Of a stretch of 63,330 nt of DNA, positions 1 to 63,330 are shown piece after piece (position 1 is the stretch's first letter; each line of letters opens with the position of its first letter). Under the pieces are notes generated by a model. The model did not search any database. It saw nothing but the letters and a program-made list of their open reading frames with translations, and was not told the DNA's origin. The translations under genes and the position numbers were made by a program. The DNA is taken from positions 1 to 63,330 of IMG/VR virus record IMGVR_UViG_3300037851_000912; one strand, 5' to 3'. Origin of the DNA: a virus.

Positions 1-127
1 CGCATGTGCTGGGCGCCCTCGCGTGGACGCAGCTGGCAAAGATGGACGGGTTCATCGACCGGCGACGCAGGATCGCGGCGATGTACCGCGAGCTGCTGCC
101 CGAGTTCTGGTGGCAGACGATGCCGCC
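1..127. repeat. Terminal overlap copy 1, identical to 63204..63330. The contig is circular or terminally redundant.
   Basis: Read directly: bases 1-127 (cgcatgtgctgggcgccc...gatgccgcc) recur exactly at 63204-63330. One ORF stays in frame across the junction. Confidence 0.95.
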
Positions 128-443
128 TGGAGGATCCGCATGGCTCGAGTTCGTCCGCTTCCCGGTCGAGCCGCCGACGGACCCGGTGGAGCTGGACGAG
201 CTGGGCATCAGCCCGAAGGTGAAGCGGATGGGCGACTGGCTGTTCGAGCGCCAGATCGAGGTGCGGCCCGGGTTCATCCCGCTGCGGCGCCACCCGGCGT
301 TCCGCGTGCCGCCGGATGGCGCCTGGACGGCCGCCGACGACGCCGTGTGGCGAGGGCTCTGCCTGCCTTCGCACCCCGGCCTCGACGACGCGGACGTGCT
401 GTCGGTGGTGAGGGCGGTCAGGGAGGCATGGGAGGTCGCATGA
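1..443 (+). CDS. DegT/DnrJ/EryC1-type PLP sugar aminotransferase, C-terminal part. Same gene as 62483..63330; the unique part is 128..443.
   Basis: Frame of track ORF 6..443. It is in phase with the 62483 start once the 63203 offset is removed. Stop TGA 441-443 overlaps the next ATG (ATGA). Confidence 0.85.
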   Translation, partial: HVLGALAWTQLAKMDGFIDRRRRIAAMYRELLPEFWWQTMPPGGSAWLEFVRFPVEPPTDPVELDELGISPKVKRMGDWLFERQIEVRPGFIPLRRHPAFRVPPDGAWTAADDAVWRGLCLPSHPGLDDADVLSVVRAVREAWEVA

Positions 444-1402
444 AGAAGCGGGCGTTGATCTTCGGCGCGAGCGGGCAGGACGGCCCGTATCTGGCGACCG
501 AGCTGATCGAGCGCGGCTACGAGGTGTGGGGCTGCGTGCCTGGGTGGGACCCGAAGGTGCTGGCGATGCAGTCCCGAGAGCCGCGGATGCAGGTCGTCTA
601 CGGCGACCTGATGGACCCGCACCTGCCGAGCCGTATGCTCGACCACGTGGAGCCCGACGTCGTGTACAGCCTTGCGGCGATCACGTTCGTCCCGGCGTCC
701 TGGGCCGAGGTCGACCCGACCGTCCTGACGAACGGCGTGTTCCCGGTGCGCCTGCTCGAAGCCGTGCGGACGATGGCGCCGCACGTGAAGGTGTACCAGG
801 CCAGCACGTCGGAGATGTTCGGCAAAAGCGCCCCGCCGCAGTCGATCGACACGCCGTTCCTGCCGGTGAGCCCGTACGCCGCGGCGAAACTGCTGGCGCA
901 CCACGCCGTGCACGTGTACCGAGAGAGCTACGGCCTGTTCGCGGTCTCTGGCGTACTGTTCAATCACGAGAGCCCGCACCGGGGCCGCGAGTTCGTGACC
1001 CGTCATGTCTCGATCAGCGTCGCCCGGGCCAGGGCCGGCCAGATCCGAGAGGCGCCGATCGGGAACCTCGCCGGGCTGAGGGATTGGGGCCACGCCGCAG
1101 ACTACGTCCGGGCGATGGTGCTGATGATGGAGAACGACGAGCCGAAGGACTACGTCGTCGGGACCGGCACGATGCACAGCGTCCAAGAGCTGGTCGACTA
1201 CGCGACGGCGATTGCGGCGGTCGACCCGGAGCTGTTCGTCGTGTCGCCGAAGCGAATGCGCCTGGCCGAGACCGCTCCGTTGCAGGCCGACAGCCGGCCG
1301 ATTCGGGACGAGCTGCATTGGCAGCCACGCTACGACTTCGAGGCGCTGATCCGAGAAATGGTGCTGGCCGACATCGAACGGGTCGAGAGGGGCGAGCTGT
1401 GA
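440..1402 (+). CDS. gmd: GDP-mannose 4,6-dehydratase-like SDR
   Basis: ATG 440 inside track ORF 23..1402. MKKRALIFGASGQDGPYL is a Rossmann motif, SPYAAAKLLAHH is YxxxK, and GVLFNHESPHRGREFVTR is the classic GMD block. Confidence 0.85.
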   Translation: MKKRALIFGASGQDGPYLATELIERGYEVWGCVPGWDPKVLAMQSREPRMQVVYGDLMDPHLPSRMLDHVEPDVVYSLAAITFVPASWAEVDPTVLTNGVFPVRLLEAVRTMAPHVKVYQASTSEMFGKSAPPQSIDTPFLPVSPYAAAKLLAHHAVHVYRESYGLFAVSGVLFNHESPHRGREFVTRHVSISVARARAGQIREAPIGNLAGLRDWGHAADYVRAMVLMMENDEPKDYVVGTGTMHSVQELVDYATAIAAVDPELFVVSPKRMRLAETAPLQADSRPIRDELHWQPRYDFEALIREMVLADIERVERGEL

Positions 1403-2802
1403 GGGTCCTGATCGACTTCGTGTGGGAGAACCCGGAGGTCCCGGAGGGCGACAGCTCGTGGCTGTGGAGCCGCGACATCGCGAAGGCGCTGACCGAGCGT
1501 GGGCACTTCGTCTACTGGGTGACGCCGACCCGCGACGGCGACGGCGTCCTCGAGCGGGTCGAACGGCTCGAGGCGACGTCGAGCGCCCGCGAGGCCGAGG
1601 CCATCGTGCCGCCGTCCGTCGCCGCCCGGTGGGCCTCGCCGCTGCAGCCGCTCGACGCCGTGCTGACGAACAACCCGGTCCGGGCGATGGTGCTCGCGCA
1701 ATGGCTGAACACGCTGCACAAGGGCCAGGTCGAGATACCGGTCGTCGTGATGAACGTGAGCGTCAAGTTCCCGGGCTTCGACGAGCTCGGCGCCTTCGGG
1801 CCACGCGACCTCGCGATGTGGGCGTTCGGCTACGCGATGAACCCGAACGTCATGCCGAGCAAGTTCGCCCTCGAGCGGAGCCGCGACGCCGTGTTCGCGT
1901 ACTGCGGGCCGGCGCTGGTCGCGAAGTACGACGAGACGGCCGTGGTCGAGTACCTGGGCCCGCCGACGTCGGTCATCGACGAGGTGCGGCAGCCGAAGTT
2001 CGAGCGGTTCAGCCTGTACTACGGCGGGCGGTTCACCGCGACCAAGGGCGGCGAAGACGTCGTCAACGCCTACGTCCGGTTCCTGATTGGGGGCCGCAAG
2101 GACGCCGACGCCTACGTCACGCACGTCGGGATGGCCCAGCGGCTGCAGGAGGCGCTGGCGAAGTACGACGCCCGCGGGCTGGTCAACGTGCAGGGGAACC
2201 TCGGCTGGCGGCAGGCGGCGGCGCTGATGAGCCGCTGCCACGCCTCCGTGTTCTGGCAGTCGATGAGGATGTTTCCGAGCACGCCGTTCGAGCAGATGTA
2301 CGCCGGGCTCGCCGTCATGATCCGCCGAGACGAGTGGACCGACGAGTTCGTGCCGAAGGAGTACCCGTTCCAGTTCGAGTCGGCCGACGAGCTCGACGCC
2401 CTGCTCCGGTGGGTGGCCGAGAACCGAGATGAAGCGATGGCGAAGATCGCCTGGGTGCCCGAATGGGTAAAGGCGACGTACGACCGGCAGGCCGGCATCG
2501 GCCGGGTGCTGAATCGCCTCGAGGCCAGGACGGACGAGCTGGCCGCGTCGACCGTGGACGGGTACCACCGGCTGAAGGACACGAGGAAGGTGATTGCTGA
2601 GGCGATTGAGACGGTCGGCACGCCCGCGCCGCTGGGCCAGGTGGCGACCGTCCTGACGAGGATGCGGCCCGGGATGCTCCGGACGCACACGACGGCGAAG
2701 GGCCTGTTTATGAACGAGCTGCGGCGCCTCTGGCCGCCCGAGTACGTCGACACGTGCGAGGATCCCGAGCCGATGTTCGTCCGGACGGAGGTGGCGTCGT
2801 GA
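1399..2802 (+). CDS. Putative GT-B fold glycosyltransferase (467 aa)
   Basis: GTG 1399 with GTGA overlap, in track ORF 526..2802. The C-terminal half reads YYGGRFTATKGGEDVV ... PFEQMYAGLAVMI, which is E-x7-E-like. Family call is by eye only. Confidence 0.6.
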   Translation: MRVLIDFVWENPEVPEGDSSWLWSRDIAKALTERGHFVYWVTPTRDGDGVLERVERLEATSSAREAEAIVPPSVAARWASPLQPLDAVLTNNPVRAMVLAQWLNTLHKGQVEIPVVVMNVSVKFPGFDELGAFGPRDLAMWAFGYAMNPNVMPSKFALERSRDAVFAYCGPALVAKYDETAVVEYLGPPTSVIDEVRQPKFERFSLYYGGRFTATKGGEDVVNAYVRFLIGGRKDADAYVTHVGMAQRLQEALAKYDARGLVNVQGNLGWRQAAALMSRCHASVFWQSMRMFPSTPFEQMYAGLAVMIRRDEWTDEFVPKEYPFQFESADELDALLRWVAENRDEAMAKIAWVPEWVKATYDRQAGIGRVLNRLEARTDELAASTVDGYHRLKDTRKVIAEAIETVGTPAPLGQVATVLTRMRPGMLRTHTTAKGLFMNELRRLWPPEYVDTCEDPEPMFVRTEVAS

Positions 2803-3521
2803 CCGAGGTCCGGCTGCCGGTGCTGGTCGACATCGCGCTGATCGACGTCGTGGAATGGAACCCGAACGAGGAGAGCGAGGCGGTATTCGCCCAGTTGGTG
2901 CAGAAGATCCGGGAGCAGGGGTTCAAGCACCCGGTCGACCTCGTGCCGGACGGCGAGCGGTACCGCGTCATCGCCGGCGAGCACCGGGTCAAGGCAGCCG
3001 CGGTCGTCGGGCTGTCGCAGGTGCCGGCGTACATCGACGACGTGTCGGAGGAGGACCGCCAACAGATCGAGAGCATCCGCGACAACGTCGTCCGGGGCAC
3101 GGTCGACCCGGCCCGCTTCACGCGCATCTACGGGAAGCTGGCCCACAAGTACGGGCCCGACGCGCTGCGCCGGATGATGGGGCTGACCGAGGAGGCCGCG
3201 TTCCGGCGTTTGTACCGCGACACGCAGCGGTCCCTGCCGCCCGAGATCCGCAAGCGGATGGCCGCCTCGAAGAAGGAGGTCGCGACGGTCGAGGACCTGG
3301 GCCGGGTGCTGCAGGAGATCTTCGCCACGTACGGCTCGTCGGTCGACCTGTCGTTCGTCGTGTTCAGCTTCGGGGGCCGGGAGCACCTGCTCGTCCGGTG
3401 CGAGAAGCGAGCCTGGGACAACCTGCAGCGCATCACCGACGAGTGCGTCGAGGCCGGGGTGGACGTGAACGACCGGCTGAACCAGCTGCTCGAGCAGTTC
3501 CTGCCCTTCGGCGAGGACTGA
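2799..3521 (+). CDS. ParB/Srx-like N-terminal domain protein, paralog 1
   Basis: GTG 2799 with GTGA overlap. Contains IALIDVVEWNPN ... YRVIAGEHRVKAAAVVGL. Collinear full-length similarity to 60584..61354. Confidence 0.7.
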   Translation: MTEVRLPVLVDIALIDVVEWNPNEESEAVFAQLVQKIREQGFKHPVDLVPDGERYRVIAGEHRVKAAAVVGLSQVPAYIDDVSEEDRQQIESIRDNVVRGTVDPARFTRIYGKLAHKYGPDALRRMMGLTEEAAFRRLYRDTQRSLPPEIRKRMAASKKEVATVEDLGRVLQEIFATYGSSVDLSFVVFSFGGREHLLVRCEKRAWDNLQRITDECVEAGVDVNDRLNQLLEQFLPFGED

Positions 3522-3524
3522 CCC

Positions 3525-4241
3525 GTGCCGCGCCCGCGGAAGAAGCCAGACCGGCGGCCGAAGGTGCCGCGGGTCATGCCGGCCGCCATCCGAGAGGCGT
3601 ACGACCCGTACGAGCCCGCGGTATGGGTCGCCTCCCGGGTGCCGCGCTGGCAGCCGCTCGTCAAGCACGAGAAGTTCCGGGTCATCCTCGGGATGCTGCT
3701 CTCGGGCCGGGGACCGTGGCGGACCGCCGACTGGATCCGTGCGAACGTCCCGGCGAACGACGCGCTGGGCGTCGACAAGCTGTCGCGCCTCGCGCTGGCC
3801 CGGCGCCTGCAGCGGTTCCAGAAGGCGCTGCCCGACCGGGTCGGCATCGCCGCGACGTTCCTCGACGAGAAGTTCGTCCGGGTCGACGTCGACCTCGACG
3901 AGATCGCCGAGATCGACGGGCTGATCCGCTACCAGAAGTTCCGGCTGGGCATCCTGGGCATGAAGGAGGCCGACTTCGGCGTGCCGGTCGAACAGCAGGG
4001 CCGCGAGGTCGACCGGCTGGCGAACCTGCTCGTCCGGCGGAAGCTGCTGCTGGACGGGGTGATGAACGTGACGCAGCAGACGGTCGGGCAGCAGGTGAAC
4101 GTGGTCGTCCAGCAGTCCGAGGCCGCGTCATCGGTCGCCGGGTACCTGCGCGACAACCCCGCCGCGATCCCGAAGCTGATGAGCCTGTTCGACGACCTCG
4201 AGCCAGCGGTCGTGGTGATCGAGGAGGAGACGACGACGTGA
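3525..4241 (+). CDS. Candidate small terminase subunit
   Basis: GTG 3525. Basic N-terminus MPRPRKKPDRRPK. Lies immediately upstream of the large terminase and overlaps it (GTGA). The call rests on position only. Confidence 0.45.
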   Translation: MPRPRKKPDRRPKVPRVMPAAIREAYDPYEPAVWVASRVPRWQPLVKHEKFRVILGMLLSGRGPWRTADWIRANVPANDALGVDKLSRLALARRLQRFQKALPDRVGIAATFLDEKFVRVDVDLDEIAEIDGLIRYQKFRLGILGMKEADFGVPVEQQGREVDRLANLLVRRKLLLDGVMNVTQQTVGQQVNVVVQQSEAASSVAGYLRDNPAAIPKLMSLFDDLEPAVVVIEEETTT

Positions 4242-6025
4242 CCGCCGCACCGCTGGCCGACATCGCGAGCCTCGAAGCGGAGGACGTGGCCGAGCTGCGC
4301 CTGCAGTACGACCCGTGGTACTGGGCGCGCTACCGGGCGAACGTCCAGCTGCCGAAGACCGGGCCGCTCGAGCTCGAGTCGCACCCGTTCCTGCGAGACG
4401 TGTTCAGAGACACGCACCCCGAGATCGTCGTGATCAAGGGCGCCCAGATGGGCTTCAGCACGACCGCGCTGATCCGGACGTTCTGGTTCGCGACGACGTT
4501 CCCGGTGACGGCGATGTACACGTTCCCGAGCGGGTCGGACGTGACGAAGTTCACGCAGAGCCGCATCAACCCTCTGATTAGCGGGACGCCGTACCTGCGG
4601 AAGCGCATCGTCGACGTGAACAGCGTCACGATCAAGCAGTTCCGGGTCATGCACGAGTCGGAGATGGAGCGATGGCTCGCGCTGCCAAGCCACAAGCGCC
4701 CGGCCTGGAGCGGGCAACGCTCGACGCTGTACTTCAGCGGCGCGAGCACCGAGAAGGACGCCGCAACGGTCGACGCCGACCTTGTGGTGCACGACGAGGA
4801 AGACCTGGCCGACCCGCAGATCATCGAGCAGTTCGAGAGCCGGCTGGACGCGTCGAAGTTCAAGTGGCGGTTCCGACTGTCGACCCCGCGCATCCCGGGC
4901 GCCGGCATCGACCGGGTGTGGAAGACGACCGACATGCGGAAATGGTTCGTCCGGTGCAGCCGCTGTAACAGCGAGTTCGAGATGGCGTTCCCCGGTGGGC
5001 CGTGGGACTACTCTTGCATCGAGCCGGTCAGCGTCGCGGAGTTCGAGCGGATGGGCAAGGCGCGCTACGTCTGCCCGCGTTGCAAGGGCACGCTGAGCGA
5101 CGCCGACCGGGCGGCCGGGCGCTGGATCGCCACCGCGCCGGGACCGGCGTCCCGGGCCCACGGGTACCAGGTCAGTCAGATGGCCGCGCCGTGGGTGACG
5201 GCCGAGCGCGTCCTGCAGCGGCGCAGCCGAGCCACGTGGGAGAGCGACTTCTGGAACCTCGTGATGGGCATCCCGTGGGAGGAGGGTACGAACGCGATGA
5301 CCCGCGACGCCCTGCTCGGACGGCAGGACACGACGCGGGCCATGCAGCAGACGGCGGTCGGCGGGTTCATGGGCGTCGACGTCGGGGCGAAGCTCGACGT
5401 GATCGTGGACGTCATGGAGGAGGGCCGGCCGAGGACGGTGCACATGGGGCGATACGACTCGTTCGACGAAATGGACGGGCTGATGGCCCGCTTCGACGTC
5501 CGGACGTGCGTCGTGGACGCCGCGCCTGACTCGCATTTGACGCGCCAGTTCGCCGACCGATACAACGACTACGAGAGCGGCAGGATCAGGGTGTGGCGGG
5601 TGACGTACGGCGGCGGGCCGAAGGGCCCGCAGGTCGTGTGGAACGAGAAAACGGGCGACGTCACCGCTCCGCGGACCGAGATCTTGAGCAAGTCGGCCGA
5701 CGAGCTGTTGGCCGAGCGGGTACTGCCGAGGTACGACGGCAGCGAGGCGTACGAGGCGTTCCTCGTGCACCATTGGAACAGCAAGAAGGTGCCGCAGTTC
5801 GTCGAGGGCTTGGAGAGCCAGGGTGTCCTCGCCGGGTACAAGTGGGTCGAGGTCGGGCCGGACCACCTGTTCCACGCCGCGACGTACGCGATGCTGGCGC
5901 GGATGGCGCCCCGGGACCAGGCCCCGCCGATGATCGGGCTGGTGAGCCTGCGCCGGCGTCCGCAGGGCTCGAACGTCGAGGCCCCGGTGTACCGGCCGGC
6001 GAGCGTTCGGCCGCCGAGCCGATGA
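4238..6025 (+). CDS. Large terminase subunit, GpA/lambda-like
   Basis: GTG 4238 within track ORF 2855..6025. VVIKGAQMGFSTT is Walker A-like and LVVHDEED is Walker B-like. Zn-ribbon CSRCNS...CPRCKG. Confidence 0.8.
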   Translation: MTAAPLADIASLEAEDVAELRLQYDPWYWARYRANVQLPKTGPLELESHPFLRDVFRDTHPEIVVIKGAQMGFSTTALIRTFWFATTFPVTAMYTFPSGSDVTKFTQSRINPLISGTPYLRKRIVDVNSVTIKQFRVMHESEMERWLALPSHKRPAWSGQRSTLYFSGASTEKDAATVDADLVVHDEEDLADPQIIEQFESRLDASKFKWRFRLSTPRIPGAGIDRVWKTTDMRKWFVRCSRCNSEFEMAFPGGPWDYSCIEPVSVAEFERMGKARYVCPRCKGTLSDADRAAGRWIATAPGPASRAHGYQVSQMAAPWVTAERVLQRRSRATWESDFWNLVMGIPWEEGTNAMTRDALLGRQDTTRAMQQTAVGGFMGVDVGAKLDVIVDVMEEGRPRTVHMGRYDSFDEMDGLMARFDVRTCVVDAAPDSHLTRQFADRYNDYESGRIRVWRVTYGGGPKGPQVVWNEKTGDVTAPRTEILSKSADELLAERVLPRYDGSEAYEAFLVHHWNSKKVPQFVEGLESQGVLAGYKWVEVGPDHLFHAATYAMLARMAPRDQAPPMIGLVSLRRRPQGSNVEAPVYRPASVRPPSR

Positions 6026-6252
6026 CCGGGCTCCGCTCGTTCAGCCGACAGCAGCTGCTTGCGATGCCGTGGGACGAGCTCGAGTCGCTGGGGCTCTGCG
6101 AGTGCGGCACGCCGCTGGCGTCGCACCCGAAGCTGCCGAAGGTTCGACCGCTGACGAGCTGGAAGGCGCAGCGGTCGATCGAGGAGGGGCTGTCGCAGAA
6201 CGCGACGAAGCACCAGAGCGCCCGGAAGCGGGCGTGGAACCGGGTCGTGTAG
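6022..6252 (+). CDS. Hypothetical protein (76 aa)
   Basis: ATG 6022 with ATGA overlap on the terminase stop. High third-position G+C. Followed directly by hairpin copy 1. Confidence 0.6.
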   Translation: MTGLRSFSRQQLLAMPWDELESLGLCECGTPLASHPKLPKVRPLTSWKAQRSIEEGLSQNATKHQSARKRAWNRVV

Positions 6253-6271
6253 TCATTCCGCACGGAATGAC
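6252..6271 (+). terminator. CATTCCGCACGGAATG hairpin element, copy 1
   Basis: gtCATTCC-GCAC-GGAATGac begins at the last base of the stop codon of 6022..6252. It is the first element of regulatory cassette A. Confidence 0.7.
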
Positions 6272-6313
6272 GCCCTGAGCCATCTGTCACGCGCCCCTGA
6301 GCCACACTTCCCC

Positions 6314-6342
6314 TTGACGCCCATGTGGCGCGATGTCAACAT
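6314..6342 (+). promoter_or_regulatory. Sigma-70-type promoter, family copy A
   Basis: TTGACG (6314-19), 17-nt spacer ending in TGT, then CAACAT (6337-42), followed by the conserved GAAGGTATGAAA. Confidence 0.65.
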
Positions 6343-6348
6343 GAAGGT

Positions 6349-6534
6349 ATGAAATCCAACGGCAAAGAGCAGGACTGCGTCCACGCGCAAGCGGTCGTCG
6401 TCTGCGGCGAACGGCGCTGCCCTCGTTGCTACGAGCTCGAGCTCGAGCGGTCCTACCGCGAACGCTCGATGCCGCGTGGCCGGGTCGTCGTCTTCCGCAA
6501 CGACCACGGGCACCAGAGCTTCCGGGTCGAGTAG
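6349..6534 (+). CDS. Small Cys-rich protein, possibly leaderless
   Basis: ATG 6349 lies 7 nt after the -10 hexamer. MKSNGKEQDCVH..CGERRCPRC. In frame with the track start at 6325. Confidence 0.5.
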   Translation: MKSNGKEQDCVHAQAVVVCGERRCPRCYELELERSYRERSMPRGRVVVFRNDHGHQSFRVE

Positions 6535-6547
6535 CCCGGCGAAAGGA

Positions 6548-6562
6548 TTGGAGGCAGAGGCG
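6548..6562 (+). promoter_or_regulatory. Start-associated motif TTGGAGGCAGAGGCG
   Basis: Abuts ATG 6563. The same 20-mer TTGGAGGCAGAGGCGATGAA occurs at 49099 and 49388. Confidence 0.8.
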
Positions 6563-6874
6563 ATGAAGGTCCGGGATCTGATTGAGGAGCTGGAGGCGTA
6601 CGACGGCGACGCCGAAGTGCGGCTGATGAGTCAGCCCTCGTGGCCGTTCGAGTACAGCATCGAGGGACTGTGGACCGTCGAGAAGGCGGAGCACAGCGGG
6701 ACCTCGTGCGAACGGTCGGAGGAGTACGACCCCGATGCCGATGACGAAGACGAGTGCTTGGCGTGCGAGGCGGACGGGTTCGAGCCCCACGAGGCCGACG
6801 GCGACGTGGTGTATCTGCTCGAGGGGTCGCAGCTCGGCTACGGGGCGAAGAAGGCGTGGGAAGGCGGCTGGTGA
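6563..6874 (+). CDS. Strongly acidic small protein (103 aa)
   Basis: ATG 6563 after the motif. Contains EEYDPDADDEDECLACEADGFEPHEADGD. High GC3. Confidence 0.7.
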   Translation: MKVRDLIEELEAYDGDAEVRLMSQPSWPFEYSIEGLWTVEKAEHSGTSCERSEEYDPDADDEDECLACEADGFEPHEADGDVVYLLEGSQLGYGAKKAWEGGW

Positions 6875-7098
6875 TGAGCGAGCTGACGAAGCTGACGACG
6901 GCCCGACGCGTCGATCGTCGACGCTGGGTCTGCGTCCTGGCGGACGACGGCGGAGTGTTCTGGGTGGGGATGCTGGTCGACGGCGAGTTCCACGCCCGCG
7001 ACCAGTACGGGACCGGGGCTGCCGGCGAGCACGCGGCTGTGGTAGCCGCCCGCATCTGGGCGGATGGCATCGTCCGCGACAAGGAGTGGACGCGATGA
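6874..7098 (+). CDS. Hypothetical protein
   Basis: ATG 6874 with ATGA overlap; GTG 6871 is also possible. Frame of track ORF 6754..7098. Confidence 0.6.
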   Translation: MSELTKLTTARRVDRRRWVCVLADDGGVFWVGMLVDGEFHARDQYGTGAAGEHAAVVAARIWADGIVRDKEWTR

Positions 7099-7322
7099 AG
7101 TGCGCGGTGAAGACGTGCATCAAGAGCGAGGCGGCGCACGCCCGCGAAGTGGAGTACATCGCGAGGACGGACGGCCCGCGGGCAGCCATCGAGTTCGAGC
7201 TGCGCCACGAGTTCGTCGAAGACGAGTGCCCGTATTGCGGCTCGACCGAGACGACCGAGCTGGTAGACGATGGGCCGCCCGAGCAGTCGATCACGATCTG
7301 CGCCGGCTGCGGCGCCGACTGA
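7095..7322 (+). CDS. Hypothetical Zn-ribbon protein
   Basis: ATG 7095 with ATGA overlap. CPYCGS ... CAGCG. Confidence 0.6.
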   Translation: MKCAVKTCIKSEAAHAREVEYIARTDGPRAAIEFELRHEFVEDECPYCGSTETTELVDDGPPEQSITICAGCGAD

Positions 7323-7334
7323 GAGGCAAAGACG

Positions 7335-7745
7335 ATGCGAGAGAGCAAGTTCTACGGCGAGTCGTGGTCGACCGAGGCGACGTGCCAGGGCTGCGAAGCG
7401 TGCGGCTTCGGGCGTGTTCGCCCGTGCCCGTCGCAATCGGACGCGTGGTGGCAGACGGCGCGAGCCGCGAGCCGCGAGGTCGACTTCGGCGTGTGGTGGC
7501 GCGAGCCGAAGGCGACCGGCGGGTACGACACGGGCTGGCGGCTGACGTGGGTGGAGGCGACCGGCGAGGTGTACCGGACGAAGGACGGCGAAGTGTTCGG
7601 CATGGGTCAGGTGGCCGACGAAGCGACGATCGAGAAGCTGCTCGAAGGCTGGGCCGACCGGATGACGACCGACGACCTCGACTGGGTGCGCGATCAGCTC
7701 GATGAGCTGTCGGCCGCGCTGTCGACGCCGCCCCGGCTGCGGTAG
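7335..7745 (+). CDS. Hypothetical protein
   Basis: ATG 7335 preceded by GAGAGGCAAAGACG, a degenerate form of the start motif. High GC3. Confidence 0.65.
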   Translation: MRESKFYGESWSTEATCQGCEACGFGRVRPCPSQSDAWWQTARAASREVDFGVWWREPKATGGYDTGWRLTWVEATGEVYRTKDGEVFGMGQVADEATIEKLLEGWADRMTTDDLDWVRDQLDELSAALSTPPRLR

Positions 7746-7766
7746 AAGGCGGGGCTGGCCGCTCCG

Positions 7767-7802
7767 CTGGGCGCCCGTGGGTCTCGGGGTCCGGGCGCCC
7801 AG
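7767..7802 (+). terminator. Stem-loop after 7335..7745
   Basis: CTGGGCGCCCG, a 14-nt loop, then CGGGCGCCCAG: an 11-bp perfect stem. No U-tract. Confidence 0.45.
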
Positions 7803-7829
7803 CAGAGCGGCGAGCGACCGCTCGAAGCA

Positions 7830-7841
7830 GGAGGTAGAGGC
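7830..7841 (+). promoter_or_regulatory. Start-associated motif variant GGAGGTAGAGGC
   Basis: Abuts ATG 7842. One substitution (C to T) relative to the core. Confidence 0.65.
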
Positions 7842-8126
7842 ATGGGCGCAAGCCCCGATTACGAGTGCGTGGAGTACGACGGGACCGTGACCGTCGGCGT
7901 CATGTACCAGCGCATCGCCGACGAGCGAGCGTACGAGTCCGGGCATTCGAAGGAGCCGAGCGACGTGACCCGCGAGGACGCGCAGCGGGCAGCCGCGCAC
8001 GGGCTCGACCTGCTCCAGCTGGAGCGGGCGGCGCAGGTCTACGACGACAAGTGGGGACCGGCCGTCGCGTTCGTCGGCGGGCCGCTCACGAATGGGATGC
8101 GGATTGCTCTCGTTGACGGCGCCTGA
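7842..8126 (+). CDS. Hypothetical protein
   Basis: ATG directly after the motif. High GC3. Confidence 0.7.
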   Translation: MGASPDYECVEYDGTVTVGVMYQRIADERAYESGHSKEPSDVTREDAQRAAAHGLDLLQLERAAQVYDDKWGPAVAFVGGPLTNGMRIALVDGA

Positions 8127-8141
8127 GTGCCGTGTCAACAT
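8113..8141 (+). promoter_or_regulatory. Sigma-70-type promoter, family copy
   Basis: TTGACG (8113-18), 17-nt spacer ending in TGT, CAACAT (8136-41), then GAAGGTAGG. Overlaps the 3' end of 7842..8126. Confidence 0.6.
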
Positions 8142-8160
8142 GAAGGTAGGACCAAGCACA

Positions 8161-8170
8161 GGAGGCAGAG
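8161..8170 (+). promoter_or_regulatory. Start-associated motif GGAGGCAGAG(GTG)
   Basis: The motif runs straight into GTG 8171. Confidence 0.7.
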
Positions 8171-8758
8171 GTGTACCAGATTGAGTCGTTCGACAGCTTC
8201 GAGGAGCTGCAGAACAAGATCGACGCCGGCGTGAGGTCGGCGAACGAGCGAGTGAAGCCCGTGCAGGCTGCCATCGGCTACGGCGACCATTGGTTCCGGG
8301 TGTGGGGCGACGTTCTGATCTGCGGCCGGGTGTCGCCGAAGGAGGAGACGGACGCCGACAGCGACCGGCTCTGCGAGGACCCGGAGGAAGCGGCCGAGGA
8401 GAAGCGGATGCTCGAGGCGTCGTACGCCCGAGGCTTCCGCTTCGGCCGGGCGTACAGCGTCATCGAGCCCCGCGGCGAGCTGGGCGACACGCACGTCGCC
8501 GACATGGTGCCGATGACGGCGGAGCAGTTCGAGGAGTGCCGGCTGCTCGGCTGGGAGCTCGACCGGGTGATGTTCCTGCCGTGGTACGGGCCGGCGCTGA
8601 TCGCCGTCTGGCCGGCGGCCGAGAAGGTGCTTCGCGAGAAGGGCTGGCAGTCGCCGCAGGAGATCGTCGCGTGGCTCACGGCGAACGAGTTCCGGCTGTC
8701 GGCAGGCGGCCGAGAGATGCTGGAACGGCACCGGCGCTACGTGAACGAGGGGCGCTGA
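8171..8758 (+). CDS. Hypothetical protein (195 aa)
   Basis: GTG 8171 after the motif. High GC3. Stop overlaps the next ATG. Confidence 0.7.
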   Translation: MYQIESFDSFEELQNKIDAGVRSANERVKPVQAAIGYGDHWFRVWGDVLICGRVSPKEETDADSDRLCEDPEEAAEEKRMLEASYARGFRFGRAYSVIEPRGELGDTHVADMVPMTAEQFEECRLLGWELDRVMFLPWYGPALIAVWPAAEKVLREKGWQSPQEIVAWLTANEFRLSAGGREMLERHRRYVNEGR

Positions 8759-9108
8759 TGCCTGACCAGCTGGAGTTGTTCGGCAAGCACCCTCCGGCGG
8801 GCGCCTACGAGGCCGGCATCGCCGCGAGCGAAACGGCCGGCGCGTACCGCTGGACGTTCCTCGAGCGGATGCAGGTCGACGCGGCGATCGAGGAGGCCGC
8901 CAGCCGACACGAGTTCCTGACGGCCGACGACGTGTGGGTCGTCTTGGGCCCGGAGTTCCCGGTGACGAAGGGCCTGGCCGGGCGGCTGAACGCCGCGATG
9001 CACCGGGGCGTAATCGAGGCGACCGGCCGCGTTGTGTTCAGCCAGCGGACCGGCGAGCATGGACATGGCCAGCGCCTCGGCGTCTGGCGCAGCAGGATCT
9101 GGAGGTAG
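8758..9108 (+). CDS. Hypothetical protein
   Basis: ATG 8758 (TGATG overlap) in track ORF 8290..9108. Confidence 0.6.
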   Translation: MPDQLELFGKHPPAGAYEAGIAASETAGAYRWTFLERMQVDAAIEEAASRHEFLTADDVWVVLGPEFPVTKGLAGRLNAAMHRGVIEATGRVVFSQRTGEHGHGQRLGVWRSRIWR

Positions 9109-9115
9109 GTCTGAA

Positions 9116-9367
9116 GTGGTGCAGTCGACGTCGGAGTACAAGATCGACGAGGGCCTGCAGGACGTGCTCGGGCTCGCGCTCGAGCACCGCCTTGCGGCGC
9201 GCATCGCCCGCTGGCAGAAGCAGGTGGCCGATGGGGTGATCGACGCCGAGGCGCGTCAGGTGTTCATCGCGTTCGGGTGGATCACGCCGCGGGACGTCCG
9301 GGTGAACCGCCTGTACCCGAAGGGGAAGGCGAAGGTGAACGACGTCCCGCCGGCGACGAATGGCTGA
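9116..9367 (+). CDS. Hypothetical protein
   Basis: GTG 9116, 10 nt after GGAGG (9101-05). Frame of track ORF 9032..9367. Confidence 0.55.
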   Translation: MVQSTSEYKIDEGLQDVLGLALEHRLAARIARWQKQVADGVIDAEARQVFIAFGWITPRDVRVNRLYPKGKAKVNDVPPATNG

Positions 9368-9557
9368 GCAGCGCGAACCACGCGCCGAGGCGAAGCTGCA
9401 GCTCCGCTCCGGGGCAATGGTCGCGATCGACCTGCCGGCGTCGATGTCCGCCGACGACTTCTGCGAGCTGACCGCCTGGCTGATGGGCCCGGCGAGGAAG
9501 CAGCTCGAGGCGAGGCAGGTCGTCGTGCCCGAGAAGAAGCTGTATCTGCCCGAGTGA
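9360..9557 (+). CDS. Hypothetical protein
   Basis: ATG 9360 overlaps the upstream gene by 8 nt. High GC3. Confidence 0.55.
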   Translation: MAEQREPRAEAKLQLRSGAMVAIDLPASMSADDFCELTAWLMGPARKQLEARQVVVPEKKLYLPE

Positions 9558-9570
9558 AAGTGAGGGCTGG

Positions 9571-9586
9571 CATTCCGCACGGAATG
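9571..9586 (+). terminator. CATTCCGCACGGAATG hairpin element, copy 2
   Basis: Exact 16-mer, 14 nt after the stop of 9360..9557. Confidence 0.7.
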
Positions 9587-9636
9587 GTGTAGGCTGCCAC
9601 CAGGCCAAGGCCGTCGGGGAAGGGCCGCTGTGCCCT

Positions 9637-9673
9637 AGAAGGGCCGTCCGAGTCGAGATCGGACGGCCCTTCT
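9637..9673 (+). terminator. 14-bp stem-loop upstream of the portal gene
   Basis: AGAAGGGCCGTCCG, a 9-nt loop, then CGGACGGCCCTTCT. Followed by GGAGGAG and GTG 9692. Confidence 0.5.
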
Positions 9674-9691
9674 GCATGTCGGAGGAGTCTG

Positions 9692-12691
9692 GTGGACGAG
9701 CACGAGGTAGCGACATCGGTCGACGGCCGCGTCCTGCCGCCGCCTCCGACTGAGATTGCCCGCACGGGACCGGCGTTCCACGGCGGCAAGACCGTGCGGC
9801 GGCAGCGGGCGACGGCCGGGCGCCAGATCGACCCGCTGGACAAGCTGGGCGTCGGCTGGACCGTCTACGACCGCACGGCGAAGCGGGCGTGGGGACGCGA
9901 GGACGCGACGCTCGACGTCCTGAAGGCGATCCGCGACCTCGACCCGCAGGTGTCGCAGGCGGTGTGGAACTACCTGCGACTGCTGAACCCGGGCCACCGG
10001 CTCGTCGCGGTCGTCGGCGAGGGCACGGACGAGCGCGAGGAGGAGGGCCCCGCGCAGACGTACCTCGACCAGCTAGCCGCCCGCGTCGGCGCGGAATACG
10101 GCGGCGGGCTCGACCAGCTGCACAACGTCCTCGCGCTCTCGCTGATGACGACCGGCGCGGTCGCCGCGGAGGTGGCGCCGACCGGCGGCCTGAACGACGT
10201 CGAGGACTGGTACGCGGTCGACCCGTCGCAGTTGACGTTCCGTCGCGACGTCGACACGTCGGCGCTCGTCCTCGGGCAGCTGCACGCGGATGGGACGTTC
10301 CGCGAGCTGCCGGCCGACCAAGTGTTCTACCAGCCGCTCGACCCGGACGTGAACGACCCGTACGGGCGGCCGCCGTTCCTGCCGGCGATCCAGGCCGTGA
10401 TGAGCCGGTCGGTGATGCTGAGCGACATCCGGGCGGTCGCGCACAACGCCGGGTACCCGCGCATCGACGTCAAGGTCATGTGGGAGGTCGTCAAGGCCGC
10501 GGCACCGCCGCAGCTGCGCGAGCCCGGCCGCGAGGCCGACTTCTCGGCGTGGGCTGAGAAGCAGCTGGGCATGATCGTGTCCGACTACGAGTCGCTGCAG
10601 GTCGACGACACGTTCGTGCACTACGACTGGGTGCAGCCGGCGCTGATGGCGGCTTCGGGCCTGAGCTTCGACTTCGTCGCCCTCGACAACGTGCTGCAGC
10701 GCCAGCTGAACAGCGCCCTGAAGACGCTGCCGATCCTGCTCGGGCTGAACGAGGGTGTCAGCGAGACGCACGGCTCCGTGCAATGGCAGATCCAGGTGGC
10801 CGGGCTCTCGGCGCTGCAGCGTGTGCTGAAACGGCTGATCGAGAAGATGGGGACGACGAGCCTGACGCTGGCCGGCTTCGCCGCCCGGGCCCGGATGCAC
10901 TACGACGACACGCGCACCGTCGACCGGCTGTACGAGGCCCAGGCCGAGCTGTTCGAGGCGCAGAACCTGAAGCTCGACGTCGAGATGGGCTGGCGCGACA
11001 ACGACGAGGCGTCCGTGCTGCGGACCGGCCACGACGCCGTCGCCGAGCCAGGCGAGCAGTCGGCCGCGCAGCTGGCCGCCGACAAGGCCGCCGAGCAGGC
11101 CGCGCAGGTCGGGCCGGCAGTCGGCACGGAAGGCCAGCAGCCGACGGCCGAGGAGAAGCAGCAGTCGGTCGATCCAGCGTGGCAGCTGCTCTGGCAGGAG
11201 CTCCGCAGCGTTAGCGCCCGGGCGGCCGTCCCGATCGGCGAGAAGCTGGACGGCGAGATGCTGGACCGGCTGTCGCAGGGCTACGCCGACGAGGCGCGGC
11301 GGCTGTTCCAGCAGCAGCTCCAGCGGCTGACGGCCACGCTGCTCGGGGAAGGCTGGGACCTGCGGTCGCCGGAAAACCGGGCCTCGCCGCGGGACATCGC
11401 GGACGACGCGTTCGGGCTCGCGTACCGGCGCGAGATGAAGAAGCTCCTGCGGCAGTCGATCAAGGACGGCTACGCGCTCGCCGGGATGCCCGACGCGAAG
11501 GTGCCCGAGAAGCTGGTGCGTCGGATCTGGCGCGACAACGAGCCGTTCCTCGACAAGATCCGCAACGACCTCGCCCGTCAGATCCGCTTCTGGAGCGACG
11601 AGTTCCGGGCCGGCAGGCCGGTGAGGATGGACGACGTCGCCGGGTGGTTCGCGCAGAACGAGTACCGCGAGGCGATGATGGGCCAGTTCCTGACGAAGCA
11701 GGGGCTGGCGACCGGCTACACGAACGCCCGGGTCGAGCAGACCGGCAAGACGGTGTTCCGGTGGGACCTGGGCCCGGTCAAGACCGAGCATTGTGACGAG
11801 TGCAGCGCACGGGCCGGCCGGACGTTCACGTCCGAGCAGCTGTCCCGCATGGGGATGCCGGGGAGCATCAACCTGCCGTGCGTCTCGAACTGCAAGTGCA
11901 GCCTGACCGCGATCCGCTGCACGAAGCGGCAGATGGGCGGGCCGGCCGAGGCACGGGGCGTCAACGGGCCGCCGGAGTGGGAGAACAAGTTCGACTGGTC
12001 TGGCATCGAGGCCCTGAAGGACCGGCCGATGTACGACTGGACGGACGCTGAAAAGGACACGTGGAAGCGGCTGAACAAGCTCGGCGAGTACGAGGAGGAC
12101 AGCGAGCCCTTCGAGGCGTGCACCGTCCTGGCGGTCGAGCAGAAGATCGAGGCGCCGCCGCCGGCCGTCAGGAAGTCGGGGCTTGTCAAGCAGCAGCGCG
12201 ACCTGACGCCAGACGAGCTCGACGCGCTGGTCTCGTACCAGTACGAGTACGGGATCAACGACAGGCTGCGGTCTGGGCGCGGTGATGTCCACCCGGCGGA
12301 CGAGCCACAGGTCCGGCTGCTCGACGGGGCTACGCGCTCGGGTCGCACGACCGAGGCGCACACGTTCACGCGCTATGTCGATGTCAACGCGTTCGAGCAG
12401 CTGGGCTTCGAGCCGCGGGATTGGGTCGGGCAGGAATACTGGGACGAGGCGTACCTGTCGACGTCGCATCACCGCATCACGTCGCCGTTCAGCAACCGCG
12501 GGGTCCGGATGGAGATCAGGGCCAAGAAGGGGACCTACGGCGTGATGGTCGACGAGCAGCCGAACCGGGCCCAGTTCGGCTCGGAGTCGGAGTTCCTGAT
12601 GCCGCGCAACACGGTGATGCGGATCACGAGCGTGACGTACGACGACGAGGTCCGGCAATGGGTGGTGAAGGCGACGGTGACGGGGCAATGA
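9692..12691 (+). CDS. Portal - MuF/SPP1 gp7-like - ADP-ribosyltransferase fusion protein (999 aa)
   Basis: One uninterrupted ORF. The N-terminal ~470 aa look portal-like. The middle part ends in the MuF-type CDECSARAG...VSNCKCSL. The C-terminus shows the ART triad YGINDRLRSG / FTRYV (R) / YLSTS / ESEFLMPRN (ExE). Confidence 0.75.
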   Translation: MDEHEVATSVDGRVLPPPPTEIARTGPAFHGGKTVRRQRATAGRQIDPLDKLGVGWTVYDRTAKRAWGREDATLDVLKAIRDLDPQVSQAVWNYLRLLNPGHRLVAVVGEGTDEREEEGPAQTYLDQLAARVGAEYGGGLDQLHNVLALSLMTTGAVAAEVAPTGGLNDVEDWYAVDPSQLTFRRDVDTSALVLGQLHADGTFRELPADQVFYQPLDPDVNDPYGRPPFLPAIQAVMSRSVMLSDIRAVAHNAGYPRIDVKVMWEVVKAAAPPQLREPGREADFSAWAEKQLGMIVSDYESLQVDDTFVHYDWVQPALMAASGLSFDFVALDNVLQRQLNSALKTLPILLGLNEGVSETHGSVQWQIQVAGLSALQRVLKRLIEKMGTTSLTLAGFAARARMHYDDTRTVDRLYEAQAELFEAQNLKLDVEMGWRDNDEASVLRTGHDAVAEPGEQSAAQLAADKAAEQAAQVGPAVGTEGQQPTAEEKQQSVDPAWQLLWQELRSVSARAAVPIGEKLDGEMLDRLSQGYADEARRLFQQQLQRLTATLLGEGWDLRSPENRASPRDIADDAFGLAYRREMKKLLRQSIKDGYALAGMPDAKVPEKLVRRIWRDNEPFLDKIRNDLARQIRFWSDEFRAGRPVRMDDVAGWFAQNEYREAMMGQFLTKQGLATGYTNARVEQTGKTVFRWDLGPVKTEHCDECSARAGRTFTSEQLSRMGMPGSINLPCVSNCKCSLTAIRCTKRQMGGPAEARGVNGPPEWENKFDWSGIEALKDRPMYDWTDAEKDTWKRLNKLGEYEEDSEPFEACTVLAVEQKIEAPPPAVRKSGLVKQQRDLTPDELDALVSYQYEYGINDRLRSGRGDVHPADEPQVRLLDGATRSGRTTEAHTFTRYVDVNAFEQLGFEPRDWVGQEYWDEAYLSTSHHRITSPFSNRGVRMEIRAKKGTYGVMVDEQPNRAQFGSESEFLMPRNTVMRITSVTYDDEVRQWVVKATVTGQ

Positions 12692-12909
12692 CCGACAAGC
12701 CGCTCTCGACCGGCGGGGAGCCGAAGTTCACGGCCGGCGATCGTGCCTGGGTCGCGCCGGCCAAGATCGAGCCGTTCCTCGACTGGCTGGACGACCAGGA
12801 GTACGCGCAGGACACGAACGACGCGATGGTGGAGTTCATGAAGCTCCAGCTCGCGAAGCTGATGCCCGAGACCCTGAAGGACGACCTGCGGCGGGAGGGG
12901 TACCTGTGA
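12688..12909 (+). CDS. Hypothetical protein
   Basis: ATG 12688 with ATGA overlap, in track ORF 12421..12909. Confidence 0.6.
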   Translation: MTDKPLSTGGEPKFTAGDRAWVAPAKIEPFLDWLDDQEYAQDTNDAMVEFMKLQLAKLMPETLKDDLRREGYL

Positions 12910-13097
12910 CGAGGCACCGGCACGACCGGATTGCGAAGTCGACGAAGCACCGGCTCGAGGAGGAGCTGGCTCCGGCTCCGCTGCTCGAGGACGACGAGGA
13001 TCCCCGGCCACCGAAGGCGCGGCTCGGTGTGCCAGGCAAGCACCGCCAGCCGCTCCACGGGCACGCGACGGATACGGGAGAGGTGATGAAGCGATGA
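12906..13097 (+). CDS. Hypothetical basic protein
   Basis: GTG 12906 with GTGA overlap. Stop overlaps the next ATG. High GC3. Confidence 0.5.
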   Translation: MTRHRHDRIAKSTKHRLEEELAPAPLLEDDEDPRPPKARLGVPGKHRQPLHGHATDTGEVMKR

Positions 13098-14731
13098 CGA
13101 ACGTGCTCTGGAGGGAGCCGACGTACACGACCGCGGTCGAGCTAGTCGAGCAGGCGACGTGGGTCAACGAGCCCGTCGAGGACAACCTGCTCGTCCGCGC
13201 CCACGCGCTGATGCTTGACCGGAAGCCGAAGGTCGACGACGAGCTGATTGAGAAGATCCGGGCACACGCCGGCGTCCCGGTCGAGGCGAAGGACGTCTAC
13301 CCGTTCCGGATGGTCGCCGCGAGCGACGGCGTCGACAGCTACTGGACGCAGCACGACCTCGACGCGAGCCTGAAGCCGATGGCCGAGGACCTGCAGCGCG
13401 GCCAGTCGCTGCTTGGGAACCACGTCTACGAGACGTTCGCCTACGGGTCGTCGGTCGACGGCCGCGTCGTCCGGGCAGACGAGGAGTCGCCCATCTACGA
13501 GGCGTCGTTCGCCCGGGAGGTGCCCGAGAACCTGCGGACGAAGCATTGGCTCGTGGGCGACTACTACGTCGTCCGCGGCCTGAAGCTGAACGGCGAGGAG
13601 ACCGACAGCATCATCCGGGCGATGGAGCTCGGAGCGGTCAGGAAGGCGTCGATCTCGTTCATGGTGGACGAGTACCGCTGCGGGATCGACGGCAAGGACA
13701 TGCTGCTGGCCCGGATGATGTCGGGCGCAGGCAAGCGGCACGAGGTCGAGGAGACCGAGTGCATGCACATCCCGGGCGTCGACTACGGCGACGACGGTCT
13801 GGCCTGGGCGATCATGCACGGCGCACAGCTGATCGAGACGAGCCTCGTGTACAAGAACAGCTCGCCCTCGTCGCTGTTGCTTCGGAAGGCGGAGGAGCTG
13901 GCGCGAGCCGGGCTTCTGTCGATAGCGCAGGTGGCGCAAGCAGAGAGCCGGTTCGGCGTGCGGCTGCCCTCGTTCGAGAGGAAGGTCTGGACGCCGGGGA
14001 AGGAGGACAACGTGCCGAAGCGGGACACGGACGAGACGGTGGAGGTAGGGATCGAGACCGCCCCGCCCGAGCCCGGTGAGGCGGCCCCGGCCGCCGAGGC
14101 CGAGCCGGTCGTGTCGGACGACGCCGAGCTGGAGCAGGAGGAGGAGGAGACGGCCGAGGAGCAGGAGCCGACCGCTGACGCGGTCATCGCCGAGTTCGTC
14201 GCCGCCGGGACCGCCATCCGGTCGGCGATCACGGCCGAGCTGCTGAGCAGCGACCAGCTGGCCGCGGCCGCTCGCGTGGAGCAGGAGCTCGACGCGGCGC
14301 TCGCAGGCGCCGGCGCCACCACGGCGTCCGCGCTCGCCAGCCGGGCGACCGACGCAGCCTGGCAGACAAGGACCCGCGAGGCCGACGAGGCGCTGGGTCG
14401 CCCCGTCACCGCCGAAGCGATCCGCAGCCTGAAGGCAGAGGCCGACCTCGGTCGGCAGCTGTTCGACGCGCTGGTGAACGACACCGTCGCAGCCCGCAAC
14501 GGGCTCGGGGCGGAGTACAGCGTCGAGTCGTACCGGGAGCTGCTTCGCAACAGCCGCTCGGTCGAGTTCGTGAAGGCCGAGAGGGCTTCGTACGAGGCCC
14601 TGAAGACCGAGCGGTTCAAGGCCGGGCGACAGGTCGTCCCGCCCGAGGTCCGACCGGAGAAGGCGAAGCGGACGGCTCCGGCCGCGCCAGCCGACGACGA
14701 CAACATCCTCGCGAGGAAGAAGGAGGTTTGA
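13094..14731 (+). CDS. Prohead protease fused to a scaffold-like Ala/Glu-rich C-terminus
   Basis: Lies between the portal and capsid genes. QLIETSLVYKNSSP is an HK97-protease-like block. The C-terminal half is Ala/Glu-rich and predicted helical. Confidence 0.6.
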   Translation: MTNVLWREPTYTTAVELVEQATWVNEPVEDNLLVRAHALMLDRKPKVDDELIEKIRAHAGVPVEAKDVYPFRMVAASDGVDSYWTQHDLDASLKPMAEDLQRGQSLLGNHVYETFAYGSSVDGRVVRADEESPIYEASFAREVPENLRTKHWLVGDYYVVRGLKLNGEETDSIIRAMELGAVRKASISFMVDEYRCGIDGKDMLLARMMSGAGKRHEVEETECMHIPGVDYGDDGLAWAIMHGAQLIETSLVYKNSSPSSLLLRKAEELARAGLLSIAQVAQAESRFGVRLPSFERKVWTPGKEDNVPKRDTDETVEVGIETAPPEPGEAAPAAEAEPVVSDDAELEQEEEETAEEQEPTADAVIAEFVAAGTAIRSAITAELLSSDQLAAAARVEQELDAALAGAGATTASALASRATDAAWQTRTREADEALGRPVTAEAIRSLKAEADLGRQLFDALVNDTVAARNGLGAEYSVESYRELLRNSRSVEFVKAERASYEALKTERFKAGRQVVPPEVRPEKAKRTAPAAPADDDNILARKKEV

Positions 14732-14737
14732 CAGACG

Positions 14738-15163
14738 ATGGCTCGCTACGGTGGTGAGACCCCGTTCAGCTCGGGTGGGCTGACGATCACGTGCGAGGCC
14801 CCGACGGGCACGACGAGCACCGCGCCGGTGCTCGAGGGGAACATCTACAAGCTGAGCGGCACGAACTCGGCCGACAGCTCGGGCTACAAGCTGGCCGCGC
14901 TCGGCGCGTCCGACGGCCCGGAGACCTGCGTCATGGTCCAGGCGCTGCACCGGATCGAGTACGTCGGTCCGGTCGGCGTCCGCGTGATCGGGCGCTACAG
15001 CCAGGTCCGCCGCATCAAGTACGAGGGCAGCCCGTCCCTCGGCCAGAGCATCAGCGCCGGGACCAGCGACCAGAACAAGGTCGAGGGCATCACCTGGGCC
15101 GACGGCAAGGGCTTCATCGTCAAGATCGACGCCACCGCGACCGAGGTCGAGGTCATCATCTAG
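14738..15163 (+). CDS. Putative head decoration protein
   Basis: 141 aa, directly upstream of the major capsid gene. RBS AGGAGG. The call rests on position. Confidence 0.4.
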   Translation: MARYGGETPFSSGGLTITCEAPTGTTSTAPVLEGNIYKLSGTNSADSSGYKLAALGASDGPETCVMVQALHRIEYVGPVGVRVIGRYSQVRRIKYEGSPSLGQSISAGTSDQNKVEGITWADGKGFIVKIDATATEVEVII

Positions 15164-15190
15164 CCGCGAGGCAGAGAGGAGACAGAGAAC

Positions 15191-16261
15191 ATGCTCACGG
15201 CTACGCGAGGGACCATCGCGGTCCCGCGTCGCGACCCGGAACTGGCCGCACGCCTCGGCGAGTCGGTCGACTTCCCGGTCGGTGACGACCTGATGCACGC
15301 GATCGCCGGGCGGCGCGAGCGCCAGTCCGAGTCGGCGGCCATCCGCTCGCTCGCGAAGGAGATGGGGACCACCGTCGGCGACGTGATCGACGCGTTCCTC
15401 GACGGCGAGGAGATCGGGACCCAGACCGTCCGCCGGTTCCTGACGAACACCGGCCTGAAGCCGCTGTTCAGCCCCATCGTCGAAGACGGGCTTCGCCTCG
15501 GCCTGAACCGGGTCGCCGGGCTCTGGCAGAGTCTGATCGCCCGGACCGTCCGCATCGACCAGATGTCGTACGAGTACTACGAGTTCGACAACGCGACGAC
15601 GGGCGCCCAGAACGAGTTCAAGCTGAACACGATCGGGCAGGGTGCCCCGATCCCGGTCGCCCGGGTGTCCGTCTCGGGCAAGAGCTACACGCTCTACAAG
15701 ACGGGCCGCGGCATCGAGTGGACCGACGAGGCGAAGGCCGCGCCGATCGACCTCGCCGCGATGTGGTTCCAGCAGGTCGGGCTCCAGCTGGGCCTCGACT
15801 ACCATGCCGACGTCGTCGACAAGCTGCTGAACGGGTACTTCGCGGACAACAGCGACGACCCGAACGTGCTCGCCACGGCCACGGCGAACGTGTTCACGGA
15901 CGCCGACCTGTACACGGCGGCCGGGACGCTCCAGAACACGTACGGCTACACGGCCGACGTCATGCTGATGAGCCTCGCGACGAGCGTCACGATCCAGACC
16001 CTCGAGAACGGCACCGGCCAGCGCCTGTTCCCGAACGGCGTCACCGCGGCGGGCCTGCCGAGGATCCAGGTGTCGGCGTCGATGCCGGCCGACAAGATCC
16101 TGTTCGTCGACAGCGGGTTCAGCCTGGTCCGGTTCGTGTACAAGGACTTCGGGACGGAGTTCGACCGCAGCCCGCAGACGCAGGTCGAGGGCAGCTACGG
16201 CACGCAGATCGACCTCGTCGTCCCGCTGTTCAAGGACGCCCGCCTGGTGCTGGACGCCTAG
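15191..16261 (+). CDS. Major capsid protein (HK97-fold type)
   Basis: 356 aa. Position follows protease/scaffold and decoration genes. The composition looks like a structural protein. Confidence 0.7.
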   Translation: MLTATRGTIAVPRRDPELAARLGESVDFPVGDDLMHAIAGRRERQSESAAIRSLAKEMGTTVGDVIDAFLDGEEIGTQTVRRFLTNTGLKPLFSPIVEDGLRLGLNRVAGLWQSLIARTVRIDQMSYEYYEFDNATTGAQNEFKLNTIGQGAPIPVARVSVSGKSYTLYKTGRGIEWTDEAKAAPIDLAAMWFQQVGLQLGLDYHADVVDKLLNGYFADNSDDPNVLATATANVFTDADLYTAAGTLQNTYGYTADVMLMSLATSVTIQTLENGTGQRLFPNGVTAAGLPRIQVSASMPADKILFVDSGFSLVRFVYKDFGTEFDRSPQTQVEGSYGTQIDLVVPLFKDARLVLDA

Positions 16262-16299
16262 GCGAGCTGAGACGGTAGTAGTCCGAGAGGGCCGCGCTC

Positions 16300-16328
16300 G
16301 GGCGGCATTCCGCAAGGAATAGCCGCCC
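16300..16328 (+). terminator. Hairpin element copy 3 (GCAA loop variant, extended stem)
   Basis: GGGCGGCATTCC-GCAA-GGAATaGCCGCCC: a 12-bp stem with one bulge, after the capsid gene stop. Confidence 0.7.
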
Positions 16329-16357
16329 GACCGTCGCCGTCGAGAGGAGAACAGGTC

Positions 16358-16945
16358 ATGGGATACCCGCGGCACATCAAGCCGAACTACGGGCTCGACG
16401 TCGCGAACTGCTTCGTCGCGTCGCTGGGCGCCCCGGCGCTGGCGAGCGCGAACCGGTACGTGACCTCGACGAACATGAAGGTCGGGGCGTATACGGTCGC
16501 CAACGCGGCCTCGGCCGACGGTCTGGCGCGCAACCTCGTGGCGACCATCACGGCCGTCACGGGCAACGACACGCCGGGCGTGCTCGTCATCACGGGCACC
16601 GGCGCCGACGACCGGGCGCTGACCGAGACGCTGACGCTCGTCGCCGGCGGCACGGCCACGGGGCTGAAGTGCTTCAAGACCGTGACCTCGATCGTCGGGT
16701 CGGGGTGGGTCATCAACACCGGCAACGACACGATCGTCGTCGGGACCGGGAACAAGATCCAGCTGCCGAAGGCGGTGCATCAGAGCCCGGCGGCCGTGAC
16801 GGCCGGCGTGTTCATGGTCGTCCTCGGGACCTCGGTCGTGGCGGTCTCGGCTCAGATCGACGACGACATCAGCAAGAGCTGGGTCGACGCAAGCGCCGGC
16901 ACGTACGACGGCTCCAAGAAGCTGTACGCGTTCGTGCTGCGGTAG
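16358..16945 (+). CDS. Structural-module protein, paralog A of 27322..27900
   Basis: Shares TS(T/A)NMKVGAYTVAN and FKTVT.(I/V)VG.GWVIN.GNDT.VVGT with the gene that follows the tail tube. Confidence 0.7.
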   Translation: MGYPRHIKPNYGLDVANCFVASLGAPALASANRYVTSTNMKVGAYTVANAASADGLARNLVATITAVTGNDTPGVLVITGTGADDRALTETLTLVAGGTATGLKCFKTVTSIVGSGWVINTGNDTIVVGTGNKIQLPKAVHQSPAAVTAGVFMVVLGTSVVAVSAQIDDDISKSWVDASAGTYDGSKKLYAFVLR

Positions 16946-16955
16946 AGGAGACACG

Positions 16956-17363
16956 ATGAAGATCGCGATGGCCCGTGAGGGGAAAGGGTTCTTCGGCGAC
17001 GGCATCGAGCTGTCGTGGCCGGTCGGAGGCGTCCGAGAGGTCGTCGAGGTCAGCGATGACCTGATGGACTGGCCCGGGCGCCTGCGCGACCGCTTCACGG
17101 CTGGGTCGATCGTCAAGGTCGACCTCGCCGTGAACACGACCCTCGTGCCCGTCACGAAGCCCGTGGTCATGCGGGGCGGTAGCCCGGAGGCGATGGCGAA
17201 GATGGCCGAGCCGCCGGGCTACGTGCCCGCTGCAGCCGAGGAGGAGGCCGAGGAGGCACCCGAGACGGCGAGCGGTGAGGGCGATGTCGAGTTCGCTGGG
17301 ACGGAGCCGGAGCCGGAGCCGCCGGCGCCCAAGCCCGCGCCTCGTCGACGGAGTGCTCGATGA
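16956..17363 (+). CDS. Hypothetical protein with an acidic/Pro-rich tail
   Basis: ATG 16956 after GAGGAG. High GC3. Confidence 0.6.
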   Translation: MKIAMAREGKGFFGDGIELSWPVGGVREVVEVSDDLMDWPGRLRDRFTAGSIVKVDLAVNTTLVPVTKPVVMRGGSPEAMAKMAEPPGYVPAAAEEEAEEAPETASGEGDVEFAGTEPEPEPPAPKPAPRRRSAR

Positions 17364-17476
17364 GTGGAGTCGACGGCCACCTGGGAGTCAAGGGCAGCCT
17401 GAAGCCCCGCGTGATCCGAGCCAACCCGTCCCGATGGGAACGGTTCCTGATGAAGCTGAGGAGTGTGTTCGGATGA
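17360..17476 (+). CDS. Micro-ORF (38 aa) coupled at both ends
   Basis: MSGVDGHLGVKGSLKPRVIRANPSRWERFLMKLRSVFG. ATGA overlaps at both 17360-63 and 17473-76. Below the length cutoff of the ORF track. Confidence 0.4.
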   Translation: MSGVDGHLGVKGSLKPRVIRANPSRWERFLMKLRSVFG

Positions 17477-18030
17477 CCAGGATCGGAGCGAGCTTCCGCA
17501 TCCCGTTCACGCGGGGTCGTTTGCTCTGGCTGCCGGAGGATCCCGGCGAGGCCCTGCGGCCAGGGCGGCTGCTGTTCAACGGCTGGCTGGGTGCCCGCCT
17601 GCTCGATCGCCACGGCTGTGAGATCGACCGATTCGAGCTCGGGTCGGGCGTCGTGACCGACGCCGGCGTGGCGTACATGGTCGACGACTTCGACAACGCG
17701 AGCGGCGGCGCCGACATCAGCCTGTTCAACTACCACGACAGCGGGACGGGCACCGTCGCTGCCGCCGTCGGCGACACCGATCTCGGAACTGCCGCTGGCC
17801 CGACGACCCGGGCGACCGGGACGCGGAGCCAGCCGGCGGCGAACCAGTACCGGACCGTGGGCACAATCACGTACACCGGGACTCTCGCCATCACGGAGTG
17901 GGGCCTGTTCACGGACGCAACCCGCGGCTCCGATACCATGTGGGACCGCCGGGTGTTCACCGCGATCAACGTCGTCAACAACGACAGCATCGAGTTCACG
18001 TACACGCTGACGGTCTCGAGCGGCGGCTAG
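17473..18030 (+). CDS. Hypothetical structural protein (185 aa)
   Basis: ATG 17473 in track ORF 17275..18030. Contains TLAITEWGLFTD, which resembles fibre-collar proteins. Confidence 0.55.
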   Translation: MTRIGASFRIPFTRGRLLWLPEDPGEALRPGRLLFNGWLGARLLDRHGCEIDRFELGSGVVTDAGVAYMVDDFDNASGGADISLFNYHDSGTGTVAAAVGDTDLGTAAGPTTRATGTRSQPAANQYRTVGTITYTGTLAITEWGLFTDATRGSDTMWDRRVFTAINVVNNDSIEFTYTLTVSSGG

Positions 18031-18045
18031 TAGCGGCGGCGGGGA

Positions 18046-18072
18046 GGCGGCATTCCGCACGGAATGACCGCC
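18046..18072 (+). terminator. Hairpin element copy 4 (extended stem)
   Basis: GGCGGCATTCC-GCAC-GGAATGaCCGCC, with further CGGCGGC/GCCGCCG pairing outside the core. Confidence 0.7.
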
Positions 18073-18091
18073 AGCCGCCGAGGAGGTCGCC

Positions 18092-18655
18092 ATGAGCAGG
18101 GTCGTCCTGCTGAACAGCGGCGGCATCGACTCTCGGGTCGCGGCCGCCATGCTCGTCGCGTCCGGGATGGAACCACACTCGCTGACGCTGGACTGGAACC
18201 CGGTCGCGAGAGACCGGGTGCTGGCCGCAGCTCAGACCACGGCCGACGCGTACTGCGCGAGCCACCTCGTGTTCGCGTACCCGGTCGACTGGATGCTCCA
18301 CAGCGACAAGCTCGGGCGCCCGCGGATGCCGTACACGGTGCACGTTGCCGTCGCCCTCGGGGCGCAGTACGCGCTCCACGTCGACACGCTCTACGTGGCG
18401 ACCGGAGGGCGCAAGGTGTCGGTCCGAAATCCGGCGACGTGGCACGAGAACATGCAGTCCGCGCTGAACCAGAGCCGGCTGTCTCCGGAGCTGATTGTCC
18501 TGACGCCCGTGTTCGAGCTCGGCGACTCTGCCGTGACCGCGAAGGCTGCCGAGCTCGGCGTCGACCTTACGACCACCTGGTCGTGCTCGCTGGATCCGGC
18601 GTGCGGGACCTGCGTGTCATGCCTGCGCCGTGAGCGCGAAGGAGTCCCATCGTGA
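18092..18655 (+). CDS. queC: QueC-like PP-loop ATPase (7-cyano-7-deazaguanine synthase family), short form of 187 aa
   Basis: VVLLNSGGIDSR is the PP-loop. The C-terminal Zn cluster is TWSCSLDPACGTCVSCLRR. By eye it is collinear with B. subtilis QueC. Confidence 0.7.
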   Translation: MSRVVLLNSGGIDSRVAAAMLVASGMEPHSLTLDWNPVARDRVLAAAQTTADAYCASHLVFAYPVDWMLHSDKLGRPRMPYTVHVAVALGAQYALHVDTLYVATGGRKVSVRNPATWHENMQSALNQSRLSPELIVLTPVFELGDSAVTAKAAELGVDLTTTWSCSLDPACGTCVSCLRREREGVPS

Positions 18656-19275
18656 AATCCGGTACTGCCCAGTTCGCCCTCGTCGCGATGTTCGTCGGAC
18701 TGCACCTGTTCGCGCCGATCACGTCGAACAAGATCCTGCTGGTCGCCGGCCTGACGTTCACGTCCGGGGCGCTCCTGATCGGGGCGAGCTACGCGGTGCT
18801 CGACATCCTGAACGACTGGCAGGGCCGGGAGGTGGCCCGCCAGACCGTGAAGGCGGCGCTGATCGTGCGGACGGTGTTCTTCGTCGTCGTCGTGCCGGTC
18901 ATCATCCTGCTGCCGGCGGCCCGAGAGGTCGAGGGCTTCGAGGACTTCATGACGTCGAGCGTGCGGCTGTTCGCCGCTGGTCTGGCGTCGCTGTTCGTCA
19001 GTTCGTACCTGATCAGCATCCCGGTGTTCACGTGGCTGCGCGAGCGGATGCAGGGACGGTGGTTCGCCCTGCGCTACCTGACGACGAACCTGCCGGTGAT
19101 CGTGTCGGCGACGGTCGTCTACGTCACGCTCGGCTTCGCGTTCGTCGAGGACGTCGACCTCGGGCGGCTGTACTTCGGGCAGACGGTCGCCCGCATCATC
19201 TTCGGCGCCGCCATCGTTCCGATCGTGTGGGGCGTGCGCCAGTACCTGCGCCGCTACGGCGAGCTGTACCGCTGA
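18652..19275 (+). CDS. yhhQ: YhhQ/DUF165-like queuosine-precursor transporter
   Basis: GTG 18652 with GTGA overlap. Polytopic membrane protein. ITSNKILLVAG...ASYAVLDILNDWQGRE matches the family N-terminal block. Confidence 0.65.
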   Translation: MKSGTAQFALVAMFVGLHLFAPITSNKILLVAGLTFTSGALLIGASYAVLDILNDWQGREVARQTVKAALIVRTVFFVVVVPVIILLPAAREVEGFEDFMTSSVRLFAAGLASLFVSSYLISIPVFTWLRERMQGRWFALRYLTTNLPVIVSATVVYVTLGFAFVEDVDLGRLYFGQTVARIIFGAAIVPIVWGVRQYLRRYGELYR

Positions 19276-19287
19276 TGAGGGAGACAC

Positions 19288-21288
19288 GTGGCGAACCGAC
19301 TCGGGGAGCTGCCGCTCAGGCGTAGCCGTTTCGCGAAGCACTTCGCGACGGATGAGGACGGCGTGTTCATCGCCGAGATTGGCGTTGCCCCGCGGCACTT
19401 CCAGAAGTCGGACGACTCGTGGGACGACCTGTCGAACCTCGTCCAGTCCGTCCCGGGCGGCTGGGCTGCTACGGCGAAGGACGTTCGCTTCGGGGTCGAG
19501 AACGGCTGGCTGACCGTCACGTACAAGGGCCGCTCGCTGCAGATGCGGCCGACGGCGGTCGGCATGGTCGACCGGACCGCGCCCGCGACCCGCTGGCGGA
19601 AGCTGGCCGACGCCAGCTATGCCAACGTCAGTCGGTCCGCGAACGAGATCACCGTGACCGACATCTTCCCGCAGACCGACCTGCGGCTGACGCTGAGCGA
19701 CGAGGCGCTGACGAAGGCGTTCACGATCCGCCAGCGCCCGAACCTGCCGGACCCGGTGTCGCTGGGCTGGGACCCCGACAAGACGTTCCTCGTCATCGTC
19801 TGGGACGTGCAGCTCCCGAGCGGGGCTGTCGTCCGCGACACCGACACGCTCGAGCAGGTCGACAACGGCTACGCGGGCCGCAACGACCTCGTCGTCGAGA
19901 CTTCGAGCGGCGACCCGGTCGTGTACTTCAAGGCGGGCACGGCGGAGTCGGCCATCGGGCGGACACACCCGGTCTGGTACGTGTCGGCCGGGGCGAACGT
20001 GCCGTTCGGCGAGGCGGTTCCCTACGCGAAGGCCGCCATCGCTCGCTACCCGCTCGTCATCGACCCGACGACCACGATCACTCGGCCGACGGCCCCAACC
20101 ACGGCGGCATTCGCGTACTTGTCGGTGGACGGCGGAGGCGGTTCGACCGGGAGCACCGTGGTGTGGTATGCCGGGCGTGCCGCTCGGCAGGTCGACCCGG
20201 ACAGCAAAGTGCAGGGCGACGAATACATGGTCGCCGATAAGAAGATCGGTGCCCTGAGGTTCGACCTCAGGGCGGTCTCGGTGAACGCGACCTCTGCCAA
20301 CCTGTTCTTTCGTCGGGTGGCTGGCTATGAGTACAGCTGCGACAACGCAACCGAGCAGACAATCACGCTGGAGAGCTACGACTCTGACTTCGGGGAAACA
20401 TGGAGCGTCGCCGAAGCCGAACAGACGACCGGCCTGACGTTTGAGGACAGCAAGTCCTACACGACGAACACCGAGGGCACCCAGTATTTCTCGATTGACC
20501 CGACACGTCTCGCGTCACATTTCGGCGACTACGCCTGCTTCCGCTTCAAGGGCAGCCTAGAGCCAAATCTGGCCGACACGAACGAGATCATTTCAGACCA
20601 CGCCAACACGTGGATCGAAGCGACGTACACGACGTTCACCGCCCCGTTCCTAGCTGACCTGCGCACGACGTACCCTGCTCCCAGCACGAGCTGCAACGTG
20701 AGCTTCCCGACGTCGACCCAAGCTGGCGACCTCGTCATCGTCACGGCGCAGACCGCCGCCGAGTCGTGCGACAACACGCCGAGCGGATGGGCGAGGTGGC
20801 TGTACCTCGTGCCGTACAGCAACGTCTCGCTGGCTGTGTTCGCCAAGTTCGTCACCGCCGGAGACATCGCCACGGGCTACGTGACGTTGTCGAAGACCGG
20901 GTCTTCGACAACGTGGTTCTGCACGGCCATGAGGGTCCTTGGGGCTGACGCCGACCCGCTCGACGCTAGCGACATCGACGGTGCCGCCAGCGGCGACACG
21001 GTGCAGCTCGACATCACGACCGTCACGAACTACGCGCTCGTGATCGGCATCATCGCCCAGAGCGGGACTAGCGTGGCGAGCACGATGTCGAACCTCGCCG
21101 ACTACTACGTCGGCCTGTCGCAGCGCCCGCAGGTTCGGCAGGCCATGCAGTCCACGGCCGGGTCGTTCAGCAGTATTGCGGACGCCGCCTCGACGATGAA
21201 CATCGTCGCCGCCTTGGTCGCCATCCGGCCGGCGGCGACCGGGCCGGTTGCGCTGACGATGCGCTACGTGCCCGGCGGACAGACCTGA
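19288..21288 (+). CDS. Large virion-associated protein (666 aa) with a DNRLRE-like middle domain
   Basis: GTG 19288. IGALRFDLRAVSVNATSANLFF. The C-terminal domain is paralogous to the N-terminal domain of the next gene. Confidence 0.7.
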   Translation: MANRLGELPLRRSRFAKHFATDEDGVFIAEIGVAPRHFQKSDDSWDDLSNLVQSVPGGWAATAKDVRFGVENGWLTVTYKGRSLQMRPTAVGMVDRTAPATRWRKLADASYANVSRSANEITVTDIFPQTDLRLTLSDEALTKAFTIRQRPNLPDPVSLGWDPDKTFLVIVWDVQLPSGAVVRDTDTLEQVDNGYAGRNDLVVETSSGDPVVYFKAGTAESAIGRTHPVWYVSAGANVPFGEAVPYAKAAIARYPLVIDPTTTITRPTAPTTAAFAYLSVDGGGGSTGSTVVWYAGRAARQVDPDSKVQGDEYMVADKKIGALRFDLRAVSVNATSANLFFRRVAGYEYSCDNATEQTITLESYDSDFGETWSVAEAEQTTGLTFEDSKSYTTNTEGTQYFSIDPTRLASHFGDYACFRFKGSLEPNLADTNEIISDHANTWIEATYTTFTAPFLADLRTTYPAPSTSCNVSFPTSTQAGDLVIVTAQTAAESCDNTPSGWARWLYLVPYSNVSLAVFAKFVTAGDIATGYVTLSKTGSSTTWFCTAMRVLGADADPLDASDIDGAASGDTVQLDITTVTNYALVIGIIAQSGTSVASTMSNLADYYVGLSQRPQVRQAMQSTAGSFSSIADAASTMNIVAALVAIRPAATGPVALTMRYVPGGQT

Positions 21289-24197
21289 TGGCTATCTCTG
21301 ACGGCACCGCAGGAGCGTGGGTCGCCACCACGACCCGGAACCCGACCGTTATTCTGCCGTCGCACTCGGCCGGGGACATGCTGCTCGTCAGGGTCGGCTG
21401 GAAGTCCTCGACCCCGACGACCGACGTCGCCGTCTGCAACACGTCCGGCTGGGCGAAGCTCGGCCAGTACTACGACGGCGGCGGTGTGTCCTCCAACGGC
21501 GGCGGCGGCGTCCTCGTCGCGGTCTTCTGGAAGGTCGCCACCAGCGCGTCCGAGACGAACCCGACCGTCGAGTTCGACGACGCGACCGCCCCGACGCCGG
21601 GCGCGTACTGCGCCGTCACCTACACGAAGGGCGCCTCCGAGACGTGGGTCGACCCGGTAGGCGCGAGCGGCGCCATCGCGGCGGCCACGTCCTACTCGGC
21701 GACGATGAGCACGCACGTCAGCGCGACCGCTGGCGACATGCTCGACGCCTTCGCCGTCACGAACGACAACACGACGCTCACCGTCCCGACCGTCTCGCAG
21801 ACCGGCGTCACCTTCGACACGGTGACGGAGTACCCGGCGACCGCGCTGTCGTCCGCGACCTCGAACGACATCAGCGCGGACGGCTGTAACCGACTCGCCA
21901 CGTCCGGTACGTCGAGCGCGGCGGCAGTCGTCTCGGGCACGAACAGCGTCGCGGACCCCGGCGCGGCATGGGTGACCCGGCTGCGGGTCAAGAATGGCAT
22001 CTCGCTGACGGCCGGCCTGACGCCCAGCGGCGCACGGCCGGTGATGAAGGGCAAGAAGGCGCTGACCGGAGCGTTGTCGAGCTTGGCCGGTGCCGTGACG
22101 AAGAAGTCGACGATGGCGCTCGCCGGGGCGCTGTCCGGGCTTGCCGGCGCGCTGTCTCGGACGAGCCAGCGGTCCGTGTCGCTGTCGGGGACCGTCTCGT
22201 TCAGCGGGGCCTCGGCGAGAGCCCTGCGGGCGCTGCGAGAGTTCACCGCCGACCTGACGCCGAGCGTCACGTTCCTGGCCGAGAAGATCGAGTCGCTGGC
22301 AGAAGTGTTCGACGCCAGCCTGAGCTTCGTCACGGACGCCTCGCGGAAGACCGCGAGGTCGCTGGTCGCGACGTTGACGCTGGCCGGGGCCATCGCGGCG
22401 CTGCGGAGGATCCCGCAGGCGCTGACGGCCTCGCTGAGCTTCACCGGCGAGTGGGCCAAGAAGCCGATGAAGACGCTCGCCGCCGCGCTGCCGTTCCTGA
22501 CCGGAGCGTTGACGAAGAAGGTGACCCGCGTGTTCACGGCCGGGCTGACCTCGGCCGGGAGCGTGACCAAGGCGATGCTCAGGTCTGCCGCCGGCGGCGC
22601 GTCCGTCGTGTTCCTGCCCACGGCGACGCGGCTGAAGCGCGTCGGGCAGGTGCTGACGGCCAGCCTGTCGTTCACGGGAACATGGGCGAAGACGCCGCGC
22701 AAGGTGCTTGCCGCGACGCTGTCGCCGGCGGCCGCGCTGCAGCGGTTCGTCCAGACGTCGGCCGACCGGATGACGGCGACGCTGACGCCGGCCGGGGCTC
22801 TGATCCGCAAGACGTTCCGGTCGCTGGCCGCCGACCTGACGAGCTCGGCGTCGATGACCGCCGAGCGGGTCGCCACGCAGCTGCAGGAGGCGTTCACAGC
22901 CACGCTGACGTTCGTCGGGACGTGGAGCCGGCTCTCGACCCTGCACCGGGCGTTCACGGCCACCCAGGGCTTCGTGGGGGCGGTCTGGAAGCGGGCTCCG
23001 CGGGACCTGTCGGGCTCCGTCGCGTTCAGCGGGGTCGTCGGCCGGACGACGAAGAAGTGGTTGACCGCGACGCAGGGCTTCGCCGGGTCCGTCGCGACGT
23101 TCGTCCGCAAGCGGTTCGCCGCTGCGCTGACCCTCGGTGGCGCGCTGGTCCGGAGCGGGGCAAAGTCCGAGGCGTTCGCCGCGACGGTGTCGTTCGTCGG
23201 GGCGGCGAAGGCCAGAGCCGGCAAGACGTTCAGCGCGGAGATGACGTTCTCGGGTCAGACGCTCCTGCGCTCGGCGTTCCGGCGGGCCTGGTCGGTCACG
23301 CTGACGCCGGCCGGAAGCATCGTCCGGTCGGTGCGCCGGGCGCTCGCCGCGACCCTTGCGCCCACCGGCTCGATCCGGCTGGCGACGCGCCGGGCGCTGG
23401 ACGCGATGGTCGAGTTCCAGACCACGCTGCGCTTCCGCAGGCCGCTGCATCTCGACGGGACGCTCTCGTTCGTGACGACGCTGACGCGCTGGTCGACGCT
23501 GCACCGAGCGTTCACCGCGATGCTGGCGCCGGCCGGGAGCATCGTCCGGAGGACGTTCCGGGCGCTGACGGCCGCCCTGTCGCCGAGCGGCGCCATCGCC
23601 AGCCTGAAGCACTCGGGCGGCGTGTGGCTGACCGCCTCGCTCACGTTCGCCGGGTCGGCGGTCCGGAAGACGCAGCACCGGATGACCGCGGCCTCGCTGT
23701 CGCCGAGCGCCGTGTTCAGCCGGATGAGGATCCGTCACGCGGTGATGACGGCGACGCTCACGTTCTCGGGCGCCATCCGGAAGCGCGGAATGAAGGTGCT
23801 CGCGGCGGCGGCCGCGTTCAGCGGTGCCGTCCAGCGGCGCACCCGCAAGCTGCTCGAGGGAACGCTGATCACGAACGCGACGTTCTGGACGCAGGGCTCA
23901 TTGAAGCAGGTGTTCACCGCGACGCTGGGCCTGGCCGGTTCGATCGCCAAGCGGTCGACGCGCACCGTCGCAGGATCCGTCGCCTTCGCCGGGACGATTA
24001 CGAGGAAGGGCTTCCGCAGCTTCGCCGCTGCGTTGGCACCGGCCGGCACGTTCGTCAAGCAGGCGACGCTGCAGTTCCTCGGCTCGCTGGCCGGGGTATA
24101 TGCTCGCGTCGTTGACGCGAAGCCGACGGCAATCGTTCGCGTGGCGCCGAAGGCGGTCGTGATGGACGACGGGACGAGTGCGAAGGTGGAGGAGTGA
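21288..24197 (+). CDS. Giant repeat protein (969 aa): globular N-domain plus about 36 degenerate basic repeats of 18-22 aa
   Basis: ATG 21288 (TGATG overlap). From about aa 236 the repeats follow (F/L)(T/A)AxLx(F/P)xGxxx(R/K)(R/K)xx(R/K)x, for example LTASLSFTGEWAKKPMKT and LTASLSFTGTWAKTPRKV. Confidence 0.8.
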   Translation: MAISDGTAGAWVATTTRNPTVILPSHSAGDMLLVRVGWKSSTPTTDVAVCNTSGWAKLGQYYDGGGVSSNGGGGVLVAVFWKVATSASETNPTVEFDDATAPTPGAYCAVTYTKGASETWVDPVGASGAIAAATSYSATMSTHVSATAGDMLDAFAVTNDNTTLTVPTVSQTGVTFDTVTEYPATALSSATSNDISADGCNRLATSGTSSAAAVVSGTNSVADPGAAWVTRLRVKNGISLTAGLTPSGARPVMKGKKALTGALSSLAGAVTKKSTMALAGALSGLAGALSRTSQRSVSLSGTVSFSGASARALRALREFTADLTPSVTFLAEKIESLAEVFDASLSFVTDASRKTARSLVATLTLAGAIAALRRIPQALTASLSFTGEWAKKPMKTLAAALPFLTGALTKKVTRVFTAGLTSAGSVTKAMLRSAAGGASVVFLPTATRLKRVGQVLTASLSFTGTWAKTPRKVLAATLSPAAALQRFVQTSADRMTATLTPAGALIRKTFRSLAADLTSSASMTAERVATQLQEAFTATLTFVGTWSRLSTLHRAFTATQGFVGAVWKRAPRDLSGSVAFSGVVGRTTKKWLTATQGFAGSVATFVRKRFAAALTLGGALVRSGAKSEAFAATVSFVGAAKARAGKTFSAEMTFSGQTLLRSAFRRAWSVTLTPAGSIVRSVRRALAATLAPTGSIRLATRRALDAMVEFQTTLRFRRPLHLDGTLSFVTTLTRWSTLHRAFTAMLAPAGSIVRRTFRALTAALSPSGAIASLKHSGGVWLTASLTFAGSAVRKTQHRMTAASLSPSAVFSRMRIRHAVMTATLTFSGAIRKRGMKVLAAAAAFSGAVQRRTRKLLEGTLITNATFWTQGSLKQVFTATLGLAGSIAKRSTRTVAGSVAFAGTITRKGFRSFAAALAPAGTFVKQATLQFLGSLAGVYARVVDAKPTAIVRVAPKAVVMDDGTSAKVEE

Positions 24198-24198
24198 C

Positions 24199-24540
24199 GT
24201 GACCCGTCTTGAGATGTTCCAGAACGACGCTCTGGACCTCGACGTCGCGGTGAAGCAGCGCAACGGGTCCGCCTACGACCTGACCGGCGCAACGCTGTAC
24301 TTCCAGATGCGAGAGAACCCGAAGTCCGCGACGGCGCTTGTCAGCGTGTCGACCGGCTCGGGCATCACGCACACGTCGCCGGCCGGCGGCCTAGCCGTCG
24401 TTGCCATCGCGGCCGCTGCGACGGCCGGCCTGACCGTCCCGCGAACGCTGGTCTGGGCGCTCGAGCTCGAGAAGTCGACGCGCCGGCGGGTGATCGCCGA
24501 GGGGAAGATGACCGTCCGGCCAGAGGTGACGAAGACATGA
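24199..24540 (+). CDS. Hypothetical protein, Ig-like/BppU-like flavour
   Basis: GTG 24199 after GGTGGAGGAG. Contains DLTGATLYFQMRE. Confidence 0.55.
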   Translation: MTRLEMFQNDALDLDVAVKQRNGSAYDLTGATLYFQMRENPKSATALVSVSTGSGITHTSPAGGLAVVAIAAAATAGLTVPRTLVWALELEKSTRRRVIAEGKMTVRPEVTKT

Positions 24541-25040
24541 GCTACCCCGAGATTCTGTTGACCGAGGACTACGACGGCGTTCGCAGCTTGCTCGGGCTGA
24601 CCGACCTTGACCTGACCGACGGGACGATCGACCAGCCGCCGTTTGGCCCGGCTGGGGAGGCATGGGTGACATCCCGCGTCACGGACTGGAGCACGATCCT
24701 GACGCCGGGCCAGGGCTACGACGCAGCGCGCCACCTGATGCTCCGGATCGCCTGTGCCTACGCGGCCGCCGCGTACATCGCCGAGACGTACGTGCAGGGC
24801 GGCACCGTCGGGCTCGTGTCGTTCGGCACGCAGAGCAGCCGGGACTGGCCGAAGCTGGCCTCGGGACTGTGGGGCCGGGCGTCCGAGACGGTCGCGAACC
24901 TCGTCGACGAAGTGAAGGTGCAGGTCGAGTACGACCTCGTCGGCCAGAAGATCAGCGGACCGAGCCGGGCGTACTACGAGCCGCTGTACGGCACCGAGTG
25001 GTGGAAGTACCCGCCGGTGTACCGGGCCGACTTGCCATGA
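24537..25040 (+). CDS. Head-tail connector/adaptor candidate
   Basis: ATGA overlaps on both sides. The call rests on position upstream of the tail genes. Confidence 0.5.
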   Translation: MSYPEILLTEDYDGVRSLLGLTDLDLTDGTIDQPPFGPAGEAWVTSRVTDWSTILTPGQGYDAARHLMLRIACAYAAAAYIAETYVQGGTVGLVSFGTQSSRDWPKLASGLWGRASETVANLVDEVKVQVEYDLVGQKISGPSRAYYEPLYGTEWWKYPPVYRADLP

Positions 25041-25543
25041 CGACCTTCGGCAAGTTCACGAGGATCAAGCTGCTCGGCGGAGAGCTCCTGCAGGGCGACC
25101 CGACGCAGCAGAACGTCGTCATCCGGAACGCGCTGGTCGAGTCGAAGCGCCGGGCCCACGACCTGCGGCCGGTGTACGAGCGGTGGCTCCCGACGTGGCT
25201 CGAGCAGAACCGACGGGTGTTTGCCGCGGAGGGCCTGCCTGGGCCCTGGGCGCCGCTGTCGCCGGCGTACGCCGCGTGGAAGGCGAAGCGGTACCCGGGC
25301 AAGTCGATCCTGCGGCGGACCGACCGGCTGTACGAGTCGCTGACACAGCGAAGCCCCGACACCGTGTGGGAGATCACCCCGCGGACGATCCGCTTCGGGA
25401 CGCGGGTGCCGTACTGGAAGTACCACCAGACGGGGACGCGCCGGATGCCGGCCCGACCGCCGCTGGTGCTGCTCGACGCGACGTGGCAGGACCTCGTGCG
25501 CCAAGTGAACGCCTACGTGAAGCCGGAGTTCGGCCGTGGCTGA
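25037..25543 (+). CDS. Virion morphogenesis / head-tail joining protein (Mu G-like)
   Basis: ATG 25037. Contains LSPAYAAWKAKRYPGKSILRRTDRLYESL. Confidence 0.45.
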   Translation: MTTFGKFTRIKLLGGELLQGDPTQQNVVIRNALVESKRRAHDLRPVYERWLPTWLEQNRRVFAAEGLPGPWAPLSPAYAAWKAKRYPGKSILRRTDRLYESLTQRSPDTVWEITPRTIRFGTRVPYWKYHQTGTRRMPARPPLVLLDATWQDLVRQVNAYVKPEFGRG

Positions 25544-26078
25544 GCCGAGCCGCGACACGATGGGCGACCGCATCGAGGAGCAGATGCGGGACCTGCTGCT
25601 GGCCTCGGTCGACCTGAGCGAGCTGCAGGTCGTCTACCGGGGAGACCCGTTCCTCGTGCCGGTCTCGCTGCACCCGTTCGGGTACGTGTTCCTGACCGAC
25701 GAGTCGCCGGCGTCGAGCGGGGACGGCTACGGGGCCCTGACCGGGCCGACGTCGTTCTGGAAGTACGAGGGCATCGTCCAGATCGAGGTCGTCCAGCGGG
25801 ACGCGCTGCAGCTGACGCCGGACGCCGGCCGTCGCGCCGACGTCCCGTCGTACTTGAAGTCCCGAGAGCTGATCGCCGCCGCCCGGATGGCGGTGTACGC
25901 CTGGGGCGGTCCCGGCCAGCTGCCGGAGACGAACCGCATCGAGTCGATCGACGGGAAGGAGTCAACGCTCGAGCTGAGGATAGGAGGGACGCAGAACGGG
26001 GTGCTGGCCCGCGGCGACAACGTGACGAACGTCGGGGTGTTCAGCTGGACGGTGTTCACCCGGAGAGAGGAGTTCTGA
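25536..26078 (+). CDS. Neck / tail terminator candidate
   Basis: GTG 25536. The call rests on position before the tube gene. Confidence 0.45.
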   Translation: MAEPSRDTMGDRIEEQMRDLLLASVDLSELQVVYRGDPFLVPVSLHPFGYVFLTDESPASSGDGYGALTGPTSFWKYEGIVQIEVVQRDALQLTPDAGRRADVPSYLKSRELIAAARMAVYAWGGPGQLPETNRIESIDGKESTLELRIGGTQNGVLARGDNVTNVGVFSWTVFTRREEF

Positions 26079-26287
26079 TGAGAGTCCGATGGACGGGGAA
26101 GCGCGTCGGCTGGGACGAGGCGCACATCCCGGGGTTCGGCGACGTGAGGGTCGGGGACGTGATCGAGGTCGACGACGCCGCTGGCGCCGAGATGATCGCC
26201 GTCACCGAGGGGAAGTCAGACTGGGAGCTCGTGAAGGACGCTCCCGCGAAGGCCAAGACGGCCGAGGAGGTGACGGATGGGCGCTGA
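26078..26287 (+). CDS. Hypothetical small protein
   Basis: ATG 26078 (TGATG overlap). Confidence 0.5.
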   Translation: MRVRWTGKRVGWDEAHIPGFGDVRVGDVIEVDDAAGAEMIAVTEGKSDWELVKDAPAKAKTAEEVTDGR

Positions 26288-27311
26288 GCATCTGATGTTC
26301 GCGAAGGAGACCGTGTTCGGGACCTGGGTGGCCGCGACCACGGCGCTCCCGGTCGAGTCGGTGTCGCTCGGCGGCGAGATGCCGCTGATCGAGAACCGCG
26401 ACACCGGCGGCGGCAAGGCGGCCCGGGCGCCGCGAGCCGGGGCCGTCGCGGTCACGGGCGAGATCGCGACGCACATCTACGGGAAGACGCTGCCGGCGCT
26501 CCTTAAGGGCGTCTACGGCACGAAAGCAAAGACGGCCGACGGGACCGGGTTTATCAACAAACTGCTCCCGAACGACGACACGGCGCACGAGTCGTTCTCG
26601 ATGCAGAAGCGGTACAGCGCCGCCGTCGCCGAGTCATTCAAGGGCGTGCGCATCGCCGGCTACAAGGTCGAAGCGTCGGCCGGCGAGCTGGCGAAACTCA
26701 CGGTCCGCACCGAGGGCCAGGACTTCGGCGTGCCGGGCGGCACGTGGACCGACGGCACGTCCGCGCCGGCCGTCCAGTCGCCCTCGTACGCCGCTGGCCA
26801 GACCGACCCGATGGTGTTCTACGAGGGCAGCATCCAGATCGGCGGCACGATCGCGCTCACCTCGGGCGAGATCGTGGTCACCGGCGGCACGCAGCGCCAT
26901 GCGATCGACAACATCAGCTTCGATATCGACTACGGGCTGATCACGGACGACTACGAGGTCTACAAGGACAGCCGCGTCCGGAACAGCATCGACGACGGTG
27001 CGCGGACGATCGAGATCGGCTTCGAGCCGAACTGGGCGACGGTCGGCACCGAGTTCCTGCTCGCGTGGAAGACGCAGGCGACCGCCGTCATCGAGCTGAT
27101 CTTCACGAGCGCGAACACGTACGACACGGCGAAGCCGTACGTCTACAAGTGGACGTTCCCGAGCGTGCGCTACTCGGCAGCCGCGGCCCCGGAGCTCAGC
27201 TCCGAGTACGCGTTGAAGCGCACCAGCGTCGCTGGGCAGGCGTTCTACAACTCGACGGCGACGAGCGACCACGGCCTCGTCATCAAGTGCGACGCCGACC
27301 TGACCCTGTAG
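26277..27311 (+). CDS. Major tail (tube) protein
   Basis: 344 aa. RBS GAGGAGG. Lies upstream of the frameshifting chaperone and the tape measure gene. No sheath gene is present. Confidence 0.6.
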   Translation: MGAEHLMFAKETVFGTWVAATTALPVESVSLGGEMPLIENRDTGGGKAARAPRAGAVAVTGEIATHIYGKTLPALLKGVYGTKAKTADGTGFINKLLPNDDTAHESFSMQKRYSAAVAESFKGVRIAGYKVEASAGELAKLTVRTEGQDFGVPGGTWTDGTSAPAVQSPSYAAGQTDPMVFYEGSIQIGGTIALTSGEIVVTGGTQRHAIDNISFDIDYGLITDDYEVYKDSRVRNSIDDGARTIEIGFEPNWATVGTEFLLAWKTQATAVIELIFTSANTYDTAKPYVYKWTFPSVRYSAAAAPELSSEYALKRTSVAGQAFYNSTATSDHGLVIKCDADLTL

Positions 27312-27321
27312 GCGGTGTGAT

Positions 27322-27900
27322 ATGGGCAAGTCAGAGAGCATCGCCGTCTCGGTGTCGGCCACGGTACCGACCCGTCTCGTGGCTCAGGTGGCGAACCGCC
27401 TCGTCACGAGCGCGAACATGAAGGTCGGCGCGTACACCGTCGCCAACGGCGGTGTAGCGGCCGATGGGAACCCGTTCGTCGTGAGCCTCACGCACACGAC
27501 GGCGACTGGCGCGGACACGCTCGGCACGGTCACGGTGACGGGGACGGACCTCGTCGGCGCGACCGTGCGCGAGACGCTGACGCCCGTCGCCGACGCGATG
27601 GTCGTCGGCAGCCAGGTGTTCAAGACCGTGACCGAGGTCGTTGGCGCCGGGTGGGTCATCAACGGCGGCAACGACACGCTCGTCGTCGGGACGATCCGTG
27701 CCCCGGCGCCGAAGCGGCGGATTCGCGTGCACAACGCCGGGGCGCAGGTCCTGTACCTCGGCGGACCGACCGTGAGCAGCGGCACCGGCGTGGCGGTGGC
27801 AGCCTCGGCCGTCATCGACATCGTGAACGTCGACCCGTTCGAGCTCTACGGGCTCTCGGCGTCGGGCGCTCTCGACGTCAGGATCCTTTCGGTTTGGTGA
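27322..27900 (+). CDS. Structural-module protein, paralog B of 16358..16945
   Basis: By eye, roughly half of the residues are identical over the central ~100 aa shared with 16358..16945. Confidence 0.7.
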   Translation: MGKSESIAVSVSATVPTRLVAQVANRLVTSANMKVGAYTVANGGVAADGNPFVVSLTHTTATGADTLGTVTVTGTDLVGATVRETLTPVADAMVVGSQVFKTVTEVVGAGWVINGGNDTLVVGTIRAPAPKRRIRVHNAGAQVLYLGGPTVSSGTGVAVAASAVIDIVNVDPFELYGLSASGALDVRILSVW

Positions 27901-27906
27901 GCGGGA

Positions 27907-27939
27907 GGCCCGGGCGACCGGGCCATTCCGCACGGAATA
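27907..27939 (+). terminator. Double hairpin: GNRA hairpin plus hairpin element copy 5
   Basis: GGCCCGG-GCGA-CCGGGCC, then CATTCC-GCAC-GGAATA. Followed by AAGGAG and ATG 27953. Confidence 0.65.
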
Positions 27940-27952
27940 GAAGGAGACGACC

Positions 27953-28333
27953 ATGAAGTTCCCGAGCCAGCGCGTCGAGCTCGACCCGCAGAAGTTCGGC
28001 ACGACGAACGCGGGCGAGACGCTGTGGATGGACCTGCCCGTCACCGTCAAGGAGCTGTTCGTCAAGCAGCTGCGGAGCGTCGGGGATGACCCCGGCAATG
28101 TGAAGGCGAACGGGCTGATCCTGTCGCTCGTCTCGGCGTGGAACCTCGACGACGAGGCCGGCACGGTGCTGCCGCTGTTCCGCGACATCGACAGGAAGAA
28201 GTGGGCCGAGGCGTTCGACGGTCTGCCGGTCGGGCTCGCCGGGTACATCGCCCGGACCGTGGTCGGCACGATGACCGAGGGCATCCTGGGAAACTCGAAG
28301 ACTTCGTCCGAGCCGTCGAGTCCGGCCGAGTAG
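27953..28333 (+). CDS. Tail assembly chaperone (G-like, zero-frame product)
   Basis: Directly upstream of the tape measure gene. Contains the slippery site. Confidence 0.75.
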   Translation: MKFPSQRVELDPQKFGTTNAGETLWMDLPVTVKELFVKQLRSVGDDPGNVKANGLILSLVSAWNLDDEAGTVLPLFRDIDRKKWAEAFDGLPVGLAGYIARTVVGTMTEGILGNSKTSSEPSSPAE

Positions 28334-28575
28334 CGAAGGTCAAGCCGCGGACCGCGTTCAGCTCGGAGGCCGCCTGGCTCGAGCATCTGGAGGCGTTTCA
28401 GATCCTGAGGCGGTCGAGTCTGGTGCTTGAGACGCATTGGACGTTCGCCGAGCTGGACGACCAGGCGGCATGGGACATCGAGGGGTTGGAGCACTTCCTG
28501 AGAATCCGAGCCGGCGTACGACGAGAAAGGCAGGCCGTCGAGGAGATGCGACGGAGGAGTAGGGGTCGACGGTGA
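27953..28575 (+). CDS. Tail assembly chaperone -1 frameshift fusion (G-T-like): 27953..28294 joined to 28294..28575
   Basis: After slippage the reading is GKLEDFVRAVESGRVAKVKPRTAF..., matching track ORF 28138..28575. Its stop overlaps the tape measure GTG. Confidence 0.7.
28288..28294 (+). promoter_or_regulatory. -1 programmed frameshift slippery heptamer G GGA AAC
   Basis: An X XXY YYZ motif in the correct zero frame (codons GGA 28289, AAC 28292). The -1 frame stays open to 28575. Confidence 0.75.
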
Positions 28576-31517
28576 GTCGAGAGCAGAGCCTGATCGAGAT
28601 CCTGAGCACGGCGCAGACCGCCGGGATCGACGCCGCCATCGCGGCGATCGACCGCGAGAACGCGTCGCTGTCCCGCTTCTCGGCCACGGCCGGCTCTGTC
28701 AACGTCGACCGCCTGAGCCAGAGCTCCGCGTCGGCCGTCCAGTCGCTGTCAGCGGTCGGCGAGGAAGCCGGTAAGACCGGCGCCGCGCTGGAGCAGCTGT
28801 CGAGCGACCCGACGCGCATCCTGATCGTCGGCGAGACCGAGCAGGCGCAGATGGCGATCGCCCAGGTCGAGGCCGACCTCGACCGGGTGGAGGACGTCAC
28901 GCGAGTCGTCGTCGACGCCGACAACAGCTCCGCGATGTCGGCGCTCGCCAGTACCGAGTCCAAGCTGCAGGAGATCCAGCAGCCGGTCGTCATCCCGGTC
29001 GATGCGAACGTGTCGTCGGCGCAGAGCGCCGTCGGCGGGCTGCAGTCGTCGCTGAACGGCCTCGGTTCCTCGGGCGGTGTGGCCGGCCGGGCGCTGGCCG
29101 GGCTTGGCGGCGCGGCTATGGCCTCGAGCAGCGGGGTGCAGGGCCTCGCCAGCTCCGCGGTCGGGATGACGTCGACGCTCGGTCCGGCTGGCATCGCCAT
29201 CGCTGGGGCGGCGGTCGCCATCGGCGCCGTCGGCGCGGCGTCGCTCGGGGCTGCCGGCGAGATGGAGCGGTACGAGACGCAGCTCGGCGTCCTGCTCGGC
29301 TCGACCGAGCGGGCGCAGGAGCGCATCGCCGAGCTGGTGGAGTTTGCGGCGAAGACGCCGTTCGAGATCCCGGAGGTCGTGCGGGCGTCGAAGGTGCTGC
29401 AGACGTTCGGCGGCGACCTGCTCGCGACCGGCGAGAGCCTGCGCTTCGTCGGCGACGTCGCTGCCGGGACCGGAACCCCGTTCGAGGAGATGGCGCTCCT
29501 GCTCGGCCGCATCAAGACGAGCCTCGAGTCGGGCTTGGTCCCGAGCGAACAGATCATGCGGCTGCAGGCGATGGGTGCCCTGACGGTCGATGGCCGCCAG
29601 AAGATCATGGACTTCGCCGAAGCGGTCCGGAACGGCACGGCCGACGGCGCCGAGGGCTTCGCGCTGCTGCAGGACCAGATGAGCATCTTCAGCGGCATGA
29701 TGGTCGCGCAGTCCGCGACGTTCGAGGGCAAGATGTCGAACCTCGCCGACGCCATCGGCGGGGTGTTCCGCTCGATCGGGAAACTGCTGCTCCCGGCCGC
29801 GAAGGCGTTCGTCGACATCCTGATCCCGATCGTGAACGGGGTGAGCAAGTTCATCGACGGGCTGAGCGGCACGACGAAGGCGACCGGCCCGCTGAACACG
29901 ATCATGAACAACGCGGTGCGCATCTGGAGCTCGCTGTTCGGCATCGTCGGCGACCTCGTGGGCTGGCTGGGGCCGCGCCTCGCACCGGCGTTCACCATCG
30001 TGGGCACCGCGGTGAACGCCGTCGTCACGGTCTGGGCCACGCTCAGCGACGCGTTCATGTGGTTCATCGACACGATCGCGCCAGCGGTCGGAACGGTGAT
30101 GGGCGCCATCGGTAGCGCGTTCGACACGTTCCAGCGGACGATCGGGGACCTTGCCGCCACCGTGATCGGGGTCGTCGCGACGGTCGCCGAGGCCGCTGCC
30201 GCCATCCCGGGCCCGTGGCAGGAGGGCGCCACGGCGGTCGCCACGACGCTGAACGCGATGAAGACCGAGGTCGACGCGTGGGGCGAGAGCACCGTGGCGC
30301 GCCTCGCCGCGACCGGGCAGGACGGCCCGGCGGTGCTCGGGGCCGAGCTGGCGTCCGGGGCCGATGTGGTGCAAGCCGGCGCCGAGTCGATGTCCGACCC
30401 GATCGCCGGTGCCGTGCAGGGCGCGCAGGACGACGCCAAGGCGATTGCCAGGGCGACGCCCGGCGAGATCGCGAAGTCGCTGGCCGAGGGCCGCGCGACG
30501 GTGACGCAGGCCGGGTCCGTCCTCGCTGACGCCATCACGAACGCCGTCGACCCGGCGAAGGAGCGGGCGCGCATCATCGGCGTCCTGACCGGGAACGCCA
30601 TCGGCGATGGGCTGACCAGCACGAACGCGGCGACGCGAGCTGCCGCGCAGAAGCAGTACGACGCGCTCGTGAAGGACCTCGACGACCCGAACCTGTCGCC
30701 GGCAGCTCGGTGGGCGAAGGAAGGTCTGAAGATGGGCGCCGACCTCGCGGTCGCCCTGAACAGCACGAACCCGGAGGTGTACGCCGCCGGCGACTACGTC
30801 AAGACGACGCTCGAGGAGCGCCTGTTCGCGCTCGAGAAGGGCGTCCCGCAGATCGCGGTCGACACAGGCACGGCGTACGCCGACGCGCTGGACAGCACGA
30901 AGGAGGACGTCAAGCGGGCTGCCGACCTCGTGAACCAGCGTGCCCGTCTCGGCTGGCCGGACGCGACGGTGAACAGCTGGGGTCGCAACGTCGGCGAGGA
31001 GTTCGCGGACGGCCTCGAGTCGGCGAAAGAGTCGATCAGGATCGCCGCCCTGCGGGCGCTGGCCTGGGGCGCCGCCGCCTTCCGGGGCGCGTCGCCGCCG
31101 AAGATCGGGCCGTTCCACCTGATTGACAAGTACGGCGAGAACATCATCGAGCAGTTCGCGATCGGCATGGAGCGCAGGTCTCCGTGGCTGCGCGACCGGG
31201 CGATCAAGATGCTCGAGGACGCCGGCGCCGCCTTCCGAATCGACGACTGGCTGATCGGGGACAACAACGTGCCCGTCCGGATCGGCGGGCCGAAGCCCGC
31301 AACGCCCACCGGCGGAGGGACGGCTGGCGGGTACGCCGGGACGGTGTCGAACGCGTACTTCAACGTCGCCGGGTCGTACATCACGATTGAGACGGTCGAA
31401 GTGAACCTGCCGTCGACGTGGCGAGGCACGCCGCAGGACACGCAGGACCTCGCCGAGTCGCTGGCGCGTGACATCCGGCTGCAGACCGTCGCGTACGCCA
31501 CGTCCGGGGTCGGCTGA
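28572..31517 (+). CDS. Tape measure protein (981 aa)
   Basis: Long Ala/Gly-rich helical protein directly after the chaperone pair. Confidence 0.85.
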   Translation: MSREQSLIEILSTAQTAGIDAAIAAIDRENASLSRFSATAGSVNVDRLSQSSASAVQSLSAVGEEAGKTGAALEQLSSDPTRILIVGETEQAQMAIAQVEADLDRVEDVTRVVVDADNSSAMSALASTESKLQEIQQPVVIPVDANVSSAQSAVGGLQSSLNGLGSSGGVAGRALAGLGGAAMASSSGVQGLASSAVGMTSTLGPAGIAIAGAAVAIGAVGAASLGAAGEMERYETQLGVLLGSTERAQERIAELVEFAAKTPFEIPEVVRASKVLQTFGGDLLATGESLRFVGDVAAGTGTPFEEMALLLGRIKTSLESGLVPSEQIMRLQAMGALTVDGRQKIMDFAEAVRNGTADGAEGFALLQDQMSIFSGMMVAQSATFEGKMSNLADAIGGVFRSIGKLLLPAAKAFVDILIPIVNGVSKFIDGLSGTTKATGPLNTIMNNAVRIWSSLFGIVGDLVGWLGPRLAPAFTIVGTAVNAVVTVWATLSDAFMWFIDTIAPAVGTVMGAIGSAFDTFQRTIGDLAATVIGVVATVAEAAAAIPGPWQEGATAVATTLNAMKTEVDAWGESTVARLAATGQDGPAVLGAELASGADVVQAGAESMSDPIAGAVQGAQDDAKAIARATPGEIAKSLAEGRATVTQAGSVLADAITNAVDPAKERARIIGVLTGNAIGDGLTSTNAATRAAAQKQYDALVKDLDDPNLSPAARWAKEGLKMGADLAVALNSTNPEVYAAGDYVKTTLEERLFALEKGVPQIAVDTGTAYADALDSTKEDVKRAADLVNQRARLGWPDATVNSWGRNVGEEFADGLESAKESIRIAALRALAWGAAAFRGASPPKIGPFHLIDKYGENIIEQFAIGMERRSPWLRDRAIKMLEDAGAAFRIDDWLIGDNNVPVRIGGPKPATPTGGGTAGGYAGTVSNAYFNVAGSYITIETVEVNLPSTWRGTPQDTQDLAESLARDIRLQTVAYATSGVG

Positions 31518-34500
31518 TGACCCGGACAATCAAGGTCGGCGGCGTCGACATCACGACGTACGTCCGGCGCCCGTCGTTCAGCGCCTCGCAGCGGGCGTAC
31601 AGCGGGGTCATGACCTGCCAGTTCGACGTCGAGTGGTTCCGCAACCCGAGCCTCCTGCTCCAGGAGGAGGCCGAGGTCGAGTGGATCGAGGAGGGGACCA
31701 CCGCGTTCAAGGGCAGCGTCCGGGTCCTGAACGAGTGGGAGCTCAAGGGCGACTTGCTGATGGCGAGCATCACGGCGCAGGACTACACGCGCCTGGCCGC
31801 CGACGACGTGGTGGACGCGAACGTCGTCCGCACGACGCAGGAGACCGACAAGCAGCGCATCACGTGGCTGTTCAGCACGTACGGCACGCACGGGATCACG
31901 GTCGGGGCCGACTGCCAGACGCTGATGGCCTCGTTCCCGCTCGACTCGGGCGGTCAGGCGACGCAGGACTTCAGCGGCAAGAGCCTCGCCGAGTGCCTGC
32001 AGGACATCGCGACGATGGCCGGCGCGCAATGGTACGTCGACGCGACCAAGAGCCTGCATTGGTTCGTCAAGGAGAATGCCGCAAGCCCGTGGCTGCTGTC
32101 CGACCAGCCGAACGACACGACGTCGTTCGGGTACGAGAACCTGCAGCTGCCGCGTGACACGGTCGGCGTCCGCAACCGGCTCTTGGTCATCGGGTCGGCG
32201 GCGTACAGCGGGTGGTTCGACGAGTTCGACAGCCAGGCCGCCTACGGCATCCGCGAGGCGAGTATCCGCGACGCGACAATCGAGGCGCCGGCGAAGGCCG
32301 GCCAGGTCGCGACCGCGTTCTTCGCAGCGAACGCGTGGCCGAAGCAGGACGGGTCCTGCCGCGTCTGGAAGCAGGGGCTCCGGCCCGGGATGCTCGTCGA
32401 TTTCGAGCATTCCGCACGGAACATCGCGACGCCGCTGCAGTTCAGGGACGCGCTGCTCCGGGCCGGCAGCCTCGGCGTGTACCTGCGGCTCGGCGAGGCG
32501 TCGGGCGGCCCGAAGGACAGCAGCGGGAACGGCAACAACGCGACGGCGTTCAACACGCCGACGTACGGCGCGGCCGGGGCGCTGGCGAAGGACCCGAACA
32601 AGGCGATGACGTTCGCCGGGGCGTCGCTTGAGTACCTGACGGTGCCCGACCACGCGACGATCGACTTCGGCGACACGGTCACGTTCGGGGCATGGGTGAA
32701 GCGGAGCTCGGCGGCGCTCCACGGGCTGATGTCGAAGGGCACCGGCAGCCTCGGCGTGCGCTGGGACGCCTCGAACAAGATCGTGGCCTACGCTGTCGGC
32801 GGCGCGACCCTGAAGACGTCGTCCACGTCGTGCCCGAGCGACGGCGCGTGGCATCTCGTCGTCGTGACGAAGTCGGGCTCCACCACGACGGTGTACATCG
32901 ACGGCGCCGACGCCGGCGGGACCGGCACGAACGCGACGCTGACGAACACGACGACCGACCTCTCGATCGGGCGCGACAGCGTGCCGAACTACCTGACCGG
33001 GTCGCTTGACGAGGTGTGGATTGCCACGACCGCGTACAGCGCGGCAACGGTCGCGAACCTGTACAAGTACGGCAAGGGCACCCGGGCCTCGTTCCAGCTG
33101 ACGCAGGTGACGACCCGGCTCGAGGCGGCGCGGCCGGTGTACGAGCTCCGCTTCGGGAACGCGCCGATCAGCCTGGGCACCCTGTTCGCGCAGGTGCAGA
33201 ACGGCGTCGTCGGGGCTGTCCAGATCGCGGACGACGCCGCCACCGGCGACGCGATCCCGCCGGCAGTCCCGACCGGGCTGTCGCTCAGCACGACGCTGAC
33301 GCAGGGCGACGACGGGTCGGAGCACGTCGCCCTCGACGCGACGTGGACGGCGAACACGGAGGACGACCTCGCGTACTACGAGTTGCAGGCAGAGGAGTCG
33401 CTGTCCGGGTCCGTCGCGTTCACCGTCACGGCCAGCGGCACGGGCGGGACACTCGGGGCCGGCGATTACTGGGTGGTCGTGACCGGCGTGCCGCTGGTCG
33501 ACGGCGTGGAGTCGGGGCAGACGGCCCGTGGAACGGCGAAGAAGGTCACGCTGACGGCCGGCCAGCGGCTGTACGTGAACATCACGGCGAAGACCGGGTG
33601 CCAGCGGTACCGCGTCTATGCCTCGCGGAGCGAGGACCCGGCGTACTGGTCGTACACGACGACGACCGGCTCCGACGTCGAGGTGACGGCGGAGGGCTCG
33701 GGCGGCACGGCGCCCACGGCCTCGACCGCCGTCGCGTTCATCAAGCCGATGACGCGGACGACCGGCACGACGGCGACCCGCTTCGCGCCGGTCCGCGGGA
33801 ACGACACGCACGGAGTTAGGATCCGCGCCCTCGACGTGTCGGGCAACGCGTCGGCGTTCTCGGGGATCCAGACGATCGTGACGGCGAAGGATGCGACCGC
33901 TCCGTCGATCCCGGGCGGCCTGACCGCAAACAGCGGGTATCGGCTGCTCGGGTGCCGGTGGAACGCCGTGAGCGATGCCGACCTCGACCGCTACGAGATC
34001 CGCTGCGCTCCCGAGAGCGCCACGCCCGGCACGCCGGATGCCGAGCTGTGGAAGAGGGCGCACGTCCACGGGACGATCGCCGTGCTGGACGGCCTCGAGC
34101 CAGACGTCCTGTACTACGTCCAGGTCCGGGCGGTCGACCGCTCGAACAACGTGCGGACGAGCAAGTACGTCTCCGATGCTGTCGACGCAGACACGTACCC
34201 GGACGCGGGCTGGTCGAACGACGGGACGGACGAGCCCTACGAGACCGGGACGCCGAGCGTCATCGGCGCCGCCGACGTCGCGTTCAACAGCGTCGTCACG
34301 CAGCTGCTCGACGCTGGCACCATCAGCGCCGACCAAGTCACGACCGGGACGCTGACCATCAGCGGGCAGCCCGGCGCCGACGCGCCACAGCTCCTGCTCG
34401 TGCTCGACACGGGCGGCGACGAGGTGCTTCGCCTCGACGAGTACGGCCTGGTCGTCCGCGACAGCGTGCTCCAGACGACTGCGATGCGGCTGAAGAACGG

Positions 34501-34774
34501 CGTGCTCGAGTTCACCGAGGGGTACAACGAAAGCGATCCGGACGCGTCGCCGTGGACGACCGCCGTCAGCGCGGACGGCATCGTGGCCGACCGCATCACG
34601 AGCGGCAAGCTGGGCGGCGGCCACAACAGCCTGCCGAACGCCGGCTTCGAGCTGACGGCGTTCTCGACGACGTTCACGACCGAGTGGACGTCGCAGTCGG
34701 ACTTCGCAGGGTGGCTGACGGGGACGAACCTGAACGTCACCGCCGACGCTGCGAACAGCCTGAAGGTGAGCTGA
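31517..34774 (+). CDS. Minor tail protein with LamG/concanavalin-like and FN3-like domains (1085 aa)
   Basis: The LamG-like segment runs LRLGEASGGPKDSSGNGNNA...GSLDEVWIATTAYSAATVANLY. Its position after the tape measure gene fits a distal tail protein. Confidence 0.7.
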   Translation: MTRTIKVGGVDITTYVRRPSFSASQRAYSGVMTCQFDVEWFRNPSLLLQEEAEVEWIEEGTTAFKGSVRVLNEWELKGDLLMASITAQDYTRLAADDVVDANVVRTTQETDKQRITWLFSTYGTHGITVGADCQTLMASFPLDSGGQATQDFSGKSLAECLQDIATMAGAQWYVDATKSLHWFVKENAASPWLLSDQPNDTTSFGYENLQLPRDTVGVRNRLLVIGSAAYSGWFDEFDSQAAYGIREASIRDATIEAPAKAGQVATAFFAANAWPKQDGSCRVWKQGLRPGMLVDFEHSARNIATPLQFRDALLRAGSLGVYLRLGEASGGPKDSSGNGNNATAFNTPTYGAAGALAKDPNKAMTFAGASLEYLTVPDHATIDFGDTVTFGAWVKRSSAALHGLMSKGTGSLGVRWDASNKIVAYAVGGATLKTSSTSCPSDGAWHLVVVTKSGSTTTVYIDGADAGGTGTNATLTNTTTDLSIGRDSVPNYLTGSLDEVWIATTAYSAATVANLYKYGKGTRASFQLTQVTTRLEAARPVYELRFGNAPISLGTLFAQVQNGVVGAVQIADDAATGDAIPPAVPTGLSLSTTLTQGDDGSEHVALDATWTANTEDDLAYYELQAEESLSGSVAFTVTASGTGGTLGAGDYWVVVTGVPLVDGVESGQTARGTAKKVTLTAGQRLYVNITAKTGCQRYRVYASRSEDPAYWSYTTTTGSDVEVTAEGSGGTAPTASTAVAFIKPMTRTTGTTATRFAPVRGNDTHGVRIRALDVSGNASAFSGIQTIVTAKDATAPSIPGGLTANSGYRLLGCRWNAVSDADLDRYEIRCAPESATPGTPDAELWKRAHVHGTIAVLDGLEPDVLYYVQVRAVDRSNNVRTSKYVSDAVDADTYPDAGWSNDGTDEPYETGTPSVIGAADVAFNSVVTQLLDAGTISADQVTTGTLTISGQPGADAPQLLLVLDTGGDEVLRLDEYGLVVRDSVLQTTAMRLKNGVLEFTEGYNESDPDASPWTTAVSADGIVADRITSGKLGGGHNSLPNAGFELTAFSTTFTTEWTSQSDFAGWLTGTNLNVTADAANSLKVS
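32408..32423 (+). repeat. Hairpin element copy 6 (15/16 match), internal to a CDS
   Basis: CATTCCGCACGGAACA encodes ..HSARN.. inside the tail gene. Confidence 0.5.
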
Positions 34775-34775
34775 C

Positions 34776-37700
34776 GTGGCGCTGTCCAAGAAGTGCTACG
34801 CGACGAAAGACTCGCTGTTCGCGTACCGAGAGTCCGGCGGGGTCAACCTTGGCGGCGGGCAGGACGACCATCTGCCGGTCGGGTACAACCCGGGCTACCG
34901 CTTCCGGTCGGGCATCGTGTTCGGCCTGGACTGGACCGGCGTCAAGCAGATCGTCTCGGCGTCGCTGAACCTGAAGGTCGCCAGCCAGGCGCACATGGAG
35001 TACGGGTCCGACCCCGACGTGTACGTGGAGCGGGCGACGGAGAGCTGGACGGAGAACAGCTACCGGAGCTCGTACGACTCGCCGGCTGGCGCCGGCTGGT
35101 ACAACGCGACGACCGCATGGCCGGGGCCCGCGGTCACGACGACCGGCCGGGCCACGTGGGACGTCAACCCGACCGAGGATGGCTGGGTCAGCGTCGACAT
35201 CAGCGACATCGTCGAAGCCTGGGCCCCGACGACGGTCAAGAAGCGGGACGGCACGGCTGGCGGCGCGGCCTCGAACTACGGGGTGGTGCTCCGCGGGGTC
35301 GCCGGTGACACGTCGACCGACGACACGATCGAGTTCTACTCTCGGCACACGGCGAACGACCCGTACGTGCTGATCGTGTACTCGTCGAACACGGCGCCGA
35401 CCGCGCCGACGCTGGTGAAGGTCGACGGCAAGACGACCGGGACCTCGGATATCACCGACACGACGCCGGTCGTGACCTTCACCGGGCACGACGCTGACGT
35501 CGGCGATACGCTCTCGAAGTACGACATCCAGATTGACACGACGACCGACAACGGGGTGGCGCCTGACTGGACCGCTCTCGCGTGGGAGGCGGTCGGCGGG
35601 ACCTCGGGCATCGTGGACCAGACCGTCACGCGGACGGTCGGCACGGCGCTCACGAGCGGGCAATGGTACGCGCTGCGTTGCCGGACGTACGACGCGGCGA
35701 ACGCGCAAGGCGCCTGGTCGGCGACGTTCTGGTTCCGAGTCAACGCGGTGCCGACCGTCGGCACGCTGGTGCCGACGCCCGGGTCTGTCGCCGAGACTTG
35801 GAACCGGGACGCGACGGCCCTGTGGACGCTCGGCGGGAGCCACGCGAAGCCCGTTCTCGGGTTCACGCCGGCCGATGCGGCCGGGGACAAGATCACCGAC
35901 TACGAGGTCAGGATCAAGACGAGCGCCGGCGGTGCCGCCGTGCACACCGCCGACAAGGACAACAGCACGCCATCGACGGCGCTGCCGTGGACGCAGGGCG
36001 TCGCCCGCACGGTGAAGGTGAACTACGCGATCCTGAACGAGACGACGTACTACTGGGACGTGCGCGTTCAGGACGAGAACGGCACGTGGTCGAACTATTC
36101 GGGCGAGCAGACGTTCATGGTCCGCTGGGGCCAGGCGAGGTACAGCTTCCAGCCGGGCGCTACGTCGTCGAACTGGACATGGTCGACCGGGCCGGTCAAC
36201 GCGACCGATCAGGGTGACGCCTCGTTCCTGTTCGGGTCAGCGTCGACCAGCACCGGAACGCCGGGCACGTGGTACGCGGACATCGCTGCGGCCGAGGCCG
36301 CGAAAGGCACGAACGGATGGATGCACGTCGCCGTTCGCCTGACCGCATGGGGCGTGTCCATCTGCACCGCAGAGCTGACGTCGATGCGCTTCACGTACCT
36401 CGGCGCGGCGTCGACGCCGAACCATTGGCAGGCGTCCGGCGCCGCCGGCACGTGGACTCTCGACTCGGCCGTGCGCCGGTATGGCTCGCGGTCGTTCCGG
36501 TGCCGGACCGACGGCGTGACCTCTGGCAACACGTACGTGATCCCGTACCGAATGACCACCGGCGACGACGTGCCGGTGCTGCCGAACACGTCGTACACGT
36601 TCTCGGGGTGGATCAAGACGCAGGCAGCGATGACGAACCCGGTCCGGCTCCGGCTGTACCAGGCCGGTGCGAACACGGTGCTCCGGGCATCGTCCGCCGC
36701 CCTGTATGACTCGGCAGCCGAGGAGGGCAGCCAAGACGGCTGGGTCAGGCTGAGCGTCACGTACACGACGCTCAGCAACGAGTACCTGATTCGCCCGATG
36801 GTGCACTACAACCAGGGCACGCTCGCGAGCGACACGTTTTGGGTCGACGCCCTGAAGCTCGAGGAGGGACCCATCGCAACGGCGTGGTCGCCGGGCTATG
36901 TCGGGCAGGCCGTCGTGCTCGATGCGCAGGGGGTCGTCGTTGACGGCACGGCTGGCGGCACGTTCCGGATGCGTGGCTCGGGCGGCACGACGCGGGACAC
37001 GGTCGAGCTCGGGGCAAACGGCCTGATCGTCGGCGGCGACACGGTGATCCAGAGCCCGGCGACAGACGAGCTTCGCGTCGGGCTGGTCGACACCGGCGGT
37101 CCCGCAAAGTTGCACGTCAGCGGTGACGTGACGACCGGCCAGCCCGGCGGAGAGCTCCGGCTGGACGGCGGCGGCGTGAACCGCGATTACTGGCTGCGGA
37201 ACGAGAATACGGTGCTGTACGTCGGCTCGACGTCGCTGAACGACAGCGTCGCGCTGGACGACAGCGGCGGCACGAGCCCGCCCGGTTCGCTGGTCGACAC
37301 GGGCGCCGCCCAGCTGGTCGTCGGCGGGTACGTCGACGCGGTGCGGGACGGAGCGGCCTCGCGGTCGATGTTCCGCGGGTTCATCGGCCCGACCGACACG
37401 CAGCCTGCGATCCAGCTGTCGGTCGATGCGAGCTCGCGCCCGCAGATCCAGCTCGGGGCCGGCGGCTCGACCGCCGAGGACATCACGCTGTACCGACTGG
37501 CTGCGAACGAGCTCGCGCTCGGGGCCGGCGACATGCTGACGGCGAACGTGCCCGGCGCCGCCTACGAAGCAGGTGCCGCGCAGACGATCGCCGCCGCCGG
37601 GACCAGCACGAACCTCGGCTGGGGAACGAAGCTGTACGACACCGGCGACTCGTACAACGCGACGAACCGGTATTGGCTTGTCCCGAGCGGCAAGGGCGGG

Positions 37701-37982
37701 CTGTACCTGATCGCCGGGTCCTGCAACGTCGTGAACCAGACCGCAGGGTCCGCCAACCACACGCGGTGGTTCCTGTTCAAGGGAGGCGTGGAGCAGCCGG
37801 GCATTCTCGCTCAGGTGCACGGCACGGCCGGCACGAACGCGTCACAGACGTTCGCGAGGCTTGTTGTCTTGGCTGCCGGCAACACCGTGTCTATCCGGGC
37901 CGGGGTCTTCGGAGCTCAGGCCGACGTGTCGTTGACGGCGATTCAGATCGTTCGGCTGCACGCCGACGGGTTCATGACGTAG
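34776..37982 (+). CDS. Minor tail / receptor-binding protein (1068 aa): DNRLRE-like, FN3-like, CBM-like and C1q/TNF-like tip
   Basis: N-terminus FGLDWTGVKQIVSASLNLKV...DISDIVEAW. CBM-like segment FSGWIKTQ...FWVDALKLEEG. C-terminus LVPSGKGGLYLIAGSCNV...TVSIRAGVF. Confidence 0.7.
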   Translation: MALSKKCYATKDSLFAYRESGGVNLGGGQDDHLPVGYNPGYRFRSGIVFGLDWTGVKQIVSASLNLKVASQAHMEYGSDPDVYVERATESWTENSYRSSYDSPAGAGWYNATTAWPGPAVTTTGRATWDVNPTEDGWVSVDISDIVEAWAPTTVKKRDGTAGGAASNYGVVLRGVAGDTSTDDTIEFYSRHTANDPYVLIVYSSNTAPTAPTLVKVDGKTTGTSDITDTTPVVTFTGHDADVGDTLSKYDIQIDTTTDNGVAPDWTALAWEAVGGTSGIVDQTVTRTVGTALTSGQWYALRCRTYDAANAQGAWSATFWFRVNAVPTVGTLVPTPGSVAETWNRDATALWTLGGSHAKPVLGFTPADAAGDKITDYEVRIKTSAGGAAVHTADKDNSTPSTALPWTQGVARTVKVNYAILNETTYYWDVRVQDENGTWSNYSGEQTFMVRWGQARYSFQPGATSSNWTWSTGPVNATDQGDASFLFGSASTSTGTPGTWYADIAAAEAAKGTNGWMHVAVRLTAWGVSICTAELTSMRFTYLGAASTPNHWQASGAAGTWTLDSAVRRYGSRSFRCRTDGVTSGNTYVIPYRMTTGDDVPVLPNTSYTFSGWIKTQAAMTNPVRLRLYQAGANTVLRASSAALYDSAAEEGSQDGWVRLSVTYTTLSNEYLIRPMVHYNQGTLASDTFWVDALKLEEGPIATAWSPGYVGQAVVLDAQGVVVDGTAGGTFRMRGSGGTTRDTVELGANGLIVGGDTVIQSPATDELRVGLVDTGGPAKLHVSGDVTTGQPGGELRLDGGGVNRDYWLRNENTVLYVGSTSLNDSVALDDSGGTSPPGSLVDTGAAQLVVGGYVDAVRDGAASRSMFRGFIGPTDTQPAIQLSVDASSRPQIQLGAGGSTAEDITLYRLAANELALGAGDMLTANVPGAAYEAGAAQTIAAAGTSTNLGWGTKLYDTGDSYNATNRYWLVPSGKGGLYLIAGSCNVVNQTAGSANHTRWFLFKGGVEQPGILAQVHGTAGTNASQTFARLVVLAAGNTVSIRAGVFGAQADVSLTAIQIVRLHADGFMT

Positions 37983-37990
37983 GAGTGGCG

Positions 37991-38206
37991 ATGGGCGGCA
38001 CGAATGGAAGCTGGACCGGTCGCGACCCGCAGCTGCGGCTCCTGCGCTCGTTGGCAGTCACGGTGGTGCTCGGTCTGCTCGGGTATGTGGTTGTGTCGGA
38101 CCCGGATCCCGCGACGGTCGGCACGTTGATTGGAGCCCTGTTGATCCTGCTCGGGTTCGAGGCCGGGATCCGCTGGCCCGGCCCGCCGAAGGGAGGAGAG
38201 TCATGA
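37991..38206 (+). CDS. Small membrane protein (2 TM), holin-class candidate
   Basis: ATG 37991 after AGGAG. Contains LAVTVVLGLLGYVVV and LIGALLILLGF. Confidence 0.5.
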   Translation: MGGTNGSWTGRDPQLRLLRSLAVTVVLGLLGYVVVSDPDPATVGTLIGALLILLGFEAGIRWPGPPKGGES

Positions 38207-38511
38207 GCGCGGCGTGGTTCGCCATTGCCGTGTCGGTGCTGTCGGTGGCCGCATGGCTGTGGTTGCTGATTCGGTCGTTCAAGGGCTACCAGCGCCACGT
38301 CGAGCGCCGGCCGATGTGGCTCGCCATGCCGATAGTCGGCGTGATCGCGTCATTTGGGACGCTCGCCTCGGCCCTCGGCTACTGGGCCGCGCTGGAGCCG
38401 AGTGTCGAGCTGCCAAGCGACGTTCTGACGCTCGTCGCGTCGATGGGCCGCGGGGCCTTGCTGATGGCTGCCATAGTGTCGTTGGCGTACTACCGGCGTC
38501 CGCACAAGTAA
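38203..38511 (+). CDS. Membrane protein (about 3 TM), lysis-cassette candidate
   Basis: ATGA overlap. Hydrophobic segments WFAIAVSVLSVAAWLWLLI, PIVGVIASFGTLASALGYW and LLMAAIVSLAYY. Confidence 0.5.
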   Translation: MSAAWFAIAVSVLSVAAWLWLLIRSFKGYQRHVERRPMWLAMPIVGVIASFGTLASALGYWAALEPSVELPSDVLTLVASMGRGALLMAAIVSLAYYRRPHK

Positions 38512-38520
38512 GGAGGAGTG

Positions 38521-39294
38521 ATGGCCGTTCCGTTCTACCGAGCAGGGTTCGAGAAGCAGCTGACAGGCTCGACGCTCGGGGGGAAGAACTGCGCCGCGGC
38601 CTCTGGCGCGATGCTCGCCGACCAGGCGACGATGGGCCTGAAGAACCCGACGCCAGACGCCTTCCGCAAGGCGAGCGGCGATTTCGTCGGCGGCCTGTAC
38701 ATCGGGCAGGTCGCGTCGACGTTGCAGCGCGCCTACGGCGTGCACACGACCGTCTACGACGCGAGTGACGGGTACACGTGGCCGGAGATGCTGGCCGACC
38801 TGAAGCGGGGCCGGTTCATGGTCGTCTCGGGCGACTACGACCAGGTGCCCTACGCCCTGAAGGGCGACAAGTCGTTCTCGGACTTCCACGCCGTGTTCTA
38901 TCACGCCGTCGAGGGCGCCTACGTCGTCGTTGGGGATCCGCTGAACGACGGCCGCCGCCCGGGCATCCCGAAGGGCTACGTCAAGTGGCCGCTGTCGCTG
39001 GCCGAGAGGTACGTCGAGCGGTTCGACGCCCAGGTGGCCGGCAGCTCGCTGCACGCGGCGGTCATGGACCTGAAGCGACTGAAGGCGCGGCCCGTCCAGC
39101 CGCCGACGAACATCCGCGCCCTGCCGAACCGGTCCGCCGCCGTGATCGGGAAGTTCGGCGGGTCGACGCTCGTGACGTGGGGCGGCACGGTCGTCGGCGA
39201 GTCGATCGGCGGGAACAACGTCTGGTACCGGGTCTGGTGGCCCGCGGCCGCCCGCATCGGGTACTGCCACAGCTCCGTTGCGACGAGAGTCTGA
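38521..39294 (+). CDS. Endolysin: papain-like Cys peptidase/amidase plus a C-terminal SH3b-like domain
   Basis: ATG 38521 after AAGGAGG; the track start GTG 38518 is too close to the RBS. GKNCAAASGAML, DFHAVFYH, and C-terminal NNVWYRVWW. Confidence 0.6.
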   Translation: MAVPFYRAGFEKQLTGSTLGGKNCAAASGAMLADQATMGLKNPTPDAFRKASGDFVGGLYIGQVASTLQRAYGVHTTVYDASDGYTWPEMLADLKRGRFMVVSGDYDQVPYALKGDKSFSDFHAVFYHAVEGAYVVVGDPLNDGRRPGIPKGYVKWPLSLAERYVERFDAQVAGSSLHAAVMDLKRLKARPVQPPTNIRALPNRSAAVIGKFGGSTLVTWGGTVVGESIGGNNVWYRVWWPAAARIGYCHSSVATRV

Positions 39295-39323
39295 GATGGG
39301 GCCCACGTTCTGAGGAGGAAGGG

Positions 39324-39629
39324 ATGGACGTCTCGACGAACACCGCGCTCGTCATCTTCGCGGCGATCAGCCCGTTGCTGATTGCGTTCGTGAAGCAGAG
39401 CGGGTTCCCCCGGCAGGTGAACGCGCTGATCGCGCTCGTCTGCTACGTCGTCGTCGGCATCGCCGGCGTGCTGCTGAGCGGGCAGGACCTCACGCTCGAG
39501 AACGCGGTGAACCTGATCGCCACGGCGACCGTCGTCGGCTCGACGGCGTACCAGCTCGTGTGGTCGAACATCGGCGGCGAGCTCAGCCTCGACGACCGCC
39601 TGACCACGGCGACCAGCTTCGTGAAGTAG
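39324..39629 (+). CDS. Holin-like membrane protein
   Basis: ATG 39324 after GAGGAGGAAGGG. 101 aa with 2-3 hydrophobic helices. Confidence 0.5.
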   Translation: MDVSTNTALVIFAAISPLLIAFVKQSGFPRQVNALIALVCYVVVGIAGVLLSGQDLTLENAVNLIATATVVGSTAYQLVWSNIGGELSLDDRLTTATSFVK

Positions 39630-39634
39630 CCGCA

Positions 39635-39662
39635 GCGGGCATTCCGCACGGAATGAGCCCGC
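39635..39662 (+). terminator. Hairpin element copy 7 (extended stem)
   Basis: GCGGGCATTCC-GCAC-GGAATgaGCCCGC, 6 nt after the stop of 39324..39629. Confidence 0.7.
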
Positions 39663-39720
39663 CGCCAGCAGGTCCGTCGCCCGGAGGTGAGCCCGGCGCG
39701 GAAACCGCTGGCGGCGGGCT
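39656..39720 (+). other. Long inverted repeat (14-bp perfect stem, 37-nt loop)
   Basis: AGCCCGCCGCCAGC ... GCTGGCGGCGGGCT. Lies between hairpin copy 7 and promoter copy C. Confidence 0.5.
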
Positions 39721-39761
39721 TCTGAGTCATTGGACCTGTGTCTCCTGAGTCTATCTTCCCC

Positions 39762-39791
39762 TTGACGCCTAAGAGCGACGGGTGGGAACAT
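39762..39791 (+). promoter_or_regulatory. Sigma-70-type promoter, family copy C
   Basis: TTGACG, 18-nt spacer, GAACAT, then GAAGATACGAAAACCACCGAC. This leader is shared with copy B. Confidence 0.6.
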
Positions 39792-39817
39792 GAAGATACG
39801 AAAACCACCGACCCGCA

Positions 39818-39830
39818 GGAGCAGAGGACG
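39818..39830 (+). promoter_or_regulatory. Start-associated motif variant GGAGCAGAGGACG
   Basis: Abuts ATG 39831. One G is deleted relative to the core. Confidence 0.55.
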
Positions 39831-40364
39831 ATGAACGCGATGTACAAGGCCGAGTACGACCCCGAGCTGGCGCTGGCGTTCCGGAACGAGATCGCCATCG
39901 CGCTCGAGGACCCGCGGTGGCGCGGCGAGCGCGACAGCGTCTCCCCGGACGACCCGATGCTCGGCGCCGGCGGGAGCCCGGCGGCCCGGCGGCACGACCC
40001 GACGGGCCACGAGGACTGCGCGGCTGAGTGGGAACCCTGCGGCTGCCACGGCGACCGGCTGTGCCTGCTGGGCACGACGCTGCGCTGGATGCGCCAAACG
40101 TCCGAGCACGCGGCGTGGATGCGCGGCGTGCTCGAGACGCCGATGGGCCCGGAGCTGCTGCGGATGGCCGGCTGCGACAAGTGGGAGCCGGCCATCCGGG
40201 TGCGGCAGAGCGAGCGGATGGCGCGGCATCTGGCGCTGGACGCCTGGCCGCTGCTGGTGGCGAACGCCCGCGCCCAGAAAGAGCGCGACGTCCGGCTGGC
40301 CGAGGTGATCGCGACGGGCCCGATGACCGAGTCGGAGCTGCGGTACGTGTACGGCGACCGTTGA
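39831..40364 (+). CDS. Hypothetical protein (177 aa)
   Basis: First gene after promoter C. High GC3. Confidence 0.65.
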   Translation: MNAMYKAEYDPELALAFRNEIAIALEDPRWRGERDSVSPDDPMLGAGGSPAARRHDPTGHEDCAAEWEPCGCHGDRLCLLGTTLRWMRQTSEHAAWMRGVLETPMGPELLRMAGCDKWEPAIRVRQSERMARHLALDAWPLLVANARAQKERDVRLAEVIATGPMTESELRYVYGDR

Positions 40365-40411
40365 CGCAGCCAAGGTGCCGATGACAAGATGAAAGAAGAA
40401 AGGAGGCACCG

Positions 40412-40624
40412 ATGGAGAAGAAGTTCAAGCCGTACGACGACCTCGACGAGCGGATGGCTCGCTACGAGGAGATGGTCGCCCTGCGGGCGACCGGGCTGTC
40501 GTACGCGAAGATCGGAGAGCGGTACGGGCTCAGTCGGGCCCGCGTGGCTCAGGTGCTCGCGAAGCCGCCGGCGCTGGCCGGCCAGGTCGGGCACAAGGCG
40601 AAGCTGGCCGCGAAGGCCGGGTAG
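40412..40624 (+). CDS. Small HTH DNA-binding protein (sigma region-4/LuxR-like)
   Basis: AAGGAGG RBS within an unusually A-rich leader. Contains LRATGLSYAKIGERYGLSRARVAQVL. Confidence 0.6.
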   Translation: MEKKFKPYDDLDERMARYEEMVALRATGLSYAKIGERYGLSRARVAQVLAKPPALAGQVGHKAKLAAKAG

Positions 40625-40625
40625 G

Positions 40626-40641
40626 TTGGAGGCAGAGGACG
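40626..40641 (+). promoter_or_regulatory. Start-associated motif TTGGAGGCAGAGGACG
   Basis: Abuts ATG 40642. The prefix GTAGGTTGGAGGCAGAGG is shared with 49384. Confidence 0.75.
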
Positions 40642-41454
40642 ATGGCGGCAGCCGGGTGGAAGGGCGTGGTCCGGTTCGGACCGATGATCCAGTTCGAGGT
40701 GACGGCGAAGGCGGTCGATCGCGAGACGAAGTTCGCGTTCAACCTGCACCACGCCGAGTGCGGCGGACGGTTGCGGGCGAATCCGGAAGGGTCGCTGTGC
40801 GAGGCGTGCGGCGGGATGGTCACGAAAGAGCAGACGGTCCGCGGGTACAAGGGCGTGCCCGGGCTGGACGACGAGTACCTGAAGTCGCTCGAGCAGTCGA
40901 AGTCGGACGTCCTCGAGGTCGACGGCGTGGTCGACGGGGACGTGATCGAGCCGCGGCTGTTCAAGCGGTCGTACGACCTCGTCCCGGGGACAGCGGCGGC
41001 GAAGCCGTACGCGCTGTTCGCGAAGGCGCTCGCGTACCGGCACGAGGTCGCGATTGGCAAGGTCGTGTTCGGCGGCAAGGAGCAGATCGTCGCCCTGCGC
41101 CCGCGCAAGGGCGTGTTGGAGATGGAGCTCCTGTGGTGGCCGGACGAAGTGAAGTCGTCGGCCGAGGCCGAGGGCGAGATCGCCGGCATCGAGATCAGCG
41201 AGAAGGAGGCGGGGCTGGCCGGGTCGATGCTCGAGATGATGCGAATCGAGTGGGACCCGTCGAAGTACGTGAACGAGTACGCCGCGACGGTCAACGAGTA
41301 CCTGACCGGGTTCCTGGCCGGCAAGGAGCCGGTGAGGATCCAGCCCGTCGCCCGGCCGGAGACGCCGGCGATGTCGCTCGAGGACGCGCTGGCGGCTACG
41401 CTGGCGGCTCTCGGCGAGAAGAAGCCGGAGAAGCTGAAGGGCAAGGTCGCATGA
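40642..41454 (+). CDS. ku: Ku-like DNA end-binding protein with an inserted Zn-ribbon
   Basis: WKGVVRFGPMIQFEV, CGGRL...CEACGGMV, VRGYKG, and KPYALFAKALAYRHEVAIGKVVFGGKEQIVALRP match the bacterial Ku pattern. Confidence 0.7.
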   Translation: MAAAGWKGVVRFGPMIQFEVTAKAVDRETKFAFNLHHAECGGRLRANPEGSLCEACGGMVTKEQTVRGYKGVPGLDDEYLKSLEQSKSDVLEVDGVVDGDVIEPRLFKRSYDLVPGTAAAKPYALFAKALAYRHEVAIGKVVFGGKEQIVALRPRKGVLEMELLWWPDEVKSSAEAEGEIAGIEISEKEAGLAGSMLEMMRIEWDPSKYVNEYAATVNEYLTGFLAGKEPVRIQPVARPETPAMSLEDALAATLAALGEKKPEKLKGKVA

Positions 41455-41642
41455 AAGCGTCGAAGGTGTGTGAGCTGTGCGGGCAGGTCGGGGCTGTCCG
41501 CACGATCGTGCGGTACGTCGACCCGTTCGGGAAGTGGACGTTCGAGGCGATCGACCGCTGCCCTGACCGGGGCGCCTGCCGACTCCGGGTCGAGGCGCGA
41601 GGCGAGCGGTACTGGCCGGTCGACGCGCTCGTTCAGCCATGA
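41451..41642 (+). CDS. Hypothetical Cys-rich protein
   Basis: ATGA overlaps on both sides. Confidence 0.55.
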   Translation: MKASKVCELCGQVGAVRTIVRYVDPFGKWTFEAIDRCPDRGACRLRVEARGERYWPVDALVQP

Positions 41643-42442
41643 CGCACGTCGTGAAACCGGGGACGGCGAAGGCCGCCGCCGCGATGCAGTTCGCCCGCGA
41701 GCTGCAGAAGGCCGTCGGCGCCCGGGACGTGACATGGAACGAGCTCGAGCGAGCGACGGGCATCAGGCACACGGCGCTTGACAGCTATCGGCGCGGCGAC
41801 TCGATGCCGCGGATGGGGCCGGCGACCGTGCTAGCGACGGTGCTGAGCTGGCCCAGGCTGGTTGAGCTGACCCGCGAGATCCGGTCGGGCAAGTGCGAGC
41901 GGTGCACCGCGCCGTTCTTCAACGACGGCGGGAACCGCAAGCGGTACTGCTCCGCGCAATGCCGGATGGTGAGCGAGCGGCTGCGCCGCGTCGCCCAGCG
42001 CAACCGGCAGGCCGGGCACCCGACCGAACGAATGACGGAGCGCCGCCGCCACGAACAGGCGATGCGGCTGTTCCGCTCCGGGCTCCGCATCGCCGAGGAG
42101 AAGTCGCTGGCGCAGCTCGACGCCATCGCGGCGATGTGCAACGACTGTGAACCCGAGGGTGTCTGCCGCGCCGGCGACTGCCCGCTGCGGCTGTTCAGCC
42201 CGCTGCCGCTCGCGCAGCACGACGTCGGGTTCGTCCGGGACCGGAAGACCGTAATCGCGGCCTCGTGGACGCCCGAGCGCCGGGCAGCGGCCAGCGAACG
42301 CTCGAAGAAGATGCACGAGACGGGCGTTATCACGCCGCTCGGGTTCAGCGACGAGTCTCGCGAAAAGGCGGTGAAGGCGATCAAGGCGAAGGCCGAAAAG
42401 CGCCGTGCAGGGTCGTTGACAGGGCTCCGACGACCTGCCTGA
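41639..42442 (+). CDS. HTH (XRE-like) DNA-binding protein with a Cys-rich central region
   Basis: VTWNELERATGIRHTALDSYRRG, then CERC...YCSAQC. Confidence 0.55.
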   Translation: MTHVVKPGTAKAAAAMQFARELQKAVGARDVTWNELERATGIRHTALDSYRRGDSMPRMGPATVLATVLSWPRLVELTREIRSGKCERCTAPFFNDGGNRKRYCSAQCRMVSERLRRVAQRNRQAGHPTERMTERRRHEQAMRLFRSGLRIAEEKSLAQLDAIAAMCNDCEPEGVCRAGDCPLRLFSPLPLAQHDVGFVRDRKTVIAASWTPERRAAASERSKKMHETGVITPLGFSDESREKAVKAIKAKAEKRRAGSLTGLRRPA

Positions 42443-42446
42443 ATCG

Positions 42447-42507
42447 TGTGGCGGCGGTCCGCGCCGACGTTCCCCCGGACGTGTGACAGCAGCGGACCGC
42501 CGCCACA
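42447..42507 (+). terminator. Large stem-loop (15-16 bp perfect stem, 29-nt loop)
   Basis: (T)GTGGCGGCGGTCCGC ... GCGGACCGCCGCCAC(A), starting 5 nt after the stop of 41639..42442. Confidence 0.5.
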
Positions 42508-42691
42508 TAGCCTGCGAGCGTTGCCCCCGGCTCCGATGGTGGGGTCCGTATCGGTGCGAGACTGATTCCCAGACCTAGAGAAACCCGACCTGTGGGCGAA
42601 AGCCCGGGCGCGGTGGCGAGCGGTAACGGCAGCCCTGGGCGCGTTTGAGCCACCGAAAGTCACGCCGACCCCGACGGCCTAGACGGCATGT

Positions 42692-42718
42692 GACGGCCCC
42701 CTGCGACAAGGGGCCGTC
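42692..42718 (+). other. Stem-loop in the long non-coding gap
   Basis: GACGGCCCC, a 9-nt loop, then GGGGCCGTC. Confidence 0.45.
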
Positions 42719-42758
42719 CGCCTCCCGCCGAGCGGAGCCTTCCGGCATGTCAGGGTCG

Positions 42759-42787
42759 TAGACGAGAGACAGCGAAGGTGTCACGAT
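42759..42787 (+). promoter_or_regulatory. Candidate promoter for the recombination operon
   Basis: TAGACG (5/6 match to TTGACG), 17-nt spacer ending in TGT, then CACGAT. Confidence 0.4.
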
Positions 42788-42821
42788 GCTAGAGGAACAT
42801 GGGCAAGCTGGAGGTGAACGG

Positions 42822-43739
42822 ATGGACCCGGTAGAGAGCACAGCGATGGTGGTGCACAGCAGCTCGGGGCTCGTCGTCGGAGGCTCGATGGCCGACCTGA
42901 CGGAGGGCGAGTTCGAGGCGAGACTGGTCGCGCTGCAGACGCAGCAGCAGCGCATCGCCAAGGTCAAGCAGGCCGTGATGGTCGAGAACCAGGACTACGG
43001 CACGATCCCGGGCACGAAGCGACCGACGCTCCTGAAAGGCGGCGCAGAGAAGCTGTGCAACCTGAACGGGCTGGTCGCGAACATCGTCACGAAGCTGGTC
43101 GCCGGCAACGGCTACGACGAGCCGACGATCCGCTACGACGCGACGTGCACGCTCCACGTCGGGAGCTTTGAGGGACCGACGGTCGCGGTCGGCCACGGGA
43201 CCGCCTCGAGCTGGGAGCGGAAGTACCGCTACGTCAGCCAGAAGGGTTCGCTCGTCTGCCCCGACTGCGACCGGCCGGGCGTGGTCCTGACCCGGCGCGG
43301 GGTGTACTGGCATCCGCTGGACGCGCAGCCCGACGGCGGCTGCGGTGGCAACTTCGCGAAAGACGACCCACAGCTGCTGATCCTGCCCGGACAGAAGATC
43401 GAGGACCCCGACCCGTGGGACAAGGCGAACACACTCCTGAAGATGGCCGAGAAGCGCGCCCACGTCGACGCGACGCTGCGGGCCACGGCCACGTCGGGAC
43501 TGTTCACGCAGGACGCCGAGGACATCGAGCCGCCGGCCCGCCTCGACGCGGCGGTCGACGACGGCGAGGTCGCGCCACCCGAGGGGTCGATGGGCTGGTA
43601 CAAGCAGCAGGTGAAGGGCATCGAGGTCCAGATCGCCGAGGCCGCGGTCGACCTCGGGTTCACAGGGCGGAAGCCGCTCGACTTGCAGCCGGCCGAGCGC
43701 GTCCTGCTGGTGAAGCAGGCCAGGATGAAGGCCGAATGA
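42822..43739 (+). CDS. Putative single-strand annealing / recombination protein (ERF/Rad52-like) with a Zn-ribbon insert
   Basis: ATG 42822, 7 nt after GGAGGTG. QDYGTIPGTKRPTLLKGGAEKL, LLKMAEKRAHVDATLRATATSGLFTQDAED, and CPDCDRPG...CGGN. Confidence 0.45.
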   Translation: MDPVESTAMVVHSSSGLVVGGSMADLTEGEFEARLVALQTQQQRIAKVKQAVMVENQDYGTIPGTKRPTLLKGGAEKLCNLNGLVANIVTKLVAGNGYDEPTIRYDATCTLHVGSFEGPTVAVGHGTASSWERKYRYVSQKGSLVCPDCDRPGVVLTRRGVYWHPLDAQPDGGCGGNFAKDDPQLLILPGQKIEDPDPWDKANTLLKMAEKRAHVDATLRATATSGLFTQDAEDIEPPARLDAAVDDGEVAPPEGSMGWYKQQVKGIEVQIAEAAVDLGFTGRKPLDLQPAERVLLVKQARMKAE

Positions 43740-44836
43740 AGCTGCTTCACGCCGCAGACCTGCACATCGGGTTTAGCGTCCCGGGGCTGCCGAGCGCGCA
43801 GTACCACGCGCTGCACGAACTGACGGAGGCCGCCATCGACCGGAAGGTCGACGCGGTGATTTGGGCCGGCGACACGTTCCACAGCCGACGGCCGTCGCCG
43901 GCCGACCTGCTCGTCGCGGTGCGAGCTGCGAACCGGCTCCGGCAGGCCGGTGTCGAGCTGTTCGTCGGGACCGGGAACCACGACGGGTACACCGCGATCG
44001 GGAACGCCGACTCGCACACGCTCGGCTGGTGGGCCGCCCTCGAGTCGGCGCTCGACGACGGCCGCGGCGAGATCCACGTGATGACCGAGGCCCGGGTGTA
44101 CCGCGGCGGGCTCGCCGTGGCGCATCTGCCGTACCCGCACCGCAGGCTGGTCGCCGGGACGGAGCTCACGCCGCAGGAGCAGGTGGCCGAGGCCGGCCGG
44201 ATCGCCACGCGGACGGTCGTCGACCTCGCCGAGCAGAGCGCCGACCTGCTGGTTGCGCACGTGTCGTTCGAGGGCGCCAGCCTTGGCTCCGAAGCGGCGA
44301 TGCGGATGGGCTGGGACGCGATGCTCGACCCGGTCGTTCTCGAGGCGTTTCCGTACGTCGCGCTTGGGCACGTCCACGTGCAGCAGGAGATCGCCGAGAA
44401 CGCCTGGTACGCCGGGTCGCTCGTCCCGATGGGCTGGGGCGACACGGCGACCGGGTTCCTCGTCGTCGAGGACGGGACCGTCGCGAAGGTGGTGCCGGCG
44501 TCGTCTCCGAGCTGGCTGACGGCCGAGCTGGACGACTGGCCCGGCACGTTCGACGGCGAGGTCGGGCCGCGGTCGCTCGTCCGCGTCATTCTGCGCCAGA
44601 GCCCCGACCCGCGGCTGGCCCGCAGGGTCGTTGACGAGCTGCGGGCCAGCGGCGCAGCATTCGTGAAGGTGCAGTTCGCACCGCCGGAAAAGGAGCGCCG
44701 GCAGGTGGTGGTCGACCGCCTCGACGTCGAGGACCTGATCGCCAGCTGGTGCCGCCGGAACAGCGTCGACGACGAGGCCGTGCCGGTCATGGCGCGGGAC
44801 GTCGTGCAGCATGTGAGGGAACGACGAAGTGGATGA
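43736..44836 (+). CDS. sbcD: SbcD/Mre11-family nuclease
   Basis: MKLLHAADLHIG, WAGDTFH, GTGNHD and ALGHVHV are the phosphoesterase motifs I-V. Confidence 0.85.
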   Translation: MKLLHAADLHIGFSVPGLPSAQYHALHELTEAAIDRKVDAVIWAGDTFHSRRPSPADLLVAVRAANRLRQAGVELFVGTGNHDGYTAIGNADSHTLGWWAALESALDDGRGEIHVMTEARVYRGGLAVAHLPYPHRRLVAGTELTPQEQVAEAGRIATRTVVDLAEQSADLLVAHVSFEGASLGSEAAMRMGWDAMLDPVVLEAFPYVALGHVHVQQEIAENAWYAGSLVPMGWGDTATGFLVVEDGTVAKVVPASSPSWLTAELDDWPGTFDGEVGPRSLVRVILRQSPDPRLARRVVDELRASGAAFVKVQFAPPEKERRQVVVDRLDVEDLIASWCRRNSVDDEAVPVMARDVVQHVRERRSG

Positions 44837-45200
44837 CCTGAAGGTCGGCAGCGCGAAGTTCGAGTCCGCCACCGAGAGCGCCAGCGGGGCGGCCGGGCGC
44901 AAGGGCTCCTGCAAGTTCGTCGTCTCGGTCGACGGCGCCGTCGCGATGATCGAGAGCGACTTCGCCGAGCAAGCGTACGACGTCGCGTTCGACAAGGTCG
45001 AGATCGGCAAGGGCCTGACCGTCCAGGCCGTCAGCGTCCGACGCGGAGCCGAGAACGAGATGGCGTCGGCCATCGTGTTCGCCGTCCCCGAGTCGGCTTG
45101 CGACATGCTCGCGAAGGCCATGCGCCAAGTCGGCTCGTACGGGCAGCTCGTCCTGACGCCGAACCAGCTGGCGTTCGACCTCGTGGCGAAGGCCGAGTGA
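44829..45200 (+). CDS. Hypothetical protein lying between sbcD and sbcC
   Basis: GTG 44829 overlaps the sbcD stop. High GC3. Confidence 0.55.
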   Translation: MDDLKVGSAKFESATESASGAAGRKGSCKFVVSVDGAVAMIESDFAEQAYDVAFDKVEIGKGLTVQAVSVRRGAENEMASAIVFAVPESACDMLAKAMRQVGSYGQLVLTPNQLAFDLVAKAE

Positions 45201-45207
45201 CCGAGCC

Positions 45208-47193
45208 GTGCGCCTGGTCCGCATCGAGGCGCGAGACTTCGCGCAGTACGACGCCCTCGACCTCGATCTGAGCCAAGTCCAGTCCGTCGCCGTCGTCGGG
45301 GAGAACGGGAGCGGCAAGAGCCGGCTGCTGGACGCCGTGCTGTGGTCGCTGTACGGCCGCTCGCCCGACGGCGGCACGGTCGACCGGCTCGTCCGACGCG
45401 GCGAGCGGACGATGCGGGTGCGAACGACGTGGGACAAGGACGGCACCGAGGTCGTCGTCCAGCGAGAGCGGTCGATCGCCACGAAGGCCGGCGAGTCCAC
45501 GCTCGACCTGCGGGTCGACGGGCTGCGCCGGACGAAGCACACGATCGCCGAGACGCAGGCCGTCATCGACGCCCTCGTCGGGCTCCCGTACGCGGTGATG
45601 CTGGCCGGGTCGGTCATGGTGCAGGGTCAGTCGGATGCGCTGATGGCCGCCGACCCGGCCGAGCGCAAGACCGTCCTCGGCCGGCTGTTCGGGCTCGATG
45701 AGTACGCCCTGTTCCACGACGAAGCGAAGGCCCGGGTCGCCGACGACCAGGGCCGTCTTGCGTTCCTCGGCGCCGAGATCGAACGCCTCGAGGAGCTGCT
45801 GGCGGCGGCCGCCCGCGACGAGATCGAGGAGCGCCACGCCGCAGCCGAGGCCGAGGCCCAGCGGGCAAGGATGGAGCTCGAGTCGGTCCGTCGCCGAGTC
45901 GACGCGCTGCGGACCGAAGCCGAAGTGCTGCATGAGAAGGGCAAGCGACTGAACGAGCTCGATGAGCGGCTGCAGGCCACGAACGCCCGGGCGACGATGG
46001 CTCACGACCGGCTCGAGCAGCTTGGGCGGCAGGAGACCGCCGCGAAGGCCGAGCTGGAAGGCCCGTACGTCGCCGACCCGCTGCTCCGGTCGGCGATCGT
46101 CGCCGTCCGGAGCGCGAAGGCCGAGCTCGACGAGGCGCAGCTGGAACGGGCCGGCGTCGCGGCGAAGGTGAACCAGCTGAAAGCGGCGCTCGTCACCGCC
46201 GAGCAGCACGGGCTCTGCGACCGTTGCCCGTTCCGCGTCGACGTCGGCGAGTTCCGGTCGCTCGAGGAACGGGCGAACCGGCTCGACGACCGGCTGGCCG
46301 AGCTGCGGATGGCGGCGGCCGCCCTGCCGGAGATGGAGGCTGCGCTGGCTCGGCAGGAAGCCCACGACGTCCGGCGACAGATGCTCGCCGGGCTGGAACA
46401 GATGACGAGCGCCCTGCGCGAACAGGAGCAGTCGGCGAACGATGAAGCGACCAGGATCAACGCGGAACGCCTGCGGCTGCAGCAGGAGGCCGACCGGATG
46501 ATTGTTGTCGCGTCGCTGCTGCAGGAGGCCGTTCAGGCGTTCCAGACGGCCGAGGAAGCCACGACACGGGCCGATGCGGAGCTCCGGCGTCTGGATGCCC
46601 GGGTCGAGGAGTTGCGGCTGTCCAGGGCGCTTCTGGAGCGTCGCGCAGCCGACGGCCAGACGTTGCGCGAGCGGGTCGAGCGGGGCAGACTCGTTGAGCG
46701 GATGTTCCACCGCGACGGGATACCGGCGATGGTGCTGGCGCAGGGGCTGGCGATGATCGAGACGAAGGCGAACGACGTGCTGGGACGGATGCCGGGTGGG
46801 CTTCGGATGGCGCTCTTGACCGAGCGGCAGACCAAGGCCGGGACGACCCGCGACACGCTCGACGTCGTGGTCGACCAGGACGGCCACGAGACGGCGTATG
46901 AGCTGCTGTCCGGGGCCGAGCGGTTCCGCGTCGACTTCGCGCTCCGCCTTGGGGTCGCGGAGGTGCTGGCGCACCGGACCGGGGCCGCGTTCGACACGCT
47001 GTGGCTGGACGAGCCGTTCAGCGCGCAGGACCGCAAGGCGCTCGAGACGCTGATGGAGTGCCTGAGCTCCGTCGCCGGCGACTTCGGGCTGATGGTCGTC
47101 GTCACGCATCAGCCGGAGGTCGCCGATCGCTTCCCGGCGCGGGTCGTCGTGACGAAGGAGGACGGCGTCGCGACGGCCGAGCTCGCCGCCTGA
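45208..47193 (+). CDS. sbcC: SbcC/Rad50-family ATPase
   Basis: VVGENGSGKSRLLDA is Walker A. A long coiled coil carries the CDRCPF zinc hook. SGAERFRV is the signature motif and LWLDEPF is Walker B. Confidence 0.85.
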   Translation: MRLVRIEARDFAQYDALDLDLSQVQSVAVVGENGSGKSRLLDAVLWSLYGRSPDGGTVDRLVRRGERTMRVRTTWDKDGTEVVVQRERSIATKAGESTLDLRVDGLRRTKHTIAETQAVIDALVGLPYAVMLAGSVMVQGQSDALMAADPAERKTVLGRLFGLDEYALFHDEAKARVADDQGRLAFLGAEIERLEELLAAAARDEIEERHAAAEAEAQRARMELESVRRRVDALRTEAEVLHEKGKRLNELDERLQATNARATMAHDRLEQLGRQETAAKAELEGPYVADPLLRSAIVAVRSAKAELDEAQLERAGVAAKVNQLKAALVTAEQHGLCDRCPFRVDVGEFRSLEERANRLDDRLAELRMAAAALPEMEAALARQEAHDVRRQMLAGLEQMTSALREQEQSANDEATRINAERLRLQQEADRMIVVASLLQEAVQAFQTAEEATTRADAELRRLDARVEELRLSRALLERRAADGQTLRERVERGRLVERMFHRDGIPAMVLAQGLAMIETKANDVLGRMPGGLRMALLTERQTKAGTTRDTLDVVVDQDGHETAYELLSGAERFRVDFALRLGVAEVLAHRTGAAFDTLWLDEPFSAQDRKALETLMECLSSVAGDFGLMVVVTHQPEVADRFPARVVVTKEDGVATAELAA

Positions 47194-47405
47194 TGGAGAA
47201 GGTCAAGGCGCTGCCGGACGGACGGGTGGTCGACCGATGGGGCGTGGTGTGGGAGGTCCCGCAGATGATGACGCCGGTCGGGTTCGATCGGTGCGAGTGT
47301 CAGGTCGACGTGCTCGTCGTCGACACGGTGATCGGCGGGACGGTGCGGCTGAACGACACGGGCCGGCTGCACCGCTGCCCGCTCCGTGCGAAACGAACGC
47401 GATGA
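47193..47405 (+). CDS. Hypothetical protein
   Basis: ATG 47193 (TGATG overlap). Confidence 0.55.
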   Translation: MEKVKALPDGRVVDRWGVVWEVPQMMTPVGFDRCECQVDVLVVDTVIGGTVRLNDTGRLHRCPLRAKRTR

Positions 47406-47635
47406 CAGGCATCGTCGCGGCTATGCTGGCCGAGGGTCGACTGCCGTTTGTGCGCTGCGCGATTGACGGCGAGACGCCCGCCGAAGTGGCCTCGGATGGC
47501 CGGGAATGGGTCGTGGCCTGCGGTGCTTGCGCCGGGCCGTACTCGATGGACGAGATCGTCTGGCTCCTGCCATCCGAGGCCGCGAAGCGCGGCTGGTGGG
47601 TGACGGTTGTGGAGAAGGACAGACCGGTGCATTGA
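47402..47635 (+). CDS. Hypothetical protein
   Basis: ATGA overlap. Confidence 0.55.
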   Translation: MTGIVAAMLAEGRLPFVRCAIDGETPAEVASDGREWVVACGACAGPYSMDEIVWLLPSEAAKRGWWVTVVEKDRPVH

Positions 47636-48087
47636 TGAGGACGGTGGTGCCGTACACGCGCCTCGACGAACGGGTGCTGACAGCCCTGCGAGACGCCGGG
47701 GTCGAGCCGGAGCTGCGAGACGTGTCAGCCTCCGTGTACGCGTACTGGTCGCTCGTCAGAGAGCTGTGGGCGGCCGGCGACGACTTCGCCATCGTTGAGC
47801 ACGACATCGTCGTGCGGCCCGGGCTGCTGGACGAGTACGCGGGTTGTCCGGAGGCGTGGTGCGTCGCCTCGTACCACGTGACGCCGACCGCCGTGATGAA
47901 CAGCTTCGGGTGCGTCCGCTTCCGGGGCGTGCTGACCCGGGAGCACCCGGTGTTCGAGTCGCCGCGCCTGGCCGAGCCCGTGCGCTGGTGGTCGCTCGAC
48001 AGCACGGTCGAGATGGAGCTGATGGCGCGCCTTGGGCACGCGAAGTGCCAGCACGGCTACGTCGAGCACCTGCACGTGGTCGAGTGA
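47635..48087 (+). CDS. Hypothetical protein (150 aa)
   Basis: ATG 47635 (TGATG overlap). DFAIVEHDIVV is possibly DxD-like. No family call. Confidence 0.6.
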   Translation: MRTVVPYTRLDERVLTALRDAGVEPELRDVSASVYAYWSLVRELWAAGDDFAIVEHDIVVRPGLLDEYAGCPEAWCVASYHVTPTAVMNSFGCVRFRGVLTREHPVFESPRLAEPVRWWSLDSTVEMELMARLGHAKCQHGYVEHLHVVE

Positions 48088-48296
48088 TGGACGACATGTC
48101 GTTCGATTGGGTGCAGGTCGGCGCGACATGGCACATCGTGTGCAAGCACCTGTCGCGGATCGGCGATGTCGACACGGCCTGCGGGAGACGAGAAAGGGGC
48201 TTCCGGCTGCGCCCGGAGCCGCCGTACGACGACCGCTGTGCGGCGTGCGAAAAGATCCGGATCCGGCTGATGGCGATGCACGATGACCAGAGTTAG
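48087..48296 (+). CDS. Hypothetical Cys-containing protein
   Basis: ATG 48087 (TGATG overlap). Confidence 0.5.
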   Translation: MDDMSFDWVQVGATWHIVCKHLSRIGDVDTACGRRERGFRLRPEPPYDDRCAACEKIRIRLMAMHDDQS

Positions 48297-48603
48297 CGTC
48301 GACCCGGCCACGCACCGGCGCGTCCTCGACCGAGACGGGCGGTGCTTCCTGCTCCGGCTCGACCTGGCCCACGAGTGTCGCGACCGATGGGGCACGCCGC
48401 ACAGCCCGTACGACAAGAGCCGACTGACGGTCGATCACGTGGTGATGCCGACCGAGCGGGTGCCGTACGGGTCCGGCGGCATGAAAGGCAAGCGCCCGCC
48501 GCACGACGAGCGCCACCTCGTCGCGATGTGCTGGGCCGGCAACGTCGGGGTCCCGTCAGCGGAGGTCCGCGATGCAGAGCGGGCGTACCTCGCGGACGTT
48601 TGA
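48283..48603 (+). CDS. HNH-like endonuclease candidate
   Basis: VLDRDGRCFL...LTVDHV...HLVAMCWAGN. Confidence 0.4.
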   Translation: MTRVSVDPATHRRVLDRDGRCFLLRLDLAHECRDRWGTPHSPYDKSRLTVDHVVMPTERVPYGSGGMKGKRPPHDERHLVAMCWAGNVGVPSAEVRDAERAYLADV

Positions 48604-48970
48604 GGTCAGGATCCCAGGGACCCCGCCGACACCGAACGCGAGGCAGGGCCACATGGCGAAGGCCAGGGCCGCGAAGGCGTGGCGCCTCGCCGCTGTCGCC
48701 TATGCGCTCGACGTCCTCGAGGCCCTGCCGTTCCCGTGGGAGCCGCTGAGCGAGGCCGAGGTCAGCGTCGTGTTCATCGTGCCGGACAACCGGCGGCGCG
48801 ATTGGGACAACGCGATCGCGGCGCGGAAGCCGCTGATGGACGGGCTCGTCGACGCCGGCGTCCTGACCGACGACTCGAACCGGGTCGTGAAGCGGCTGTC
48901 GTACGGGTTCGTCGTGCAGCCTGGCATGTCGGGAACCGTGATCCGGGTCGAGTCATTCCGCACGGAATAG
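48572..48970 (+). CDS. rusA: RusA-family Holliday junction resolvase
   Basis: FEVRIPGTPPTPNAR, RRRDWDNAIAARKPLMDGLVDAGVLTDDS. Confidence 0.75.
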   Translation: MQSGRTSRTFEVRIPGTPPTPNARQGHMAKARAAKAWRLAAVAYALDVLEALPFPWEPLSEAEVSVVFIVPDNRRRDWDNAIAARKPLMDGLVDAGVLTDDSNRVVKRLSYGFVVQPGMSGTVIRVESFRTE

Positions 48971-48974
48971 ACTC
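48950..48974 (+). terminator. Hairpin element copy 8 (extended stem), overlapping the rusA stop
   Basis: GAGTCATTCC-GCAC-GGAATaGACTC. First element of cassette B, which by eye is about 80% identical to cassette A over ~115 nt. Confidence 0.7.
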
Positions 48975-49012
48975 GGGCCATCTGTACTGGCGCCTCTGAG
49001 CCAACATTCCCC

Positions 49013-49041
49013 TTGACGCCATAGACGTGCGCTGTCAACAT
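49013..49041 (+). promoter_or_regulatory. Sigma-70-type promoter, family copy B
   Basis: TTGACG, 17-nt spacer ending in TGT, CAACAT, then GAAGGTATGAAAACCACCGAC. Confidence 0.65.
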
Positions 49042-49098
49042 GAAGGTATGAAAACCACCGACCAGACGAAGGCGAACGGCGCCGCGCAAGTCGAGTGG

Positions 49099-49113
49099 TT
49101 GGAGGCAGAGGCG
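49099..49113 (+). promoter_or_regulatory. Start-associated motif TTGGAGGCAGAGGCG
   Basis: Abuts ATG 49114. Confidence 0.8.
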
Positions 49114-49374
49114 ATGAAGGCGATCGAGGCGACGTTCGTGGTCGAGAGCGACAGCCAGCCCGGGAAGTTCTACGCGGTCAACGTCGTCCGCGCCCGGCAG
49201 GGCGACCACGCCGGCGAGCTGTACCTGAGCTGCAGCTGCCCGGCCGGCCGGTACAGCTGGAGCCCCGCGGGGTTCCGTCCGTGCAAGCACAGTCGGCGCG
49301 TCATCGTGGCGCAGGCGATCAGCCTCGAGAACGGGCACTTCGCACGGCTGGGGCAGGAGGTCGTGGCCGCCTGA
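49114..49374 (+). CDS. SWIM zinc-finger protein
   Basis: CSCPAGRYSWSPAGFRPCKH follows the CxC-x(n)-CxH pattern. An in-frame alternative leaderless start lies at ATG 49048. Confidence 0.7.
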   Translation: MKAIEATFVVESDSQPGKFYAVNVVRARQGDHAGELYLSCSCPAGRYSWSPAGFRPCKHSRRVIVAQAISLENGHFARLGQEVVAA

Positions 49375-49387
49375 CAGACGCAGTAGG

Positions 49388-49402
49388 TTGGAGGCAGAGG
49401 CG
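49388..49402 (+). promoter_or_regulatory. Start-associated motif TTGGAGGCAGAGGCG
   Basis: Abuts ATG 49403. Confidence 0.8.
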
Positions 49403-49771
49403 ATGAAACTCGACCGGGCGAACCTGCGCGAAACCGTGCAGACGCCCTTCGTGCTCGGTCAGGTCGACTGGCCGAGCGGCACGCAGGTGTACGTGCGGAC
49501 GGTGGGGACGGCCCTCGACGATGTGGGCGACGTCTCCGAGATGCAGCGGTTCGCCCGCGGGACGCCGGTCATCGAGACGGATGCCCGGGGAGCCCGCCGA
49601 GCGGTCGCGACCCTGCGCGACATGTTCGTCGCGGAAGTCCAGAAGCGAGGAGCCGAGGTGCGGTTCCACCGTCACGACGACGGGCGAGGCTGGACGGTGA
49701 GCTTCGGGGCCACGGTCGAGGACGAGTTCTACGTTGACGGCCAGTTCGACGTCTGGTCAGAGCAGATCTAG
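49403..49771 (+). CDS. Hypothetical protein
   Basis: The motif abuts the ATG. High GC3. Confidence 0.7.
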   Translation: MKLDRANLRETVQTPFVLGQVDWPSGTQVYVRTVGTALDDVGDVSEMQRFARGTPVIETDARGARRAVATLRDMFVAEVQKRGAEVRFHRHDDGRGWTVSFGATVEDEFYVDGQFDVWSEQI

Positions 49772-49783
49772 GAGGCAGAGGCG
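49771..49783 (+). promoter_or_regulatory. Start-associated motif GGAGGCAGAGGCG
   Basis: Abuts ATG 49784. Confidence 0.8.
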
Positions 49784-50032
49784 ATGGGATACGACATGTC
49801 GAAGGAGGTCGGCTTGTGTTCTGACGACCGCTGCGGGCTCTGTCGGAGCCCGCAGTCCGGGTGGCGGCCGGGCTGCACGAACGCCGACTGCGCCCGCTGG
49901 GAAGGCCCGGTGCGCGCCGAGGAGAAGCCGATCAGCCCGGCCGAGTGGTCGGAGCGCAGGAGCCTGTTCGCCGGCATGACCGACGACGAGTGGCTGGCGT
50001 GGCGGAACGCGAACATGGCAGGAGGCGAGTGA
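49784..50032 (+). CDS. Hypothetical Cys-rich protein
   Basis: CSDDRCGLC...CTNADC. Confidence 0.65.
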   Translation: MGYDMSKEVGLCSDDRCGLCRSPQSGWRPGCTNADCARWEGPVRAEEKPISPAEWSERRSLFAGMTDDEWLAWRNANMAGGE

Positions 50033-50358
50033 TGAGACTGCTGGACGAGTACCCGGAAGGACATGTCGGCGACCCGACGCGAGAGTCGGTCGACGAGGTG
50101 AGCCTCGAGTCGTGGTGGCTGGACGCGGATGGGACGCGCTACCGGCTGCTCGTCGGGCGCCTCGACGACGAGACGCTGCTGTGCGCTGGCGTCGGCTCGG
50201 CGAAAGGCGACTGGGCGGTGTTCGCCCGGGTCGTCCCCGCGCCGAAGGGGTCGGACGTCGCGTGGTCGTACCTCGCCGAGAAACTGAAGCTGCGCGACGG
50301 CGACCGCCCCGGGTTCAGCCGGTTGATCGCGGCGGCGACCGGCTGGGAGGTGTTCTGA
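50032..50358 (+). CDS. Hypothetical protein
   Basis: ATG 50032 (TGATG overlap). Confidence 0.6.
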   Translation: MRLLDEYPEGHVGDPTRESVDEVSLESWWLDADGTRYRLLVGRLDDETLLCAGVGSAKGDWAVFARVVPAPKGSDVAWSYLAEKLKLRDGDRPGFSRLIAAATGWEVF

Positions 50359-50648
50359 TGAAGCGTCCGAGTCAGCTGGGCGGCGTCGACCAGGCGCACC
50401 CGGTCCGGCCGGTGAACCGAGCGGCGCGTGACGCCTCCGTCCGATGGGCCGTTCGCCACGCACACGAGCTTGGCGACGTCCGGGCGATGGAGGTCGCGCA
50501 GAACGCGCTCGACGACGCGTTCAGACCGTTGTACAGCCCCACGATCGAAGACGGTCTGCGCCGAACTAGCGAGGCTGACGAGGGCATGAGGGCCATGCGC
50601 CACGTGCTCGGCCTCGATGATGACCGGGGTCGAGGAAGGGAGCTGTGA
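50358..50648 (+). CDS. Hypothetical protein
   Basis: ATG 50358 (TGATG overlap). Confidence 0.6.
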   Translation: MKRPSQLGGVDQAHPVRPVNRAARDASVRWAVRHAHELGDVRAMEVAQNALDDAFRPLYSPTIEDGLRRTSEADEGMRAMRHVLGLDDDRGRGREL

Positions 50649-50851
50649 CCGAGCACGCGTTCAGGATCTCAGCCTACGGCGGGCGGTGCGCGACGTGCGC
50701 CGCCCGGCCGGGCACTTCGCCGCTGTGCAGGGCGCCGGTTGCGCCATCGCCCGCGCCTCCCGGCGCCCTGCAGACCGGCCAAGGCGGCCCGGCAGCAAGA
50801 GGAGGCCCCGATGGGCGCAGAGAGAGTCCGGCACGCGAAGTCCGTTCGTGA
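50645..50851 (+). CDS. Possible small Pro/Ala-rich ORF
   Basis: GTG 50645 with GTGA overlap. It overlaps the next gene by 41 nt and has low-complexity composition. Confidence 0.3.
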   Translation: MTEHAFRISAYGGRCATCAARPGTSPLCRAPVAPSPAPPGALQTGQGGPAARGGPDGRRESPAREVRS

Positions 50852-51080
50852 GGCCGAGCAGCTGCGTGACGAGTTCGTCACGCTTGGGTACAAGGTCGAG
50901 TCGACCGGCGAAGCGACGACGGTCGTCAAGAAGTCGACGTGGGGCTCGGTCGCCGGGCACCTCGGCGTCGCGCTCCTGACCGTCTGGTGGACGTTCGGGC
51001 TCGGGAACCTCGCGTACGCGCTGATCGCGCACAAGAGCGACGAGGTCCTGATCCGCGTCGACACGGACGAGACGGCGTAG
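50811..51080 (+). CDS. Small membrane-associated protein
   Basis: ATG 50811 after GAGGAGG. TM-like segment GHLGVALLTVWWTFGLGNLAYALI. Confidence 0.65.
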   Translation: MGAERVRHAKSVREAEQLRDEFVTLGYKVESTGEATTVVKKSTWGSVAGHLGVALLTVWWTFGLGNLAYALIAHKSDEVLIRVDTDETA

Positions 51081-51083
51081 CTG

Positions 51084-51095
51084 GGAGGCAGAGGC
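51084..51095 (+). promoter_or_regulatory. Start-associated motif GGAGGCAGAGGC
   Basis: Abuts ATG 51096. Confidence 0.75.
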
Positions 51096-51308
51096 ATGAC
51101 ACGCGGCGTCTCGGTCGAGATGACCGAGGAGAAGGAGACGAAGAACACCGTCCGGTTCGCCGAGCTGTTCGACGGCGAGGCCGACACCGCGGTGATCGGG
51201 ACGCTGTACGTCCCGAAGCACACGCTGAACGAGCTCGCCAAGGGCGCGGCGCTGCCGAAGGGCCAGCCGCTGCACCTGCGCGTGACGATCGAGGTGGTGT
51301 ACCCGTGA
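51096..51308 (+). CDS. Hypothetical protein
   Basis: The motif abuts the ATG. Confidence 0.65.
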   Translation: MTRGVSVEMTEEKETKNTVRFAELFDGEADTAVIGTLYVPKHTLNELAKGAALPKGQPLHLRVTIEVVYP

Positions 51309-51652
51309 CCCTGAAGCCGGGCGACATCGTGTCGCTGAACGAGGTCGGCCAGTCGCTTGCGGCTGGCGCGGCCCTGACGTCCGAGGACCGCATCGTGACC
51401 GAGGACACCGCGTGGGAGCGGATGACCGCCGGCAAGATGCTGCTGTGGTTGCAGGAGTCGCTGGAAGCCGGCGAGATCACCGGCGAGACGCTGCTCTGCG
51501 CCGACAGCGACCCGGAGGGCAACGGGATGCACCCGCTCCGCCGGGCCGTGTACTTCGGCAAGATCGACGAGGCGCCGAACGCCATGCACCCGGAGTGGGT
51601 GGACGAGGCCAAGGTGCCGTCCGAGGCCGTCTGCTTCGGAGTGGGGTACTGA
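51305..51652 (+). CDS. Hypothetical protein
   Basis: GTG 51305 with GTGA overlap. Confidence 0.55.
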   Translation: MTLKPGDIVSLNEVGQSLAAGAALTSEDRIVTEDTAWERMTAGKMLLWLQESLEAGEITGETLLCADSDPEGNGMHPLRRAVYFGKIDEAPNAMHPEWVDEAKVPSEAVCFGVGY

Positions 51653-51653
51653 G

Positions 51654-51866
51654 ATGAAAGGACCGCAGACCGTGGCTGAGTGGCTGGACGAGTACGTCGA
51701 CAGCCATTCGGTGTACGACACGGGCAAGCTCGCGCAGCTGGAGCCGTTCGACGTCAAGAGCGCCGTCGGCGCCCGTGCGGCGAAATTGACGTACGGCGAA
51801 CGGTCGACGCTGCTGGCGCTGTCGCCGATCGGGACGCCTTCCGCGCCTATTTCGAGGAGGTCGTGA
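51654..51866 (+). CDS. Hypothetical protein
   Basis: ATG 51654. High GC3, although the 3' third is ambiguous against the overlapping frame. Confidence 0.45.
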   Translation: MKGPQTVAEWLDEYVDSHSVYDTGKLAQLEPFDVKSAVGARAAKLTYGERSTLLALSPIGTPSAPISRRS

Positions 51867-52249
51867 CCGACGTGAACCTGACGCGCATCAAGGGCGAGGA
51901 CTGGGTGCCGGTCGGGGCGACCCGCCGACCCGTTCGCTCGACGCCCGACCGCCCGGCCGGGGTCATCATCGGGTACGTGGAGGCCGGTCAGGTTGTCCGC
52001 TCCATCGGCGAGGCTGACACCGACGACGGCAACGTCTGGCGCCTGACCGAGTACGGGGGCGACCCCGGCTGGCTGCTCCGCTCCGACTTCGTGCCGTTGG
52101 TCCCCGGCGGCGACCCGGCCGTCGACGGCCCGCTCCACGACTACATCGCCCGCAAGACGCTCGACCCGTCCGGCGCCTACGCCGACGGCTGGAACGACGC
52201 GCTCGCGGCCGCGCAGGACGCGGTCGACGACATCCCCCGCGAGAAGTAG
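51863..52249 (+). CDS. Hypothetical protein with an SH3-like N-terminal segment
   Basis: GTG 51863 with GTGA overlap after GAGGAGG. Contains DDGNVWRLTEYGGDPGWLLRSDFVPL. Confidence 0.55.
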   Translation: MTDVNLTRIKGEDWVPVGATRRPVRSTPDRPAGVIIGYVEAGQVVRSIGEADTDDGNVWRLTEYGGDPGWLLRSDFVPLVPGGDPAVDGPLHDYIARKTLDPSGAYADGWNDALAAAQDAVDDIPREK

Positions 52250-52260
52250 GGAGGTTCGCC

Positions 52261-52659
52261 ATGCTCGACCTCTGGAACGGGCTCGTGGAACGCGTGAACG
52301 GCGAGCCGGTCATGGTCCTCGCGGTGGTCCAAGCGGTCCTCGCCCTCGCCACGTCCTTCGGCCTCGGGCTGTCGGGCGAGCAGGTGGGCGCGATCCTCGC
52401 CGTCAGCGCCGCCATCCTCGGGCTCATCGCCCGCCAGAAGGTCACGCCGGAGGAAGCCGGGCAGAAGGCCGGGAACCCGAAGGGCCTCGAGCCGCTGGCT
52501 CCCGGCGTCGACCGGGACGTGCTGGTGTTCGCCGGCTACGACCTCGCGGCGGCGCTGGCCAGGCTGATCGCCGAGCAGGAGCCGGGGCTGGCGTTCATGG
52601 GCCGTGGGTCCGCGTTCCGCGCCAACGTCGCCGCGATCCGCAACGCGCAGGCGTCGTGA
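52261..52659 (+). CDS. Membrane protein (2 TM)
   Basis: ATG 52261 after GGGAGG. Contains VMVLAVVQAVLALATSFGLGL and VGAILAVSAAILGLI. Confidence 0.6.
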   Translation: MLDLWNGLVERVNGEPVMVLAVVQAVLALATSFGLGLSGEQVGAILAVSAAILGLIARQKVTPEEAGQKAGNPKGLEPLAPGVDRDVLVFAGYDLAAALARLIAEQEPGLAFMGRGSAFRANVAAIRNAQAS

Positions 52660-52660
52660 G

Positions 52661-52676
52661 TATTCCGTGCGGAATG
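52661..52676 (+). terminator. Hairpin element copy 9 (loop inverted: TATTCCGTGCGGAATG)
   Basis: Reverse-complement orientation of the element, 2 nt after the stop. Followed by promoter copy D. Confidence 0.65.
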
Positions 52677-52690
52677 GAGGTGTGTTCCTG

Positions 52691-52720
52691 TTGACGCCCT
52701 GAGAGCCCGACGAGCAGAAT
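52691..52720 (+). promoter_or_regulatory. Sigma-70-type promoter, family copy D (divergent)
   Basis: TTGACGCC, 18-nt spacer, CAGAAT, then CAAGGTAGG. Lies upstream of parB. Confidence 0.5.
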
Positions 52721-52766
52721 CAAGGTAGGCCCGGACCGACCCGGGTGCCTGCAAGCGGAGGGTCAG

Positions 52767-54221
52767 ATGACCGCGGAGAACGTGCCGGCCAAAGCGCCGG
52801 AGGTCGTCAGCGCGTTGCCGCTGACGAGCATCGAGCACGGGCGGAACCCGCGCACGATGCATGAGCTCGACAGCCAGAAGGAGCTGACCGATTCGGTGAA
52901 GCAGCACGGGGTGTTGCAGCCGATCCGGGTCCGGGCGCTCGGCGAGGGCCGCTACGCGATCGTGGCCGGCCACCGGCGCTACGAGGCGGCGAAGGCCGCG
53001 AAGCTGACCGAGATCCCGGTCGTCGTCGCGCCGGAGGTCGCGGACGAGTCCTCGACGTACGTCGAGTCGCTGGTGGAGAACCTGCAGCGCGAGGACCTGA
53101 ACCCGATCGACGAGGCGAAGGCGTTCCAGCAGCTGCTCGACGAGACGGGCTGGTCGCAGGACGAGCTCGGCAAGAAGGTCGGCCGCAAGCAGTCGACGAT
53201 CAGCAACGCGCTGCGGCTTCTGGGGCTTGAACCCGAGGTCGTCCAGGCGATCGAGACCGGGACGCTTACGGCCGCCCACGGCAAGGCGATCGCGACGCTG
53301 CCGAGCGATCGCCAGAAGGGCCTCGCGGCGAAGGCGGTCGAGCAGAAGATGAGCAGCAAGGCGGTCGAGGAGGCTGTCGCCTACGAGAAGGCGGTTGCTC
53401 AGCGACAGGCCGACAAGGTGAAGGAGCGCAAGGCCGCGATCGAGGCGATGCTGAAGCTGCTGGGGCAGGCGACGCCCGAGCAGAAGGAGAAGATCACGTT
53501 CTGGTTCCGCACGGAGGACATGGAGTCGGCTGCGAAGAAGGACGGCTTCAAGACCGGGCGCACGGAGTGGTCTCGCCCGAGCCCGCCGTACAAGTGCGCC
53601 TGCCTCGGGACGAACGCGTACTTCGACGAGTGGCAGCGTTCCGCGTCGATGGCGTGCATCGACAAGGAGCACGCGGCGGCCGCCGATGAGGAGGCCGCCG
53701 CCCTTCGCCTTCGCGGTCAGCTGGCGGCGCAGAAGGCGACCGACAAGGCCCGGACGGCGGTGGCGAAGCATCTGGTGAACGCCGTCGGGAAGCTGTCCGA
53801 CGACGGGCTGCGGGTTGTCCTGTACCTCGTCGTGACGACGAACCGAGGCTCGTACGCTTCGGGGGCGGCGACGATCGACGAGTCGGCGTTCGTGAAGCGA
53901 CACGGCGGGACGCCGCGTCATCGGTACAGCTCCGACAACGGCGACGTGTGGGACGTCTGCCAGGGGATGTCGATCTCCGACGTCCTCGACGAACTGGCGA
54001 AGTTCGTCGGCCAGCTGGTGCAGCCGAACGTGTTCCTGCCCGGGAAGTCGACGTACGGCTTCGAGCGGGACTGGCGGCTGCGGGCGTACCTGCACGAGCA
54101 GAAGGTGCTCGTCAAGGACGCGGTGTTCGGCCCCGACGGCGTCCCGGAGCGGGTGCTCGAGCCGTACAAGCCCGCGAAGCCGGAGAAGCCGAAGGCCGAT
54201 CCGAAGCAGCCGGTGAACTAG
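52767..54221 (+). CDS. parB: Canonical ParB/Spo0J-type protein with a long C-terminal extension (484 aa)
   Basis: LTSIEHGRNPR, GVLQPIRVR, YAIVAGHRRYEAAKAAKL, ENLQREDLNPIDEA, and the HTH segment WSQDELGKKVGRKQSTISNALRLL. Confidence 0.85.
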   Translation: MTAENVPAKAPEVVSALPLTSIEHGRNPRTMHELDSQKELTDSVKQHGVLQPIRVRALGEGRYAIVAGHRRYEAAKAAKLTEIPVVVAPEVADESSTYVESLVENLQREDLNPIDEAKAFQQLLDETGWSQDELGKKVGRKQSTISNALRLLGLEPEVVQAIETGTLTAAHGKAIATLPSDRQKGLAAKAVEQKMSSKAVEEAVAYEKAVAQRQADKVKERKAAIEAMLKLLGQATPEQKEKITFWFRTEDMESAAKKDGFKTGRTEWSRPSPPYKCACLGTNAYFDEWQRSASMACIDKEHAAAADEEAAALRLRGQLAAQKATDKARTAVAKHLVNAVGKLSDDGLRVVLYLVVTTNRGSYASGAATIDESAFVKRHGGTPRHRYSSDNGDVWDVCQGMSISDVLDELAKFVGQLVQPNVFLPGKSTYGFERDWRLRAYLHEQKVLVKDAVFGPDGVPERVLEPYKPAKPEKPKADPKQPVN

Positions 54222-54235
54222 CCCACCGCTGGGGC

Positions 54236-54266
54236 GGGGCGGAGACGCCCCAGGCGTCTCCGCCCC
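54236..54266 (+). terminator. Strong stem-loop after parB
   Basis: GGGGCGGAGACGCC-cca-GGCGTCTCCGCCCC: a 14-bp perfect stem. No U-tract. Confidence 0.6.
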
Positions 54267-54271
54267 GAAAA

Positions 54272-54283
54272 GGAGGCAGAGGC
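54272..54283 (+). promoter_or_regulatory. Start-associated motif GGAGGCAGAGGC
   Basis: Abuts GTG 54284. Confidence 0.75.
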
Positions 54284-54532
54284 GTGACGTACGTGAACGT
54301 GCCGGAGGCGAAGCCCGCCTGGCCGGTGAAGTGTGAGTCCTGCGGGGAGCCGGCCGACCCGAAAACGGGCAGGATCCGTCACCGGGCGACCGAGCCGATG
54401 CCGTCGATGGAGCAGATCGAGGAGTGGGTCTACGACTCGGTGTGCGATGCGACGGACGGATGCGAGGTCGAACCGGACGGGACCTGCCCGCATGGGCACC
54501 GAAGCTGGCTGCTCCGGCTGGGCCTGATCTGA
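54284..54532 (+). CDS. Hypothetical Cys-rich protein
   Basis: CESCG...CDATDGC...CPHGH. Confidence 0.6.
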   Translation: MTYVNVPEAKPAWPVKCESCGEPADPKTGRIRHRATEPMPSMEQIEEWVYDSVCDATDGCEVEPDGTCPHGHRSWLLRLGLI

Positions 54533-55470
54533 TGCAGATGCCGATGAAGCCCATGCTGGCGAAGCTCACGCCGGCAGAGGGAGTCCTGAACCGTCGGGAC
54601 ATCGTGTGGGAGCCGAAGTGGGACGGGTACCGGCTGATTGCGGAAGCGCGGGGCGCGCTGCCCTGCCGTTTGTGGACGCGAGCCGGGAACCTCGTGACGT
54701 CGCAGTACCCTGTCATCGCCGAGGCGATCGACGAGTCCGGCGTCGAGTGCGTTCTCGACGGAGAGGTCGTCGTTATGGTGGACGGGCGTCCGTCGTTCAA
54801 CGCGTTGCAGCTGAGCGGGCGGATGAGCCGACGAGAGCTGGAGGACCGGATGCGCTACGTCGTGTTCGATGTTCTCGAGCTCGACGGACAGGACCTGCGG
54901 TCGCGGCCGCTGCTCGACCGCAAGCAGGAGTTGAGTTTGCTGCACGGACAGATTGCGAGCCCCGTCGTGCAGCTGACGCCGATATCCGGCGACGGCCCGC
55001 GGATGTGGGAGGCGATGGAGCTGGCCGACCTCGAGGGCCTGATCGGGAAGCCGGCGAACAGTCCGTACCGGAACGGCGAACGCGGGACGTGGCTGAAGCT
55101 GAAGCGGAAGCGCCTCGGCGAGTTCGCCGTCGTTGGGTGGACGTGGGGCAAGGAAGGCGTGACCGGCTCGCGCATCGGCGAGATCGGGGCGCTCGTGCTG
55201 GCGACCCGCCTGCCGGACGGGCGACTGCTCTATGCCGGAAAGGTCGGGACCGGGTTCACGGGCCAGGTGTTGGCCGAGACGAAGGCCGCGCTTGAGGCCG
55301 TGAAGCGCGACGGCTCGCCGTTCGTCGGCGCGGAGATGGCGAAGGCGAGGAAGCAGATCGGCGCCGAGCCGGTCGAGTGGGTTGAGCCCGAGTACACGGC
55401 GACCGTCGAGTACGCGGAGATGGGGCCGGGCGGCGTGCCACGGTTCCCGAGCTTCAAGGGGATGCGATGA
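54532..55470 (+). CDS. ATP-dependent DNA ligase (LigD ligase-domain-like)
   Basis: ATG 54532 (TGATG overlap). VWEPKWDGYR is motif I (KxDG). Also VLDGEVV, YVVFDVL, LEGLIGK and TWLKLKRK. Confidence 0.85.
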   Translation: MQMPMKPMLAKLTPAEGVLNRRDIVWEPKWDGYRLIAEARGALPCRLWTRAGNLVTSQYPVIAEAIDESGVECVLDGEVVVMVDGRPSFNALQLSGRMSRRELEDRMRYVVFDVLELDGQDLRSRPLLDRKQELSLLHGQIASPVVQLTPISGDGPRMWEAMELADLEGLIGKPANSPYRNGERGTWLKLKRKRLGEFAVVGWTWGKEGVTGSRIGEIGALVLATRLPDGRLLYAGKVGTGFTGQVLAETKAALEAVKRDGSPFVGAEMAKARKQIGAEPVEWVEPEYTATVEYAEMGPGGVPRFPSFKGMR

Positions 55471-55697
55471 CCGTCGCGGTAGGCACCTGCGAAGGGTGCC
55501 TCGATGAGCTGACGCTGTTCGACCGGGCCGCCGGCTACCGGGTGTGCTTCGCCTGTACGAAGGCCCGCCACGCGGCGGTCGTCCGGCGGCGCTGCCCATG
55601 CGGGCCGAAGCGGCGGCCGGTCGAGCGGGACAACCATCTCGGGCGCCGCTGGATTGCGTGCGAGCGGTGCCTCGGGTTCGTGAGGCAGCTGACATGA
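55467..55697 (+). CDS. Hypothetical Zn-ribbon protein
   Basis: ATGA overlap. CEGC...CFAC...CPCG...CERC. Confidence 0.55.
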   Translation: MTVAVGTCEGCLDELTLFDRAAGYRVCFACTKARHAAVVRRRCPCGPKRRPVERDNHLGRRWIACERCLGFVRQLT

Positions 55698-55912
55698 AGA
55701 CGTTCGAGGAAGCGCACCACGCGACTGCGTCCGTCGTCATCGGCGGTGTGCCGCAGCAGTTCCGCTGCATGACGTGTCGGGAGCCGTGGCCGTGCCTGGC
55801 CGCCGAGGCGGTCAAGGAGGACGGGGGTCGCACCCGCGCCGTGTTCTGGCTGGGCTGGTGCGTCGGCGTCCTCACGGCGATGGCGGTCGTAGCCGTCGCG
55901 AGGTCGCTGTGA
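55694..55912 (+). CDS. Small protein with a C-terminal TM helix
   Basis: ATGA overlap. Contains AVFWLGWCVGVLTAMAVVAV. Confidence 0.55.
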   Translation: MKTFEEAHHATASVVIGGVPQQFRCMTCREPWPCLAAEAVKEDGGRTRAVFWLGWCVGVLTAMAVVAVARSL

Positions 55913-55951
55913 GATGACCGAGCACACACGCTATCGAGTGCCGTTGCGGCG

Positions 55952-56170
55952 ATGTGCTCCCGACCGTCGAGGCGATGCACGAACACTCCCGAGGCCGACC
56001 ACGTTGACGACGACACCAAGGCCGAGGCTCGCGCAGCCGCGCTGGCCGAGGCAGCGGAAAAGGTGAGGGCGCTGCTCGACTCGCCCGCCGCATACCCCGC
56101 CCCGATGGGACCGACCATCAGGGCGGAGAACGACGTGGTGCGTGCCGTCCTCGCCATCTTGGAGGAGTGA
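55952..56170 (+). CDS. Hypothetical protein, tandem paralog 1
   Basis: Shares AALAEAAEKVR and VLAILEE with the next gene. Confidence 0.5.
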   Translation: MCSRPSRRCTNTPEADHVDDDTKAEARAAALAEAAEKVRALLDSPAAYPAPMGPTIRAENDVVRAVLAILEE

Positions 56171-56544
56171 TGACCGAAGCAGGCGAGCGGCTGCTGGCCT
56201 TTCTGGAAACCCAGCGCAGGAATAGCGCGGGCGGCGGCGAGTCATGGCGCAACGGGCTGACCTATGCGACCGGCTGCGTGCGAGACAGCCTGCCCGCCAT
56301 CATCGCCGAGGCCCGCCACGCTGGCTACGTCGAGGGCTTCGATGCCGCGCTGGCCGAGGCAGCGGAGAGGGTGCGGGGGCTGCCCATGACCTTCGGCCTG
56401 CACACTTGCTGGGACGACCATGAGGGCGGCGTTGACCTCGACGGCAACCCGACCCTTCATGCAGACGGGACGGCGTGCGGCGACCGCCTCATCAACGAGT
56501 CCGTCAGCCGCGCCGCCGTCCTCGCCATCTTGGAGCAGCGATGA
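56170..56544 (+). CDS. Hypothetical protein, tandem paralog 2
   Basis: ATG 56170 (TGATG overlap; the track start GTG 56167 is also possible). Contains AALAEAAERVR and VLAILEQR. Confidence 0.55.
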   Translation: MTEAGERLLAFLETQRRNSAGGGESWRNGLTYATGCVRDSLPAIIAEARHAGYVEGFDAALAEAAERVRGLPMTFGLHTCWDDHEGGVDLDGNPTLHADGTACGDRLINESVSRAAVLAILEQR

Positions 56545-56582
56545 CCACGGCCTGGGAGTCGGTACCGTCGGGCCGGGTGGCC

Positions 56583-56612
56583 TTGTAGTTGCGGTCAACG
56601 CGGGTGTAGTCT
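56583..56612 (+). promoter_or_regulatory. Candidate promoter giving a leaderless GTG transcript
   Basis: TTGTAG, 18-nt spacer, TAGTCT. GTG 56619 begins 7 nt after the -10. Confidence 0.3.
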
Positions 56613-56618
56613 CCGGAC

Positions 56619-56903
56619 GTGGACGACTACCGAGCCATCGAGGGGGTCCTGTACTCGCTCCGGCGCTCGCCGGACGCCAAGCCGTCCTCGCCGGGGGTCG
56701 GTTGGCGTCGCCACAGCTTCGGGCCACGCGACCCGGTCGATCGGCTGGCGCCGAGGCTCGACATCGCGCTGGCGACCCAGCGCCTCGAGGCCGCCGACCG
56801 AAGCGTGCTGGTCGAGCACTACGTCCGAGGGAATGCCCAGCCTGGCCGGCTGCGTCGACAGGCGATACGACGGTTGCGCCTGGTGCTCGCCGAGGGGGGT
56901 TGA
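56619..56903 (+). CDS. Small regulator candidate (sigma-70 region-4-like)
   Basis: High GC3. Contains LDIALATQRLEAADRSVLVEHYVRG...RRQAIRRLRLVL. Confidence 0.45.
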   Translation: MDDYRAIEGVLYSLRRSPDAKPSSPGVGWRRHSFGPRDPVDRLAPRLDIALATQRLEAADRSVLVEHYVRGNAQPGRLRRQAIRRLRLVLAEGG

Positions 56904-57000
56904 CGACCACCGGCGAGCGGGTACCATGCGGTTGTTGGATCCGCGCCGAAGTCCTCTGCCTCCAACGGATGTCGACGACGTGGGCTCCAGCTTGCAGGCC

Positions 57001-57028
57001 GAAACCCGGACCGAGAGGTCCGGGTTTC
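57001..57028 (+). terminator. Intrinsic-terminator-like hairpin
   Basis: GAAACCCGGACC-GAGA-GGTCCGGGTTTC, a 12-bp stem, then GTCTGTCC. Confidence 0.6.
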
Positions 57029-57050
57029 GTCTGTCCTACGGGAGTGAGAC

Positions 57051-57464
57051 ATGACTGACGGGGCTCCGAAGGAGCTCGTTCGAGACCTTGGGCCGGACGC
57101 CGCGACGAGGGCCGTGCTCGACGACTTGGAGAAGGTCGCGCTGTGCGGCGGGCGGTTCGCGATTGACTGGACGGCCGGTCCGTGGAAGGGCCAGCGCCTG
57201 ACGGTGTACTGCCAGCAGCCCGGGTGCATCACGACCGGCAGCTGCACCGGGCCGAAGTTCGTGCCCGGGTACCCGCAGTTCGACGCGAGAACGGAGGCGC
57301 CCAGGATCCCAGCGCCAGCGGAGATGGTCGCCGGCGCCCGCGAAGCGGCGAAGAAGGCGACTGGCAAGGACGACCCGCGCACCGACAAGGAGATCGCCCG
57401 GCACATCGGGGCGGTGCTGCAGCGGGCCATCGAGGCCGTGCGATCGGGCGGCTGGTCGCCTTGA
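57051..57464 (+). CDS. Hypothetical protein
   Basis: ATG 57051 after GGAGTGAG. High GC3. Confidence 0.65.
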   Translation: MTDGAPKELVRDLGPDAATRAVLDDLEKVALCGGRFAIDWTAGPWKGQRLTVYCQQPGCITTGSCTGPKFVPGYPQFDARTEAPRIPAPAEMVAGAREAAKKATGKDDPRTDKEIARHIGAVLQRAIEAVRSGGWSP

Positions 57465-57489
57465 TGCCCGCGTGACCGAGTGTCATCAT
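57461..57489 (+). promoter_or_regulatory. Sigma-70-type promoter, family copy
   Basis: TTGATG, 17-nt spacer ending in TGT, CATCAT, then GAAGGAATGAA. Overlaps the stop of 57051..57464. Confidence 0.55.
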
Positions 57490-57526
57490 GAAGGAATGAA
57501 CCCCATCTGCAAGCTGGAGGGACGAG

Positions 57527-58459
57527 GTGAGACGACCGTCTCAGCACGCGGCCGCCCGGAGCGCGCTGCACAAGCACATCCGCCGAGGCGAGGTCGAGCA
57601 GGCCGCCGGCGTAGCGCGCTACCTGCATGAGCTGAACGACGACGACGGGCTGGCGCGACGCCTGACGGCCATCGTGACCGAGGACGTCGAGCCGTACTGG
57701 CTCCCGGTCGTGGCGAAGGAGGCGGTGCGGGCCATGACGCCCGACCCGGCCGAGGAGCCGGCCGACCTCGTCCGCGTCGCGGCGACGCTGGCCGCGGCCC
57801 CGAAGCGGAAGGAGAGCTACTGGCTCGCCGAGACGGTGTGGGAGAACCGGACCCCGCCGAGAGAGCCGGCCGGCTTCGCCTCGCTCGAGGCGGCGGTCGA
57901 GCATGGCGACCACGCGCAGGTGCTGGCGCAGCTGCTCTGGTTCCACGAGCAGCGGAAGATCCGCGAGGCCGAGGACCTGCTGCGACGGCGGCACGTCCGG
58001 TCGGCGCTGGCCGAGGACATGCTGCGGTGGGCCGTCTGGCGCCTGCAGCTCGGCGGCTTCGGCGGCGGCGAGGCGTTGGCTGCGGCTGCGGTCGCGCTGG
58101 TCGACGCGCCCGAACAGGCCCGGCCGTTCGAGCAGTTCGACATCGACGTCGAGCCGTTGGGCCCGCCGTACGAGTGGTACTGCTACGACGCCCACACGCA
58201 GGTGGGCAAGATCGCGGTCGGGTCGTTCGCCAAGCGCCGGGGCTGGAACCGCGACCAGCTGGGGATGCTGTCGTTCTACTACGAGAGCGCCGTGCTCGGG
58301 CCGTCGGTCGTGCCCGGTCGATGGGACGGAGAGGCCGCCGAGCTGCTGGCGCGGACGTACGGCTGGCTGACGCCGGAGCACGGGGCCGACCTGTGGGCGG
58401 CGATCCGGGTCGACTTCATGGGGCTGGTGCGTTGGCTGCTCGCACGCGGCGTCGGGTGA
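57527..58459 (+). CDS. MgsA/RarA C-terminal-domain-like protein lacking an AAA+ module
   Basis: GTG 57527 after GGAGGGACGAG. SALHKHIRRGEVEQAAGVARYL...LARRLTAIVTEDVEP...LAAAPKRKESYW...YCYDAHTQ resembles the MgsA_C pattern. Confidence 0.45.
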   Translation: MRRPSQHAAARSALHKHIRRGEVEQAAGVARYLHELNDDDGLARRLTAIVTEDVEPYWLPVVAKEAVRAMTPDPAEEPADLVRVAATLAAAPKRKESYWLAETVWENRTPPREPAGFASLEAAVEHGDHAQVLAQLLWFHEQRKIREAEDLLRRRHVRSALAEDMLRWAVWRLQLGGFGGGEALAAAAVALVDAPEQARPFEQFDIDVEPLGPPYEWYCYDAHTQVGKIAVGSFAKRRGWNRDQLGMLSFYYESAVLGPSVVPGRWDGEAAELLARTYGWLTPEHGADLWAAIRVDFMGLVRWLLARGVG

Positions 58460-58477
58460 TGCGATACTCGGAAGGGA

Positions 58478-59212
58478 ATGCTGGTCGCGTCGATCCCGAG
58501 CCGATACAGGTGTGAGCCGCTGATTGCGGAGGTCCGCGGTCTGCTCTACGAGGATGCGGTCGACCGAGTCCTCGTCTACGACAACGGGTACGGCCCAGAC
58601 GACGCCGCCAGAATCAGAGCGGCGCTGTCCGGGCCTCGCTGTACCGTCGTCGACGCCGCCGGGTGGCCGCTCCACCGCATGTGGAACGCCGGCTGGGAAT
58701 GGGCCCAGGAGCAGGGCGGCGAGGTCTCGCTGGCGATCCTGAACGACGACGTGTCGTTGCCGCTCGGCGCGCTGACGGAGCTCGAGAAGCGGCTCCGGTC
58801 GCGGCCCGACGTCGGCGTCGTGTACCCGGAGGGCGGGCGCTTCCGGAAGTTCGAGGACGGGATCGGCCCGGGGCCGCTGGTCAACACGGGTGGCCGGCTG
58901 CAGGAGCAGCGGGGCATGACCGGGCACGCGTTCATGTTTCGCGCCGAGGTCCGCGACATCGAGAAGTTCGACGAGCGGTTCGGCTGGTGGTACGGCGACG
59001 ACGACTTCGTGCTGAAATGGGCGCTCGCCGGCTGGAAGGTCTGCCGAGCCGTCGGTGTCCCGGTGAAGCACGTCGGGATGGCCTCGTCGAAGGGCCGCCC
59101 GGAGCTCGTGCCGATCCGAGCGGCCGACGGTGTGCTGTTCCGCCAGCTGTACCCGGAGTGGGTCGACTCGAAGGCTCGCTACGAGCGATGGCCGGATGAA
59201 GTGATCGAGTAG
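58478..59212 (+). CDS. GT-A fold (family 2-like) glycosyltransferase
   Basis: RVLVYDNG, LAILNDDV (DxD) and WWYGDDDF. Confidence 0.65.
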   Translation: MLVASIPSRYRCEPLIAEVRGLLYEDAVDRVLVYDNGYGPDDAARIRAALSGPRCTVVDAAGWPLHRMWNAGWEWAQEQGGEVSLAILNDDVSLPLGALTELEKRLRSRPDVGVVYPEGGRFRKFEDGIGPGPLVNTGGRLQEQRGMTGHAFMFRAEVRDIEKFDERFGWWYGDDDFVLKWALAGWKVCRAVGVPVKHVGMASSKGRPELVPIRAADGVLFRQLYPEWVDSKARYERWPDEVIE

Positions 59213-59229
59213 CCGTCAGGGGCAAGCCC

Positions 59230-60600
59230 ATGCGTGTTCTGGCCGTCCCGATGCTGTACACGGACGCGTCGGTCTCGGGTGTCAGCGTGATCGCGAACCT
59301 CGCGGCGTCCGTGACGGCCGCGGCGGAGCTCGAGCTACCGGAGTACTGGGAGATCGTCGTCGCGTCGCGCCCGTCGGGATATGGATCCCAGCAGGTCGAC
59401 TGGTTGAAGCGACCCCGTGTCAGCGTCCAGCCGCTCGGCGACGTGACCGACGTGAACGAGGACCCGCCCGTCAGCTGGGACATGCTGCGCCCGCTCCTGC
59501 CCAGGAAGGGCCGCGTCGTGTTCGACGTCGTGCTGAACAACCGCTACCTGCACAGCGCGACCATCGCGAACACGCTGCAGGTGCCGCCCGGGAAGTGGTA
59601 CCAGACGATCGAGATCCCGGTCGTGACGTGGCTGACCGAGACCGGCCTCGACAAGCGCGAGTGGCAGCTGAACAGCAAGCCCGGGGTGGCGCTCCTGACC
59701 GCGTGCGCCATGACCGGGCCGTTCGTCGTCATGAACCAGGCCGACGCCGACTGGCTGACCGGCGTCCTTGACCGGGAGGCCCTAGTGTACGTTGTGCCGC
59801 CCTGCGCTGACCTGTCGCGCCTGACGCCCGAGAAGCGCCGGCGCGACCGGAGGGTCGTGTTCCACGGCGGCAGCATCGAGGGCCGCCGCCGGCTGAAGGC
59901 GTTGCACGACGCGCTGCCGGCCGAGGCCGATCTGCTCCTGACGAGCCAGCAGACGTTCAGTCCCGGCGCGTTCCCGAGGGCGCGGACGATCAGCAACGTC
60001 GACCACGAGGAGTACCTGCGGCTGCTCCCGCAGGGCGACATCGTGTACGTCGGCTCCGAGTACGAGGGCACCGGGCTCGGCTGGATGGAAGCCATCGCGA
60101 GCGGAATGCTGCCGGTGCTCCTCGACGCCGGCTGGATGGCGGCGCGGCTGCCGGCCGGCTACCCGCTGCAGGCGCGCACGCCCGGCGAGCTGCGAGCGGT
60201 GCTGGCGCGAGCCGTGGCCGAGTACGACGAGCTGTGGGACGAGTGGATGCCGAAAGTGCTCGACGGGCTGGCCGGATTCCAGCCGGCCGCGGTCGCCCAG
60301 CGGATGCACGACACGCTGGCCGAGATCGCCGAGCCGGCAAGGAAGCGGAACTTGGCGGCAGCGCAGAAGTGGTCGCCCGGGTTCGACCTGCTGGCCCGGG
60401 CGGTCGAAGCGGAGGGATGGTCGGTCGTCACGGATGCCAGACCGTTGTGGAAGGCGATGAGCCGGCAGAGCCGCACCGGCCTCGAGCCGTCGTGGTACAG
60501 CCCGGCCGCGCTCCGGTGGATGCTGATGGCGCTCGGCTACGAGGACCGACACGAGCAGAGCGGGCTCGACCTGAGGAGGGAAGATGCCGCCCGAGCATGA
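59230..60600 (+). CDS. GT-B fold (GT4-like) glycosyltransferase
   Basis: YVGSEYEGTGLGWMEAIASGMLPVL is an E-x7-E-type motif. 456 aa. Confidence 0.65.
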   Translation: MRVLAVPMLYTDASVSGVSVIANLAASVTAAAELELPEYWEIVVASRPSGYGSQQVDWLKRPRVSVQPLGDVTDVNEDPPVSWDMLRPLLPRKGRVVFDVVLNNRYLHSATIANTLQVPPGKWYQTIEIPVVTWLTETGLDKREWQLNSKPGVALLTACAMTGPFVVMNQADADWLTGVLDREALVYVVPPCADLSRLTPEKRRRDRRVVFHGGSIEGRRRLKALHDALPAEADLLLTSQQTFSPGAFPRARTISNVDHEEYLRLLPQGDIVYVGSEYEGTGLGWMEAIASGMLPVLLDAGWMAARLPAGYPLQARTPGELRAVLARAVAEYDELWDEWMPKVLDGLAGFQPAAVAQRMHDTLAEIAEPARKRNLAAAQKWSPGFDLLARAVEAEGWSVVTDARPLWKAMSRQSRTGLEPSWYSPAALRWMLMALGYEDRHEQSGLDLRREDAARA

Positions 60601-61354
60601 GCTCCGGATGGTGCACGTCGATGCGATCGTGCCGGACCCGGAGAACCCGCAGACGCAGGACAGCACGACGTTCAGCGACCTCGTCGACTCGATTGCCCAG
60701 GACGGCATGACCGAGGCCGTGACGGTGGTCGACATCGGCGGGGGCAAGTGGATGCTCGTCGCCGGCGAGCACCGCTGGCGAGCCGCGAAGATGGCCGGGC
60801 TCGAGGCCGTGCCGGCCATCGTCATCGCGAAGGGCACGTGGGACGACGACGAGCGAGCGATCCGCATGGTCCGGAGCAACGTCCTGCGGGGCCGGCTCGA
60901 CCCGGCGAAGTTCACGGCGCTGTACGGGCAGCTGGCGAAGCGGTACAGCCCCGACGACCTGCGGCGGATGCTCGGGTTCACGTCCAAGAAGCACGAGATG
61001 GAGCGCCTGGTCGGCAGCATCACCGCGGCGATGCCCGAGCCGATGAAGAAAGAGATGCGCCAGAGGGGCCAGCAGGCGGAGAGCGTGGACGACCTCGGCA
61101 GCGTCGTCCAGAGCCTGTTCGCGAGGCACGGCGCGACCGTGGCCGCCCACTTCGTGCTGTTCGCCTACGGGGGCCGCACGCACCTGATGGTCGAGTGCGA
61201 GCCGGAGACGTTCGCGCAGATCGAGGCATGGGCCGAGCGGGTCGAGCGCACCGGCGGCACGGTCGATGCAGAGCTGGCGAGGATGGTCAGCGAAGTGACC
61301 GCGAACGAGCGCGGCGAGGCGGTGCATTCCGCACGGAATAGGAGCGACCGATGA
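60584..61354 (+). CDS. ParB/Srx-like N-terminal domain protein, paralog 2
   Basis: VHVDAIVPDPENP...WMLVAGEHRWRAAKMAGL. Collinear with 2799..3521 along its whole length. Confidence 0.7.
   Translation: MPPEHELRMVHVDAIVPDPENPQTQDSTTFSDLVDSIAQDGMTEAVTVVDIGGGKWMLVAGEHRWRAAKMAGLEAVPAIVIAKGTWDDDERAIRMVRSNVLRGRLDPAKFTALYGQLAKRYSPDDLRRMLGFTSKKHEMERLVGSITAAMPEPMKKEMRQRGQQAESVDDLGSVVQSLFARHGATVAAHFVLFAYGGRTHLMVECEPETFAQIEAWAERVERTGGTVDAELARMVSEVTANERGEAVHSARNRSDR
61325..61340 (+). repeat. Hairpin element copy 10, inside the 3' end of the ParB-like gene
   Basis: CATTCCGCACGGAATA, 11 nt before ATG 61351. Encodes ..HSARN.. Confidence 0.6.
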
Positions 61355-61764
61355 CCGAGTGGAAGCGCCTCGAGTTCCTGCGGCCGACGATGAACCTCGA
61401 CACGGTGAAGGACGGCCGCGGAGGCATCCTGACGTACGTGCCGCCGGAGCCCGTGGTCGAGTGGAACCTGATCGTCACGAAGGCCGGCAAGGTGCGCGGG
61501 ATGCATTGGCACCCGCACTTCGTCGAGTACCTGCTGTTCGTCGACGGGCACGGCGTCGTCGTCAGCCAGGACCGCGACGACGAGGCCGGCGAGAGCCGCG
61601 AGGTCACGAACGTCAGCAAGGGAGTCTGCACCCGAGCGCCGGTCGGCGTGGCGCACACCGTCCTCGCGATCACCGACCTGACGTTCGTCGCGATCCTGAC
61701 GCGGAAGTGGGACGACAGCGACCCGCCGATCGTGCAGCTCCCGGCCGAGAGGTTCGGGCTGTGA
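61351..61764 (+). CDS. Cupin: sugar 3,4-ketoisomerase / epimerase-like (FdtA/WxcM-C/RmlC class)
   Basis: ATGA overlap. Contains KDGRGGILTYVP...GKVRGMHWHPHFVEYLLFVDGHG. Confidence 0.6.
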   Translation: MTEWKRLEFLRPTMNLDTVKDGRGGILTYVPPEPVVEWNLIVTKAGKVRGMHWHPHFVEYLLFVDGHGVVVSQDRDDEAGESREVTNVSKGVCTRAPVGVAHTVLAITDLTFVAILTRKWDDSDPPIVQLPAERFGL

Positions 61765-62486
61765 AGGTCGCGGTGTTCGGCGCCTCTGGGTGGGTCGGGT
61801 CCCGGGTCGTGCAAGAGCTGGAAGGGTTCAACGACACGCAGGTGGTCGGGGTCACGCGGGACGGCCCGCACATCGAGGGCACCGTCTTCGACGTGGTCGT
61901 GAACGCCGCCTGCCCGAGCCAGCGATGGTCGGCCGAGCAGGACCCGTGGTGGGACTTCCAAGAGAGTGTTCGGAAGACCGAGATGATCCTGACGCGGACC
62001 CGTTGGTCGAGGTTCGTCCAGATCAGCAGCTTGAGCGCCCGGGCCGAGCTCGACACGGTGTACGGGCGGCACCGGCTGGCCGGCGAGGCGCTGGTGCCGC
62101 CCGGCCGCGGGGTCGTCGTCCGGCTGGGCCCGATGTACGGGCCGCGTGGCAAGGGAGCCCTGTTCGACATGATGGCCGACCGGCCCGTGTACGCGACGAG
62201 GGACACGCGCTACGGGTACGTCGACGTCAGCTACGCCGCGGCCCAGGTGATGCGGCAGGTGTTCCTCGACACCGCCGGTGTCGTTGAGATCGGGCCGAAC
62301 GGCTGGGTGGAGCTGGGCGAGATCGCCGACGCGCTGGGGTCGACCTCGCGCTTCGTCGGCCGCCGGGCCGACCAGTACGTGCCGTCCGAGGTCGTGGGCG
62401 AAGATGTCCAGGCAGCGGTGATGTGGAAGGAGTGGTGGCGGCCGAGTGCTCGCGACGTCATCGCATGGGCGAAGGAGAACCGATGA
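61761..62486 (+). CDS. Short SDR-type NAD(P)-dependent sugar reductase/epimerase
   Basis: GTG 61761 with GTGA overlap. VKVAVFGASGWVGSRV is a Rossmann motif. YGRHRLAGE may be YxxxK-like with K replaced by R. Confidence 0.6.
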   Translation: MKVAVFGASGWVGSRVVQELEGFNDTQVVGVTRDGPHIEGTVFDVVVNAACPSQRWSAEQDPWWDFQESVRKTEMILTRTRWSRFVQISSLSARAELDTVYGRHRLAGEALVPPGRGVVVRLGPMYGPRGKGALFDMMADRPVYATRDTRYGYVDVSYAAAQVMRQVFLDTAGVVEIGPNGWVELGEIADALGSTSRFVGRRADQYVPSEVVGEDVQAAVMWKEWWRPSARDVIAWAKENR

Positions 62487-63330
62487 TGCTCAGGCTGAAC
62501 GAACCGAGCCTCGACGCGACGGATGCGCTGGCGGTCTCAGACGTCGTCCGCTCCGGCTGGATCGGGCTGGACGGCACGCAGACGAAGCGGTTCGAGCGAG
62601 ACTTCGCCCGGCGCCACGAGATGCGGCACGGCGTCGCGGTCCAGAGCGGGACGGCAGCCACGCACACGGCCCTGTGGGCGCTGTTCGAGTCGCGGCGGCG
62701 CTCGGGGACGTTCCGTGGCGGGCACGTCGCCGTGGCCGACTTCACGTGCTCCGCGCCCGGGGCGGCGGTCGTCCATGCCGGCGGGACGCCGCACTTCGTC
62801 GATGTCGAGGAATCGACGCTCGGCATGAGCGTCATGGCGCTGGCCGAGCTCGACGGCGACGGCCTCGACGTCGTGCTCGTCGTCCACGTGTACGGGGCGC
62901 CGGCTCGGGACATGGAGCAGATCGTCGCCTGGTGCCGCGAGCACGGCGTGTCCGTCCTCGAGGACTGCTGCGAAGCGCACGGGGCCAAGTACCCGGACGG
63001 GTCCTCGATCGGGACGAGGGGCGACGTCGCCGTGTTCAGCGTCCGGTCGGAGAAGGTGATCGGGGTCGGCGAGGGCGGGGTCGTGGTGACGAACGATCCC
63101 GAGCTCGCCCAGCTGGCCGAGTTCTGGGCGAACCGCGGTAAGCCGAGAGATGGCTGGGTGTGGCGGTTCTACACGAGCGAGCCGGGCTGCAACTACAAGA
63201 TGCCGCATGTGCTGGGCGCCCTCGCGTGGACGCAGCTGGCAAAGATGGACGGGTTCATCGACCGGCGACGCAGGATCGCGGCGATGTACCGCGAGCTGCT
63301 GCCCGAGTTCTGGTGGCAGACGATGCCGCC
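62483..63330 (+). CDS. DegT/DnrJ/EryC1-type PLP sugar aminotransferase, N-terminal part (continues at 128..443)
   Basis: ATGATG at 62483 with ATGA overlap. AVQSGTAATHTAL and VFSVRSEKVIGVGEGGVVVT, which carries the PLP lysine context. The frame is open to the window end. Confidence 0.85.
   Translation, partial: MMLRLNEPSLDATDALAVSDVVRSGWIGLDGTQTKRFERDFARRHEMRHGVAVQSGTAATHTALWALFESRRRSGTFRGGHVAVADFTCSAPGAAVVHAGGTPHFVDVEESTLGMSVMALAELDGDGLDVVLVVHVYGAPARDMEQIVAWCREHGVSVLEDCCEAHGAKYPDGSSIGTRGDVAVFSVRSEKVIGVGEGGVVVTNDPELAQLAEFWANRGKPRDGWVWRFYTSEPGCNYKMPHVLGALAWTQLAKMDGFIDRRRRIAAMYRELLPEFWWQTMP
63204..63330. repeat. Terminal overlap copy 2, identical to 1..127
   Basis: Exact 127-nt identity with the window start. 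Unique genome length is therefore 63,203 bp. Confidence 0.95.

Follow-up and report, generated by a model that had tools for sequence, protein, structure and literature searches.

Orphan phage ParB proteins, which consist of a nucleotide-binding and a C-terminal domain and are devoid of a DNA-binding domain, were shown experimentally to be required for the activation of a DNA-modifying enzyme on double-stranded DNA (PMC13229309). Among glycosyltransferase-containing viral contigs, ParB annotations are tied specifically to DNA-hypermodification contexts, and the top PDB neighbours of experimentally DNA-modifying phage GT-B enzymes include BshA and MshA (bioRxiv 10.1101/2023.12.21.572611). The DNA of phage DLP3 resisted 15 of 15 restriction enzymes (PMC7326821) and that of DLP5 was cut by only 4 of 36 (PMC5834331); the authors of both studies proposed a membrane or LPS modification. 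Phage-encoded virion glycosylation has a precedent in actinophages (Freeman et al. 2023, as cited in PMC12363180 and PMC12619734). On the donor side, Staphylococcus aureus CapF unites C3-epimerase and C4-reductase activities (PMC3699295).

Herein, the sugar island of a viral contig is described on the basis of a window of 63,330 nt, positions 1 to 63,330 of IMG/VR record IMGVR_UViG_3300037851_000912. The window starts and ends with the same 127 nt; the contig is therefore a circularly assembled genome 63,203 bp long, and its junction a 127-nt assembly overlap; removal of the duplicate leaves the aminotransferase ORF intact and continuous through the junction. The eight ORFs listed in a sequence-only reading of this DNA are present at their coordinates, and their family calls hold under profile or fold tests, although a second ParB-like gene (ParB2, 2799-3521) and an upstream 310-aa gene had been missed. 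The eight genes, which have Shine-Dalgarno-like sequences upstream, lie on the plus strand, as do ParB2, the 310-aa gene and the two terminase genes. The reported chaining by 4-nt overlaps was confirmed, with six in a row from ParB1 to ParB2 and a seventh between the candidate small terminase (TerS) and the large terminase (TerL); the only gap in the ParB1-to-TerL chain is the 3 nt between ParB2 and TerS. GT-B1 and ParB1 overlap by 17 nt, and gaps of 18 nt and 17 nt separate GT-A from the 310-aa gene and from GT-B1, respectively.

ParB2 closes the island, which abuts the packaging genes as had been noticed. The candidate TerS (3525..4241; pI 9.6) was named from its position, gave no match in family searches and shares 44% identity with its syntenic counterpart in the metagenomic relative L010, while TerL (4238..6025) matches PF05876 (GpA_ATPase) and is about 24% identical to annotated terminases. 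The seven 4-nt overlaps from ParB1 to TerL suggest that the island would be expressed late and translationally coupled to the packaging genes. Its GC3 of 0.91-0.97 equals that of the rest of this high-GC phage genome, which rules out a recent insertion. The 310-aa gene (57527..58459), a possible member of the module, gave no match in Pfam, NCBIfam or PHROG searches. Over its first 54 aa it can be aligned with MgsA_C-domain proteins; these are a recurring component of related modules and are encoded upstream of those of the metagenomic relative L011 and Vibrio phage KarBoss.

The donor side, predicted to provide GDP-mannose-based amino and deoxy sugars, is well supported by profile and motif evidence. 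The GDP-mannose 4,6-dehydratase GMD (440..1402; 320 aa) matches PF16363 at 4.5e-87, is about 40% identical to other GMDs and retains the STSE, YAAAK and FNHESPHRG motifs intact, as read directly; TIGR01472 is by far its best NCBIfam model, at 275.6 bits against an equivalog cut-off of 415. The DegT-family sugar aminotransferase is divided by the window into a 5' part (62483..63330, whose last 127 nt duplicate window positions 1-127) and a 3' part (1..443), which form one ORF after overlap removal. The reconstructed protein of 387 aa matches PF01041 at 1e-69 and carries the PLP lysine within SEKVIGVGEGG, and its best PDB match is GDP-perosamine synthase (3bn1/3dr4, E 3e-35). Both enzymes are thus real, and the suggested transamination of the GDP-perosamine-synthase type accords with the best solved relative.

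GMD would turn host GDP-mannose into GDP-4-keto-6-deoxy-D-mannose, which the DegT enzyme would transaminate to a perosamine-like GDP-4-amino-4,6-dideoxyhexose. L011 keeps only the gene set MT-AT-GMD-GT-B-ParB, which suggests that GMD and the aminotransferase form a self-sufficient branch. Since neither the island nor Pfam look-ups covering most of the genome revealed a nucleotidyltransferase, it is reasonable to consider, as before, that GDP-mannose is drawn from the host pool; no acyltransferase is encoded, so the predicted sugar amine would stay free. It is highly probable that the donor chemistry belongs to this class and that the transferases are real glycosyltransferases.

The three transferases first counted, GT-A and two GT-Bs, were all recovered; each is soluble by prediction, and they would transfer the sugars to a macromolecule of the cytoplasm that is produced late in infection. 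GT-B2 (1399..2802; 467 aa), a GT4-like enzyme with a basic C-terminal extension, matches phrog_30253 at 2e-15 and is homologous to Kitkat gp93, which scores 37.2 bits, above the cut-off, with Pfam GT1. Its AF2 model (pLDDT 65, the C-terminal Rossmann domain being modelled well) matches the GT4 enzymes BshA, PimA, MshA and WaaG in Foldseek. GT-B1 (59230..60600; 456 aa), likewise GT4-like, reaches Pfam GT1 at only E 0.004 and was placed by profile-profile comparison, aligning over its full length with the GT-B2 family (hhalign, 99.2% probability, E 6e-20); the two are distant paralogues. GT-B1 has homologues in Kitkat (gp88) and in the metagenomic relative L012 (its second GT), and its basic C-terminal extension is reflected in a pI of 8.4 for the last 110 aa versus 5.6 for the whole protein.

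Directly 3' of each GT-B lies a gene for a ParB-like protein that lacks an HTH domain and would help its GT-B. ParB1 (60584..61354; 256 aa) matches ParB_N at 2e-14 and phrog_26387 over its full length at 1e-43 and gives no match to HTH_ParB; ParB2 (2799..3521; 240 aa) matches ParB_N at 4.5e-9, phrog_26387 at 2e-49 and the Spo0J nucleotide-binding domain at 8.5e-11, with GEHR as its box. The two are 35% identical (E 4e-49). The phage also encodes a canonical ParB, at 52767-54221.

The island has counterparts in other phages. A triad consisting of a GT4-type GT-B of about 480 aa, an HTH-less ParB-like protein and a terminase occurs in 7 of the 7 cultured phage groups examined, whose hosts are Arthrobacter, Stenotrophomonas, Vibrio, Rhodobacter, Rhizobium and Agrobacterium, and in the metagenomic relatives L010, L011 and L012, the GT-B/ParB-like adjacency being present twice in the window. 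Its carriers therefore span Actinobacteria and alpha- and gamma-Proteobacteria. ParB2 homologues are present in 22 phage records, lying between GT and terminase in every group examined, and the ParB-like gene is no interloper: such a gene follows GT-B in every related phage examined. By homology and gene order, the island appears to be a cargo-rich version of a conserved, widespread late-operon phage glycosylation module, in which the sugar-tailoring genes are variable cargo.

Virion proteins, host envelope and DNA had been put forward as acceptors, a fair list in which the envelope is now disfavoured and the other two stand close together. For the GT-B core, phage DNA is our tentative first choice, held with less than even confidence, and modification would occur just before packaging. 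The adjacency of GT-B, ParB-like gene and terminase across diverse phages implies an acceptor common to all of them. DNA is favoured by the orphan ParB activators and the ParB-hypermodification association, by the restriction-refractory DNA of DLP3 and DLP5, the only module carriers whose DNA has been tested, by the basic extensions of both GT-Bs, and by the BshA and MshA neighbours that GT-B2 has in common with DNA-modifying phage GT-Bs. Cationic adducts are a recurring theme of DNA hypermodification, and the free amines predicted on the delivered sugars point in the same direction.

Several observations count against DNA. No ThyA-like hydroxymethylase, ThyX, TET/JBP 5mYOX or TGT/DpdA was found in the complete genome, about 60% of whose ORFs are unannotated, and no base-hydroxylating enzyme appears in the Kitkat annotation either, so a source of 5-hydroxymethyl-pyrimidines is missing among the enzymes found; with no phage DNA polymerase seen in the genome, pre-replicative base substitution is also unlikely. 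DLP3 and DLP5, whose modification is chemically undefined, also encode a homologue of thymidylate synthase along with further candidates. The list of the top 50 PDB matches of GT-B2 contains neither the alpha- nor the beta-glucosyltransferase of T4, and the ParB-like gene could be a member of the packaging module instead of a partner of the GT.

The head-gene cassettes of the GT-A family also tell against DNA and point to virion proteins, on which the three soluble GTs, using the same donors, would construct an O-linked glycan during assembly (capsid and tail proteins being among the possible targets), with the ParB-like genes as mere packaging or partition neighbours. GT-A (58478..59212; 244 aa) gave no match at all in profile searches and belongs to a rare phage-specific family; its AF2 model (pLDDT 92.5) matches GT2/GT-A enzymes in Foldseek PDB at E 3e-9 and weaker, including AvpGT, ppGalNAc-T2, the GDP-fucosyltransferase WrtF and SpsA, and 26 homologues keep its NDD and GD motifs without exception. 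The family occurs on 125 IMG/VR contigs, often close to genes for methyltransferases, GTs and head proteins: at 63 of the 80 retrieved loci an extra GT or methyltransferase lies no more than 4 kb away, and at 29 Pfam-confirmed head genes (capsid, portal, prohead protease, HK97-gp10-like) do so. In locus L003 the cassette is placed between portal and capsid genes, and KimJongPhill has a GT-MT-GT cassette. The coupling to late genes, the actinophage precedent and the lack of a base-hydroxylating enzyme among those found are also in keeping with a virion acceptor. None of the 80 loci contained a GT-B or ParB homologue (one had a GMD-like gene), and GT-A is an add-on that accompanies the GT-B/ParB core in no other retrieved carrier. 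That core adjoins terminase rather than head genes, a protein could be the acceptor only if it were conserved over phages of very different hosts, and no homologue of the three GTs was detectable in any Mycobacterium phage in a set of 50,697 records. Free, non-acylated amino sugars, as predicted here, are uncommon in protein glycans, and, as a weak point, the capsid and tail-tube C-termini have no obvious Ser/Thr-rich extension. Virion glycosylation is thus doubtful, while still a serious competitor of DNA.

Transfer to an envelope glycan, a lipid-linked precursor (cell-wall polysaccharide or lipoglycan), a host protein or a small molecule, for superinfection exclusion or takeover, is improbable, and the host envelope an unlikely acceptor: although GT4 relatives such as PimA, MshA, BshA and WaaG have lipids, small molecules or LPS cores as substrates, the DLP3 and DLP5 proposals concern membrane or LPS, and the canonical ParB and the DLP5 phagemid make a carrier state conceivable, this one GT-B family is used by phages of both Gram-positive actinobacteria and Gram-negative proteobacteria, with no acceptor common to the two kinds of envelope, no transmembrane segment, flippase, polymerase or polyprenyl-phosphate transferase was found, coupling is to late packaging genes rather than a lysogeny module, no integrase was found in the genome, and 185,579 species genomes contain no member of the GT-B2 family, which is therefore not observed in integrated prophages.

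Besides the aminotransferase branch, a second one would start from the GMD product, in which the cupin as C3-epimerase and the short SDR as C4-reductase would yield an epimeric GDP-6-deoxyhexose. Their Pfam evidence is weak alone, and both were secured through homologues and profiles. The cupin (61351..61764; 137 aa) falls just under the PF14667 cut-off (2.7e-6), matches cupin_1 and cupin_2 weakly and aligns with the cupin domain of CapF (E 4.5e-4); an FdtA/RmlC-like type was not demonstrable (FdtA E 0.92). The short SDR (61761..62486; 241 aa) represents a family of 284 representatives, whose profile matches the SDR domain of CapF (E 5e-13); in an alignment of 47 members, 38 of which match Pfam Epimerase, GxxGxxG, Ser89 and Tyr101 are invariant and YGRxR replaces YxxxK. 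The cupin is 60-62% identical to cupins in deoxysugar clusters of Nocardia, Nonomuraea and Actinomadura, and the SDR is 40-41% identical to the gene directly 3' of the cupin in Nocardia and Nonomuraea, where the same pair adjoins GMD homologues; these identities suggest an actinobacterial origin. There is a slim chance that the pathway is instead linear, with the cupin as a 3,4-ketoisomerase working with GMD and the aminotransferase toward a mycosamine-like GDP-3-amino-3,6-dideoxyhexose and the SDR inactive or unrelated: the tightly coupled cupin-SDR-AT-GMD order and the Arg in place of the canonical SDR Lys would suit it, as would the GDP-mycosamine pathways of actinomycetes, which are not known to have an identified isomerase, but the cupin fits CapF and not FdtA, the Nocardia and Nonomuraea pair travels without an aminotransferase, L010 and L011 have the aminotransferase without a cupin, the kept YGRxR, Ser and Tyr argue for an active SDR, and the aminotransferase has a C4 transaminase as its best solved relative. 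This alternative touches donor chemistry only and fits any acceptor.

In comparison with known systems, the cupin and SDR would constitute a putative split CapF-like C3-epimerase/C4-reductase pair, encoded by separate genes where S. aureus CapF has two domains of one protein. The proposed role of the ParB-like proteins is likened to orphan ParB activation of phage T-dioxygenases on double-stranded DNA, while a virion acceptor would resemble mycobacteriophages Che8, Corndog and Myrna. So complete a tailoring pathway in a phage of this size had been called unusual, a view that calls for some qualification: DLP3, KarBoss and RHph_TM16 carry modules of SDR, DegT aminotransferase, GT-B, ParB-like protein and terminase. 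PG28 has a deacetylase version, and Kitkat, RcDurkin and JP1 possess the module without tailoring genes. The pairing of a PIG-L deacetylase with a BshA-like GT in DLP3, KarBoss, PG28 and L012 suggests free-amine sugars there as well. This phage does stand out by a chemistry based on GDP-mannose and by how many parts its module has.

An end-to-end sequence comparison revealed that positions 1-127 of the window are repeated exactly at 63204-63330 as a terminal direct repeat. Such identical 127-nt ends are those of an assembler k-mer overlap, which indicates that the contig is circular with a length of 63,203 bp and that the "junction" is an assembly artefact; once the duplicate 127 nt are trimmed, a single 387-aa open reading frame, that of the DegT-family aminotransferase (AT), spans it. 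The same phage was also encountered in the Logan run SRR12687606 as two contigs of 52,257 and 6,364 nt. The island of sugar-tailoring and glycosyltransferase genes ahead of the terminase lies wholly on the + strand, each gene with a Shine-Dalgarno-like sequence. A 310-aa unknown protein (57527-58459) is followed by the predicted glycosyltransferases GT-A (58478-59212) and GT-B1 (59230-60600), the ParB-like protein ParB1 (60584-61354), a cupin (61351-61764), a short SDR (61761-62486), AT (62483 through the junction to 443), a predicted GDP-mannose 4,6-dehydratase (GMD, 440-1402), the third predicted glycosyltransferase GT-B2 (1399-2802), the second ParB-like protein ParB2 (2799-3521), and the candidate small and large terminases TerS (3525-4241) and TerL (4238-6025). 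Seven start/stop overlaps of 4 nt, plus one 3-nt gap, occur between ParB1 and TerL, indicating that the island is translationally chained to the packaging genes. The GC content (0.68-0.73) and GC3 (0.91-0.97) of the island genes are the same as in the remainder of the 69.3% GC genome, which rules out a recent horizontal insertion, and scans for promoters and terminators near the island gave no signal above that of shuffled sequence.

When the island and packaging region were compared at the nucleotide level with 50,697 phage records, nothing matched, so the phage has no close cultured relative there. TerL, used as an IMG/VR probe, retrieved no close relative either, and the IMG/VR relatives were obtained via alignments of GT-B2 and GT-A instead. 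In a search for prophage origin and host, no member of the GT-B2 family was found in 185,579 species genomes, and a metagenome scan gained only fragments.

The donor chemistry appears to start from GMD, which is, as judged from its profile scores and motifs, unambiguously assigned as a GDP-mannose 4,6-dehydratase of the extended SDR type. The protein matches PF16363 at 4.5e-87 (293 bits, cut-off 27), and its score of 275.6 bits to the NCBIfam equivalog TIGR01472 is under the cut-off of 415, yet far above that of every other dehydratase model. The reference motifs, namely the catalytic Thr/Ser-x-Glu, YxxxK and the GDP-binding FNHESPRRG segment, can be read in it as QASTSEMFG, SPYAAAKLLAH and a GDP-binding segment of FNHESPHRG type, FNHESPHRGREFVTR. 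The neighbouring AT matches PF01041 at 1e-69 across its full length and keeps the PLP-binding Lys in the segment FSVRSEKVIGVGEGG; a ColD-type dehydratase, with His in place of this Lys, is out, since the Lys is present and the ColD matches are much weaker. Its top PDB matches are the Caulobacter GDP-perosamine synthases 3bn1, 3dr4 and 3dr7 (best E 3.4e-35, 124.8 bits, full length), and none of the NCBIfam equivalog cut-offs was reached (LegC 183 bits and PseC 177 bits, against cut-offs of about 420). From a match of only this score, specificity for C4 and for a GDP-sugar is predicted. AT homologues are present in merely 6 of the 50,697 phage records at E <= 1e-10, and none of the six is an actinophage.

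The cupin and the short SDR each gave weak profile matches when taken singly, but their homologues, gene neighborhoods and family features secure both. Chromosomal cupins of Nocardia, Nonomuraea, Micromonospora and Actinomadura share 60-62% identity with the phage cupin, and in two of these genomes, of Nocardia and Nonomuraea, the cupin is directly followed by a homologue of the short SDR (40-41% identity to the phage protein). Neighbors of these pairs are a GT2, a sugar C-methyltransferase and two SDRs of the GMD family, one of them a GMD homologue (39-40% identity), with an additional mannose-1-P guanylyltransferase-like gene at the Nonomuraea locus; the pairs occur without aminotransferase. 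The sequence-only reading had placed the cupin with the FdtA/RmlC-type enzymes; its identity to deoxysugar-cluster cupins bears out the sugar cupin, but the narrower type, whether FdtA/QdtA ketoisomerase or RmlC, is unsupported (FdtA E 0.92).

The short-SDR family, which comprises 284 representatives of about 237 aa, aligns by profile with the N-terminal SDR domain of Staphylococcus aureus CapF (2zkl) at E 5e-13, positions 1-191 onto 1-210; residues 21-125 of the cupin align with the C-terminal cupin domain of CapF (phmmer E 4.5e-4) and the cupin scores 27.9 bits against PF14667, just short of the cut-off of 28.7. Among 47 members of the short-SDR family, GxxGxxG, Ser89 and Tyr101 are invariant, and the Lys of the canonical triad is replaced by Arg, with YGRHR in the phage protein and a YGRxR consensus in place of YxxxK. 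CapF catalyzes C3-epimerisation and then C4-reduction on a 4-keto-6-deoxy sugar (PMC3699295), and the cupin and short SDR are best read, on these alignments, as a split, order-swapped CapF-like epimerase/reductase. The single polypeptide of CapF, with the SDR N-terminal and the cupin C-terminal, is absent; the genes are separate and the cupin comes first, so that the pair would be CapF-like in working at best and stands outside the CapF family. Both the deoxysugar cluster of Nonomuraea polychroma (L014, 9001-14107) and that on a contig with a match to a Nocardia paucivorans protein (L015, 9001-16584) harbor the cupin, a short SDR (YGxNR), a GT2, a GMD homologue, a TylCIII-type C-methyltransferase and the second GMD-family SDR; L015 has in addition a MycE-like O-methyltransferase, a GT of EryCIII-like type and a GT87, and its neighbors are a very large gene (2,976 aa) without annotation and one for an acyltransferase/thioesterase protein. 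Judged by gene content, the split CapF-like pair appears to recur as a unit in the tailoring of GDP-sugars.

From these assignments we infer a donor pathway in which GMD would convert GDP-mannose of the host pool into GDP-4-keto-6-deoxy-D-mannose; no nucleotidyltransferase was found in the island or in Pfam look-ups spanning most of the genome. In one branch, AT would give a perosamine-like GDP-4-amino-4,6-dideoxyhexose, whose amine should stay free because no acyltransferase is encoded, and in the other, the cupin and short SDR would lead to an epimeric GDP-6-deoxyhexose. The two branches are taken as independent because a metagenomic relative of the island (L011) possesses only a methyltransferase, AT and GMD, and the bacterial clusters possess the cupin-SDR pair without an aminotransferase.

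Of the three transferases, GT-A is divergent in sequence, with zero matches in Pfam, NCBIfam, PHROGs and PDB and only 37 relatives among 5.8 billion clusters. The AlphaFold model built on the alignment of these relatives (pLDDT 92.5) retrieved by Foldseek the GT2/GT-A enzymes AvpGT, ppGalNAc-T2, the GDP-fucose enzyme WrtF and SpsA (E 3e-9 to 1e-6), and the DxD-type motifs N89-D90-D91 and G173-D174 are invariant in the family alignment; the family profile hit only chondroitin synthase in the PDB (E 5e-4). GT-A is filed, from its modelled fold, as a divergent GT-A-fold family that would be GT2-like and outside PF00535. The family occurs on 125 IMG/VR contigs, and a GMD-like gene accompanies it in only 1 of 80 loci, further GTs being typical neighbors.

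GT-B2 is rarer still than GT-A, with 4 clusters only. Against Pfam Glycos_transf_1 (cut-off 26.4 bits), GT-B2 scored 24.6 and GT-B1 17.2, while gp93 of the Arthrobacter phage Kitkat, to which GT-B2 is homologous, reached 37.2. The GT-B2 model reached a moderate pLDDT of 65, with the N-domain poorly modelled, and its top 30 Foldseek matches are nearly all GT4 retaining enzymes, including BshA, PimA, MshA and HepE, as well as WaaG; GGRFTATKG and FEQxYAGL, of the GGR..KG and E-x7 type, are conserved in the motif region. GT-B1 and GT-B2 show no BLASTP similarity to each other, but hhalign matched their families from end to end (99.2%, E 6e-20), including a C-terminal extension of about 100 aa that is basic in both, whereas the whole proteins are acidic. 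On this evidence, both are GT4-like glycosyltransferases of the two-Rossmann GT-B fold. The earlier assignment of the island genes to sugar-enzyme families thus held under profile and Foldseek comparison, with the reservation that GT-B1 and GT-B2 fall below the Pfam cut-off and owe their assignment to the homologue, the fold and, for GT-B1, the hhalign link. The fold is non-discriminating as a guide to the acceptor, as the BshA and MshA neighbors of GT-B2 are shared with proven DNA-modifying phage GT-Bs, and a fold search of a viral library gave chiefly members of this one phage family along with GT1 proteins of generic type. The peak 19-residue hydropathy is <=1.5 in each of the three GTs, in keeping with the absence of membrane segments.

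The gene that follows each GT-B in the window encodes a ParB-like protein, and the two copies, ParB1 and ParB2, are paralogues with 35% identity (E 4e-49). They match ParB_N only, without an HTH domain, and ParB2 also matches the Spo0J nucleotide-binding domain (8.5e-11). A canonical ParB of 484 aa encoded in the same genome (52767-54221, +) matches both ParB_N (5.9e-21) and HTH_ParB (1.1e-29), so the absence of the HTH from ParB1 and ParB2 is real at this sensitivity. No TET/JBP-type dioxygenase (PF12851 type) lies next to the ParB-like genes, whose neighbors are glycosyltransferases and terminase. A recent tandem duplication of the GT-B-ParB unit was rejected, as the ParBs are clear paralogues and the GT-Bs are related only at the profile level; since both GT-B types already occur together in Kitkat and in a metagenomic relative (L012), the duplication of ParB alone is particular to the present genome. 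Neither ParA nor an integrase was detected in the genome beside the canonical ParB (52767-54221), and a plasmid-like carrier state of the phage is conceivable by analogy with DLP5 (PMC5834331).

Three metagenomic relatives illustrate how the module is built. The closest relative, the 10-kb L010, encodes the short SDR (49% identity), AT (60%), a different extended SDR, GT-B2 (58%), ParB2 (70%), TerS and TerL (58%). The other extended SDR (L010 2217-3146) replaces GMD and lacks the dehydratase S/T-x-E motif (STGSSYG), and the inserted 308-aa protein (3156-4082) bears a GDC motif and, further along, a GGHS motif; these differences show cargo turnover within the module. The 81-kb IMG/VR contig L011 contains a canonical ParB, an MgsA_C protein, the methyltransferase, AT, GMD (52% identity), GT-B2 (46%) and ParB2 (47%), past which the genes gave no family match and no terminase match. 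L012, from a 42% GC phage, encodes PIG-L, an MgsA_C-like protein, a methyltransferase, ATP-grasp, WbqC, GT-B, SDR, GT-B, a ParB-like protein and ThyX, followed by an 875-aa intein-containing ORF. Within L012 5493-9971, the PIG-L deacetylase, methyltransferase, PurD-like ATP-grasp and WbqC-like protein lie 5' of the GT-Bs and ThyX lies 3' of the ParB-like gene, a cargo that suggests N-acylated or amidated amino sugars.

ParB2 homologues were found in 22 cultured-phage records, and in all seven groups that were opened (the Kitkat group, DLP3, KarBoss, RcDurkin, RHph_TM16, JP1 and PG28) a GT of 480-530 aa lies just 5' and a terminase just 3' of the homologue. An SDR and a DegT aminotransferase occur in DLP3, KarBoss and RHph_TM16, a PIG-L deacetylase in DLP3 and KarBoss, an annotated methyltransferase in DLP3 and a BshB-like deacetylase in PG28, while Kitkat, RcDurkin and JP1 have the module without tailoring genes. 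Because the tailoring cargo varies between groups, the constant core is composed of GT-B, ParB-like protein and terminase, to which tailoring genes for sugars are added as exchangeable cargo. The GDP-mannose chemistry, CapF-like pair, extra GT-A and duplicated ParB are special to the window, and their combination is rare. The view that such a pathway is unusual in a phage is accordingly retained for the full combination but not for the core, which the search for the syntenic block recovered in 7/7 cultured groups.

Several further observations concern these phages. A gene for a small DprA-like DNA-processing protein lies directly 5' of GT-B in the Rhodobacter and Agrobacterium phages RcDurkin (L101 5591-5980) and JP1 (L104 983-1399), a further neighbor of the module with a link to DNA. 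Kitkat gp29 (NC_031254.1 15621-16721; L103 6622-7722), annotated as a glycosyltransferase, is flanked by the tail terminator and the tail assembly chaperones, the usual slot of the major tail protein; either its annotation is wrong or the tail module includes a GT. The module's WcaG-type SDR in DLP3 (MT110073.1, L099), gp97, was detected in the purified-virion proteome with 10 peptides and 31% coverage, as was the 445-aa ParB-like gp2; the authors took carry-over of non-structural proteins into consideration (PMC7326821).

Elsewhere in the window, genes for a QueC-like PP-loop enzyme (18092-18655, +; PF06508 2.9e-13, phrog_1550) and a YhhQ/Vut_1-type queuosine-precursor transporter (18652-19275, +; PF02592 3.6e-15) lie between head and tail genes, preceded by another ORF (17473-18030, +). 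By family they are predicted parts of a 7-deazaguanine pathway; TGT/DpdA, FolE, QueD and QueE were not found in the genome. A 999-aa protein encoded 3' of the terminase (9692-12691, +) contains the ADP-ribosyltransferase exotoxin domain PF03496 and may be a virion-associated or ejected effector. Moreover, Ku (PF02735; 40642-41454), an SbcD-like metallophosphatase (43736-44836), an SbcC/SMC-like ATPase (45208-47193) and an ATP-dependent DNA ligase (54424-55470), all on the + strand, are the putative constituents of a phage NHEJ/end-processing set, which presumably resembles that of the Ku-encoding mycobacteriophages Corndog and Omega.

With respect to the acceptor, that is, the macromolecule receiving the sugars, phage DNA is tentatively preferred, with a confidence short of even. 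A ParB-like partner is invariably found beside the GT-B in the core, its duplication in the window provides each GT-B with one, and the basic C-terminal extensions of both GT-Bs also count for DNA. Cationic groups are a theme of DNA hypermodification, which free-amine sugars would fit. Orphan HTH-less ParBs have been demonstrated experimentally to be required for activating phage T-dioxygenases on dsDNA (PMC13229309), and ParB annotations in GT-containing viral contigs track DNA-hypermodification contexts (bioRxiv 10.1101/2023.12.21.572611). DLP3 DNA resists 15/15 restriction enzymes (PMC7326821) and DLP5 DNA is cut by only 4/36 (PMC5834331); these are the two module carriers whose DNA has been examined and the only ones in which it is known to be heavily modified, although as a sign of glycosylated bases the resistance is indirect. 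Against DNA count the chemically undefined nature of this modification and the presence of a thymidylate-synthase homologue in DLP3 and DLP5. Also counted against DNA, neither precomputed Pfam tables nor additional scans with Pfam and PHROG models revealed a ThyA-like hydroxymethylase, ThyX, TET/JBP dioxygenase or TGT/DpdA in the window, many ORFs of which are unannotated; none of these enzymes is shown in Kitkat, and no phage DNA polymerase was seen in the window.

Virion proteins are the next candidate, close behind DNA and possible rather than probable. At least 29 of 80 GT-A loci have a head gene (capsid, portal, prohead protease or HK97-gp10-like) within 4 kb, 24 of 80 have a SAM methyltransferase beside the GT-A homologue, and in one locus (L003) the GT-A-family cassette is placed between the portal and capsid genes. 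Virion glycosylation in actinophages is reported as established by Freeman et al. 2023, as cited in PMC12363180. Host-directed targets are improbable and the envelope is unlikely as acceptor, considering that one GT-B family is common to phages of actinobacteria, alpha- and gamma-proteobacteria, that the GTs are devoid of membrane segments, that flippase, polymerase and priming transferase are absent from the phage, and that the island is coupled to late genes. A share of the probability is assigned to none of these three acceptors.

Returning to phage DNA, a more specific and doubtful proposal is that the triad of a GT4-type GT-B with basic extension, an HTH-less ParB-like CTPase-fold protein and terminase may constitute a new class of ParB-assisted DNA glycosyltransferase, which would add cationic amino sugars to phage DNA shortly before packaging and, in the actinophage branch (the window and Kitkat), would do so without a known 5-hydroxymethyl-pyrimidine-forming enzyme. 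The sugar here would be a free 4-amino-4,6-dideoxyhexose from GDP-mannose, and elsewhere GlcN could be delivered via a GT and PIG-L deacetylase. If this holds, the lack of such an enzyme in the window and Kitkat would imply either that the acceptor chemistry is new or that a base-priming enzyme is hidden in the unannotated ORFs.

Should DNA prove to be the acceptor, the module would represent a new DNA-hypermodification family with amino-sugar adducts, a GT aided by a helper of ParB fold and possibly priming chemistry of a new kind. This would account for the resistance of DLP3/DLP5 DNA to nearly all restriction enzymes, with implications for the evasion of restriction and CRISPR and for tools that modify DNA. 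Should the virion be the acceptor, phage self-glycosylation would reach beyond mycobacteriophages and phages would be shown to make their own rare donor sugars, which matters for how immunogenic therapeutic phages are. Whichever the acceptor, the cupin/short-SDR pair (YxxxR, 284 SDR representatives) comprises uncharacterised actinomycete deoxysugar enzymes that merit biochemistry. Meanwhile, cultured phages of six host genera share the core, to which DLP3/DLP5, KarBoss, PG28 and RHph_TM16 add amino-sugar genes, and these phages are growable and testable now.

Among known systems, the seroconverting Gtr/O-antigen phages rely on a membrane GT, flippase/bactoprenol machinery and a site in the lysogeny module, none of which the island has; no GtrA/GtrB, Wzx or Wzy family was found, and the genes are coupled to the terminase. 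The mycobacteriophages Che8, Corndog and Myrna possess actinophage sets of soluble GTs, in many cases accompanied by a methyltransferase, which act late in infection on a product of the phage, and the relatives of GT-A sit in comparable head-module cassettes. A tblastn search of GT-A, GT-B1 and GT-B2 against the 50,697 phage records hit no Mycobacterium phage, so no homology to the Che8, Corndog and Myrna GTs is seen. To our knowledge, the mycobacteriophage glycosylation cassettes contain neither nucleotide-sugar synthesis genes nor a ParB-like partner. Phage DNA glycosylation and 5mYOX T-dioxygenase systems employ soluble GT-A/GT-B enzymes with BshA and MshA neighbors (bioRxiv 10.1101/2023.12.21.572611) and co-occur with ParB-like proteins, terminase, epimerases and secondary GTs, the orphan HTH-less ParB being a partner (PMC13229309); DNA glycosylation pathways always begin, however, with 5hmC or 5hmU from ThyA-like or TET/JBP enzymes, none of which was found in the window, and ParB dependence has so far been established for no GT.

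The bacterial GDP-perosamine pathway (Gmd + Per/RfbE; PDB 3BN1/3DR4) follows the same two-step logic of GMD and PLP transaminase, while the island has no PerB-type N-acyltransferase and is phage-encoded, outside an O-antigen cluster. S. aureus CapF and Pseudomonas aeruginosa WbjC, bifunctional C3-epimerase/C4-reductases of UDP-L-FucNAc synthesis, share the reaction logic on a 4-keto-6-deoxy sugar, from which the island pair differs in its two genes, reversed order, YxxxR instead of YxxxK and a presumed GDP-sugar instead of a UDP-sugar.

Among cultured phages, the nearest relatives of the two GT-Bs and of the ParB-like protein (35% identity) are gp88/gp93/gp95 of Kitkat, KellEzio and BeatusComedenti (Kelleziovirus, Arthrobacter). 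These phages likewise have an MgsA_C-like protein 5' and the module at the genome end adjoining the terminase, but differ in having one ParB-like gene and small ORFs between; as they contain no nucleotide-sugar tailoring genes, host sugars must serve unaltered. The gene order of the island recurs in gp96-gp106 of DLP3/DLP5 (Delepquintavirus, Stenotrophomonas), in KarBoss and PG28 (Vibrio) and in RHph_TM16 (Rhizobium), where tailoring genes are followed by a BshA-like GT-B of about 480 aa, a ParB-like protein, a small protein and TerL. Their ParB-like proteins are homologous to those of the island (E 1e-25 to 1e-33), and their GT, PIG-L and aminotransferase are linked to it through L012 and L011. 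In contrast with the island, these phages of proteobacterial hosts, with genomes of 82-101 kb, have a single GT-B and a single ParB-like gene at the locus, are without GMD, CapF-like pair and GT-A, and carry a generic epimerase/dehydratase and PIG-L (with a methyltransferase in DLP3), which implies UDP-HexNAc-type chemistry. The GT-B/ParB-like/terminase module is annotated in several genomes, phage glycosylation cassettes are known, and the parts of the island are of known enzyme kinds.
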